A stretch of DNA of 64,000 nt, from assembly GCA_051294905.1 (NCBI GenBank), contig CM119372.1, positions 32,614,001 to 32,678,000 on the forward strand. The letters run 5' to 3'. Shown here piece after piece: positions 1-64,000 of this stretch; the first letter of the stretch is position 1, and every line of letters starts with the position of its first letter. Under the pieces are notes generated by a model that saw nothing but the letters and a program-made list of their open reading frames with translations, did not search any database and was not told the DNA's origin. The DNA is from Botryllus schlosseri (Eukaryota). The position numbers and the translations under genes were made by a program.

Positions 1-1192
1 AGACGCACACGATTTCAAATTGGTATTTCTGCACTGGCAATTAATTTTTCTCTGCGAGATGGCATTTTTGTGGGGTTCTGATTGCCAGGACAGGAACATT
101 TGGCGCCAGCCATTTAGGCGCCTATGGACAATTAAATATATATGTATATCGTACATATATCAAAGTCGGTCAGCATAAAGGCAGTCCTTTTCCGCCAAGG
201 TGTTTTCGTTCTGGCACACTTCTCGGAGTCGCATGTTACATGGCCTGAAACTTCGTATGCCTTGGTGCGTCATTGTGTGACAATGGCTGACGCCGAGATG
301 CCCATTTCTATAACTCATGCGTATTATTTCTTGGAGGAAGAGTATCCAATAAGCAAGAAATACGTGACCACGAAATGGACCGCAGCGTGAAAATTTTTGG
401 AAAAAGTGGCCTAAATTTCCAAAATAATACTCTATTCACGAAAAAATTGTGGGCCCCCTTCGAGCTCGCCCCCCCCCCTCCCATCGATATCGCCCACGTT
501 GGGAACCACTGGGCTAGGCATTCACAAAGCGAAAACACAGAAGAGAATTTGATTTTCGCAGAGACTCCGCTATATATGGGAATTTACAAGCGAAAGCACG
601 AGAAGAATGCGATTTTCGCTGTGATTTCGGTACAGCCTATATTGATTGCTGTGCGTCTATAAATTGTAAATAATTGGTATTGAAGAGAATTTTAGGTGGG
701 GCAATGCCCCAGTTGCCCTATAGGATGAGCAGCCACTGCTTGATATGATCAAGTGCAGAGCCGGTAATAAAACGTCGCATTAATGTTTTGATGCAGTATG
801 CAGCAATACCGTGGAGTGAGTTCTCATGCGACTATGACGTTTTCGATAGTCGACCCACACAAATAACGGTTCGGCGAGACGACCCCGGCGCAACGGTAGT
901 TATTGACTGCATGACTGAACCATTCGATAGATCACGAAGCTGGAGCCGGAGCCTGAGCAGCGGTATCAATGAACTCCGGTGCTTGGAGCCGGAGCTGGAG
1001 CAGGTTGAAATTTTGCTAGTTCCAAACAGGGCTTTGGAGCAGCCGTAAATTTGCATTGCTCCAGCTCCGGCTCCGGAGCTTTTTTCTATCATACATTAGC
1101 TCCGGCTCCAGCTCCGGAGCCGCATTATTACCACTGCTTCGGCTCCAGCTCCGGCTCCGGCCTTGAAAACTATCGAAGGTGTCTGTCTATAT

Positions 1193-1874
1193 CAGGGGTG
1201 GGTAACCCGCTGCCTGCGGGCCATATGTGACCTACGAGAAGGTTTTTGGTCGCCCGCGAGCCAATTTCCCATTATATTATCGAAATTGAATTGCTCAGAT
1301 TGTGAACTTGCAAGGCCAACCAAAAATATGATTAGTCTGGCCGCGACACTTGGGATGTTGATCACTAAAATATCAGTTCCGACGCATTGGCAGATCCAGG
1401 GTCCAGTCACATTTTAGTAAATCGTCGTACATTTCAATAAACTAAAAAAGTAGTAAAATTTTTCTTCACGCTTCGCGTGTTTAATTGTCCCACGATTTCA
1501 TTCTTTGTAGCCTACCCCCACCTGAAAATGAAAAAACGCCTGATTTAGCCGATTGAGTCTAACTATAGATTATTCGCAATTAGGGGAGAAAGTATTTTCG
1601 CGTTTGCGCTCGCAGAAAGATCGTCGACGATGAAATGTAGGCACAAAATGATTGTCGTATATTAGCGGAAATCTTCGATACCGATATGTCCAGATGCCGA
1701 ATAGCCCTGTCCTTGCAAACTGAGCCCAGCGGGCGGTATACAGTCGACCAGCAATATACCCAAGTAATAATAATGTTAACTTTGAAAATTATACGCGCCT
1801 GGCGCGGCTAGTGGGCAACGCACTCGTTCGTCTACTTCATGCGGCCCTTTAGCCGAAAAGGTTGGCCACCTCTG
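1193..1874. mobile_element. hAT-type MITE nested in the 1027-3191 element
   Basis: Termini CAGGGGTGGGTAACC...GGTTGGCCACCTCTG; TSD GTCTATAT/GTCTACAT; a partial second copy lies at ~28398-29005. Confidence 0.8.
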
Positions 1875-2259
1875 GTCTACATAGATTGCTAATTTACCCG
1901 TAGGATAGTCATCTATAGTAATCTAGAGTCTGTAAGCCGTCAGTAACATCGGATGCAGTAACGAAGACATAGGTGCCGCCGTGCCAGCTTGTGACGACAT
2001 AATGAATACTTGTCAATTGTCGATAACATCAGTTGCACTAGAACGCACTTGGCTCCGTGCCATTGATGTGTACACATTACAATTCTGATGCGGCGTTTTG
2101 ACACTGGCCCTGTACTCGTTAACATTAAGCCATATAGCTCAATTCAATCTTTAAATATGCGATTATTATTCAACTGTAACTGTAGTAAGAGCAATATGGG
2201 CGGATATAACGACGTGATCAATAGAAATTCGATTTGTACCAAATGGCCAATGGTTTGAC

Positions 2260-2630
2260 CATAGTGTCCTATATGGTGTCGACACGAGCAAATCTCACGC
2301 CTCAGTGAAATTGATTCACGTCACAATTTCCATTTGGTTACAGGCAATTTGACGGTCAGTTTTGACCGGCTTGCCGAGCATTAAATTTGGGATTGGCATT
2401 GGGACCCAACAATGCTGTCTGGCGAAACGACAGAATAGCTCAAGAGCAAAAGAGCCAGACAGCATTGTTGCGTCCCAATGCCAATCTCCATAACAATGAA
2501 AAATTCGAGGCTGATTGTGGGGGATCCAGGGCCGCGAGCGGAATAAAATTTATATTTTCGTAATCAGTGCAGAGTCAGCTTTCGATTGATACCCGTTTTA
2601 CCAAATTTAATGCTCGGCAAGCCGGTCACG
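2260..2630. mobile_element. Truncated copy of the palindromic P-type MITE
   Basis: Starts CATAGTGTCCTATATGGTGTCGACAC, identical to the start of the element at 41664; right end not found, so the end coordinate is approximate. Confidence 0.7.
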
Positions 2631-4750
2631 ATAAAACGAGTATTTGCTCATCCGATTCATAGCAACGATGAGATGGAATTTCTCGGCTCGTGCCCGTCAT
2701 ATCGACATGTGCAACGAAAATACATAGTGATCATTATTTTCGAACCGTATACAATTGCCAACAAGGTTGTGCTGATGACGAAATTGCGGGTATGCCGAAT
2801 ACCCAAACTATTCACAGGCATATTTCGCATACCGAGGTTCGGCATTCATGTATGAAAATTGAACATTGTACAATGTACATACGACTGCTCTGCTGTTAAA
2901 TCCACAGGAACATGTTTAGTCGGAAAAGGTAGCGCCAAAGAGGAAAAGATTCTTAATTTCACGAAGGCATGCTGTTGAATTATGTGAACTCAGCAGATAT
3001 GGTTGTTTCATATATAATAGCAACTTATGAAACACGTCGGAGCCGGAGCTACCCCTCATATAACTGGCTCCAGCTCCGGCTCCGGCTCCGGCTGAATTTT
3101 ATGTAGAGCTCCGGCTCCGGCTCCAGCTCCGGTAAAAATGCACGGCTCCGGGGCTCCGGCTCCGGGCTCCGGCTCCGGCTCCAAAGCCCTGGTTCCAAAG
3201 CCCTGCTAGCAAGTCAAAAAGTTGTAAAAAAATCAAAAAAATTGATGGTTGGAAATATTAACAATGTATCTTTGTTGTCACCTCATGGCTTTATTTCGCC
3301 CAAATAATAACTAAAAAGTGCAAATTTTCAATTTTATTATGCACCCTCTTTCCTCTGATATTGGGGGGTCTTTTTTATCCCAATATCCAACAAAAAGATC
3401 ACACGTTTCGTCCGACAACTCTATAAAATATATGGTGTGAATGTTAGAAAATAACTATATTATTTTCGGGTACAAATTGTTAGATTGTTATTTGTTGTCA
3501 TTCAAGCATTCTGGTACCATTCTAATCATTACAACATCGGTAACACTACACATGTTTATTGGCTTTTTACTTTGGAAATCTCAGCTAGTGTTTTTCTCAA
3601 TTATAACATTTTGTTATGTCGCATCACGGTAAACCAAAAATTTGTATGGAATATCTGTCCTAAATGATTCACTCGCGGTTTTTTGGAAAGCTGACATTCA
3701 GACATGTGCTATGATAAAAGTTTTTTTTCATAAGTCTACTATGCCGACAGTTTCCAAACTCCACAGCAAACTTACAGAAAATTTATGACAAATTTGTGTA
3801 TTTTTCATTTTCGAAATGAAATTTCTCCGAGATGGGTAGCACATAATCCTTCAAATTCTAGCATGGCACAGCACTGTCCTAGTAGTACTTCCTAACGAAG
3901 GTGTTCGATAAGAAAAAGAGCGTCAAAATTTTGAGATTTTGCATTCCCGTGTCGGTGCATTTTTTCTCCTTCAAATCCACAATCTGCGGAGTAGCACTAC
4001 CTACAGTCTCTATAGCAGCACCAACCCTATTGATTTTTTTTTTGTATATAGCATAGCGATATCTAGCCACTGTGAAAATTGCATGAGGATGGGGGTAGCC
4101 ATCCGCAATAAGTTAGGTTTTTGACTTGCTAATCCCCTTAAGTGTTGATGTTTATCCGGGCTCCTCCTCGCCATCTCATCCGCGTAATAGGTAGTGGGCC
4201 GTGCTACAAGTCGACAGATACGGAATCAAAAATAAGGAATCCGCGGCCTGGTGTAAATGACCATGATAGTCGACAAACTCCATGAATACCACAAACAGCC
4301 ACAACAAATGGGTCTCGGACTCCCGAGTATACCTTGCGACGCGGCAAATAGTTTACTGATAATAATCGGTCTGGGTCGTATTTTTCAAGCAAAAATTGCG
4401 AAGCCGTTCGGGGAATGAATGACTATGTTTCCAACAGGGATATCTAGAACTTCTAGTTCTGGTTTCCAATAGTAGGGCATAAACAAAATCACAGTAACCA
4501 TTTCCGCGATCCAATCAAAATCACCGACATACATATCTGGCTTATCGTGTGCGCGGGAACGTTGCACAAGGTTATGGGTACAAAAACAATTTAATTTAGA
4601 CGAGAACGGATATTTGCCCGTCTATAATCGTGAGAAAAAAGTAGTTTGGCATATTTGGCAAATTGAATATAAAAACTGCAACATTTAGAAATTGTTCGTG
4701 ATCATCATAAATGAAATAACTTCCCGACGCACTTATAGGTGGGGCGCGAC

Positions 4751-5213
4751 TAGGGTTGCTAATGAAACAAATGGTTGTCTAAAACACTTTGTTTAAAACA
4801 TGTTTTAAACAGTGTTTTGAACAAACGCCTTTTTAAAAAAAACTAAATGGTGTTTTTTTAAGTTGTATAATTATGCCATAATTGTGTAAATACTTTCCAA
4901 AAACATATATGTTGTATGAGCCGACGATTACCACCCGATATAACCGACGTGGGACGGTTGCAACTGTTCCATGAAGCCCGCAAAATAGTCTGTTCAACAG
5001 CTACAGTAGGCTATACGTAGATATCTCGTCAAAAGAGCTATATTTACCCTATTTTCTCACTTGTCAATGCCAATCCACTATGACGTCACAATTGAATATT
5101 CGTGTCGTCATGACTTTAAAAAACAATAAAAAACATGTTTTAAACAAGGGCTTTGTTTTAAACATGTTTTTTTTTTATTGAAAAAATATAATTTTGTTTT
5201 AAATGCAACCCTA
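4751..5213. mobile_element. hAT-type MITE (TAGGGTTGC family)
   Basis: TIRs TAGGGTTGC/GCAACCCTA; TSD GGCGCGAC/GCCGCGAC; homologous along its length to 52267-52694. Confidence 0.8.
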
Positions 5214-5423
5214 GCCGCGACCCACAGGTTGGAAAGCTCATGGCCCAGTGCTACGATCAATTAGTTCTAGTTCTGTAGCTAATTTTAAAAAGTGAGCATA
5301 GGTCTAGTTCTAGTGGAGCAATATGAAAGGTCAGTAGCATGAAAAAGTATGCTTCCAAGAAAACGGAATCATGTTCTAATTTATCACGATACAACAGATT
5401 CTGCCTTATAATATGATTATCAC

Positions 5424-6006
5424 TAGGACAAGTTTTTGCAACTTTTGCAACTTTTTTTACAGCTTCCGAAATATGTAGTAGACTATATGTATTGTTTTAA
5501 GCTGTTTGGAGGAATCTTATATTGCAACTTAATGCAACTTTTCTCAATTTTTTCAAGCCACTTTCTGGGGCTTTTTCGATTTTTCATGCAACCAACTTTT
5601 TACTGGAAATATTTGGTACTATATGTAAAAGATCGCTTGATTATTTCACTATACGTTTAAATTTGAGGACCTTTCTGGTTTGTCGCGTACATTCAGGCCA
5701 TACCGCCGAAAATTATATCTCCACTGGGTCAATTTTTTCATGCTATTGATTTTGTCGAAGTCGCCAACACTGAGTTTTGCTACAGTGCCTTGGATGGGGA
5801 TCGATTCGAGTATCTATCATACCTTAATAATTTCAAGGATCTTCTCCATAAATGTACCTTTTTAGTGCAACTTTTGTGAAAAATAAATGGAACATTTCAC
5901 CAGAGATTTGTAGAACGAAGTTCTAGAAATTCCTGCTTTTTACTGCAACTTTTATTAAAAATAAGTGCAACTTTACACGGATTTGACTGCAACAAAAACT
6001 TGCCTA
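5424..6006. mobile_element. hAT-type MITE with TGCAACTTT repeats
   Basis: Termini TAGGACAAGTTTTTG...CAAAAACTTGCCTA; perfect TSD ATTATCAC; inverted copy at 10850-11445. Confidence 0.85.
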
Positions 6007-6210
6007 ATTATCACTATTCAAAATCAAGCTTCTGAAACGAAATAATAAATCAATCTTGGCGTCACTGATCGCGAATAGATATATAGCCTAACAACTTGAA
6101 ATTTGTAGCTTATTAGCTCAAGTTTAGGAGAATGGCACGCAGATCTCGTTCTCGCGGTAGCCTAATGTCCATTCTCGGCCGTGTCTTTCTCGGTTATGTC
6201 CGTTCTAGGT

Positions 6211-7351
6211 TGGTTGCCATACGTCCGGAATTTCCCGGACATGTCCGGAATTTCACTGTTGAAACTGCGTCCGGGAGGAATTTCTAAAATATGCCTAAAT
6301 GTCCGGAATTTTGAAGGCTTGAAGTAAGCTCATATCTTTTTTTTTCGTAAATCAACCTAAACAAGACTATTTTTTGGCAGATTTTTGCTACATGAAATTT
6401 TTCTTCGCGCTGCGCGCGATTTAGTATTATATATATTGGTTTTAAGATGGAGACTAGCGCCCTCGCAAAGACTGCGATCAAAAAATAAATAAAAAATAAC
6501 ATTCATTTACAAAAAGAAGTCTAATTGTAATCCTAATTACAAGATAGCGGTATTCATAGAGTCGTCGTTTTAGGTCGTTTGGATGCTTTATTCAAAGATG
6601 TTGGTTCTAAACCTGGGGGTAGTTTGCCTTTATTCTGGGGTTCGCGAAGATGTTGAACGTAATTAGCTTCCAAAATTGGCTGTGAGTAGGTCTGGGCAAA
6701 TGTGGCGACCTTTAATTAGTAATTAACTCGTCAAATTTTGAGCTGGGCCACGGCACATTATCAAATTGGAAATGGATTCGCGACCATAAAAGGTTGGAAA
6801 ACACCGGATATGCGGTGTTTATATAGCTCAGTGGTGAAGTGCACACCCGCATTAGGCTGATAAATAATCTTATCGGCGTGACATGAACATGACTTAACGA
6901 TGTACAATTACGCCCCTTGCATTTTCGAAGTCGTCATCCTACATCAGCTCTATTCTACCGTTGACTCTGATTATGTGGACGGAGAGAACATTAAAATTAT
7001 ACAGTAATATATGGAAGAGCCAATATTATTGACACAATTCATTCAAATCATATAACGGACAGATGCATATATTAAACCCCCAGAAGTTGCATCGAATACC
7101 CTACGATGGGCCCAAGACCAGTGTTTATTTGGGTGGGATGGGGCTGCAATATGTGGCTACGGCCCAGGTTACAACATACAATACACAACCACATACTCCT
7201 GAATCGGACCGCGACCACCTCTAGTCGATAGACAAAGCGTTGCTGGTGTGACGTCATATTGATCGACAATGCGCTCACAGCTCATTTTGAAATCCGCTAG
7301 TGGGGGCTGAAGAGCGTCCGGAATTTGTGAAACAAAAATATGGTAACCCTA
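6211..7351. mobile_element. hAT-type element (TAGGGTTACCAT-like ends, GTCCGGAA repeats)
   Basis: Right end ATGGTAACCCTA, degenerate left end TGGTTGCCAT; flanking direct repeat TTCTAGGT (6203-6210, 7352-7359). Confidence 0.6.
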
Positions 7352-7407
7352 TTCTAGGTACTGTCTATTCTTGTTCTTGGTAATAGTATCGGTATTAGTA
7401 CGTGATT

Positions 7408-7515
7408 CATCATCATCAATGGTTTAGCAATTTTTATCAGTTCAATACACCACAAAAATGCGATACAATGAAAAGATAGGAAGATGTCGAAGCGACTTGG
7501 AGTAGTCTATGGAAT
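7408..7515 (-). repeat. Retroposon (SINE/LINE) 3'-tail fragment with (ATG)n end
   Basis: Near-identical to 43728-43835 and, inverted, to ~47695-47770 and ~55755-55825; resembles the 3' tail of the SINE at 46666-47022. Confidence 0.55.
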
Positions 7516-8489
7516 CATACAACCACCTTGGCCTAGGCCAGGAGTGAGCAAACTTTTGAGCTCGCGGGCCGCATTCAACAGCTAAATCCATTCGCGGGTC
7601 GCACTATATAAAATTAGGATTATAAACCAAAACGCAAGTATTTGATTAGGCCTATATAGTGAGGACAAGGAGATAATATAGATGCTTATTTAAAACAATC
7701 CAAACATTGCTTTGATGCGTACACGCGTCAGAAACAGTGGCGAGATTTCATAGGCTCGTCGACCTCAATAACCATGCAATTTGTCAAAAATATAGAGATG
7801 AAAGTCAGTTGTCTCGATTCTTAGAACAGGATTGAAATTTATATCTCTGAGCAACGATCTGTTCATAGATTTACTAATTCCGTTATTGGATCAGTTCCAG
7901 GACACACAATGCTGATAGGATCATAACCATGTTAGCTTTAAACACGTTTCTTGTGCAGATAAAATATAAATACCCTAATTCTTCGCATACAGAAAACGAA
8001 TCTAACTAAGACACGGGCGAATCGTTTTTATAAGCACATCACTGAAATAATCAACACTTAAGTGGCCAATCTTGAAATCATCACACTCATGATCCGAGTC
8101 AATCTCGTTAAGGATTTCAGTGATGTTTAGCAGATAAAACCTTTCAAACTGCGTGGGCCTTGAGATCGGGATGTCGCGCCAGAAATTAAACATAAAAATA
8201 TTATAGAAAGTATTTACCTTAGAACAGTGGTTCTCAAACTTTTTAAGACACTGAATGAAAAGTAAAGAAGATAGTATAGAAAAAAAGCGACAAGAAATGG
8301 GGCGGCATATCATGGAAAGCGAGATCGATGTCAGTCGTGGTCCGGTATGTAACCTCATTTATAGGCCTACTGCCAAGTGTCGCTTGATTGCACTGCCGGA
8401 ATTTAGCGTAGTTTTCACATATGACTTGGCCGAAGCGTACGACTGTTGTCGTTGTTTGTGGATGGTATTCATACATTTTGACTGCTATG

Positions 8490-8811
8490 TAGGGTTACCA
8501 TATTATGGGAATCAGAAAAGCGAACACTTTTTCAAAATTTTCAGACTTACAACACCGGAGTAAAATCCGGAAAAATTGGTAAATTGACTCCGAACTAAAA
8601 AAGGTCGTATTTCTGGCTCAACTCCTGAAAGACCCGCCGGGCCTTTACTTGACTGCTGATTTCCTACATCTCAGTCCTATTTTCACATACATTTAACCTA
8701 ATTTTTGAAAAGGACGACAAATTGTCAAAAAAGAGGACATTTGGGCGTCCTCCGAGGACACTTTCAAAAAAGAGGACGAATCCTCTTAAAATAGGACGTG
8801 TGGTAAACCTA
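8490..8811. mobile_element. hAT-type MITE (TAGGGTTACCAT family)
   Basis: TIRs TAGGGTTACCA/TGGTAAACCTA; TSD CTGCTATG/CTACTATG; AGGAC repeats shared with 39259, 44243, 45187 and 54534. Confidence 0.8.
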
Positions 8812-9216
8812 CTACTATGGTGATTTACACCAGGCCAATTTTCTTCATTTTTATTCCGCAGCTGCCGACTTGTAGCGTCTGGATTCAACACTGAAAAGGT
8901 CTGCATACGGACCGCGGTCCGCCAGTCCGAGTAACTCTGTCATAGTTTGTTACATAATTTTAAAGAACGCCGCCCAACTTACAAATATCCTGTATTTCAG
9001 AAGAATAAAAGTAGTAAATCTCAGTCTGGCAAATACATGTAAACGACGACAGTACGAAACACGATCTGAAAACGAAAACACGCAGGTAACGGTGAACGAC
9101 AACAGAAAGTAATCAGTGCAGCAACCACAATGTGCAATTCCCGAGAAAAATAAAAACCAATGAAAATTGACAGAACTGGTAAAAGCATAATCGGAAATCA
9201 AATTCAGCACCATCCC

Positions 9217-12200
9217 TCAACGGCCGATAGACCAAGTTATCACATCGTAAACGATAGCGGCGCTGAAGTACACGAGGGAAACGTAGTGACTCCATCGTAG
9301 TATACACCCATTCTCCAAACTGATCTTCACGTATTTATACTCGGCGGACCTGATCTGCCGTATCCAAATGAACATAAAAATTCCGTACAGCAAGTTCGTG
9401 GAAATTGAGGTGACGCGCTCCAGAATCACCACGAAACCCTGAAATGAAGAAGTAGAAAGAAATCGGAGGCTTTTAAAACGACGTTGATGAAAATTATGAG
9501 GGTTAGGCCAGGGTTGTAACGACTCGAGTCGTGATTTTCTAATGACTCAACTTGACTCGACTCATTTTCTATAGATACAGAAAAGACTTGATTTGACTCG
9601 AGTCAATCTGTGTATTGACTCGACTTTGACTCGAGTCATTGCGCATGATTCGGACCAAGTCATATGACTCGAGACACAGACGGCCAAGACCGACATTTCA
9701 TTGTAATTTCGAGGGATAGTGAAGTACCCACCCTATCGGAGTTTCATCTATTGGTAATGGTACTTGAAAATGCGACCAGAAACCGCTAAAAGTGAGGAAA
9801 ATTAGTATATTATAAATTCGAACCATTCGATATCACCAATCAGAGCTATAAAAAGCGAGTTTACCAAAATTTAAATGGAAACTGAGCAGTCAACACATTG
9901 ACTTGGACTCGGACTCGAGTCATAATACCATGACTCGGACTCGACCCTCTGCTCGATGACTTGGACTCGGACTTGACTCGGTGGTGAGTTGAAAATGACT
10001 CGACTTGACTCGAGTCAAAACTATAAAAGTGAGATTGACTTGTGACTCGGAGCCTTGTGACTTGGTTACAACCCTGGAATCTACTATATTAATTGAGAGT
10101 GAGTAGAGTAGACGAAATTATACACTTCTTTCTACTAAAAGGTATATTACCAACGAGAATCATAGTTTCGATACTTTCTTCCCATCAAAGGAGCATTGCA
10201 ACCTCAACAGATCGTATTACAGTTAATCTAAAACACAGCACCACTCTACGGCCGTTAGTGCAGATTTGGACAACTGGAAAACATTCCAATTTTCGGAATT
10301 AGATCAATTAGTATTGTAGTCCCACAGTTTTTCCAAATTAGCTCAGAAATAGGAGTACTGAATTCGCAACACCTCGAAAATTGAAGTAAATCCAGTCTAA
10401 AACAGATATACGAAAAAGATCAAGTTCAGATCATATCAAGTTCATTCTTATATGCATGAGAAGGACAAATGCCTTTACACCAGAAATGAGATTTGAATTG
10501 AAATTAGAGCATTTAAACAAAAGGCCACCAACTCGCGGGCCAGTTTTTAGTTGGTGACCCCTGATATAAACACTTCACATATTAGACTAGAATTAGATTA
10601 CCTGCATTTTCTCTACTAATCAATTTAATTAGAAAACTGGAATTATCAAGTTGTCAAAGTCTGCATTAGTGGGAACGACATTTCTGCGAAGTCGTGATCA
10701 GCCGGCGGCATTGTCACAAAGTGCCATGCAGTAGGTGCAGTCGAAAAATGCCAAATTGTCTTTAACCTGATGTAAGATTAGCAGTTTTTCCTTTGTGGGC
10801 CGCATCACAGGAACCTATTTGAACTGAGCATATCATCCATACTGAAAACTAGGGCAAGTTTTTGTTGCGGTCAAATCCGCAGAAACTTGCATTTATTTTT
10901 CGAAAAGTTGCAGTGAAAAGTTACATTTATTTTTCACAAAGTTGCACTAAAAAGTTGCATTTATTGACAAGTTCCTTGAAATTATTAGGGTATGATATAC
11001 TCGAAGCGATCCGTATGCAAAGCAGTGTAGCAAAACTCAGAGCCGGCGACTTCAAACAAATCAATAGCCTGAAAAAATTGACCCAGTGAAGATATACTTT
11101 TCGGAGGCCTAGCCTCGATGTATGTCAAATCAGAAAGGACCTCAAATTTAAACGACAGTGAAATAATCAAGCGATCTATTTACATATGATCCAAAATATT
11201 TCCAGTAAACAGTTAGTTCAGTTGCATGAAAAATCGAAGAAACTTTCAGAAATTTGCAAGAGAAATCGCAAAAAGTTTCATGAAAAACGAAAAAGTAACT
11301 AAAAGTTGCATGAGAAATGTGGAGAACAGTTGCAGAAAGTTACAATATAAGAATCCTTCAACAGCTTAAAACACCATACTACATAACTTCTGAGTATTTA
11401 GGAAGCTCCCGGAAGCTGTAAAAAAAGTTGCAAAAACTCGCCCTACTGATCACATAATCGAGTTACTCTGGTACTAGAGTTTGCCCAGCATTTCTTATTG
11501 AAATAGAACGAGATAGAAACGAATTCCAATCGCCTTCGAATCAGTGATCCGATATCAATACTCTGACATACCTTGGGATCGAGTGCTGCCACTAAAAACA
11601 CGACTGTAAAGCAATTCAGTCCGGCGAAGACATGCCAGAAAAAGTTGGGCTTCGAGCAACATCTGGAATTCACCGTCAGCTTCCATCCCGTGTGACGCGA
11701 CATGAAATCGTCCACCCAACCGCAAACTGAAGGCAAATGTAATCAACGCAACGGAGATAAACACACATTCGGATTTGAACCGCAAAGGAAGTCAAATTTT
11801 GGCAGGATTTGCATTTGTGCCAAAGCTAGAGGTGGTCACTTGGTCTGTAACAAAGTACTTTTCGGAGCAGTCAAGTAGTTTTACCTAGTTGCACTAAATA
11901 CTCGAGTGATTATGTTGTTGTCTGTATCCACTTTTACTTAACAGCTTTTTTATTTACTTCTCAGTTTTGGCATTTTGTAAATTAGAAGTAGTTCCGGGAT
12001 AGGTTTTCTATCAAGTTGTTTATGAGTAAAATTGTCATAACGACTGGCTGAAATAGCCCCTATATGACTGTAACTGAGTATATTATAGAAAATTGCACAT
12101 ACTCAGAGTGTTATTAATCATTTTGCGTTAGTCACAAAGATGAAATTCCAACGTGGCCACCTTCAATCAACTGCTAAAAGTATGCGACAAATCGACCGAA

Positions 12201-15200
12201 TGTACTTTTTGAAACGACTTGAATACTTTTCAGATCTTAAATTTCTATTTCCACTACAAGCAGTTAAGACAGGTCTTGTTCATTACTAGTAGGCTACTTG
12301 TAATCGAGTATACATATACGCTGCAACTTCTTCTCTAGTCTAATTCCTAATTAGTGACTCATGTCCAAGTCAAAATCCACGTTCGTAATCACATAACACA
12401 AAAATCACAAATGTTCCATCCGCAAATCAATATCGCCAAAATAAACTAACGCTTTCGAAATTCGCACACGTACCAGTGTGCTGCATTGCACAGCCCATAG
12501 TCAAGAACGATACTGTGATACTGAGCATTATGAACACTTGAATACCAACGGCGATCCATTCCATATCCATCTCCTCCATCGATATAAGCTGGAAAAGTCG
12601 GAGGGCCCATAAAATTAAACATGACAGGATCAGAAACTCATAGGTAGACACTGAACTGGGTGACAATGCCAATTAGAGTGACAAATGATAATTCAAGTTA
12701 GGTCAGGCCTACTTTTGGTGGTCAGACTCGATTATTTAAATGTGCCATGCGAACGGGTCGCTCAAAATAACTTTATTTCTGCCACATAACAAATAGATGG
12801 GCAGTTTTGAATGTGTCGCACCAAAAAAAAACAAAATTCTGTCGCTCAAATGACACATTACTGAGGGAGAAGCCCAGATTTCAGCCTTCGGCTATTGCTA
12901 AGGATCGGCAAAGCAAATCACCAATTTCAAATCAAATCGGAATATTTTTGACGGTAACTCATTCAAATCAGGCATTTCCAATCCAGCCATATTTCAACTA
13001 TCAAATAATGTGACTCGAAGAGAATCAAAAGAAACTATCCTACTGCGTGTACTTGGTAATTAAACCATAGAATTGGATTGAATTCTAATTAGAAACGATG
13101 CGAATGCGCCTAAAATCTGCCTCACAATTGGCAAGAGTGAACTACTTCGTCTTTGATTTGAAACAGGACCAGAAGCGTGCGACTGAGGAGTGACGTGCCG
13201 ACAAACAAGGATTCAGCAAACAGAAAAACTAGAGGTACTTTATTACTGACATCACATACGTATTACTATTGACTTTAGAAAATAAACTTACTTTCGTGAG
13301 GGGAACGGTTGATATCTCTCCATTTGCCTTCGCTCTGCCAGAAATATATTGTATATTGTGTCGGCAATTACCGGCTATTAGGGTGAAGCACAACGTTTCA
13401 AGTACTCGGATTCGAGCCGAGTATCAATTGCAATGATTCAAGTGGGATAGCGAGAGTTCATTTTTATGAGTAGGCCTACTGTAAATCTGCCTTCACACCA
13501 CGAGTAGGGCCTAATATATAGCCGTATCTCATCATTCGGAAACATGTTGAACAAGGCCACAAATTTTGATGGAACAACATTTCTGTCAAGTATGCTACTG
13601 ATCGATGGTCACAATGTTCACACAATGCTGCGAAAATAGTCCTGGTTCAAAAGTAGGAAGTTATTTAGGATGTGTATTTTTCAACTTTACAATTCATTGT
13701 CACAGTTGTGACCTCATACTTTGCGATGGTCGAATACGCGACTCGAAGCTTAATACATGACTCGGAATCGAATTGCTGATATAATTGTTTTTGCAAAGTT
13801 CTACTCACAGTTAAAAAATCTACTCACCCTTCCAAAGTTAGATACGGATCACATTTTGTCGCGGAAACAGAATGCCCGTCAGCATCGTCCTCGCGCGTTC
13901 GCGACGTGTTACAACTTTGGTAGGTTTGCGGGACGACTTTCAGAACCGCCCAGCACCTATTATTGAAATATGAGAGTTGACAAACTTGAAGGTCAGTCTC
14001 GAAAGCATTCAATTCGGCTCAAATTAGATCTCGGTGTCTTATGCATCATCATGTATGCCAGTACATAGTAAACCTCACATATTTAAATAGACGTCTCGTC
14101 TACTATACTATAGTAGCGGTAACCTTCAGAGACATGTTAATAGAGGAACGAATACGAGACATCAACTCATTTATTAGTGTTTTATCTTTACATAGCAACT
14201 TCCTTTTGTCAGAATATTTCTCAACAACAATGGATTAGAATTCGGACCGAACCAGAACCCGGTATGTTCATCAAAACAGGATTGGTTCAGGAATCGCATT
14301 TTTTCAAGATGCCGGATCCGAAAAGGATCCGTAATTTCTAATTTACGAAAGGCAAGTAAGTAGACCATGAACCCTATATCATGTCATAAAGCCTTCGAAA
14401 GTACGTACCCAATTACTGAATCCGTTAAGATTCAAGTGTTTTATTCATCTATTCAACGAACAAGCCTCACTCTTCTTAGTATTTCCAATTGGGAAATAAA
14501 TATGAAATATCTTTGCCTATCTAAACGGAATGTTGATGCGCACCTGTGTTTGAGAACCACTATTATGGAGTTACAGTTTTTCATTCAACAGTTTAAAATT
14601 TAGGTTGCTAAAATAGTCATTGACAATGTTTGAATACTGGTAGAAGTAATGCTGGAAATTTCTGCTCGATAACAACTTACCACATCACATTCAACACAAA
14701 GCAAGTGCTGATGCCGGCTATCAATGAATTCCGAAAACCAACCATTTGACTACGAACGGGCTCGAACTTTTCAAACAACATCGGCATAACCTGAACAGAC
14801 CACAGAATTATCAAATTACTTCAGTACATTTCAGTGGTTTTCAAAGATTTGAAGTCTGTTGCCGTTGTGTGTCAGCCTAGTACCGCAATGTCACTCCGCG
14901 TTTTGGCCACCAGCACAAGGTGATATCACCTACTTAAAAATCCAGCTCAGCTGTACACTCGATGGAGATATTTTAATTTCGATGCTACCGGAATGGGCGA
15001 CGGAATGGGTCAATACTACTATCAGAGGCCACTTACACCCACTTTATGCAATCGATGGATTATTTTATAATAGCCAGTTGGCCAGTACTATTTTTTGGTA
15101 ATGCATCTGTGTAACCATATTCTTAACGTAGGCTACTTTCCTAAAATTAATGAGGATTGTTAGACAAGCATTGAAGACCACGGGTTCCTCATTCATGACA

Positions 15201-18200
15201 ACTGCAACATGTTCTAAGGATGATTTCCATTTATACATTGTAATCATCCTAACAACAGCACAATTGTACATCAGCAAATGGCTATATTTGATTTAGTTTT
15301 GATCATACGCTGCAAAATTGGTGCCTTAGAAACGCAAAAATATATATATGTCACGTCCTGCCCCAAAATCGACCTACGTCTCAACAGCATAGTCTTCTGC
15401 ACAAGTAACCTCCTTATGGTAGGTTTACATTGCCGTACCGTGGAATATAAATGAGATATGTGCACACTGCACAGCGGTCTGAATAGGGCGCTGCCTAAAT
15501 AGGGATTTTGACACTAACTTAACAACATAACCTATAGGCCTGGATCACTTGAAATGGATCAAAAACATATGCTATACGGCAGCATTAGGGCCACTAAAGC
15601 AGTAATTCTCAACCGGTATTCCATAGAACATTGGGGGTTGTCTGAAGGTCAAGACACACAGTCAATTCAGACATACGATTTGTGACGATACGCCCATCTT
15701 GGCCATCATTGACTGCAGGTGATTAGGCCGAGATTCCGATCGGTAGTCGAATTGTGACGGTTATGTCGGTACGTCATGTGCAGTGGCGTACGTATGGTGG
15801 GCCGTGGTTCAAAATCAAAACCCATTGTTCTGAAATGCCAATTCCACCTCCAACATTTATTAGCTCATTTATAATTAAGAAATTGAAACCCCGCTGCTGC
15901 TTTTCGACCAAACAATACAATGGCACTTTCCAAGGTGAAGCCTCGCATTTCTTTACAGAAGTCCATTGATTGCAATAGTCCTACTATCCAATACAAATGT
16001 TTTAGTCTTGTATGAAAATTATATTTCAATGTTGTTCTGTAATCGATGAATAGATGAGTAGTTTTTGAGGTGGATTTTTGATTTTATAACCACATAAATT
16101 TAGTGGACTAGCTACTGCAAAGGATTTTAAATTATTGTATGTATTCCGCACTACGCAGGTTAGCAAAGGTTATGAAACACTGCACTAAAGTATACATCTT
16201 AAGGTGCCTAGCAATGCCATATCAATACCATGCTTTGATAGGCTACATGAGCCGGGGTATATGCCACAAAAATAAACAATAACAGACATGAAATGTCCTA
16301 TTCCTACTCATAAGTGCTGCGAAAAAGGTAGAATTCAAGATTTGGAAGCAATTTGACACATAACTGAACAAGAGCTATCAATGAAAGAGCTACGCAGTGC
16401 TTCAAGACATGCTTCAAAATAAATCGGCATGTCACACGTTAGACAAAACAGCCGGAGCCTACACCTACCGCAAAGAAGGAAGGAAATCCAGCAGACATGA
16501 AGGAAACAATAGCCACCAATCGATATGAGAACGCCACTTCCTACGCGCTTACATGCAATGCTACTTATTCCAAATCAATAATACGAGCCGAAATGGAGTA
16601 AAAGAATAACAGTGCCAACGAAAGACAGATTTACAGAGATAGAATGGTAACGAAAACACAGAGGCGGTCAAAGTCACCAGCTACGTTCCTCAAATAGAAG
16701 TAACTTTATATTACAATTTAATGTCAAAACTATTCCAAGTAGCTAATTTAGAAAATGAAGGTCTCGCAAGTACCGAAGTAGTTTCATAAATAGATTGGGT
16801 CGAGGGACCACTTTCTCAATCAGAGATGGCTAATTTCGAAATTGCCAGATGCATCTTTGCGATTAATGTAAAATGACACTTGAAATCGGCGCCATCTTTG
16901 AATATACATTAAGTTGCTACGAAACGAGCTATATTCCACGTTTTGTATACAACTTCTCTCGTAAAAGCCATGTAAACTCGTGCTAAAACTACTACCTTCC
17001 ACTTAAAAAATTCCAAGGTCGCTTGGCCTAAAAAACTGTACGAGTACTAGTGGAAGCGTAGTCTAATAAGCTTAACCACCATAAGTAGGCAATACTGACT
17101 TGACTAGTCCGAATCAGTGAAACACTTGGTTTCCGACTACCTCTGCGAAAATATCGTAGCAGAACTATGAAATTACCCAGCGTCTCGGCTTGAAGACAGG
17201 CAGAGGATCATGCATCAAAAAAAGTACGTCACGACTTTTTTCGTCCAGCAATTACCAATATAATCCCAGACAGCGCCACAATGCCCATCAACAACGGCTG
17301 ATCTGTGAACCTCCAATCGTCGCTGATCTCATTATTTATAGCGGCCCCGCTGTATATAGTCACAACTACCTGTCAAAAACATTGCAGTGTAAACGACACA
17401 GCAAATCTTTGTAAGGTAAGGACCCTACCGTTACAAAAAGTAGAGTTCCCTTCGCGAGAGTCAAGACGGCGATACCCGGTTTTATTACGGTGTGTCCCAA
17501 AATTACGACGGCCGCAAGAATCCAAGTGAAATACGGCGTTATCATTGATGGCCTGTAATTTTGGATTGGAATTACTTTCGTATCTAGGGTCGGAGGAAAC
17601 CGTACCATGGAGCCATGCTTTGATGGAAATCAATAGTGCCGTAGTAGTATTGAGATAAGTTTCCCCAAAATTTATGAGCAAAATTGTCATAAGAACCGCG
17701 TGGAAAAGCATGTGTCACAGTAACTTGATTTTTTTTTCAGAGGTCACGCCTATTTATAGAGTCATTGAACTTATGCCTTGATGCATTTTGCAATTCCAAG
17801 TAGCCAGCTACAATTAACTGGTGAAAGTATGTGAATTAGTACCAGCGTTGTAATGGCTCGAGTCATGACTCGACTCGAGAATGTTTGCTGGCTCGACTCG
17901 AGTCATTTCGTTAAAACTGGAAATTGACTCGACTCGGATTGAGTCACTTTGTGTATTGAACCGACTTGTGCACGAGTCGACCATGTCATGCGGCTCGAGA
18001 AATTCTACGTGATTTGGTTCAAGTCTCGCGTGTCGGGGCCATTGAAAAATATACCTAGAACTGTCTACTAAATGATAAGAGTGAGAAAAATTCGTACAGT
18101 ATGCATGTGAAGCCTTCGATATCACCGTTGAAGAGTTTCAAAAAATCGAGTTGAACCTAACTTGATCTCAATAATGAAACGTGAACGCTATGATTAGGAC

Positions 18201-21200
18201 TCGAGTCTCAACACCATGCCTCGGAGTCTACCATTTGCTCCCTCACTTTGGACTCGGACTTGGTTCGGTATGAATTGAAAATGACGCGACTTGACTCGAG
18301 TCAAAACTATAAAAGCAAGATTGACTTTCGACTCGGAACCTTGTGACGTGATTACAAACCTACTTCGTACCGACTACTCACTTTAGTATTTTTCAGATCT
18401 TTGAAAACCTACTTCCACTTGAAGTAGTTTAACATGTCTTCTAAATCTCTACGTCAGTGGTGCTCGAGTAGAAATTTATAAAGCTACTTTCCTTTCTACT
18501 CGAGTAGCACCGCTGGCTATTTTGACTACCTCAATCAAATCTTTGGTCTGGCCTGCGAAATGAACTCACAATACTGGCAGAAAATATTGAACTTATATCG
18601 TATATTGGCAGGGATGTAATCAAGTCGCAAGGCTCCAAGTCATGGGTCAATCTTCCTTCTAAGTTTTGACTCGAGTCATTTTTAACTCGCCACCGAGTCA
18701 AGTCCGAATCCAAGTCATGGAGCACAGCGTAGAGTCCCGAGTACCAGTTATTCTGCTCACTGTTCATTATCGAGTTCAACTCGGGTTCAATTCATTTTTT
18801 GGAAATTCTCGGCTGATATCAAAGACCTCACATTCAAAATATATTCATCTTCTTACTTTTAATATGTTTATTGAAACAGATAAATCAAGTATCGGTCCTG
18901 ACGCAGGAGTCAATACACAAAGTTAGTCGAGTCGAGTCATTTTCCATTCTTAAGAAAATGACTCCAGTCAAGTTGAAACGAAATCATGTTACTTTAATCG
19001 AGTATACAACCCTGTACATTGGCATATTAGCGGTATCAGTCGGGGCTATATTCAATTTAGATATCTTCAAACTCACGTGACTCCAAAAATCTGAGCGTAA
19101 GCCTCCGATCCAGCAAGTGCATAAGAAATGATGATGACTATGCTGAAAAAGAGAGAATATTTGGCATATCATGCATGCCAGGCTATAATATGCAATACAA
19201 GAAGCGATACTCACAAATGGAAGAATATTACAATCAAAAACATAGGCTGCACCAGCGTCGGCATGAAGAGTTTCGCGATAGCATGGAAGTTTGGCTCGGT
19301 AGTGCCGCTCTCGGGGTCCGGATCTAAAAAACAAGGCAGTGGTATCGTTTTACGGTGATTTGAACGTGTAACTCTTTCTTCTAGGCTCCCACAATAGGAC
19401 AAAAACGATAATTTGTAAATTGACTATTTATTAGCAACGGGGGGCAAACAATTTCCTTACTCAAAAACATCGACACTGACTTCTCGAATCACCAAAATTG
19501 ATACTTTCTTAAAAATCGACTACCGGAATCTTCGTGCCCGTCAGGGTTGTAATGACTCGAGTCAGACTCGAGTCACGATTTTCGGATGACTCGACTCGAC
19601 TAGAGTCTTTTTCTCAAAATACAGAAATGACTCGACTCGAGTCAATCTGTTTATTGACTCGACTTGGACTCGAGTCATTCCGCATGACTCGAAGCAAGTC
19701 ATTGACTCGAGATTGAGACGGCCAAGACCGACATTTCATCGTAATTTCGAAGCCAACACACCATTAGGATTTCCTTTGTTGGTACTGGTGCTTGAAAATG
19801 CGACCAGAAACTGCTTAAAGTGAGGAAAATTGATATATTATAAATGCGAACCATTCAATATCACCAAACAGAGTTAAAAAAGTGGGTTCAGGAAGACTTT
19901 AACTGGAAACTGAGCAGTCAACACAATGACTTGGACTCGGACTCGAGTCATAATACCATGACTCGGACTCGAACCTCTGTTCGCTGACTTGGACTCGGAC
20001 TTGACTCGGTGGAAATTGAAAATGACTCGACTTGACTCGAGTCAAAAATATAAAAGTGAGATTGACTTGTGACTCGGAGCCTTGTGACTTGGTTACAACC
20101 CTGGTGCCCGTCCCATCTGCTCCCACTTGGAGCAGACATTAACGTAATGGCATTATTTCAAACACTTACGATGTTGGGCTTCAAAAGTAGAATACTCTTC
20201 TGTCGGTGCATTGACGACGCTGTTGGGATGATCAGTCGAGCTGTAAAATTTTTAATGAAATAATTGGCCGTACGGTAAATTTTTTTTTTGAGATTAAAAT
20301 CCAGATTACAAAGAGGGGTGTCGGATTGAATCCAGAGTCTATAATTTTACCGACTATCAACCCCAGTGCAAAATGTGTATAGAAAATATTTAGATATTTG
20401 TGGTGAAGTGGATGATAGTAAAGCTAGAAATACTATCGAAAAATAGTCCTACTGCTGTTCCAAGGTACATGATGATTTTCACGGAAATGAAGGTTTTAAA
20501 ATGCAGCATTGTAAATGGGAGCACTGACGCAGACTTGGACAACTAGAAAATGTTCAGCTTTTACAAATTAGATTACAATTAGATTACCGGTATTTCGATC
20601 TAATAAAGTGAAATTAGACAACTAGAATTATTTAGTTGTCCAAGTCTGCACTGACGATACGCCGCAGGCTACAAGCAGTTCTGGGCTCACTCTGAATGAC
20701 TTGAGTCACTACCCTAAAATGACTTGACTCGGCCTCAACGCATTAAAAATATGACATGACTCTTTCACGAATGTTTGGGTCCATTTTTAAATCATGAAAT
20801 ATTCTACATCGCGATAATATTAATCCTTTATTTACTGGATTCCATTTCAGTTTCCGATTTTGATATGATCAGTTCCACCACCAACAACATTACAGACAAC
20901 ACAGTTCCGACATGTCCTTAACTGCCGTAATAATGGATTTGACTGGCATAATAGAATTATAGGCCTACTACCATATTATATTAAATGGAGCATACATTTG
21001 TGAGCGGTCTTTCGTCAAATTAAGTAAATAACCGTGGTGATTGATGTCATCTTAGTATTTTAATTCCGAAATCGCAGCAAATGTAGCTAATTCGATGTAG
21101 CCTAGCCCAGTACTCTTGATATTTTTGGTGTGGTGAGCTCCCAAACTTGTGATGAACTCAAGCACACTGAAGACTTAGGAACACTCAATGTATGTATATA

Positions 21201-22996
21201 ATCACTGTTTATGAAAATGGTCGGCCCCTCTGTCCAAACCTGCTCACACCTTGCGTAAGAAGTTTGTCACGCACCCTTGCATACCTTTACGTACTGATGA
21301 ACTACTGGATATTTTGGCGCTTAGGTATAACCAGTTGAAGAGCACTGGTCTAGCCTACATGAAATTGTGCGTATGTATCAGTGGACCCCACATTAAAATC
21401 GACACAAACCAAAAATATTTAATGACTTGATATTGACAAGAAAATCCGGAAATTTTAGAGGACTTTGAACACTTGAATTGAATTTAATTATTTTGAAATT
21501 ACTCCACTTGACTTGAGTCAAAATTCACAAGGAATCGAAGATAGTGACTTGATCCCCACACTGGCCTCTACAGACTTGGGCTCTCGACAAGGCTACAAAT
21601 CCCAGAAAACATGCTTTGTCGTTCATAAACTGCGTTGGTCAAATCATTCCAACACATTCATGCAACAAAACTTCATCCCTCATTCAAGATCGTATGCAGA
21701 AATGATGCAGAATGCACCGACCTCCCACTTTCCTCCATGGAATCAGACTCGTCTCGATTCCGATCCAATAGCAAAGCCCGATCTGAGACGTCGTCGCCCT
21801 CAGCACTTGCGTAGTTGTGCTTGCTTAGAACCGTCCTGGCATATTGAAGAACGTCAACCATCTGGTAAATTGCGATGATCTGAAACAAAACAGTGACGTG
21901 AAACAATAACTTCATATCGCCAATATATTCACTGAAGGCTTTTTGGCTGACTTTCATCAGTAGGGATCCTCTGTAAAAGGATGAATCGAATTCGAAATGA
22001 GGGAAATACGTTGTTGTGTGATGTAATAATTACGAAGACAGACAACTGATAGACTGTGTGGTACAGTAGTGTAGGTACACAACAAATCAAAATGAGTAGC
22101 CTACATATTCGTTTATAACTAATATATGGATAGTATAATTATGTAGGCCAACTTTTTACCATTCCTGGCATACCGTTATGCTTGTTTTCATCATTATTAC
22201 ATGTCACAGACAAAAACATTCGCTTCTAGTGGTTGGAATCGAGCCAAATTTGGTATGCATCGTCTCAACTGACAGCCTAACAATTTTATAGGGTCGACGG
22301 AAAAATTTAAAAAAATTATTTTTCATGTTTTAGGCCTAATGATTGATTCAAAACTTTCTACTGCGAGAATTTCGATTCCACAAGTTGGAATTGTGTTTAA
22401 GTTGGTGTGAAGCGTTTTTTTTAACCAACCCAACAATTTTATCAAGTAGCCAGTGAAATCTGGGCATGGAGCACGTAGCCAGGATTGGATCTGGGCCAGA
22501 TATACGACTTCTGCCGAGTGAAATTTGGAAAGGAGTCTGAATAGAAATTAGGAATTTTTACACTTCAATTACCGGTACTAGTCCTTCGTAATACCGGCAC
22601 TAAAAATAATGATTTTACAGGTAATGTTCTATTCTTATACGAATACAACTATTTGTAGAAATATTGTGTGTTACGTGCAAGCATTGAATAAATTAGCTCT
22701 CTCTCTTTCACTCGCAAATTTTTCAAAACTAACGAGGGGGGTTCACTCAATGAAGTTGATAGCAATGGAATGTTCGTAAGAATCGCAACGATTACCTGAC
22801 CACACCCGATCCCATATCTATCAAAATGTTCGAGAATACGGTACGGTATATTAAAACTGACCTGCATTACAAAATTCAGGAAGAACGTAAGAACGAATGG
22901 GTAGAAGCCGGATTTGCTCAGAGTAGCAGGAAGACCAAGAATTCCGGTGCCAAGGATCGTAGCAATGCTGATAAAATCTAGAAATATACCATGCAT
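9217..22996 (-). CDS. Multi-pass amino acid permease-like transporter (Trp/Tyr permease or Aa_trans-like fold), at least 12 coding exons
   Basis: Exons read with GT-AG borders: 22996-22862 (IATILGTGILGLP), 21879-~21729, 19323-19215 (PNFHAIAKLF), 19142-19077 (ISYALAGSEAY), 17552-17429 (VLTLAKG), 17369-17256 (LMGIVALSG), 14790-14681 (VMPMLF...LNVMW), 13956-13828 (CWAVLKVVPQ), 13334-13292 (GEISTVPL), 12588-12474 (SITVSFLTMG), 11726-11572 (VAALDPK), 9438-9217 (stop). Phases are compatible at every junction except exon 2/3, where the donor is uncertain. Confidence 0.9.
9509..10076 (+). mobile_element. hAT-type MITE (CAGGGTTGTAA, GACTCGAGTC-rich family)
   Basis: TIRs CAGGGTTGTAAC/GTTACAACCCTG; homologous to 19542-20103 and 30505-31049; flanks do not form a TSD. 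Confidence 0.85.
10850..11445. mobile_element. hAT-type MITE, inverted copy of 5424-6006
   Basis: TIRs TAGGGCAAGTTTTTG/CAAAAACTCGCCCTA; degenerate TSD CTGAAAAC/CTGATCAC. Confidence 0.8.
15600..16182. mobile_element. Old hAT-type MITE in a transporter intron
   Basis: Termini CAGTAATTCTCAACC...GGTTATGAAACACTG; perfect TSD CACTAAAG. Confidence 0.7.
18609..19014 (-). mobile_element. Diverged GACTCGAGTC-family MITE in reverse orientation
   Basis: Termini CAGGGATGTAAT...ATACAACCCTG; TSD TATATTGG/TACATTGG. Another diverged forward copy lies at ~17843-18302. Confidence 0.75.
19542..20103 (+). mobile_element. hAT-type MITE (GACTCGAGTC family)
   Basis: TIRs CAGGGTTGTAA/TTACAACCCTG; perfect TSD GTGCCCGT. 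Confidence 0.92.
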
Positions 22997-23508
22997 TTCA
23001 GACTACAGTTCCACATGGGTTCAATAACCCACCCTATGTGTAATTATGAGTGTCTTTCAGGTGATGTGCCTTGAACAGTGGCGTGCCACGTAGTGATGAT
23101 GAACAATCTTCACAACAAGCCTAGCTACATATTGATTTATTTTCAACGATAAAATTAAGTTGATCATAACGTGATCTGTTGAAGGGGAATTTCGAGTGGG
23201 TGTTTATCAGTTTGATGACTATAATATATCGAGTGACATAAATACAGTCGATTTCAGGGGCAAGTTGACGGATGCCGCTTTAATTGAGTTATTCAAGTGA
23301 TGAATCATTTGAGTGGCCTAAATGCAGTTCCTTTTGATCATGAATTTGAATTTATTTGTCACTCAAATAAACACCATTGTCATTATTCACTGAAATGAGT
23401 TATCACTCAAAAATATGACATATAAATATACAGGATTCATAGTGAACGCATGTCCAGTTAAGCTTATACAGCCTGTGATTTTAGTCCACGGATTAACATT
23501 CAAAAGTA

Positions 23509-24679
23509 CACTACAAAAAAAATTAGACAAATTTGGTCTCAAATTTGAGAAAAGAGGATGATTTGGTCTCATTTTCAGCTATTTCAGTCTCACTGATGAA
23601 TTGAAGTCTTAAAATTGAGACAGATTCAGCTGTTTAAGACCATATATAATTGTCACAATTATTTGGTCTTAAAAATGAGACCAATAAAACGCATCTCATG
23701 AGACATGTTGTGCTTATTAAGACAGTTTTTGATGTGTCAATATTTTTGGTCTTGTTTTCAAGACAGATTTCGCTAATCAAGTGACAACATGATTTGTGGT
23801 CTTAAAAATGAGACCGGAAAGTTGACAGGGGTCAGGAGCTCTAAGACATAACAAGCTTATTAAGACAGTTTATGATGTGTCAGTATTTTTGGTCTTGTTT
23901 CTAAGACAAATTTCACTAATCAATGAATGACATGATTTGTGGTCTTAAAAATGGGACCGGAAAGTTGACATGGACCAAGAGCATAAAATTAGACAAATTT
24001 GGTCTCAAATCTATTTTTTAGAAAAAGAAGTCTCAAAACCAATTAGTCTTACCAAGTACATTCTGTCTCAAATCGTTTTTTTAGCAAAAAAAGTCTTGAA
24101 GACCAATTAGTGTTAACAAGTACTTGCCGTCTCAAAACTAAGACCCAACTTGATCGATAATAGAAGCACTGCTTTGGAGGCATCCTTTTCAATGTTAGGT
24201 TCTGAGTGAAGGGGGAGAGTGAGAGAGACCATGGGACAATACTTTTCTAAAAAGACTTCACAGACACAGCTAGCTTATCGAGATAATTTTTTATGCTTCA
24301 GTTTTTTTGGTCTTGTTTTTAAGACGAATTGTGCAGTATTTTTGGTCTCATTTTACCCACTCACCATAAATGCTATTTTCAACTAAGACAACCATATGTA
24401 TATTGATCTGAATAGTACATGTGAGTAGTAAGTGGCATGTACCTTGATTACTATATCTAGTGAATATCTTGTAAAGTCCTTAATACAGTATCATCCCAAC
24501 AGTCCAACACTGCAAATTCAGGTCTCTCTCATGCTTCCCCTTCGCTCAGACCCTAACATTGAAAACGATGCCCACCAAGGTACTGCTACTATTTTCGATC
24601 AATTTGTGATTGGTCTTTAAGACTTTTTTTTGTAAAAAATCGATTTGAGACCAAATTTGTCTAATTTTTTTTTGTAGTG
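23509..24679. mobile_element. Non-autonomous CACTA/EnSpm element
   Basis: TIR CACTACAAAAAAAATTAGACAAATTTGGTCTCAAAT with its reverse complement ending ...TTTTGTAGTG; TA on both flanks; many AGAC/GTCT subterminal motifs, an internal ~120-bp tandem duplication and an internal inverted repeat (~24174-24230 vs ~24521-24579). Confidence 0.85.
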
Positions 24680-25602
24680 TAGGCCTATAGGTATTATGTT
24701 CTGAATTCCAGGTAACCTTCCGCGGGCCACTCAAAATCGTGTCGTGGGCCCCATTTGGCCCGCACATTGTCCAGGTCTGCATTAGAAGTTCCCGTATGCA
24801 ATAAGATATCTGACTCACATGATTGCGCATAAAACAGGATCACTTTTCCGGAAGACTTCCAACCAGAAGACTGGACTTCCATACTTAGATAAGAACTGAG
24901 AAATAATGACTGGTTGAATGATCAATGTCCCGAGCAAGTAAGGGAGTTGCTGGTCAGAGTTCGTGCTATAATAGTGAGTCGACAATGAGTCGCATAAAAG
25001 TTTTCGGTAGTGTAGGCCTACCGTATAGGTGGTAAAAGTAGAAGCCTATAGCAACGTCCAATGTAATACAATGTAATTCGAGGGGAATCTAGCTTTGCTT
25101 TGCCTAGAATATAAAATAGATAAGTAGAAGTAGCCTACTCTAAAGTCATAGCCACTGTAGTACCTAGTGCAAACAAACAAAATCTACTTATAGAACTTCG
25201 AAAAGTATAGAATAGCTTCGTTACTGACCACATCTACCCAAGACATACAACGTAGAAAGTATACTAAACTGCAAAACTGGTATTACTCGTAGATTCTTAA
25301 TGGCTAACGATTCATTTGCTCTCTTCATTCACTACCTTGTAGGCCCTATTCGTACTTCGCTGAGTTTTTCGGGCGGGAGTAACAAAGTTACATGTTAGTG
25401 TGATTTACACAACAACAGCTAGATAAATCAATCTCATTTTATGAAAGCTCACTGGTAAGAGCTGTTATTCCATTTTTTAGAACAGGCCCGCGGGCGACTT
25501 ATCTGGTCCTTGCGGGCTACAGGTACTTTAGGCCCACGTTGCTGACCCCTGATCTAGAGTATAGAGCCCGAGAGAAGCACTGGGATGGCAATACCACTGT
25601 GA

Positions 25603-26826
25603 CAGTGTTGCCAACTCCGGATGGAAGAAAATCGCTAAAACTGGTGTCAAAAATCGCTAGATATCGCTAAATATTGAGAAAAAAGCGCTAAAAAATAGCG
25701 CTAAATCTGCATTACTTGCTCAAGGTGTTAAATTGAACCATAATATCAATACACTCTTCTCAATTGTATTTTACTCGTCTGGGGCCAAAGTCACTTATCA
25801 TATTTCTAGTTCATAATATGTATAATAGTATTCTCTAAGCGGAACAAAACGTGCAGTGCATTTCGGTAGAGCGGTTCGCTTTGCGCAATGATCGCTATAC
25901 GTGACCACTGACCAGGTTTGCAGGCATAACCGCTCACTATATAAGCGTGCCTTGCTCCGTGCGTCCGTGAATACGTGATGCGATGTACCGTGGAAATGCG
26001 CTTGACTTCTCTAAACTGAGTGGGAGTACTTGAACACGCGTGTGCGACTTGACACACTTGTACGCGACTTGCGACTTGACCCGATACAACACGACTTGAA
26101 CCGGGTTTGCCAGCCACTAAAAGTAGAGGACCATCCCGGAGTATGAAATTTAATGAATCTGGTCTTGGACGAGAGCTGGTGTCGCACTGATTCCGACAGT
26201 GCAAATTGGATTCTTGTAAAGACAATGGAACGACCTCAAGGCGGCCCCGGGAGTCTGGAGGTCGGCATTGATCAGAACAATCGCTGGACGAAATTGGTCA
26301 TTGTTATGTTCATTGTGTTGCGGCGGTGCCATTGTTGGAGCAATGCTGGTTTTCGGACTTCGGGGGCTGTTTCGGGGTGTATGGTTCCATTGTCCTGACG
26401 AGATTTTGTTTTGTGTCTTCGAGATCACTGCGACACTGGCTTTCGATCGGGGCCAATTATATCAAATTTAAGCGCTCAGGTCGCCAGATGTATAGCACTG
26501 TCAATTATGCTACTTTTAGATAACTCAGCAAGAAGAGACACTGTTTGCCCATGCGTAACCGTCAGGAGTTGCGTATCTATCCGTAGATTAGATAATGCTA
26601 TCATTAATTTCATCGGAGTCCGCACTCTGGTGGCAGATGCGTCGCCAGTCGTCGGCCAGAACCGATCTTTATTAGTTATTTTCGGTAAAAAAGCGCTAAA
26701 TAATCGCTAAATGCCTTTTTAACAATCGCTAGATTTATCGCTAGGCGCTAGATCCAAATTTTTTGGCGCTAAACTGGATGAAAAATCGCTAGATCTAGCG
26801 CGAAAATCGCTAAATTGGCAACACTG
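25603..26826 (+). mobile_element. hAT-type non-autonomous element (CAGTGTTGCCAA; AATCGCTA repeats), copy 1
   Basis: TIRs CAGTGTTGCCAA/TTGGCAACACTG; perfect TSD CACTGTGA (25595-25602, 26827-26834); second copy at 37036-43132. Confidence 0.93.
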
Positions 26827-27486
26827 CACTGTGATGCTAATAGCACATCAGCAGAAATATCATGACCGGGTGAATCATTGTGAATGTACATGGACAACAT
26901 GATTTTTTTTGGTCTATAAAATTTAGGAATAACTGGAATATGTGTTGCCAGATTTCGAAATTCCCAGAAAAACCGGTTGCCAGCTCTTAATATTTAGAGG
27001 TGGTCAACAAAAAGGATCCTATTCCGGCAAATAGACATGCAAATGCCTACATTTTAACGATAAAACCAAAAAATCAGATTCACCCCCTTGCGGGCTCAAA
27101 TGCAGAACTACACATTACTACAATTCGAAATGATTATCCAAACATTACCCCAAAAAATATTTCAGCCTTCGGAACACAATAGGGGACCCACCAGAATCCA
27201 ATGAAAATGGATCATTTTCAGGAAATAGATATGCCAGTACGGATATTATAACGGAATTCCAAAAATCATTTTCACTACTCTGCGGCGTCAAAGGCGTAAC
27301 TACATATATTGCTACAAGTCGAGAGGAGTATCCCAAGATTACCCCCAAAAATATTTCAGCCTTCGGAACACAATAGGGGACCCACCAGAATCCAATGAAA
27401 ATGGGTCATTTTCAGAAAATAGATATGCCAGTACGGATATTATAACGGAATTACAAACATAATTTCCACTAACCTGCGGCGTCAAA

Positions 27487-30458
27487 GGCCCTTTTCATAC
27501 TGGATTTACGAAACTCTTTCGGGAACACGTTCCGAAACAGGCGATGTTCACATAGAGAAAAAATTACCGAAACAGTTCCGGGAAAAGAGCGCGTTCATAC
27601 CTATTTAGAGTTACCGCGAACTTATGTTCATACAGGTCGTTTTTTCGGTAAATTCGCGGGAAATTATGGCCAGTATGAACGCGATTCTCCGTAAGTGTTG
27701 ATAGTTACGAAACCATGTATGTGGGGTGTTCCAGTTGTAATATGCTTGTGGAAAACGATGAGGGATAGGCATATTCGTGAGATGGGGAGAAGTTAGCTCC
27801 AACGTTTAGCTATTGGATGTTGCGGATATGCCTTCTCGATGTGTATGGGGCTCTATATACTCAATATACCAGTATCAGTAATAGAGCCCGAGCATGTTTC
27901 TGGCTTGTATCTTATCAACCGAAGCTGAGAGCAGAAACTGAAAGCCAGCAAAGAGGATAGAGTCCTGGAATGAAAGGAACCACCGATCACACCTGCGTAT
28001 ACAACAAAGTCAGTTTATCTTGGTGATTGCTGTATAATGGTTTGGGTAAATCTAATCGTATGTACACTGTACAGAGAAACCAGGGAATTCGAGAAATCCG
28101 TGAGAGAAACATTTGATATACTCTGCGACGAGCTTCGAGACCATAACGAAAAGCAGCCAGCAAATTATACGAGCTCAATTTCTCTTGCTTGCTGAGTAGC
28201 TGTCGCTCTTTGGAGGCTAGCCAATGAAGCCAATCGTTTATAGATCCAGGTAAACATCAGATGTATTTCAAGAAGGCAACTGTCACAAGTTGATTTTAAT
28301 AAAAATAATTCTGGTGCCTAGTAGGGCTAGACACAATGATTCGACTACTCGAATCTGAATCGAGGATTAACTTTATTGATTCGAGTCGAGTTGGATTGCA
28401 CAGATTGTGAACTTGCAAAGCCAATCAAAAATTTGATTAGTCTGGCAGCAACACTTGAAATGTGATGACTGAAATATCAGTTCCGAATCCGACGCATTGG
28501 CAGATCCATGAGCCAGTCACATTTTGATAGATCTTCGTACACCACAATAAAGCAGAATACTTTGTGATAGATTTATCAAAAGTAAAAATTTTCTACACGC
28601 CTAGCGCAACATCTTGTCACTCGATTTCTTGCTTTTAATATTGTTACCCCTTCGTAAAAATTAAAGAACAACGCCGAATCTACAACGCCGAATCTATCAG
28701 ATTGAGTCTAACTATATATATATTCGCAACCTCCCGTTTGCGCTCGCAAAAAGACCGTCGACTATGAAACCTAGGCACAAAATGATTGCCGCATGTTGGA
28801 CGAAGCTTTCGATATCGATATGTCCAGGTGCCGAATAGTCCAGTCCTTGCAAACTGAGCCCAGCGATATACAGCAGGCTTGCAATATAGTCAAGTGACAA
28901 TATTATTAATCTATCAACTTGAAAAAATTTGCGCGGCTAGTGGCCCGCAGAATATAGTTCGTCAATCGAATGTGGCGATTTGGCTGAAAAGGTTGGCCAC
29001 CCCTGTTCTAGTTGCTAGTTTGAAAATTTTTGTAGTTCTAGTTGAAGTTGCGCATTTTGAAATTCCAGTACTTTGTACAAGTATTGTGGGTGGTTAAAAA
29101 AATTACCACAGCAACATTTGTACCAAACATGCATTTGCCGCATTCAAGTTTTTCAGGATGACTTCACGATTGGGAGCCTGATGGTTCCGTACTAGCATAC
29201 ATAACTGATGACGCAGCCTATCCCTTTCAGCCCTGGCTCATGAACCCTTTTACCTGAAACACAGAGTATAAGCTAAAGCTAATTTCAAATATGTAATATA
29301 AATTTCCTTTCTGCTGCCCTTAAAATTCACAATTGCTTTTTCAGAAACTTAGCAAAGCACACATGAGGTTGAAAGATTTTGGTTGACTGAAGGTGCGGTG
29401 TTCGGCTTTTCTCAGAAACTGCAATCCGCTAAGGCCAGAATGATACAGAGGATGGTATACGCAATGAAGACAAGACCTGGTGGTGATCCAAGTATCGCTG
29501 GCCCAGACGTCGGAAATGCCCTGTGTGACTTTCTCAAATAAACAATGCTCTTGCTTAACCAGATGTGTTTGTGCTGTTTCATTTTATTCATGACATTTTA
29601 TTCATGAGAGAAACTATAGCTTGATGCACACTTGCACAGTTCCACCTTTTTCATCAGTATCCTCCATCTAGACCTGCGAAAAGATCAGATTAAGTTACAC
29701 TTGCATAACAAAGGAATGACTTGGTTGTAACAAGAAAATGAAGGCATAGGTGAAAACCAAATTATGGCTTGGATGATGTACGATGGCTCACCAGCCCGTT
29801 GGTACAATTTGAATTTTGGTTAGTGAGTCAGAGCTAAGGACATCATTCCCTGCTGTGCTGCCACTATCAAAGCAGATGTTACTAAATCCCCTTTTCAGTA
29901 GGTGTATATATGACGGTGACTGACCTACGCACATCATATCCGTGGTTAGAAACTTGCCTTTGATATAACAAATTTGGTAAGGGTAGAGATCACCTACCAA
30001 ATTAGTGTTGAAGTCCGAAAGTTTTCAGGCAACTCACCCAATGCTACATCATTTGGAGATGGTGTTGTACCTTTTTAGCTGTGCTCTGTTTACAAAACCA
30101 CAGAAAAAAGAAGCTGACTAGTAGTCAGTGACTACGTATTGTGAGCATACAGAATATATATCCAAGAATAATGCATTCCCAACACCATTACACAATAAGA
30201 TCAAAATGCCGCAGATAGCTGACCTCGAAATACAACCAGCCTGAATGAACAGCGCGTTACCGTAACTAAAAGTTTGATTGACAGCGTTCCGGGAACCCAG
30301 CTGCGCCATTCGCGTTCATACTCAGTCGGTCCCGTAAAAATCTCCGAAAATAAGCGCGTTCATACCGCCCCGAAACACCAGTGTTATGTTCACATAGAGG
30401 GGTTCCGGTAAACATTTTCGAGAAATGTTATTCCCGGAACCCCGGTATGAAAAGGGCC
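27487..30458 (+). mobile_element. PIF/Harbinger transposon, decayed
   Basis: TIRs GGCCCTTTTCATAC/GTATGAAAAGGGCC; 3-bp TSD AAA, confirmed by the uninterrupted repeat unit (GTCAAAGGCGTAACT); internal transposase remnants. Confidence 0.92.
28082..29400 (+). pseudogene. Harbinger DDE transposase remnant (HARBI1/DDE_Tnp_4-like)
   Basis: Reads RETFDILCDELRD...*VAVALWRLAN (28103-28225), YITDDAAYPFQPWLMNPF (~29198-29251) and KLSKAH...FG*LKVR (~29345-29397), matching Harbinger motifs; contains stops, deletions and MITE fragments (~28322-29005). Confidence 0.85.
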
Positions 30459-30504
30459 AAAGGCGTAACTACATATTGCTACAAGTCGAGAGGAGTATCC
30501 CAAC

Positions 30505-31049
30505 CAGGGTTGTAACCAAGTCACAAGGCTCCGAGTCACAAGTCAATCTCACTTTTATAGCTTTGACTCGAGTCAAGTCGAGTCATTTCAACTCATCGCC
30601 AAGTCAAGTCCGAGTCCAAGTCAGCGAGCAGAGGATCGAGTCCGAGTCATGGAATTATGACTCGAGTCCGAATCCAAGTCATTGTGCTGACTGCTCAGTT
30701 TCAGTTAAAGTCTTGGTAAACCCACTTTTTATCTCTGTTTGGTGATATAGAAGGTTCGCATTTATAATATACCAATTTCCTCACTTTTAGCAGTTTCGGT
30801 AGCATTTTCAATTACAGACAGACGAAATACCAATAGTGTGTTGGCTTCGAAATTACAGTGAAATGTCGGTCTTGGCCGTCTGAGTCTCGAGTCAATGACT
30901 TGGTTCGAGTCATGCGCAATGACTCGAGTCCAAGTCGAGTCAATACACAGATTGACTCGAGTCGAGTCGAGTCATTTCCATGTTTTGAAAAAATGACTCG
31001 AGTCAAGTCGAGTCATCAGAAAATCGTGACTCGAGTCATTACAACCCTG
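30505..31049 (-). mobile_element. hAT-type MITE (GACTCGAGTC family) inserted in the 192-bp array
   Basis: TIRs CAGGGTTGTAA/TTACAACCCTG; perfect TSD ATCCCAAC, also seen as the empty site in neighbouring units. Confidence 0.95.
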
Positions 31050-32522
31050 ATCCCAACATTACCCCCAAAAATATTTCAGCCTTCGGAACACAATAGGGGA
31101 CCCACCAGAATCCGATGAAAATGGATCATTTTTCAGGAAATAGACATACCAGTATTGATATTATAACGGAATTACAAACCTAATTTTCACTACCCTGCGG
31201 CGTCAAAGGCGTAACTACATATTGCTACAGGTCGAGAGGAGTATCCCAACATTACCCAAAAAAATATTTCAACCTTCGGAACACAATAGGGGACCCACCA
31301 GAATCCGATGAAATGGATCATTTTTCAGGAAATAGACATACCAGTATTGATATTATAACGGAATTATAAACCTAATTTTCACTACCCTGCGGCGTCAAAG
31401 GCGTAACTACATATTGTTAAAAGTCGAGAGGAGTATCCCAACATTACCCCCAAAAATATTTCAGCCTTCGGAACACAATAGGGGACCCACCAGAATCCGA
31501 TGAAAATGGATCATTTCTCAGGAAATAGACATACCAGTATTGGTATTATAACGGAATTACAAACCTAATTTTCACTACCCTGCGGCGTCAAAGGCGTAAC
31601 TACATATTGTTAAAAGTCGAGAGGAGTATCCCAACATTACCCCCAAAAATATTTCAGCCTTCGGAACACAATAGGGGACCCACCAGAATCCAATGAAAAT
31701 GGATCATTTTCAGGAAATAGATATGCCAGTACGGATATTATAACGGAATTCCAAAAATTATTTTCACTACCCTGCGGCGTCAAAGGCGTAACTACATTAT
31801 GCTACAAGTCGAGGGGAGTATCCCAACATTACCCCTAAAAATATTTCAGCCTTCGGAACACAATAGGGGACCCACCAGAATCCAATGAAAATGGATCATT
31901 TTCAGGAAATAGATATGCCAGTACGGATATTATAACGGAATTCCAAAAATCATTTTCACTACTCTGCGGCGTCAAAGGCGTAACTACATATTGCTACAAG
32001 TCGAGAGGAGTATCCCAACATTACCCCTAAAAATATTTCAGTCTTCGGAACACAATAGGGGACCCACCAGAATCCGATGAAATGGATCATTTTTCAGGAA
32101 ATAGACATACCAGTATTGATATTATAACGGAATTACAAACCTAATTTTCACTACCCTGCGGCGTCAAAGGCGTAACTACATATTGTTAAAAGTCGAGAGG
32201 AGTATCCCAACATTACCCCCAAAAATATTTCAGCCTTCGGAACACAATAGGGGACCCACCAGAATCCGATGAAAATGGATCATTTCTCAGGAAATAGACA
32301 TACCAGTATTGGTATTATAACCGAATTCCAAAAATCGTTTTCACTACCCTGCGGCGTCAAAGGCGTAACTACATATTGCTACAAGTCGAGAGGAGTATCC
32401 CAACATTACCCCCAAAAATATTTCAGCCTTCGGAACACAACAGGGGACCCACCAGAATCCGATGAAATGGATCATTTTTCAGGAAATAGACATACCAGTA
32501 TTTATATTATAACGGAAGTTAG

Positions 32523-33910
32523 AAACGTCATATTCACCCTCATCTCCTGCGGCCTCACAGACAGAACGGAATTACAAACAAAATCATTTCTAATCTAGTA
32601 AACCGCAAGGAGAGTACGGATCAGGAAATTGAAAATGCCGTCAGGGAATCTGCTGAGGCTTGTAAGTTTCCAGAGGGACAACAGCAAGATGCCATAGAAT
32701 TTTTCGAGCTCTGCAATATTCCCACAATTTTGGAAAAGGCCAAAGTGAATTGCGACACGCATATTGAATTACGAGGAGCTTGCCAATCCTGTGGCTTCAT
32801 AAATCAATCGACCACAAACAAAACAGTCATTCGTCTTGTTGTCGGGGATAATGCACCTGAGTCACTGGAGGACAATATCCGAAAACAATTCGATGATTCG
32901 ACGACAGAACATTGTTTGAAATGTAACTCTATGGTGGATATGCATCGTCAGATCTTGTCGACTCCGACTTTATTGGTCGTTCATGCACCAAGGAACGATC
33001 GCAGCAATATTCTTTCCTACAGTCTCGCAGCAGCGGAAAACATTAAATATGGAGGCAAGTGCTTTAATTTATACGCCGTAGTTTCAAGGCTTGGTGAATC
33101 GGTCAACGCGGGGCACTACGTCACCAACGTATTGAAAAAGGATGGTACCGCAGTTGTTTATGATGACAAAACCGTTTATCGAGAAAGCCGTGACGTTTCA
33201 TCTACTGTGAAGACTCAGAATGGATACATATTTTTTTATGTAAGACGCCCAGATAAGCGTCTGATTATAAGCGACGATGATTCTACCGCCGACGAAGATG
33301 AGACTCCAAAACAAAAAATTGTGAAGAGGAAAAGAATGAGACCAATTGAAAATGTGGAAATCAGGATGGAAAATGTGACGGAGTTCCAAATGATAATATT
33401 TAAAATACCACAAGAATTTGACGAAATCTTTGCTGACGGTTTAGTTTCGTACTTCGAAGTAAACAGCTTTGTGTGAAAGGCCTCGAAACGCGTGCCAGGA
33501 GCCAAATCATCAAACTCACAGATCTTTTCTTATCAACAAGAAATTAATGATGATGCAATCCAGATTGGCTCAGCGTACTCCGTCCAAAGCGCCGGCAGAC
33601 TTATTACCAGAAGATCAAATTGGAAACTTGTATTGGTATTTGATGTCGAAGTTATGCCTGCATAAGAAACTCTTCAGAAAATGTGTCAATTCGACTGTCA
33701 CTGTGCACGCGATCAGCACCACGTATCACGAATGTGTTCAATCCATCGGTCATCAAAAAAGATTGTGAACTGATGAAAGTGTTGGAGCCCGATTTTCGTG
33801 CAGATGAATACTTCCGACACGTTATACTCAAAGAGGTCTGCATTAAATATGTAATAATTGATCGCCGATTTTTACTTGTATCCTATATATTTGCGACGAA
33901 CTCTATATAA
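32523..33910 (+). pseudogene. Ubiquitin-specific protease (peptidase C19/UCH)-like fragment lacking the Cys box
   Basis: Frame open 32523-33476 with GQQQDAIEFF, CQSC and CLKC finger cysteines, PTLLVVH, LYAVVSRLGESVNAGHYVT...VYDDKTV and GYIFFYVR; no GxxNxGNTC box upstream; coding-like sequence continues through stops and a frameshift to ~33910. Confidence 0.85.
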
Positions 33911-34019
33911 CCCTGGTTTGCATTCGCATTTACGATCTAACGTGAATGTTTGACTTTAGACGAACATCAACGAACATGACATGACTCGACATTATTCCTG
34001 TTTTTTTTTCGGAAAAGTT

Positions 34020-36430
34020 TATGATTGGGATAGTCATTTCGACCTGTAGCACAGTGTAGTTCTGCCTGTGAGGCCGCAGGAGAAGGGGGTAAATATGATG
34101 GTAGCAATATGTAGTTACGCCTTTGACGCCGCAGGGTATAGTGAAAATTATGTTCGTAATTCCGTTATAATATCAATACTGGTATGTCTATTTCCTGAAA
34201 ATGATCCATTTTCATCGGATTCTGGTGGGTCCCCTATTGTGTTCCGAAGGCTGAAATAATTTTGGGGGTAATGTTGGGATACTCCTCTCGACTTGTAGCA
34301 TTATGTAGTTACGCCTTTGACGCCGTAGGGTAGTGAAAATGATTTTTGGAATTCCGTTATAATACCAATACTGGTATGTCTATTTCCTGAGAAATGATCC
34401 ATTTTCATCGGATTCTGGTGGGTCCCCTATTGTGTTCCGAAGGCTGAAATATTTTTGGGGGTAATGTTGGGATACTCCTCTCGACTTTTAACAATATGTA
34501 GTTACGCCTTTGACGCCGCAGGGTGGTGAAAATTGTGTTTGTAATTCCGTTATAATATCAATACTGGTATGTCTATTTCCTGAAAATGATCCATTTTCAT
34601 TGGATTCTGGTGGGTCCCCTATTGTGTTCCGAAGGCTGAAATATTTTTGGGGGTAATGTTGGGATACTCCTCTCGACTTGTAGCAATATGTACTTACGCC
34701 TTTGACGCCGCAGGGTAGTGAAAATGATTTTTAAAATTTCCGTTATAATATCAATGCGAGCATGTTTATATCCTGAACAATGATCCAGCCAATTTCATTG
34801 GATTCTGGTGGGTCCCCTATTGTGTTCCGAAGGCTGAAATATTTTTAGGGGTAATGTTGGGATACTCCTCTCGACTTGTAGCAATATGTAGTTACGCCTT
34901 TGACGCCGCAGGGTAGTGAAAATGATTTTTGGAATTCCGTTATAATATCCGTACTTGCATATCCATTTCCTGAAAATGATCCATTTTCATCGGATTCTGG
35001 TGGGTCCCCTATTGTGTTCCGAAAGCTGAAATATTTTTGGGGGTAATGTTGGGATACTCCTCTCGACTTGTAGCAATATGTAGTTACGCCTTTGACGCCG
35101 CAGGGTAGTGAAAATAATGATTTTTGGAATTCCGTTATAATACCAATACTGGTATGTCTATTTCCTGAAAAATGATCCATTTTCATCGGATTCTGGTGGG
35201 TCCCCTATTGTGTTCCGAAGGCTGAAATATTTTGGGGGGTAATGTTGGGATACTCCTCTCGACTTGTAGCATAATGTAGTTACGCCTTTGACGCCGCAGG
35301 GTAGTGAAAATTAGGTTTGGAATTCCATTATAATATCAATACTGGTATGTCTATTTCCTGAAAATGATCAATTTTCATTGGATTCTGGTGGGTCCCCTAT
35401 TGTGTTCCGAAGGCTGAAATATTTTTAGGGGTAATGTTGGGATACTCCTCTCGACTTGTAGCAATATGTAGTTACGCCTTTGACACCGCAGGGTAGTGAA
35501 AATGATTTTTGGAATTCCGTTATAATACCAATACTGGTATGTCTATTTCCTGAGAAATGATCCATTTTCATCGGATTCTGGTGGGTCCCCTATTGTGTTC
35601 CGAAGGCTGAAATATTTTTGGGGGTAATGTTGGGATACTCCTCTCGACTTTTAACAATATGTAATTACGCCTTTGACGCCGCAGGGTAGTGAAAATTATG
35701 TTTGTAATTCCGTTATAATATCAATACTGGTATGTCTATTTCCTGAAAATGATCCATATTCATTGGATTCTGGTGGGTCCCCTATTGTGTTCCAAAGGCT
35801 GAAATATTTTTGGGGGTAATGTTGGGATACTCCTCTCGACTTGTAGCAATATGTACTTACGTCTTTGACGCCGCAGGGTAGTGAAAATGATTTTTAACAT
35901 TTCCGTTATAATATCAATGCGAGCATGTTTATATCCTGAACAATGATCCAGCCAATTTCATTGGATTCTGGTGGGTCCCCTATTGTGTTCCGAAGGTTGA
36001 AATATTTTTTAGAGTAATGTTTGGATACTCCTCTTGACTTGTAGCAATATGTAGTCACGCCTTTACGCCGCAGGGTAGTGAATATGATTTTTCAAATTTC
36101 CGTTATAATATCAGTGTGGGAATTTCTATTTCCTGATAAATGATCCATTTTCATTGGACTTTGGTGGGTAATCTATTGTCTATGGTCTGTGATTTTGATT
36201 GTTGCGTCATACTGTGCCTTTTTGGCTTCAGTGTGCCGATAACTCTTGAAAAGAGGCACCCGAAAAGTCTTTGAGTTTAATAAATATACTGCTACAATGG
36301 ATGTTGTATTGAAAGCTGTAATCTATTGTGTTCCGAAGATTTAAATATTTTTTTGGGTAATGTTGGGATAGTCATCTCGAATTGCAGCACGGTGTAGTTC
36401 TTCCTTTGAGACTGCAAGCGGGTAAATCTG
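34020..36430 (-). repeat. Right tandem array of ~192-bp units, inverted relative to the left array (~11-12 units)
   Basis: GTTGGGAT recurs at 34273, 34466, 34658, 34856, 35048, 35244, 35436, 35628, 35821 and onwards; outer units are degenerate. Confidence 0.95.
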
Positions 36431-37960
36431 ATTTTTGAAATTTCTCGTTTCTTAACATCAAGAACTGGCAACTGGTTTTCCAGAGAATTTTGAGATCTGG
36501 CAACCCATGTTCCAGTTATTCCTAAATTTTATATACGGAAAAAATACGTTATTTCCATGTACATTCACAATGATTCACCCGGTCATGATATTTCTGCTGA
36601 TGTGCTATTAGCATCACAGTGGTATGGCAATATGCCGCTCAAATGATGATAAAGGCCTGCAAATCCTAATATCCAAGGTTAGAAGCTTAGAACGAGAACT
36701 GAAGAAGAGAGATTCGATTTTACATCAGTTTCAATTGTTATATAATTTTATAGTAAAATGCGCCAATTTGGAGCCAACGCGTCAAACGTAATTTTTCGTT
36801 GCCAAACGACCTTTAAAACAGCCAAATTTCCGAAATTTGGCACTCAAATGCGCCAATTGCAATTGGCAGTGCGCCTGATTGGAATCGCTGGCCTTTTTGC
36901 CTGATATATCAGGTGAGCAGCGATGATTTTCCAAGTTAAAGTAATTTAATAAAAAATAATCAAAAAATAGAATATAGTGTGAGCACAGGACACCGATTCC
37001 ATACAGGCCAGTGCGCAATTGTCAGTGCTATCCTCCAATGTTGCCAACTCCGCAACTCCGGATGGAAGAAAATCGGTAAAACTGGTGTCAAAAATCGCTA
37101 GATGTCGCTAAATATTGAGAAAAAAGCGCTAAAAAATAGCGCTAAATCTGCATTGATTGCTAAAGGTGTTAAATTAAACCATAGCCTTTACAAACTAGCC
37201 TGGAAGCGGCAGACCGATTCAGTGCTTTTGTTGTTCCGTGCAGCGACACCGCGTGTAAGACTGCGACTTTCAATTTCTGCAGCCATTTGATACTTGGAGA
37301 TGTGTGTATTCTGCATATCTACCCGATCGATCTGACTGAGGAAGAACTCAAAGAAATGTTTAAAGACGTAAGTAATAGCTATAAAACATCAAGGACAGAA
37401 ATAAAATACGTCCTTTCTTGTGGTAACTGATGATATACAAATTATTTCAATAGAGCAGTGAAATCAAACGGAATCAGGGAGTAGGCCTACTCTCCCCGTT
37501 GCTGTTCTGTTGATCCAAGCTTGTTGAAAAGTCGGATGACGTGTTGCTCATATTATGTTTCAGAATGAAGAGGACGTAGTTGTAACGTCAAATGAAGAGG
37601 GATGTTTTGAGATTCAAACTGGAGATATTGATATCGGATGTTAACTGCCGTCACTTTCATCTTCACAACAAAGATCTGTACAGTACTGCTGGTGCTGGGG
37701 TTATAGATCCTCTCTACTGGGATCATAACTATTATTGGTGTGACATTAGATATGACTCTGCAACCCAACGGAATACTCAACAATGTGAGTAATAATTATT
37801 TACCGCGTTTTTTTCGGACGATTTGTGCTTCTAAACTTGTCCCTGGAAACAGCAGAACCATACTATAAAATGACTGAAAAATTGCAAACTAACAGCATAT
37901 CATTGCAAAGAACAGTATATTTAAAAAATATCGATCATACTGTAGCTATGTCCTACATAG

Positions 37961-39717
37961 TCATAACTTAACGTTGGAACTTGTTGGTGCTTCAATTGGT
38001 TGCTTCAACACAGCCAAGTTCAACATGTTGGTAGCAAACTGACATATTGTTGGATTATTTGTCCTTGCCCCACGTTCTCTTTGCATACCGAAGTATGCCT
38101 CCAAAGTGTCGACTGGCCCTTTCTGCTTGCTTTATAGGTACCTCCTGCAATTTGGACAGCCTGCGATATTTACTCCTTTGCTTTTCATCAAATTTAACAT
38201 GTGACTTCATGCATTCTGCACATACAGAACCATCTTTGGAGATGACAACCTCGCATGTTTTGGGATAATGTCTGCAAAAGTAACATCCTCGAAATTGTTG
38301 GTATAATTGCGTCACAGTTTTAAAATAAGGATAATAATATTTATAATATAAGAATATATGATAAGTATCTGCTTTGCTTGGAAACTTGCAAACTACCTCA
38401 TTGCAATGTACTTGGTCGTATTTCTGAAGTTTTTTTTAAATTCTTTGCCAACTTTTGTAAGTCTATTCAACTTTGTAATTTTTATTTTCTCAGATCCAAT
38501 ACACGAAAAACTTAACTGACCTCGATTTTTCGACCAACTTTCCTCCCTCTTTTGTTGCAGTGCAACGTACTCTCCAGAGGTTATCTTCCACGCTAAAATC
38601 TGCATACCCGTCACAGACATCCAACTTTTTCAAATCCCGAAGCAGCTTTTGAAGCGAAAATTCCAAAGTAAGAGTATGTGAGAATGCTGATGCATACACT
38701 CCTTGAATGGCTAAAGACAGTTCAAAGGAAGAAGATTGATGCCGAATCAAGAGACTCATGTATGGACACGCGTGAATGTCGGGGTCTTTGTAATATGTCA
38801 AGTGCAGCCTGTTTTCATCGATTTTGTGGGCTCTCCAGTTTACAATAGGATGCAAAACAAAATCAGTGTAAACATCATCAATAGAACCATAATATTTCTT
38901 ATTCGGGTAAGAAATTGGAAGTGAATATTTGACAATTGTTCTTCTAGCAGAATTTGGAGTGCACTCGTGTGATTTTTTTGGGAGATTTTCCGTAGGCAGA
39001 GCTCCCCATTTGATCCGGGATCGTTTGCTGTTGGCCACTATGTCTCCTGAAGCAAAATGCTTCTCGCAAATGTACACTTCCTTCGTCTTCAGACGATTAC
39101 GAAATTGAGAATCATCCCTGTATTTCAATAAACGCTGAAATGAAAGGATACTTGATGTTCATGGATTGCATTGTGGTTTTTGGGGGTCAATGAATAGATG
39201 GATTGGTAACAACGGTAGGTACCGGACGAGCAGGTATTCACTAGAGGTGGCAATAGAGTAGGGTTACCATACGTAGGATTTGTCCTCCTTTTTCAGGTTT
39301 TTGAAAATGTCCTCTGAGGACACCTAAATGTCCTTCTTTTTGGCGATTCGTCCTTTACAGCTGAGATAATGGAAATTCGTGGTTCGATCAAAAGCGACGA
39401 CCTTTTTTTAGTCAACCCTTCAGCAAAAATAGCAAAATCGGCTGATTTCAGTTTTGACCAACTAACTTATCTGAATTGGTAAAAGTATCCTCCTTTCCCC
39501 CTTCCAAAATATGGTAACCCTACAATAAAGTGATCATAGTTTAGAACGAGTTGTTAACCTGATGAAAATTGGATGCCCATTCTTGATCTGCAGAATGGGA
39601 GCTACCATCTTTCTCATTTGGAACTTTATACAGGCGAATCCTACTTCTCTGAGAACTTGTACACCCCGGCAAACAGCAGTATTTACCGGATCCCTTTCCA
39701 CACCAGGCCTTTTTCAT
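37961..39717 (-). pseudogene. THAP-domain P-element transposase, internally deleted
   Basis: Exon 39717-39559 (KYCCLPGC...LYKVP...W) splices in frame to 39134-38521 (ICEKHF...ALPT), completing a C2CH THAP domain; exon from 38271 gives C-x9-CxxC. The frame switches near 38110-38130 into DTLEAYFGMQRERGARTNNPTICQF (catalytic Glu motif), with a stop at 37963-37961. The RNase H core is missing. Confidence 0.88.
39259..39522. mobile_element. TAGGGTTACCAT-family MITE in the first intron of the THAP gene
   Basis: TIRs TAGGGTTACCATA/TATGGTAACCCTA; TSD CAATAGAG/CAATAAAG. Confidence 0.85.
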
Positions 39718-40224
39718 GTCTCTCTGTAGGCAAAACTATCTAATTCTTTCTCAATTAAAGAATAGAACTCGGTCACTACTTCACAATTCCAGCAACTTGA
39801 CAGCAAATTTTGTCATTGTAATGCAAAAGTAACAAAGTTTAACACTCAATCATTGGGCTATTCATGCATACCAAAACTTAGCAATTTTTTTTTCGTTCCA
39901 ATGTAGTAATTGACAAATAATTGCAAAGAATGAACGAAGTGACGAGCAGCCAGTAATCTATTGATATTTTTTTTCCAATAAAAAACTCTTAAAAACACAA
40001 GATTGTCATAATGAAAAGTTACGAGGGAGACTTGGAGTAATTGTTTTTTAATTTTCTAATATGACACCCAACTTGGCCTCAGAGAACATTTAAATGCATG
40101 CAAAGTGTACACTGAAAGAAAATAATAGAAAGCAATATAAAATGGAAACGGAAATATGCAAAGGAAATGAAGTAGCATATGTCGGAAATATGAAGAACCA
40201 GTTTCGATAATGTTGAGACCATAT

Positions 40225-41226
40225 TCAACTTCGGATACGATCTCGCAGTGCTTTGGAACCTCTAGATTTATATTTCTTTTGTTCATGATAATTTCTCGTC
40301 GCAGCCAGGCAGTATGTATGAGTTCTTGTTCTCACATATTTAGAAATGAGGAGTTTCACAAGAGTCTGGTCACAATGTGGATAATGTAATGGAATATTGA
40401 CATTCCCGAGAATGCTTCTCATGTCAATAAACCGTGAGTTTTTTTGCTTTTGAAAATAAATTTCGACTTTTTTCATTAGGTAAAAAAATCTTTCATTTGG
40501 GCATATCAGTCCTCCTCTGTTTTTAGGTTCGAATTCCATTGGTAGAGGGTTCTTAGATACTTGGTTTTTACACCAATCTCTCCATTCACCAGGAAACTTT
40601 TTGACAGCCCACTTCAATATAGCACCACATCTATATTTAATTACTTTCAGGTCATCATCAGTTATCAATACACTCTTATACTTTGAAACTCCCCAGTCCG
40701 TAGCTTTTTTAATTGCTCCAGGAATAATCGTCTTCAGCAAGTGCTTGACACGACTTTCAGGTATATCTAAGCAGCAAATGTAGGTCTTTTGCATGAGGGC
40801 AGAGTATGATAGCATCATTTCCTTTTTACTTTCGAATGATAGAGTTTTCTTTATATCTTGCAATAGTTCTTTGTATAGGTCTGTTTCCTTTTTTATCGTT
40901 ATTTCCAATCCTAAAGTACATATCCCGGTGTCCAATAGTTCCTCACAGTTAACATCCGATATCAATATCTCCACAGTTTGACTCTCCGAACATCCCTCCC
41001 TATCTGACGTTCCTACTATGTCCTCTTCATTCTGAAACATATGAGCAAAACGTCATTTAACTTCAAGAGGCCCTTTTCAACACAACAGCAAGGGGGGGTA
41101 CTCCCTGGTTCCGTTTGACTTTCACTCCTTTATTAAGAACATGAAATAATTAGTATATCATCAGTTACTATAGCTATTACTTACGTCATTAAATATTTCT
41201 GCGAGTTCTTCCTCAGTAAGATCCAT
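40225..41226 (-). CDS. Second P-element gene: acidic N-terminus plus P-transposase C-terminal-like domain (~282 aa)
   Basis: Exon 1 41226-41185 (MDLTEEELAEIFND, GTAAGT donor), exon 2 41031-40225 after TTTCAG, phase 0, uninterrupted. Motifs VIKYRCGAILK, NRGGLICPNERFF...VEIYF and KYVRTR resemble the YIxGY...RGGLxxPS...E..F...R pattern at the C-terminus of P/THAP9 transposases. Confidence 0.78.
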
Positions 41227-41663
41227 CGGCTAGATATATATACAAAATACGCACAGGTCCAAGTAGCAAATGGCCGCAGAAAATGAAAGTCGCAGTCTTA
41301 CACGCGGTGTCGCTGCACGGAACAACAAAAGCACTGAATCGGTCTGCCGCTTCCAGGCTAGTTTGTAAAGGCTATGATTAAACCATTATATCAATACATT
41401 CTTCTCGGCTATATTTTACTCGTCTGGGGCCAAAGTCACTTATCATATTTCTTTTTCATAATACGGAATAGTCATCTCTAAGCGGGACAAAACGTGCAGT
41501 GCATTTCGATAAAGCAAATTGCTTTGCACAATGATCGCTATACGTGACCACTGAGCAGGTTTGCAGGCATAACCGCTGAATATATAAGCGTGCCTTGCTC
41601 GATGCGTCCGTGGATACGTGATGCGATGTACCGTGAAAAGTGCGCTTGACTTCTTCTCTAAAC

Positions 41664-42297
41664 CATAGTGTCCTATATGGTGTCGACACAAGCAAATCTC
41701 ACGGTTCAATGAAATTGTATCACGTCGCAATTTCCATTTGGCAACAGGCAATTTGACGGTTATCTTTGACCGGCTTGCCGGGCAATAAATTTGATGAATC
41801 GGGTATCAATCGAAAGCTGACTCCGCACTGATTACGAAAATATAAATTTTATTCCACTCATGGCCCTGGAACCCCCACAATCAGCCCCAAATTATTCATT
41901 GTTGAGTAGATTGGCAGTGTGACGCAACAATGCTGTCTGGCGAAACGAGAGAGAAACTCAAGAGCAAGGATGCGACCGAGCGGCGAGAGTGGGATCCTCT
42001 TGAGTTTCTCTCTCGTTTCGCCAGACAGCATCGTTGCGTCACACTGCCAATCTACTCAACAATGAATAATTTGGGGCTGATTGTGGGGGTTCCAGGGCCA
42101 TGAGTGGAATAAAATTTATATTTTCGTAATCAGTGCAGAGTTAGCTTTCGATTGATACCCGATTCATCAAATTTATTGCTCGGCAAGCCGGTCAAAAATA
42201 ACCGTCAAATTGCCTGTAGCCAAATGGAAATTGTGACGTGATACAATTTCATTGAACCGTGAGATTTGCTTGTGTCGACACCATATAGGACACTATG
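41664..42297. mobile_element. Palindromic P-type MITE
   Basis: Termini CATAGTG...CACTATG, ~300-bp nearly perfect inverted arms with a short loop; 7-bp TSD TCTAAAC (41657-41663, 42298-42304; empty site at ~26030). Confidence 0.93.
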
Positions 42298-43339
42298 TCT
42301 AAACTGTGTTGGAGTACTTGAACACGACATGCGACTTGACACACGTGAACACGATATGCGACTTGACCCGACTCAACACGACTTGAACCGGGTTTGCCAG
42401 CCACTATACGTGAGACGCTAAGAAAATAATCCGAGGAACAACCCGGGGTATGAAATTTAATTAATCTGGTCTTAAACGAAAGCTAGTGTCACACTGATTC
42501 CGACAATACGAATTAAATTCTTGTCAAGACAACGACCTCAAAACAGCCCCCAAAGTCTGAAAATCGGCATTGATCATACAGAACAATCGCTGAACGAAAT
42601 TGGTCATTGTTATGATCATAGTGTTGCGGCGGTGCCATTGTTGGAGCAATGCCGGTTTTCAGATTTTGGGGGCTGTTTTGGAGTGCATGGTTCCATTGTC
42701 CGGACGAGATTTTATTTCGTATTTTCGAAATCACTGCGACACTAGCTTTAGATCATGGCCAATTATATTAAATTTCAGCGCTCAGGTCGCCAGATGTAGC
42801 ACTGCTACTTTTAGATTACTCAGCAAGAAGAGACACTGTTTGCCCATGCGTAACCGCCAGGAGTTGCGTATCTACTATCTATCCGTATAGGTTAGTAATC
42901 TATAATTATATATCATAGGAGTCCGCACTCTGGTGACCGGTATAGCGAATGTAGTGGTCGGTCAGAACTGATATTTATTGGTTATTTTCGGTAAAAAAGC
43001 GCTAAATAATCGCTAAATACTTTATCAAAAATCGCTAGATTTATCGCTAGGCGCTAGATCCGTATTTTTTGGCGCTAAACCGGATGAAAAATCGCTAGAT
43101 CTAGCGCGAAAATCGCTAAATTGGCAACACTGCTATCATCACTATTGCATTCGCATTTCGCAAGACATTAATATTAGCAAGTCGAGCAGAACGGTGGTCA
43201 GTGAAGCATGTCTGATAACCTGCTGGAGTTGTAAACACTGATACAAGCCCCACGTTATAGTAGTTGATCTGCGTTATAGTCCTTAATCTGACAATTCAAC
43301 GAGAATGCGATTACATTAACTATTGCCTCAGATACAGCT

Positions 43340-43603
43340 GGGGAGATAGCGTAGTGGTAACGATAAGCGCCCCCAAATCTGACGGAACCGGATCGATTCC
43401 CGTCAGAGGTTTATCTGGGCTCCTCTTCCCCCGCCGTTGCCGTTCTTACGGCGACAAAAAAGTCCAGAAAAATACCCGACGAAAGAAAGCACTCGCAAGG
43501 AATGGAAAGAACTATAGTAGAAAGGTCCGCGGCTTCAAAAAGATCAACATCGAAAAGAACTGTGACATCGGGCACTCTAGGCCGAGGTGGATGTTAGAGT
43601 ATA
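43340..43603 (+). mobile_element. tRNA-derived SINE, 5' portion
   Basis: A box TAGCGTAGTGG (43347), B box GGATCGATTCC (43390); body matches 46808-47016 inverted; a matching 3' tail lies at ~43935-44010. Confidence 0.8.
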
Positions 43604-44242
43604 ACCCAACGATATTATATTGGTCGAACGACATATATTGGTCGAATGGATGGAATATACATTAGGATATGGCGGGCTATATATAATTGAAATACACGCG
43701 TTTATAAATGATAAGTCAGGTGGTCGTCATCATCATCATTGGTTTATTAGCAATTTTATCAGTTCAATACACCACAAATTGCGATACAATGAAAAGATAG
43801 GAAGGTGTCGAAGCGACTTGGAGTAGTCTATGGAACGAGAAGAAAGCTCAGTGGAAGAAAGGCATAAGAGACGATATATACAGATATGGGAAAATGTACC
43901 ATAACGAGATGTTATATCTTATAAGTGTATGGACCGCATTGTGTGTCTTGTATATCGCATTATACATTGCGTATATGTCTTGGGCAGATTAAAAAATATA
44001 TATATATAAAAGAAGTGAGGGCGCAGGGCGACCTACACCCGACAAAAAAAAGAGTTCATTATAGCGGCACATCGAATGTATAGGTGAACGGGGTGCCATA
44101 ATATCCAAATCAATGAATGCGATAACGTCGATCAAATGACTGCAATATTGTAATGATGTAATATTTATACATCATGATTTTATACACCAGATTTACGAAA
44201 CATTGTCAGGTAACATGCGCAGAAATTTGGGATGTTCTCCTA

Positions 44243-44657
44243 TCGGGTTACCATATTTTGAGATCCGAAAAAGAGAACACTTCTGAAAGCTCCTGTACCG
44301 GAAAAGAAAACTGGTGATTTTGTGACTTTTCCGACCAATAGTACCAAAAAAAGGTCATCACTTTCACTCAACTCCCGAACTAACTGCTTTTTACGTAAGA
44401 ACTTTTGTTGACTAAAAAAAATCTTTCCCATCACTACTCCCAAAATACCAGTCGCGTCGTATTTTTCGTTGATTGTCTTGCCAGCTCTGGTGTTCGCTGC
44501 GTTGGAGTCGAGATTTTGATCGCATTTTAATACTTTTCCTAGAAAAGAGGACAAATTCGCAAAAAAGATGAACATTTATAGGCGTCTTTCGCAGACACTT
44601 TCAATTTATTGAAAAAAGAGGACAAATCCTCTTAAAAGAGGACATATGGTAGCCCTA
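44243..44657. mobile_element. TAGGGTTACCAT-family MITE, diverged
   Basis: Termini TCGGGTTACCATAT...ATATGGTAGCCCTA; AGAGGAC repeats; TSD only partly conserved. Confidence 0.7.
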
Positions 44658-44827
44658 TTCTCAGTGAAATATTCATTGATGCCATCAGTTACTGTTCATT
44701 CGAGACATCTAAATACCCAACAGCTGTATATTCGATAATTGAGTCGAATTTGTGATGTTGGGTGTATGCGTTAGTTTGTTATAGGCCTATTCCTGATGAA
44801 ATAAGGAAAAGACAGTTGCATCATTGA

Positions 44828-45694
44828 TAGGGTTGTAATGACTCAAGTCACGATCTTCTGATTCTGATGACTCGACTTGACTCGAGTCATTTTCTTAAAA
44901 CACGGAAATGACTCGACTCGACTCGAGTCAATTTGTGTATTGACTATACTTGGACTCGAGTCATTGCGCATGACTCGATCCAAGTCATATGACTCGATAC
45001 TCAGACGGCCAAAACCGTCATTTCATTGTAATTTCGAAGTAAGGTAACCACACTATTTAGATTTCGTCTATTGGTACTGGTGCTTGAAAATGCGACCAGA
45101 AACTGCTAAAAGTCTGAAAAATTAGTTTATTATAAAGACGAACCATTCGATGTCACCAAATAGAGTTATAAAAAGTGGGTTTAACATAGGGTTACAATAT
45201 TTTGGAATCAGGGAAGGAGGACACTTTTTTAATATTTTCAGACTTACAACACTGGAGTAAAATCCTGTAGAAATGATCAATTAAACACGAAATTTTGGTT
45301 GGTTTACTAAAGAAAAGTCGTCGCCTACGTTCGAACCACGAATTACCTGTTTAGCATCATTTATGCCCATTTTCACTCGAATCTATACCCATCATCTTTG
45401 CTCTAAAGGCTGTAAAGGAGGACATTGAGGCGTCCTCGGGAGACATTTTAAAAAACTTGATAAAAGAGGACAAATCCTTTTTTATGACGTACGGTAACCC
45501 TAGTTTAACAATACTTTAACTAGAAACTGAGCAGTCAACACAATGACATGAAGTCGGACTCGACCCTCTGCTCGCCGACTTGGACTCGGATTTGACTCGG
45601 TTGTGAATTGAAAATGACTCGACTTGACTCGGTTACAACTATAAAAGTGAGATTGACTTGTGACTCTGAGCCTTGTGACTTGGTTATAACCCTG
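44828..45694 (+). mobile_element. GACTCGAGTC-family MITE with nested TAGGGTTAC MITE (45187-45502)
   Basis: Outer TSD ATCATTGA and inner TSD GTTTAACA are both perfect. Confidence 0.9.
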
Positions 45695-46665
45695 ATCATT
45701 GAAGAAATCGGCTCATGAAAACTGCATACAAGCATACAGGGATCGCGTATCATTGTTATTGCTCATTTGCAGGGCCGTATAACTTACGCAACCTATTATA
45801 GGGGATCTCTCTCGCCCCTTGTAGTTGTTACCAGATTCTAGCATGGCTTGTTATGCTTAAACAAAAAAAAATAGGAAGTACAAATACCGCCATTTGAACC
45901 AGTTCAAAGCAGCAAACCCATATTGAAGGATGAGTAGGCCTAAGCCTACTTATACCCACAGTAATACATGTTGGTATTTCTAGCATTAAATTATAGAAAC
46001 CCACAGGGACGACAGCTAGCGTACTGTATGTTGATGATTATGAAAATTAAATATCTGAGACAGGGGTGGCTAACCTGTGGCCAGAGAACAAACATTATCC
46101 AGCCGCCTACCTACACGTTATTTAATTAGCGTGTGATGACAGCCGTGAAATGCAATTTCAATTAAAGAATTGGATTTTAATTCAACTTGAAAATTTTGTC
46201 TCGCGCCATTCAGGCTGATTTAATTTTTCGTTATTAATATAGTATTGCCCTTGTGATCTGAGCACCAATGCACACATGCGAATCGCAGAGTTAAATGATG
46301 CACCCCATAAAAATTAAACATAGAACAATAAAAAAAAAAAATGGAATCGTGTGTGGTTGAGCGCCTCACGAAGAAAGGTTTTTCTAGTATACATTTGGGC
46401 GATTCCAATGAAATTTTGACGATACCAACAATCTGTTGCCAAATTTATTCCAAACCCTTTCAATACTCTAACAACATATTCACACAATTGTAGTATGCGA
46501 ACTCACGGTAATCTGTGCCTTATCCGAACGAAAATCATGACTTTATATGCGATCAAACAGTAAAAGTCTTCAATCCCGGAGCCTCGTAGATGGACGTGTT
46601 TGATACTCTTTTAATGGAAGTGACGATCGACGACCCATTTGCTGCAAAACATGTAGGCCTATTTA

Positions 46666-47022
46666 ACATAACATAACATAACATAACATGGTTGGGTTAT
46701 ATTTTTATCTGAACAAGTCACACACAATGTACAATGCGATAAGACACAATGCGATGTCATGAACAGATAGGAGGATGTAGAACGACACGCATCAGTAGCG
46801 ATCCTTTACTCTAACATCCACCTCGGCCTAGAGTGCCCGATGTCACAGTTCTTTTTCGATGTTGATCTCTTTGAAGCCGCGGCCCTTTCTACTAGTTCTT
46901 TTCCATTCATTGTGAGTGCTTTCTTTCTTTTCGGGTATTTTTCTGGGCTTTTTTGTCGCCGTAAGAACGGCAACGGCAGGGGAAGAGGAGCCCAGATAAA
47001 CCTCCGACGGGAATCGTTTGCA
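46666..47022 (-). mobile_element. tRNA-derived SINE, 5'-truncated, with (TGTTA)n tail
   Basis: 13-bp TSD GTAGGCCTATTTA (46653-46665, 47023-47035); pentamer tail; homology to 43393-43600. Confidence 0.88.
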
Positions 47023-47800
47023 GTAGGCCTATTTACTAGAAATTTTGTTTAGCTGACTAAAAATGGGACATCACAATCATTCGACTCTCGAATGACCCGC
47101 TCGAACCTACTAACCTATTTCACATCATTTATGCCAATTTTCAGTTGAACATCTACATTATCCTAGCTGTAAAAGCTGTAAAGGACGACCAGTTGCCAAA
47201 TAAGAGGACATTTAGGCGTCCTCGGAGGACATTTTCAAAAACCTGAAAAAGGGGGACAAATCCTCCTAAAGGCGGACGTATGGTATAACCCTACTTGATA
47301 AGAACCACTAATCTATTTACTGCGTGTGGATGATTCGTTACGCATTGACGAGCAAACCTAATACTTTGTGATGTAATCATGAGTAGTAGAATTTGAAAAC
47401 CCGACGTATCTGCTATCAATAATTTGATCAAATATCGCACTATTACTTGGTCAGGGATGGTCAGTTCATGTCATAGTTCTGGTAGTAACAAAATGTAATA
47501 GTTATTTTACAAATAAATCGATTACATTTGTCAAATAATGGATTACTATTACTATTACTTCAGATTTTGTTCGAATGTAATCGATTGCGATTACGATTAT
47601 TTGAAAATGCTGTAATCGTTGTAATCGATTACGATTACTAACCACGATCACCCGATTATTGGGCCTACTTCTGCGCATTTGATTCTGATTTCAGAGACTA
47701 CTCCAACTCGTTGCGACACCTTCCCATCTTTCCATTGTGTCGCAGTCTTGTGGTGTATTGAAATGATGAAATTGTGGGACAGTGACCGCGATGTACTTCG

Positions 47801-49189
47801 TAGGGATGGTGTGAACGCCAGGTTCGCGTTCGTGTTCTGTGTGAGAACCTCGGAAATTTAGAGGTTCGCGTTGACAACAGAACCTCGGTAGGTTCTGCAC
47901 TGTTAATCTTTTTTCATAGATTACAATTTTCACTTCATTGTAACATCTTGGTTCAAATTTATTATATTTCAACTGCGGGCCAGTCTATGTATGGCGCTGG
48001 CAGCATTAAAAATCAACACTAAACGAACATGCACCTTGACAATCTCTAAAGTTTTACCTGCTTTGTTACGATAGTTTGCTCGAAATATCCAGCTTTCCGT
48101 TTGTGGATATTTAGTAACACTCTGCTGTGAGCTTGAGCCGCATCACACAACATCACGAGCCGAATACGTGGTCAGCGAATGATGCTTATTCAACCAATCA
48201 ATGAGATTGATATCGTTTTCTGATGCAAAAAATCTAGCAGGCGTACGGGGTCAATCTTGAATTCATATCTTTACTGTATCATTAAAACCAAATCCGTGCG
48301 ATTGAGGTGTTGGCTACTGCTGTAGAACTTGTTAATGGGGTAATATCTGTAGCAAGTAAAGAAACCCGGTTTACACTCTGCTCAATATCAATGTAGCAAT
48401 ACCCAGACGCCGAATACATTGTCCGGTCTGGCCAAGACCTTCAAGGCGTAAGCTTATATTTCTTCGTAAGTCCTCGTCGAAATTGTTGGCAAAGCGACGG
48501 AAGATATTGATTTTATGGGAGTATTATATCCTTTGATTGCCTCAGTTGATATATTTAGCGGCGTTTAAAACACCAATATGTACTTCAGCATTGTGGCCTT
48601 ATATGGCCTGAGTCGTCGCTACGTATCGTGTACATCAGTGGTTCCCAACCTTTTTCGACTCATCGCCCCCTTTTCAAGCTCAAGGCCGATCATCGCCCCC
48701 CAGATTTTGTGGACCGAAAAATCGGTATACAATCTGCAGCCATCGGCGGGTTGACTAAAAAAAAAAAAGGTCAACTTTGCGGATCGTTGTCGAATTTTAC
48801 ACTTTTGCAACCAAATTTTCGTGGGTTGACCAAAAAAAAAAGGTCATTTCTCCGAATTGACTCCAAAATAGCGTCATCGCCCCCCTATCGCCCCCTTCGC
48901 TATTTTCGCCCCCTGTCGCCCCCTTTGTCCATTTTCGCCCCCCTATCGCCCCCTTCGTCATGTTCGCCCCCCTAGGCCGCCAAATCGCCCCCTGGGGGGC
49001 GATATCGCCCACGTTGGGAACCACTGGTGTACATTAATATCGGTTATCGCTTCATTGAAAGATAGAGATGAAGGTAGCAAAATGACGTCACGTGACGTCA
49101 CGAGGTTCACGTTCGTGTTCACACAGAACCTTTCAAAAAGGTTCGCGTTCACACGAACCTGAACCTTTCAGAGGTTCACACCATCCCTA
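47801..49189. mobile_element. hAT-like element (TAGGGATGGTGTGAAC) with nested MITE 48636-49026
   Basis: 16-bp TIRs, GGTTCGCGTTC repeats, ACTTCG on both flanks; the inner element has CAGTGGTTCCCAAC TIRs and a perfect TSD GTGTACAT. Confidence 0.85.
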
Positions 49190-49683
49190 ACTTCGTTCTG
49201 TCTAAATATAAATCGAAAATGAAGTGGTTTTAAAGTACGATTAACAGTCTCTCGTTTATTAAACCAGTCATTATAAATATCACAAGACTGTAAAACATCG
49301 AATATCGATAAAAGTAATTGTTGAATTATTTGAGTTTATGGCTCTCCCTGGACCGAGGCAGCGCAACTGAAATTGTGGAGTGACATCGCGTCCGATAAGA
49401 ATGTAATGGTGCATCACTCTCGCTCTCGCAGTCTCCTCCAAAGCTTGTCATAAAATATCTCTCGCTGGTCACATTCTTAGATTACTTTACCGCGAAGAGA
49501 AAATCCACCTACAATATCCGCAGGCCGCGTTACGAAACATGAACAATTCCTTAAGGCTGATGGTTTTCATTACGCCACATTATCCTGACTGCATTCAGAA
49601 GATCACTCCAGGATGCGCAGAGAAGGGGTCCGTTATTCTCTGTAACAATGAAGTTGATATACAACAAAAGTATAAAGGTGACA

Positions 49684-50823
49684 TCAAATAGAATGACGTT
49701 GTGCACTCGATGCAGTATCCACCACTTGACCAGGTAGTGCTACCGAGATGCGCGGAGAGGGGATGTGACACTCGTCAATTTGTCTCCGTTCACTGTGTGT
49801 TGATGGATCAGCCCCCACTTGCTGGAGCTCATCGCTGGGTGTTTCGTGAGTGTTCGATTGATTTGCAGTTTGCATGCAAGCGGGAATGGCGTTCTGAATG
49901 TCTTCAATCAGTCGCTTGCTTGCGGTTTTGATATCGGCTGATGCAATATAGTAAAGGAAGGGATTGACACATTCGCAAATGCGAAGGACGCCATGAGCCG
50001 TCAAGATAAGCGGTAAAAAGACGTGTTCGGGAATCAGCATTTTTTTAGCTGCCATATATGTCCTGACCGTGAAATCAACAGAGTATCCCAAAGCATGGGT
50101 GGTTACAATTGCCACCAATTGAATCAGGGCTTGTTTCTCTGTACGCGACGAAGATGACATTCGGTGTAATCGGCGATGTACGAGAAATACTATCAACACA
50201 GAACAGAATACCAATATTAGAATTGATGGAATGATTGCACCAATTACAGTTGACAATATGACCGTAATTATATACTCTACATCCATCCTCCTCGAAACAG
50301 TGCAGTGATGCGTGTCACCATTTTGATCATATTCGATAATGCTAATGGCTATGCCTATGTGAACGAGAAAGGTACTGATATACGAAGTGACAACAAAAAT
50401 ACGACATCTCTTTGTTGTCATGTTCATGGTGAATCCGGTAATTTTTGTGATGCTCACTAATCGTATGAGACTCAACAGAAAAACATGATGGACAGTGATG
50501 TAGGTTGTTGCGCTGTCCACCGGTAGCCAAACGAAACAAGAGAGCCATGGAAGTCTGTAGTCCCATTTGTTCAGTTGTGAGTAAACAAACAGTGGGCTGT
50601 TGAAACCGGAAATGATATCCGAGAAGCAAAGTCCAGTTATGATGACAGTGAAGAAAGTCGGCTTCATACGAAACAAAATTATTACCATTAGCGTATTCAT
50701 GATCACTCCAAATATGGACAAAAAAGTGACCGCTGCCCAAATGCTCGATTCCTGCATTGCAGTGAGATTGAAGTTGTCCAATGAAATATTCATCGGTGCT
50801 ATCGAACGCTGCTCAGTGCTCAT
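49684..50823 (-). CDS. Class A (rhodopsin-like) GPCR, single coding exon, orphan
   Basis: 379-aa ORF with seven hydrophobic segments, N-terminal N-glycosylation sequons, GxxxN in TM1, LCFSD in TM2, Cys at the top of TM3 and in ECL2, TM5 Pro, and NPFLY in TM7. Confidence 0.92.
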   Translation of the reverse strand: MSTEQRSIAPMNISLDNFNLTAMQESSIWAAVTFLSIFGVIMNTLMVIILFRMKPTFFTVIITGLCFSDIISGFNSPLFVYSQLNKWDYRLPWLSCFVWLPVDSATTYITVHHVFLLSLIRLVSITKITGFTMNMTTKRCRIFVVTSYISTFLVHIGIAISIIEYDQNGDTHHCTVSRRMDVEYIITVILSTVIGAIIPSILILVFCSVLIVFLVHRRLHRMSSSSRTEKQALIQLVAIVTTHALGYSVDFTVRTYMAAKKMLIPEHVFLPLILTAHGVLRICECVNPFLYYIASADIKTASKRLIEDIQNAIPACMQTANQSNTHETPSDELQQVGADPSTHSERRQIDECHIPSPRISVALPGQVVDTASSAQRHSI

Positions 50824-51369
50824 TCGAGAGATCTAAATATCCATCAGGATTCGCGAATGCAGCTGACTTTATGATACTTGATGTTTGACTGCATGTATTA
50901 GTTACATTCCTATGGAGGAATTGATGGATGGAATAAATAATAAATTGTTGATCATATGAGTAGTAATAATAATAATAAAATAACTTTATAGCGCCGAATA
51001 AAGTTATATATCATCGCTACACTAGAGCGCTGGACAAGGGCAATATAACGATATGCATATGAGACAGAGTACACCAGCTCGTACAAACTCGAAAGAGCAC
51101 AACGCGCAACACTCGCCTCACAGTCTGTTTTCAGATTTTAATATGGCTTATTCGATAGGACAGTATAAGTGTGGGAATTATGAAGTGCACAAACTATGTA
51201 GCCTATAGGTGACTGTCATTTGAAGCAATTCAAAAAGCAGCAGACCCATCTTGAAAGGTGAGTAGGTCTACTTACCAACGGCAATACATGTCGGTCCACT
51301 TGTTGCATCTAACTAGAATCTATCGGGATTTCGGAAGACAGCGAGGTTACGTTGGTTAGGTCAAGTTGA

Positions 51370-52888
51370 AGAGGCACTGCGCTGTAGATATGACGTGGCC
51401 TCAAATTAAAGACAAAATAGAGAATAAAATTTTATCCGCAGTCATTTTCTTCAGAAAGCCACCGTAATGAAACTGCATCTACTGGTCAGGCACTCAACGG
51501 AAGACGTTCAGCCACGTGTATTTGTGTTTGAAGCTTGTACCGTACGACTACTTGCCGTAACTAAAGCACAGTGGTTTGTGAAACAAAATTCTTTCATAAT
51601 ATATCGGCAGACAACTATTCAAAATTCATTCTCTGCGTGATTGCTTGATCGCGTCGAGCAAGTGCGAGTGAAGATATCGTGGCAGAAATCTCGCAACGGG
51701 GAAAGCAACAAACTTGCGCAGCCGCGACAGCCTGCACTGCACCTGTGGTTCTTAACCTTTACTATCCCGCGGAACACTTACGCTAATCTGGAAGCTTTCG
51801 CGGACGCCACATTTTTACTGAGTCGTAAGAACAAAAATATAGGCCTACCACAATACACATCTAATACATCACTATAGATTGCTGGTGCTAAAACAGAGTT
51901 TTAAAAGAACAAAACCATTTAAATATGATTTCCACTCAAAACGAAAACATAAAAATGATTTGCAAATCTGTTTCCATTCAGATACCGATTCAGAAATGCG
52001 AGGCTTCAACTTGGATAGTTTATTGTACTTTTCGATCGAAACGCAACCGCGATGCCAATGGCTTGAGTACAAATGAGATTATAAATATTGGATATCTAAT
52101 TGGCATTTTAGAAAGGTTGGGTTTTGATTTCAAATCTCAACCTTCCCTGCGTACGCCATTGGACACGACGTACCCCCACAACATTCCCAAACTCACAATT
52201 CGACTTCTGATCGCGCCTAAATGTCGGCAGCCAATGATGACCAAATCACAAATCATATATGGGTTATAGGGTTGCATTTAAAACAAACGGTGTTTCAAAA
52301 CACTTTGTTTAAAACAGTGTTTTAAACAAAGGTCTTTAATAAATAGTGTTTTTTTTTAGTTGTAAAATTATGCCATAATTGTGTATATACTATCCAAAAA
52401 ACATGCTGTATGAGCCTATCGGACAATTGCCACCTGATATAGTCGACGTATATCAATATGGGATGGTTTGAACTCTCAGAATAGTCGGTTCAACAGCAAT
52501 AGCACAGATATTTCGTCAAAGGAGCTATATTTACCCTATATTTTCAATTGTCAATGATAATCCCCTATGACGTCACAATTGGATATTGGTGAAGTATTAG
52601 CTTTGAAAAAAAAACGACAAAAAAATGATTTAAACAAGGGCCTTGTTTTAAACATGTTTGATTTAAATAGATTTTTGTTTCAAATGCAACCCTAATGGGC
52701 TGAGTGTGTGTCCTGAGCTCCAGGGAACTCTTAACACAGGCATATAGAGTGGAGCGGGGATTTTAGAAAAGTAATTTAGCTGCAGTTTCATTAGAGTGAC
52801 TTTCTGAGGAAAATAGCTGCGGTCAAAAATTGTTTCCCGATTTTATCTTTAATACGAGACAACATCATATTAATAGCGCAGTCCCCTT
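51370..52888. mobile_element. Old Kolobok-like element with ~110-bp imperfect TIRs
   Basis: AGAGGCACTGCGCT...AATGAAACTGCA is inverse to TGCAGTTTCATT...AGCGCAGTCCCCTT; flanks TTGA/TTAA; contains the MITE 52267-52694. Confidence 0.55.
52267..52694. mobile_element. hAT-type MITE, copy of 4751-5213
   Basis: TIRs TAGGGTTGCATTT/AAATGCAACCCTA; TSD ATGGGTTA/ATGGGCTG. Confidence 0.8.
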
Positions 52889-54406
52889 TTAACGATTATG
52901 AAAATTGTCCTTGTATTCACATCCATTTCGATGGCAACCCGGCGTATAATATTTATCACGCACTGGACAAGTAGGATATTAGATATAGGGTAGGATTCAT
53001 GTCGGCTTGGAGAGTTGGCATCGTCACAAAATTTGCTAATGAATTACTGAATTTGGGAACATCTTCAAATTGTCAGAATGTCTGTGGCTGGGCGAAGTCG
53101 AGTGCGCAACTGATTCGATTCTGATTCAACTCTATTACATTCCAATCGAGTCGACTGATCGAGCTACATTTTGTTTATTACGTTCTTATGATATGTTAAA
53201 TTCCACAATTGAAAGCACATAGCGGTAAGAAGGCGCAACACTCAAATTTCATAAACTCAATAATTTCGAATTTCAATTTCGCTTCGACTGATCGAGCGTA
53301 ACTATAATCATTCAATCATCGAATATAGGCCAAATATATCTAATATTATATACAGTAACAAACAATTGACAATTTTCCAACGTTTACGCGGAGACGAAGA
53401 ACGTATAGTCGTATAATTCCTGTTACAGTCGCCGAAGATCTATAATTCGGTATTTGTTGACCTTAACTACTATATTACTGCACTTTGTGATAATGCTGTG
53501 GGTAGATCACTATACAGCACAGAAATAGATTTTACATGTGTCCTGTCTATAGGCTTGATGTTTTGGATGCTGTGAAACAAACGATAGATTCACACGGTAA
53601 GCGCGCGCATGCTCACGCTCACTTGCTCAGGCAACCTGCACGTCTCCGAATGAGAATCATGACTTGGTATGCAATCAAACTGATGGTACCCTTCAAGCCT
53701 GCAATCGTAATAATGAACTTGTTTCAAACACATTTATTGGAAGTTGCTGTCTACGATCCATTTGTAAACCATGTATTTATCTGTAGCATAAGTATCAAAT
53801 TCGTATTTTAGGGTACCTCGAAGTTTGCAATCTCGCGCAATCGTCCATTAGAAGCACCAATTGATTGCATTTTAGATCGCAATCATTGAAATCAAACCTC
53901 ACCTCCTTTAATTTTATATTATTTCATCATACATTCCAAAGTCTGTGAGTGTACGACGCTTTTAATTTTATGTTAGACCATAGGGGGTTGTAATGACTGG
54001 AGACATTTTCTCAGTGGGTATCGACCCCAGCTGATATCAAGAACGACATGGGGCCCCCAGACCTCCCATTAGGCTCTACTTCTTGCCGCTACTTATCAGT
54101 GAGATCTGTTGTACTGTTTGGTTAGTCAGCTTCTTTCGCCTAGACGCGGGAAGTGCGAAAATTTTCTCTAATTCATGATTGAATCGGTAAATATGATCGG
54201 GAACTGCATATATATCGTGACCAATCTCACGTAATCGGATTTACCGGTAGAGGTCAGTGAGGTGTAGGCTATTGTGGCCGTAAATAACAATTAAACAGCT
54301 TCGGGTGGACCCGTTGGTATAATGACTTTGTTACATGATGCTATTTCGAGACCTTCTGTCTGCTATGTCAAAAGATATTGAAATCGCCGAAACGTACTAA
54401 ACTAAA

Positions 54407-54952
54407 AGACGCGAACGATTTCAAATTGGTATTTTTTCACTGACAAATAATTTTCCCCCTGCAGGATGGCATTTGTCTTGTGGGGTTCCGATTGCCAGGA
54501 AATGCAGGAACATTCGGCGCCAGCCATTTAGCATAAGGTTACCATATTTTGGAATCGGGAAAGGAAGACACTTTTACCAAATCAGAAAAGTTAGTTGATC
54601 AAATCTGAAATCAGCCGATTTCGCTATTTTGCTGAAAAATTTGATGGGTTGACGAAAAAAAAGGTCATCACTTTCGTTCGACTCCCGATTTACACACTTA
54701 TTTTACACACGTATGGTAACCCTAATTTGTCACCTACGGATATTTACACAAATAAACATATATGTATGTATAATGTATATATATCGAAGTCATGCGTACT
54801 TTTTCTTGGGGAAGAGTACCCATACCCAATAATCGAGCTATTTGGCAACATTAAATCGCGTGCAGCGCGAAAATTTTTTGAAAAAGTTGCATAGATTTTC
54901 AAAAAAATACACTATAATTTATGTTAATTCACGAAATAACTTTGGGCCCCTT
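54407..54952 (+). repeat. Interspersed repeat homologous to 1-460, interrupted by a TAGGGTTACC MITE (54534-54724)
   Basis: AGACGC..ACGATTTCAAATTGGTATTT...GGCGCCAGCCATTTA is shared with the start of the window. Confidence 0.65.
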
Positions 54953-55673
54953 CGTGCGGCAGTTATGGTCCTGGGTAGAAGTCATGGCAAACGAATCATT
55001 GCATGGCATCCGTTTTGATGCTCTCTAACCCTATTCTGGCCACGGAACCCTTTACGGAAGTCAATGCAACTAATTTTAGAGATTTCGTTATAGTACATAA
55101 GCCTACTATATAATATGATTGGACAACATGGCTTTTGTGTGTTTGAGTCCTTTGCCTACTTTGGGAGCACTGAATGTGGTATCGTTTTGTTTCCAACGCG
55201 TTATGTGTTTCAGATTACAGAGATTGTCCGTACCGAACTACTTCTCTTTTGAAGTAGCCTACTACGGCCGGTATATTTTGACTTTCCTTACATCAATTAG
55301 GAATGATTAAATTTTTAGACCGCTTCCTCACCCATAGAAGGTAGATATGGATGGAAAATACATGGCAGCTAAAACAGTAAGAGCCGTTTGTGCGTGACAA
55401 AGCCAGATTTCACATTTCTTGGCGATTTTGAGGGGTTCTGACCAGAGTTCGATCAATTGTAATTTGTAATTGAACCGAATGTAATTAATTACATTTTTCA
55501 TGTAATTGGAATTGAAACATTTCTATTTTGTGTAATTGTAATTGTAATTTGATAAAAATTTTGCTCAATTACAATTTCAATTACATTGTTATGGAAACCT
55601 GACAATCACAACATTCATTCGTCACACCAGTGAAAATCCGGTACGGACCGGGATGACGACGAGGGGCCGCAGG

Positions 55674-57545
55674 CAGGGTTGGGACTTCGGGATCAAATTT
55701 AGAAATCCCGGGATCGGGATTTCCCGGGATTCTCGCATCTCTGATCTTAAAGGCTACTCCAAGTTGTTTCGACACCTTCCCATCTTTTCATTGTATCGCA
55801 GTCTTGTGATGTTTTGAAACGATGAAAATATTAATAAACCTGATTGATTGATTAGAAAAGTAGTAAAATACACATACAAGCTACACAAACAACATTTATT
55901 CCTTGTAATTTGACTCAAAACATGCATATGTTTGGATTGTTCGTCAATGATGGTGTATCCCGTGAGAGCGACCAATCATTTAATGATCGTGCGTTATACT
56001 GAGACTCCATTGTTTTCTCACAAATTTATTGACCGCTAACGAAGTGATCGAAGCTTACAGCTTACGTTGTCCTAAACTAGTATAGTAAACTAAATTCTGT
56101 TCTCTGTTTTTACCTTAACCAAACCTATTGTTTTATTGAAACTGAATTCGAATATAGTTTATATAGTCCTCAACCATTGGCGCAGGCTCGAATTGTATCA
56201 TATCGATTTGTAAATGCGTAATGCATTGCATCTCAGTAATTCGTATCTATATTCACTATCTTGTCTGCTGGTCACTGTAAACTGAGGTTTAGCAGTTCTA
56301 CTTATATGTAGGGCTGGGCAAAATCGAGTACCTGAGTGATTCGATTCTGAATCACGTAATATGCTTCGAGTCGAGTCGAGTAATCGAGTATCCCCCATTA
56401 TGACGTCATAAAAGGATGTAATACGTCAAAGTTCAAATATGTACCGCTTATGCCACCACAGAGAATATAATGCCTGCTATCCATCTCATAAATGATACTC
56501 TGGTAGTTTTTCGACCATACCGATTTCATTCCACGTGGTGACGTGGGATAATCATGACTTCGGAAATGCGCTACGTCCAGTAACCGTCGTAGCTTTGTAT
56601 TATATGTTTCGTATGTTACGATACCGTCGATCAAGGTTTCAAGGCTTCAGCAGTGAAAATTAGTATCAAAACTATCATTCTCGTTGATAAATTAACTTTC
56701 AGTTGCCAGGAGCGTATAATTTCAGTACTCGAAAAAATCGTATTTTAATACTCGACTCGAATCATTAAAATTAATACTCGATTCAGATTCGAGTACTCGA
56801 ATCATTGTGCCCAGCCCTACTTATATGTGCGCGATACAGCGCCTTCTTGCGTGTATATTTAACTCTATATTCGTTCATCGGTTCAATATCAATGACCACT
56901 CCATCTGTATTTCAGACAGCTAGCAAAATGCATTGTCGTTATCATGCTTCATACTTCGAAAGGGCAACTTGACTTGAATTGTGACTTCTCTCGTGACTTG
57001 ACTTGACTCGAGTCACCTCCAAAAATCGAGTGACTTGACTGGACTCGTGTCACCTTTAAAAATCGATTGACTTGACTTGACTCAAGTCGAAATGTGCAAT
57101 GACTCGAAATGACTCATGGCTCGAAGGTAGTGACTTGATCCCAACACTGTTAGACACCATACGAGACGACAATTGCATCATGTCATCGTAAAAGCAGTCG
57201 CGCTAAAAGTTCGCAGCTAGCGGACATATGACACGTGATAGCGATTCGGGTGTTTGGAGTGTCTTTAGAGTGAATTTTAAGTTTTCAAATCCGAAATAAG
57301 AAATTTCCTGTTAAATATTGGCGAATACTTGAAATTTCAAAATGCCGACGTAGGCTGCAAAAAATCTTCTCGCGGGCCGCGTGTTTGAGACCACTGTTTT
57401 CGACAATCAGCCGAGTTTGTGACATTGCTTTATTACCAAAATAAGAGATATGGCGCTACGTAAGCCTTGATAGATACTGTTTACAAATCCCGGAATTTCA
57501 TTGGGATTAATTCCGGGATCGAGATTTCCCGGGGTTCCAACGCTA
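55674..57545. mobile_element. hAT-type element (CCCGGGAT repeats) with nested elements, including MITE 56309-56819
   Basis: Termini CAGGGTTGGGAC...GTTCCAACGCTA, TSD GCCGCAGG/GCCGCAAG; the inner MITE has TAGGGCTGGGCA TIRs and a perfect TSD CTTATATG, and sits in a partial copy of the 61092-62064 family. Confidence 0.75.
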
Positions 57546-57712
57546 GCCGCAAGGCCTTTTAAGGCCTTAGTACACAGTCGCCACCTGTAATAGCCTATTT
57601 ACATCGGTGTTCTATGCGTGCCGCGTTATAACCAGATAATTCAGCCATTCTAAACTGTTTCCCATACTTCAGTAGCAACAGAAAACTTTGTGAATTACAA
57701 TGTAGGCTAAAC

Positions 57713-59213
57713 CAGTGGTTCTCAAACTGGGGGGCGTGCCCCCTTGGGCGGCGCGTGAAAGCCTCTGAAGGGGGCGCGAAGCTCCGGGAAACTAAAATTT
57801 TTCCGCGCTTGGTGCGATTCACCTCAATTTCATAGTTATTGCTCGGTGTATAGTCCGAATTTCATATTGGAGAATTCTCTCATCAACAGTCATTACCTTA
57901 TACCAGTGGTTCTCAACCTGTTTGACCTCGCGGCACACTTTGGAAACGAAAAATTGTTCGCGGCACACCATCACAGTGGTTATGAACTTTTTTGGCTTAC
58001 GACACCTGTAAACTACCAGAATACTTATTAGCACCCAGTAAGAACGCCGACTAATGTGACCACCTCTGCAGTAAATCCAAAATGTTTCTGTAGGCTACTC
58101 CTTTTTTAGAATAAACTTTTACATTTTAATAAACTTTTGTACGCAAAGCGTCCCTTATATAGCTTACTATGCCGTGATAGAAAGTCGTCGTGTTCCTCGG
58201 GCCAGAATATCGTTGCTCCGTGATTACAACAAACAGCGCGTAGTCAGACGAAGGCAAAAGGAGGGATTTTGATATACGACTTCACAGAAACTTCGACCAT
58301 TTCATACGATTTGTTTGACAATAAATCCGCCCACTGCCGCATTAGTTCGAAGAGGTCAAGCGCCATCGCCGCTAACGAATACGGAGGCGTAAAGGTGTAC
58401 GCTATACCAGGCTATACAATAATACATTTTCACGCACATCGTGTACCACGCGTGAGGATAGCCATACCTCAATAGTTCTAATGGCAGCTGCCCGCAGTTC
58501 AATTATACTTTCAACAAACGAAGATTATAACAACAGCGGCTATGAGGTTTGTTAACTGATATAATTTGATCAACATTACTTCTCAATTCTCATATTCGTC
58601 GACATTAATACAACGTTGTGCTACGAGCCTACATTTTAACCAAAGTGTCGGCACGATACCTAACAATCGCAATCGGGATTGGCATCTTTGAAATTCGAAT
58701 ATGTAAACGCGAACGTCAATCACAAAGAAGTTGATTTATCGCCGGTGATTGGGGAGACAGTGAGGATTAGACAACTGCCTTGTCATTCAGGCGCGGCCTT
58801 GTTCGTTCTTCTCTGCTTGCGATCATCTATAGTGCAAAATTGAATTCAGCCTGCAAGGCACGCGATCCGCCCGGTAAAGCGAATTCGAGGGGGATATTGA
58901 TTGCGGGCATAATATCAATTTTGATTTGTCAAATGTACAAACTTCACATTAAGCTCGATTTACATGATTGATCGTTTGTTACAGACTAGAATTATTTTGC
59001 GCGTAATTTCGAAATTCTGGAGAAATCGCTCGCGGCACACTTGCGAGACGTAAACGGCACACCGGTTGAGAACCACTGCCTTATACCATCAAACTATCTG
59101 TAAGGATTGCTAACATTCTGGTTTCATTGTGTGATATGACGACAAGGGGGGAACGAACTATTTCACTGTCATAAAGAGGGGCACGTGTCTAAAAAAAAGT
59201 TAAAGAACCAGTG
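57713..59213. mobile_element. Two nested CAGTGGTTCTCAA (Charlie-like hAT) elements; inner element 57904-59078
   Basis: Outer TSD GGCTAAAC and inner TSD CCTTATAC are both perfect. Confidence 0.88.
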
Positions 59214-60424
59214 GGCTAAACTAAATCTTAATATTTCAAAAATGGATGAACAGTAAATAAACCCTTCTGAAACTTGTGCTGAACCATTTCCTACACCACG
59301 GTCAGAGTTTTTTTTAAATCTCTGACCAGTACCGATGCTTGCTGCAACAATTGCAAAAAGAAATTCAAGTTTCCAACAAAGGCTCTATCAAACTTGATCA
59401 CGCATTTGTAGAGATGTTATCCCAATCTTACTTTCAATCTTGGCCAAATTTACTGGGGCCAGAAACTTTTCGCATCCTAATGTTCATCAAATGCAATCTA
59501 ACAGTTTCCGAGCAAGTGTAAATGTAAATGCGAACCAAAATGTTGTAATTCGTAGTTATCAGGAGGTTCTTTCCTTTGGCATTTATTTTAATTTTACACA
59601 CCTTATCGCTGACGCCTTACCAATTACATTTCATTGTCCTCACTCTGCTCTGAGTAGCCTAAACGTTTGATTGCATTTCATTAACTGTCCTGTAGCCTAT
59701 TCGATGCTAGTCGCTCAAACTCATTGTTGTTAACAGTAGCTTGAAACATTTTTCTGTGTTTGTAGTTTTCAGTAGTCATGATTAGAAATAGTTCGAATAC
59801 GTTCGAGTTTTTTTTTAATTAAAGGGTATTCTTCGTATCATTACGTCGCTACGGTTGTCAAAGAACACCTCTCTACCGAGTCAATTACATGTTTAAAAGT
59901 AATTGATCCGTATCTGTTCTGACACTTTTGACGATTCGATTATTACCGGTAATTCTGAGCTGTTTATGACGAGTTGTGCTATCACAGTTGAGGCTCGACT
60001 CGTCTGCCTCAACCCTCCTTTCGCGCCGTATTTTTACCACTGCCTCGCTGACCGCAACTCACTGGGTGGGTTGCGTATGGTAACTTCCGTGAAAAACTTC
60101 TAGATGTAGTTTTACGGTGGTGACTTTCTGGGGAAATGGCAGCTACAACCTTAATTTCCAGACCAGATCATATGTAGAGGGAAGGGCCTCTTCAAGTCTA
60201 CAGCCCGACTGCATTGGCAGCCTACACACTGCGCTAACAGATTACAACTTGTACACCATCAGAACGCATACTGGATCGCTTTAATAGTGTCGCAAATATC
60301 CAAAGTGACGCGACATTCACAAATTACGAAGCGAAAATAGACATGATAGCAAAAATCATCCAAATACGACGTATTCGATTGTTATTTGTATTACGATTGC
60401 ATAGGTATTGAAACACGGCCGTCT

Positions 60425-63400
60425 TCAATCACTTTTCTCCTTTTTACGTCCCTTGCCGCACACCACGAGGTAGAGGCAGGCGCAGGCCAGGCACGCGGGA
60501 AAGGCTATTTTGCCAACGGGATCTTTCAACTTGTAATGTGTGTGGGCGGCGGAAGCCATAACAACTGTAAGTATCAGTGCCGCCAACGCAGCTAAATTGT
60601 TTGTGAGTAGGAGCATTCCTGAAAGAATAGCAGAATGATGGGAAGTAACGGAAAAATAATGTTTATCATGATTAATTCATTTCAGCATTATCATAATTAA
60701 AATAACTAGCAACTTCACCGATAACTACGATATATGTATGACAACTAGCTAAACCAAAATTTTCAAAACTTCAAAGCCTTTATTTGAACGTATTTGCAGT
60801 TTCCAGTCATTGCTATGATTGGACATGACAGGCTGCATCTGGGCACGCGTAAGCTATATGAAATATATCAATAGTCCCACTCTAACAGTAGCAGACTATA
60901 CTTCCCACCACCACAGTGTAACGTCAAGAAAATTGCCGATATTTCTTAACCTCGTGCCCGTTACTGGCAATTCTTGTTCAAGACTGAACTAAAAACAATC
61001 GTTTTTTTGGCACGTTCTGCTATCACGTATAAATGCAAGAGCGAGATGAGCAACGCCAACGCGTGAACTTGAATTTGAAAATACAAGATTGCAGTGTTGG
61101 GATGACTCGAGTCAGACTCGAGTCAACTTTTTCGTGTGACTTGACTTGACTCGAGTCACTTTGCAAAAATGACTTGACTTGACTCGGCGCTTCAAAAATG
61201 CGGATTGACTCGTGACTCGGAGCAAAATTTACGAGTCAATTTCAAGTCATCAAGTAAACGGTCTCGATTAAATCACTCTATTTTGTGTATGTTCATATCG
61301 TTCGTGATACGCCTATGGCACTTGTGAGAGTAACCAATGACCAGTCATCCACTGATTATACGTTTCACTGATCCTCTATTGTCACATCCCAAATAAATTG
61401 ACCACTAACGAAATGATCACAGCCTATACGTTGTCGTATCAGCAGTAGATTAATATAATAGCAACGTATCTCTGTTTCTTTCGCATCTCTGCTCAGTGCT
61501 TACATTGCGCAGTGATCCCCTTTACCAACCCTCTTGTATGATTTAAATGGAGTGAATACAGGTTATGCGTATATTTTACCTCCGATGTGTATATGTAGAT
61601 GGGTAGTGTGTATTGTACCATATTAGGTTGTTTCAACTTCTCGAGGCTTCGTATTCGATCCTATTGGCTAATAATAACAGACTGTGGCATATGGAGCTAT
61701 ACAGTTACTGGCGTATTATATTTGCAGTTCCACGTGTGCCGGTGTGCGTGATTGATACAGCGCCTTCTTGCATATTTGATTCAAGATAAATGGCCAATTA
61801 TTCTGTCTTTCACACTGCTAGCAAAATGTAATGACTTTGAATCGTCACTGATACTTCGAAAATTCAATTTTACTTGAATTGTGACTTGACTCGTGACTCG
61901 ATTTGACTTGACTTGACTTGACTCGAGTCACCTCCAAAAAACCAGTGACTTGACTTGACTCGAGTCACCTTCAAAAATTGATTGACTTGACTTGACTCGA
62001 GTCAAAATGTGCGATGACTCGAGATGACTCGTGTCTCGAAGGTAGTGACTTGATCCCAACACTGCAAGATTGTAAGATTTCGGGCGAATTTGAGACAATT
62101 TCTCCGAACAAGATTTTTGACACGCATTAATTTTCGATTTGCACACCACTCCTAAATGGATCTCAGCGATTTGGAATTCGAGTAGATTCGCTAAACTTTA
62201 ATCAATACCACGTGTAACTTTGAAAAAGAACAGTATAGATGAGAGCCACTGGTTCAATGGCACTATTATCCAGTGGTTTTTAGTTCTAAGCACTCGAAAA
62301 TCAAGTTTTTTCAACTGTGAAGGTCTGTGTGATGCCATGCCTCTAAACCAGTGGTTCCCAAAATCCCAACTTGGACAATATCGCCCCCAGTGGGGTATTT
62401 CGAGAAACGAGGGGGCGGCTGAGGGTGAAAATGTTAGAACGTCCAGAGTCTGAGATCTATTTGATTAACATGTGAAAAAATGCACGTGAAGACGGCTTAT
62501 TCTGCGTATGACGAGAAAGTTGACTTGAAAAAGTCAACTCAACGGAAAGTAAACACAGAAACCAGTTTTACGAGCACCTACTCGAAAAATGACCTCTTTT
62601 ATTCAGTTCACCAGCGATTAGAGTTTGGTGAATAAATTTTCTGTTTATATCTTTTTCGGATCCGTGAATATGGGGGCCGAAATTGGTGTCGAGCTTGATA
62701 ATGGGCCTATGAGTTGAAAAAGGTTGGGAACCACTGTTATAAACCATTTACTGGTACTCAAGTACTTTCAGAACCTCTGGATCACTACTTGCACTAGACG
62801 GATTTATGGTATGCACTAGACACCTCTGTTTGCACTCTAACCTTCGAGTACTTGAACCACAAAAATAAATCAATGTTCCCAGTCTAGAAGAGGGTGGAAT
62901 GCAAAAAGTTTGGATTTCAAAAGTGCCATTGATACTTGGTCCCAAATCTCAAATGAATTACATCTATCATGATTTCAGGTTCTAGGTCTAGCACCCTCTT
63001 AGTGGCCGTGCAATTTTACCAAACAAGCCGAAAATAGCTAATTTTGCCATGTCTTGATAATCGCTCATGCTAGAAAGCCAGTTTTGGGCTTGAAATGCGC
63101 GGAAGTATTCGCAGATTATAGATCTCTGACTCCCTAATTATCATGCTATTGCTATGGCATCCCCAAAATTGCTGATATTTTATACCTCATGGCTGATACC
63201 GGTGTTTCTACCCGAGTGTGATATCAACTCGATATTTTCGCCAAACCAATGTCACGCTCTACTGAAGCAGTTATGCTTTTACCCGTGCTCAGCTCTATTC
63301 AACGTGAGAAACACTGATATCGTAATCGGCCACTTACCGGCAAGTAATTCGGTATAGCCGACAATGTGCATGTACTGCACAGACGTGATTTTGATGTACC

Positions 63401-63557
63401 CCTTGAAGGGCGCCACGCGCAAGAACTTTCCGAAATCTTTCGCCATGCTCTTGTGCACGTCGGGAACGATGGCGTGGCCAAACCTGGTGATTTTCACGCA
63501 GCCGGAGCAGACAAATAGCGCCCCAAGAGTGAAACGGAGTACCGTTGACAAACCCAT
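60425..63557 (-). CDS. TMEM35: TMEM35/NACHO-like DoxX-family membrane protein, two exons, ~137 aa
   Basis: Exon 63557-63338 (LRFTLGALFVCSGCVKIT...F..FLRVAP...VGYTELLAG, GTAAGT donor) joins exon 60618-60425 in phase 1 (M.AAHTH..LKDP); four hydrophobic segments; C-terminal KxKxx (KEKSD). Confidence 0.8.
61092..62064. mobile_element. hAT-type MITE (CAGTGTTGGGAT; GACTT repeats) in the TMEM35 intron
   Basis: 12-bp TIRs; perfect TSD CAAGATTG. Confidence 0.92.
62349..62736. mobile_element. Charlie-like hAT MITE in the TMEM35 intron
   Basis: TIRs CAGTGGTTCCCAA/TTGGGAACCACTG; TSD CTCTAAAC/TTATAAAC. Confidence 0.8.
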
Positions 63558-64000
63558 AAGTACAGTTAAATATATTCGTTAATCTGGTAAAATGTTCGAT
63601 AAAAGAAAGAACAGTTATGTTGACGTGCGGTCCTAAATGATTTTGGTGGCATCATAGCTAGAAGATGAATTAATAATGAAATCGTTCAGAAAAATTAAAA
63701 ATACCACAAAAACGATGGTGCATTGAACAAGAAACTTCAGCAAATAACATAACTTACGTAACGTCAGGGGCCACAATTGAAATGCGAGACACCCGCTTTC
63801 AACATCAGAAATAGCAGAAAATATTTGAATCAATCGAATTTCAATTATGTCGAATAAATCAAATTTCTATAAAACTGAAATCTCGAACTCTATCTTGTGG
63901 TATCGTACCAAGTGAGATGGGAGATGCTGATCAGTAAGTGCCGACCTAATCAGGCTATTCGAAATATCAGCGCTGCAGCAGGAACGACTACTTACAGGTA

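What the first reader, a model, noticed from the sequence alone, without database searches (positions are those of the whole stretch)
25593..36623. Foldback transposon with satellite arms carrying a deubiquitinase (USP) domain
Seen: direct repeat ATGGCAAT, unique outer TIR, ~10 x 192-bp units, 1.4-kb core, ~11-12 inverted units, TIR, ATGGCAAT. The intronless core encodes USP boxes (QQDAxEF, two CxxC, GHY...YDD, GYIFFY), then an acidic/basic NLS-like stretch and further decayed coding sequence. The Cys box is lost at the junction with the array, and no transposase is visible. Established: some DNA transposons carry Ulp1 or OTU proteases. A C19/USP cargo in a foldback element is not something I recognise. 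Inference: this is a deletion derivative of a larger autonomous element that may use a deubiquitinase, for example against silencing. The terminus is ambiguous (8-bp TSD with AC ends, or 6/4-bp TSD with longer TIRs), so the superfamily is unassigned.
Basis: partly seen in the sequence, partly recalled or inferred. Interest (0 to 1): 0.8.

Follow-up and report, generated by a model that had tools for sequence, protein, structure and literature searches.

The report
Broken foldback transposon, deubiquitinase remnant
This is a real, broken jumping-DNA copy in an animal genome, with repeat-filled mirror-image arms around the back part of a ubiquitin-removing enzyme gene, and it is likely the shrunken remnant of a large Mutator-like element whose one long protein would join a DNA-cutting enzyme to a SUMO-type and a ubiquitin-type protease.

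Summary
The structure is real: direct repeat, 172-bp outer inverted ends, 10 left and about 11 right 192-bp units, and a 1.45-kb core with a USP domain (Pfam UCH, E 3e-12) lacking its Cys box. Three nested insertions (4.76 kb) pad the left arm. Contigs of four public runs end the inverted repeat at 36623 against other flanks, which rejects the 6- and 4-bp readings; empty-site-like contigs hold one copy of the duplicated letters. Contigs of three runs carry the core, and one has a different 5' end. The core's order (USP, acidic/basic linker, family tail) matches the C-terminus of unnamed 2,000-2,200-residue PHD / Mutator-type DDE / Ulp1-like / USP proteins. The tail scores 16.3 bits against at most 9.7 in 1,000 shuffles, but the USP tree is weak (54/76). 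Best reading: dead, internally deleted derivative of a Rehavkus-like MULE foldback. No call showed these arms and a transposase on one DNA molecule. C19 or UCH cargo is already reported for other DNA transposons; I did not find the MULE-Ulp1-USP fusion in print. The scan noted this architecture before, on other DNA of this genome (8 notes).

The parts
25585..25592 (+). left target-site duplication (8 bp; 25585-25593 under the 9-bp reading)
25593..25602 (+). first 10 nt of the left outer inverted repeat
25603..26826 (.). nested 1,224-bp element with short inverted ends and an 8-bp duplication (hAT-like by recalled end pattern); splits the left terminus
26827..26998 (+). rest of the left outer inverted repeat (first 8 nt are the nested element's duplication)
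   Evidence: 87.8% over 172 nt to 36450-36621
27009..27486 (+). left arm, outer part: divergent outer unit and two 192-194-bp units
27487..30458 (.). nested 2,972-bp element, 14-bp inverted ends, 3-bp duplication, decayed Harbinger-like motifs (label recalled; no Pfam match for the 31-residue remnant)
30459..30504 (+). array fragment between the two nested elements
   Evidence: 100% to other units over 47 nt
30505..31049 (.). nested 545-bp MITE with 8-bp duplication; related copies elsewhere in the window
31050..32567 (+). left arm, inner part: 7.7 units of 192 bp and a truncated divergent inner unit (32528-32567 matches 34059-34098 reversed at 37 of 40)
32565..32580 (+). deletion junction: 15-nt exact copy of an array motif found at 6 other places in the arms
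32581..33245 (+). USP (C19) domain without its Cys box; QQDAxEF, finger CxxC pairs and His box present
33246..33335 (+). acidic then basic linker, as in the full-length relatives
33336..33907 (+). family-specific C-terminal tail, broken by frameshifts near 33456 and 33711 and by a loss of about 116 nt near 33855 relative to other copies
34023..36449 (-). right arm: divergent inner unit, 10.7 units of 192 bp, degenerate outer unit
36450..36623 (-). right outer inverted repeat; terminus at 36623
36624..36631 (+). right target-site duplication

Best explanation
This is a transposase-less foldback transposon copy with a USP fragment in its core, likely the internally deleted remnant of a Rehavkus-like Mutator (MULE) element whose single long gene would encode PHD finger, DDE transposase, Ulp1-like protease, USP and a C-terminal tail. 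Shown: the inverted ends, arrays, duplication, nested insertions, the USP fragment with linker and tail, other insertion sites of the same end, and a contig with another 5' end. Inferred: a deletion removed everything from the inner end of the left arm to just past the USP Cys box, likely by template switching during gap repair (array-derived filler at the junction); the shortened element was moved in trans by the parent transposase binding the ends and arrays, then decayed and collected three insertions, one of which split its left terminus. The fragment has no catalytic cysteine and cannot be an active USP. In the parent, the two proteases most likely remove SUMO and ubiquitin from the transposase or from chromatin at the element, protecting the enzyme from degradation and easing silencing (untested; about 50%).
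For: Ends: in all 4 runs laid, contigs leave the inverted repeat behind 36623 into other flanks (2 contigs per run), including one with left-type internal sequence and 0 mismatches; contigs resembling the empty site carry the duplicated letters once. Core: 512, 2 and 29 contigs of three runs lie on it, those of the DNA run spread over 99+, 95-99, 90-95 and under 90% identity (186/202/108/16); all three runs lack the window's 7-nt insertion and 2-nt loss, which links three stop-free pieces; one contig has 229 other letters upstream of 32581. Relatives: of 97 hits, P0004, P0007, P0009, P0010 and P0008 carry Ulp1-like and/or transposase-like regions; P0007 led to clusters with near-identical 2,006-2,193-residue members on several long contigs. 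These have D..D..CxxH..E, Ulp1-like H and QxDxxSCG, and intact USP Cys and His boxes. The transposase region's nearest Atlas clusters are MULE families (0.90-0.94), and a low-confidence model's top 10 PDB rows are all DDE transposases or RAG (E 0.0015-0.025). Tail profile of 6 relatives: best of 1,284 six-frame chunks of the window lies at 33302-33860 (E 0.05); the read-through with X scores 16.3 bits, 1,000 shuffles at most 9.7; among 120 stored proteins only 11 of this family carry the tail. By pairwise score 5 of the top 7 USP domains are of transposon-type polyproteins and the first (P0002) falls beside them in trees. Substitutions between copies: 14 of 36 synonymous, 0 stops, 24% expected (p 0.03). 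Rehavkus are described as foldbacks with satellite arms and PHD-bearing MULE-related transposases (PMC6446971, 10.1101/2024.12.02.626372).
Against: No call put these arms and a transposase on one DNA molecule: no genome was held, and scans of metagenome and viral contigs found nothing. Relatives are only 20-28% identical and known as proteins without DNA context. The USP tree does not place the window firmly: unresolved among 81 rows, joined to the helicase-linked P0003 and outside the family's branch (94) among 28 rows, and on the family's side only at 54/76 after P0003 was left out. Profile competition did not discriminate: family profile 93 bits, random sets of six other hits median 97, maximum 118. 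The tail alone is weak (E 0.05). Pfam MULE did not match the relatives even at E 10; the fold model had pLDDT 43 and no match at E 0.001 or better. The duplication is 8 bp with symmetric ends, whereas 5 of 6 tabulated Rehavkus have 9 bp. Only 40 of 53 variant sites were shown and 36 were counted; the DNA run may be a pool, so contig counts are not copy numbers.
Confidence: 0.75

Rival explanations
1. Pack-type capture: a gene-less foldback with these arms picked up the USP-linker-tail piece from a different mobile element (another MULE polyprotein family), so arms and cargo have separate origins.
For: The junction filler shows template switching; arms and transposase were never seen together; MULEs are known to capture sequence (PMC6446971, passages); the inverted end is covered far more deeply than the core in the same DNA run (about 4,000-7,000 against 300-1,200 summed word depth; not copy numbers).
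Against: The piece is exactly the 3' end of such a gene, followed by a short spacer and a complete right arm, while the left arm is the truncated one: the pattern of a one-sided internal deletion. The core's variants lean synonymous.
Confidence: 0.13
2. The USP piece comes from a Helentron (HLE2), in which UCH domains are reported, and was captured by or inserted into the foldback.
For: UCH is enriched in HLE2 subgroups (PMC11417382, passages). P0003 (PIF1 + UCH) and P0006 (UCH + DUF6570) rank 3rd and 6th of 97 hits; the window joined P0003 in two trees.
Against: P0003 is the longest branch (3.0-4.5 changes per column) and its E-value is inflated by three repeats; P0003 and P0006 match the window only over the USP region and lack the tail; a two-sequence profile scores 61 bits against 93 for the family.
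Confidence: 0.06
3. One-off capture of a processed host USP gene.
For: The fragment is intronless; named host USP arrays appear among the hits (P0001, P0005).
Against: Those hits cover only about 65 residues at 34-36% and owe their rank to tandem repeats; host-type profile 34 bits; host clade is well supported (100/99) and excludes the window; two word-index searches found no close protein; many variant contigs hold the core.
Confidence: 0.03
4. The truncated USP is kept for a function of its own, for example as a catalytically dead ubiquitin-binding decoy made from non-autonomous copies.
For: The reading frame is open over 317 codons and the other copies' indels extend it; slight synonymous excess.
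Against: No start codon or leader was seen before the domain; the window's copy has private frameshifts and some contigs have further 1-nt losses; the synonymous excess is explained as well by descent from several parental copies.
Confidence: 0.03

Closest known systems
Rehavkus (Repbase group in or beside MULE; Rehavkus-1_TC, -3_TC, -1_HR, -2_Nvi, -1_DY). Seen: PMC6446971 passages, part of Table 1 and six rows of supplement 2; 10.1101/2024.12.02.626372 passages
   Same: Foldback build with satellite arrays in both inverted ends; element size of 5-18 kb; relatives of the core carry a PHD finger and a MULE-type DDE region
   Different: 8-bp duplication under symmetric ends (9 bp tabulated); this copy has no transposase; the passages read list no USP domain; no Rehavkus sequence was compared
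MULE / Mutator superfamily, with Muta1 of Aedes aegypti as the tested model (PMC5225508 abstract and section 11; PMC5499845 abstract and section 17)
   Same: 8- or 9-bp duplications; non-autonomous derivatives with unequal numbers of subterminal repeats are moved in trans, and more repeats raise excision; D, D, H, E order in the relatives
   Different: Muta1 transposase is 504 residues without proteases; the relatives here are about 2,000-2,200 residues with a longer D2-E spacing (269 against 136)
Protease-bearing DNA transposases: Ulp1 in Mutator and Ginger1, OTU in Ginger1 and Helitrons, C19 fused to a transposase_11 domain in Trichomonas (PMC2836005, passages)
   Same: Ubiquitin-like protease fused to a transposase; C19 itself has this precedent
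   Different: There one protease per transposase is described (Ginger1: OTU or Ulp1, not both); here the relatives carry Ulp1-like and USP in tandem, in either order (P0106 against P0008)
Helentrons (HLE2) with UCH, OTU or VTD deubiquitinases (PMC11417382 passages; PMC9741609 passages)
   Same: Transposon-borne deubiquitinases; VTD domains of zebrafish Helitrons were shown to be active, and protection from proteasomal degradation was proposed
   Different: Rolling-circle elements with RepHel that insert between T and T; the window has long inverted arms and a target duplication and no helicase match

Membership tests
Rehavkus | Long inverted ends with subterminal tandem repeats | tested here: met
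Rehavkus | 9-bp target-site duplication | tested here: inconclusive
   8 bp perfect with the symmetric ends that one search supports; 9 bp if one A was lost at the left junction; no second copy with both flanks
Rehavkus | MULE-related DDE transposase with PHD finger in the element | tested here: not met
   Absent from this copy (full-length relatives match the window only over the USP region); present in relatives P0007, P0099, P0100 (PHD E 1e-5 to 4e-3; motifs)
Rehavkus | Transposase groups with Repbase Rehavkus sequences in a tree | not tested
MULE / Mutator superfamily (non-autonomous member) | 8-11-bp duplication directly outside long inverted ends | tested here: met
   range from PMC6446971
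MULE / Mutator superfamily (non-autonomous member) | Derived from an element with a MULE DDE domain | tested here: inconclusive
   Linked through USP, linker and tail; relatives look MULE-like by Atlas and motifs but not by Pfam; no DNA link
USP / peptidase C19 | Pfam UCH above cut-off, His box with GHY and Asp | tested here: met
USP / peptidase C19 | Cys box with the catalytic cysteine | tested here: not met
   Match starts at profile position 68; alignment starts about 50 residues after the relatives' Cys box
Helentron (HLE2) | RepHel gene; insertion between T and T without a long duplication | tested here: not met
Polinton / Maverick (recalled: 6-bp duplication, AG ends) | 6-bp duplication | tested here: not met
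   Other copies end at 36623, not 36624 (8 contigs behind 36623; 2 behind 36625 and one piece ending at 36624 fit chance extension)
Captured host USP gene | Close match to a host USP | tested here: not met
   the host's own genome could not be searched

The most novel reading that the evidence does not exclude
The parent is an undescribed clade of giant Rehavkus-like foldback transposases that carry their own SUMO-type and ubiquitin-type proteases, both active and both needed for transposition, to undo SUMO-then-ubiquitin destruction or silencing at the element: a transposon-encoded counter-defence against a two-tag host pathway. In addition this family may prefer targets that resemble its own end (14 of 18 at this site).
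Probability: 0.3. Interest if true: 0.7.

Novelty: new variant of a known kind. Interest (0 to 1): 0.42.

Why it matters
The copy itself is dead. Its value is as a pointer to large transposases that keep a Ulp1-like and a USP domain together, with catalytic motifs intact in several unrelated assemblies and in both domain orders, which suggests selection for the pair. Why transposons carry ubiquitin-like proteases has been an open question since at least 2010 (PMC2836005); full-length members such as P0106 or P0115 would allow a direct test with activity probes and a yeast excision assay, and a mini-element like this one is a ready donor substrate.

Tried and rejected
No whole genome was held, so copy number and paired flanks could not be counted. 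Word-index protein searches at near and longer lengths: 0 hits among 594 and 1,921 candidates. Exact 26-nt end pattern in metagenome contigs: 0. Transposase alignment against metagenome and viral contigs: 274 and 65 pattern matches, none confirmed. Rfam over 25000-37500: 0. Expression: no RNA holder listed; one single-cell RNA run gave 2 reads in the 3% read; this decides nothing. Trees: the careful search did not finish for 81 rows and 28 rows, quick trees were read; 14 near-duplicate ids were set aside and 18 short rows dropped; the finished tree has 27 rows, P0003 left out. Profile competition was uninformative. The fold model was poor. The idea that the 192-bp unit is a repeated Cys-box exon was dropped: the unit has stops in all six frames of the copy translated. 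Staying in the USP frame through the stop at 33474 gave no tail match. A Transib/RAG reading of the CACTGTG motif near the end was dropped: no 5-bp duplication and other copies keep the two outer bases. Look-ups of earlier findings by sequence and by relatives returned nothing. Literature searches for the fusion; none listed a paper describing a MULE transposase with USP; only listings were seen for most.
Full report
1. Observation. The window is AT-rich animal-like DNA (about 40% GC) with a rhodopsin-family receptor ORF and a THAP fragment, dense in repeats. ATGGCAAT occurs exactly twice, at 25585-25592 and 36624-36631. Inside these, the two ends are identical over 70 nt once a nested insertion is skipped, and 87.8% alike over 172 nt. 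The left arm has 10 unit anchors and the right 11; the 17 full units that could be cut out are 89-99% alike, and several left units have their nearest or second-nearest match on the right arm. Three nested elements, each with inverted ends and its own duplication, fill 4.76 kb of the left arm; without them the element is about 6.27 kb. One of them sits 10 nt inside the left terminus, so this copy most likely cannot move again (inference).

2. The core. ORF 32523-33476 matches Pfam UCH at 47.1 bits (cut-off 23.9) over profile positions 68-254. The His box resembles USP5 and a yeast USP chain in the PDB. The Cys box is absent. The inner end of the left arm matches the inner end of the right arm at 37 of 40 letters and then stops; a 15-nt exact copy of an array motif follows, and then the USP sequence. 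This is the pattern expected of a deletion with template switching (inference from general knowledge of gap repair).

3. Other copies. Twenty of 24 listed runs, from 7 studies of one organism, hold the core or part of it. On the core, 512 contigs of a DNA run, 2 of a second and 29 of a third were laid. All three lack 7 nt that the window has near 33456 and carry 2 nt that it lacks near 33711; loose ends in two runs and one long contig of the third show about 116 extra nt near 33855. These differences connect three stop-free pieces, so the window's copy has private damage. One contig has 229 other letters upstream of 32581; the 30 shown are stop-free in the USP frame by hand translation, as a parental form would be; whether they reach a Cys box cannot be seen. 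Of 36 substitutions counted (40 of 53 sites were shown; 3 past the pieces and 1 at a break were left out), 14 are synonymous and none makes a stop, against 24% expected for the same transition share (p 0.03): weak evidence of past selection.

4. The ends. On 36530-36720, all 4 runs show contigs leaving the repeat behind 36623 (2 per run); 5 of the 8 pieces shown for one run stop exactly there; one contig with left-type internal sequence also reaches 36623 without mismatch (24 of 169 pieces and 22 of 32 loose-end rows were shown). Two contigs leave behind 36625 and one piece ends at 36624. The ends are therefore AC...GT and the 6- and 4-bp readings are not supported. Contigs that match the right flank continue into a likeness of the left flank with the duplicated letters once, so the insertion is real; the target is itself repeated, so these may be paralogues and not empty alleles. 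An 8-bp duplication with symmetric ends and a 9-bp one with a single A lost at the left junction give the same empty site and cannot be told apart from one copy. Muta1 makes both lengths (PMC5225508, abstract).

5. Relatives. A full HMMER scan gave 97 hits, none close. Pfam on 30 of them and the sequences of the top 10 showed tandem host USPs (P0001, P0005; 'USP17/42-like' is my recalled label), helicase-linked proteins (P0003, P0006) and a set with full-length USP matches followed by an acidic/basic linker (P0004, P0007, P0009). P0007 (2,074 residues) has PHD, a transposase-like region, a Ulp1-like region and USP. Searching with its residues 900-1400 found P0099 and P0100, whose clusters hold 14 and 3 members, several of 2,006-2,193 residues at 96-99% identity on different long contigs, as a multi-copy element would give. 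P0106, P0115 and P0007 have D, D, CxxH and E in MULE order, Ulp1-like H and QxDxxSCG, and complete USP Cys and His boxes; P0008 has the end of the transposase region, USP and then Ulp1. The transposase region's nearest Atlas clusters are MULE families; Pfam MULE does not match; a poor model ranks DDE transposases first without reaching E 0.001.

6. The link between the window and that family. For: same order and spacing of USP, linker and tail; a tail profile from 6 relatives finds its best place in the whole window exactly behind the linker (E 0.05 among 1,284 chunks), gives 16.3 bits on the read-through with X against at most 9.7 in 1,000 shuffles, and marks only 11 family members among 120 stored proteins; pairwise scores put family members at ranks 2, 3, 6, 7, P0008 at 4 and the helicase-linked P0006 at 5. 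Against: profile competition on the USP domain did not separate the family from random sets; trees leave the window unresolved, pull it to the longest branch, or set it on the family's side at 54/76. The window's family is thus a distant sister of the P0106 group, not a member of it. No call showed arms and transposase together.

7. Mechanism. Shown: an insertion with duplication, a multi-site end, a one-sided truncation, an inactive USP fragment. Inferred: origin by internal deletion from a PHD-DDE-Ulp1-USP-tail gene; movement in trans, with the arrays as added binding sites (in Muta1 more subterminal repeats raise excision, PMC5499845 section 17; not tested for 192-bp units). Predicted for the parent: removal of SUMO and ubiquitin from the transposase or nearby chromatin, with the PHD finger as a likely histone reader. 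Helitron VTD domains are active deubiquitinases and protection from degradation was proposed for them (PMC9741609, passages); a role in repair signalling was proposed earlier (PMC2836005, passages).

8. Comparison. It works like a non-autonomous MULE foldback of the Rehavkus kind. Membership of Rehavkus is not established: arms met, duplication inconclusive, transposase absent from this copy, tree not run. USP cargo is not new for DNA transposons: a C19 domain fused to a transposase in Trichomonas (PMC2836005) and UCH in Helentrons (PMC11417382). Seven searches and passages of PMC6446971, PMC13359780 and 10.1101/2021.09.26.461848 gave no description of a MULE transposase with USP, or with Ulp1 and USP together. 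The library lacks Repbase Reports and most subscription journals; bioRxiv supplements were closed and HELIANO's Table S11 was not read; any of these may hold such a description. 10.64898/2026.09.13.751287 (one passage) describes NOF_FB as a foldback with a satellite in its inverted ends.

9. Earlier notes of the scan. My reading was entered before the first look-up. Eight notes on other DNA of this genome describe the same architecture, some with the transposase in place; they are unchecked and were not counted as evidence.

10. Verdict. Real element, dead copy, new variant of a known kind. Interest 0.42; 0.7 if the two proteases prove active and needed for transposition (about 30%).

Noticed in passing
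window 25576-25593 against the element's first 18 nt: The target site resembles the element's own end: 14 of 18 letters, with 0 such matches in 105,600 positions elsewhere in the window; empty-site-like contigs are one letter closer. One insertion only; target preference or chance.
   Followed up: partly
window 25540-25592 and 36632-36720: The target is itself a repeated sequence and the empty site reads as a short open, coiled-coil-like frame, probably a piece of another element's gene.
   Followed up: partly
window 25603-26826 and 41377-43133: The element nested in the left terminus has a related copy near 41377-43133 that holds a further 634-bp palindromic insertion at 41664-42297.
   Followed up: no
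window 27487-30458: Nested Harbinger-like element with decayed transposase motifs near 29160-29430 and further repeats inside (28320-29010 match 1286-1879 and 56750-56821).
   Followed up: partly
window 9509-10077, 19565-20105, 30505-31049, 44829-45694: MITE family with at least four copies at 82-89% identity.
   Followed up: no
   Followed up: no
window 49684-50832: Intact single-exon rhodopsin-family receptor ORF (Pfam 7tm_1, E 2e-11).
   Followed up: no
window 34820-35983: The right arm holds an internal duplication of several units: two 198-nt variant units 1,163 nt apart differ at 2 positions.
   Followed up: partly
proteins P0008 and P0030: USP followed by Ulp1, the reverse of the order in P0106 and P0115; P0008 also has the end of a transposase-like region, which suggests that the pair was assembled or rearranged more than once.
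   Followed up: partly
protein P0003: Nematode protein with three repeats of PIF1 helicase plus USP-like domains, likely Helitron-derived.
   Followed up: no
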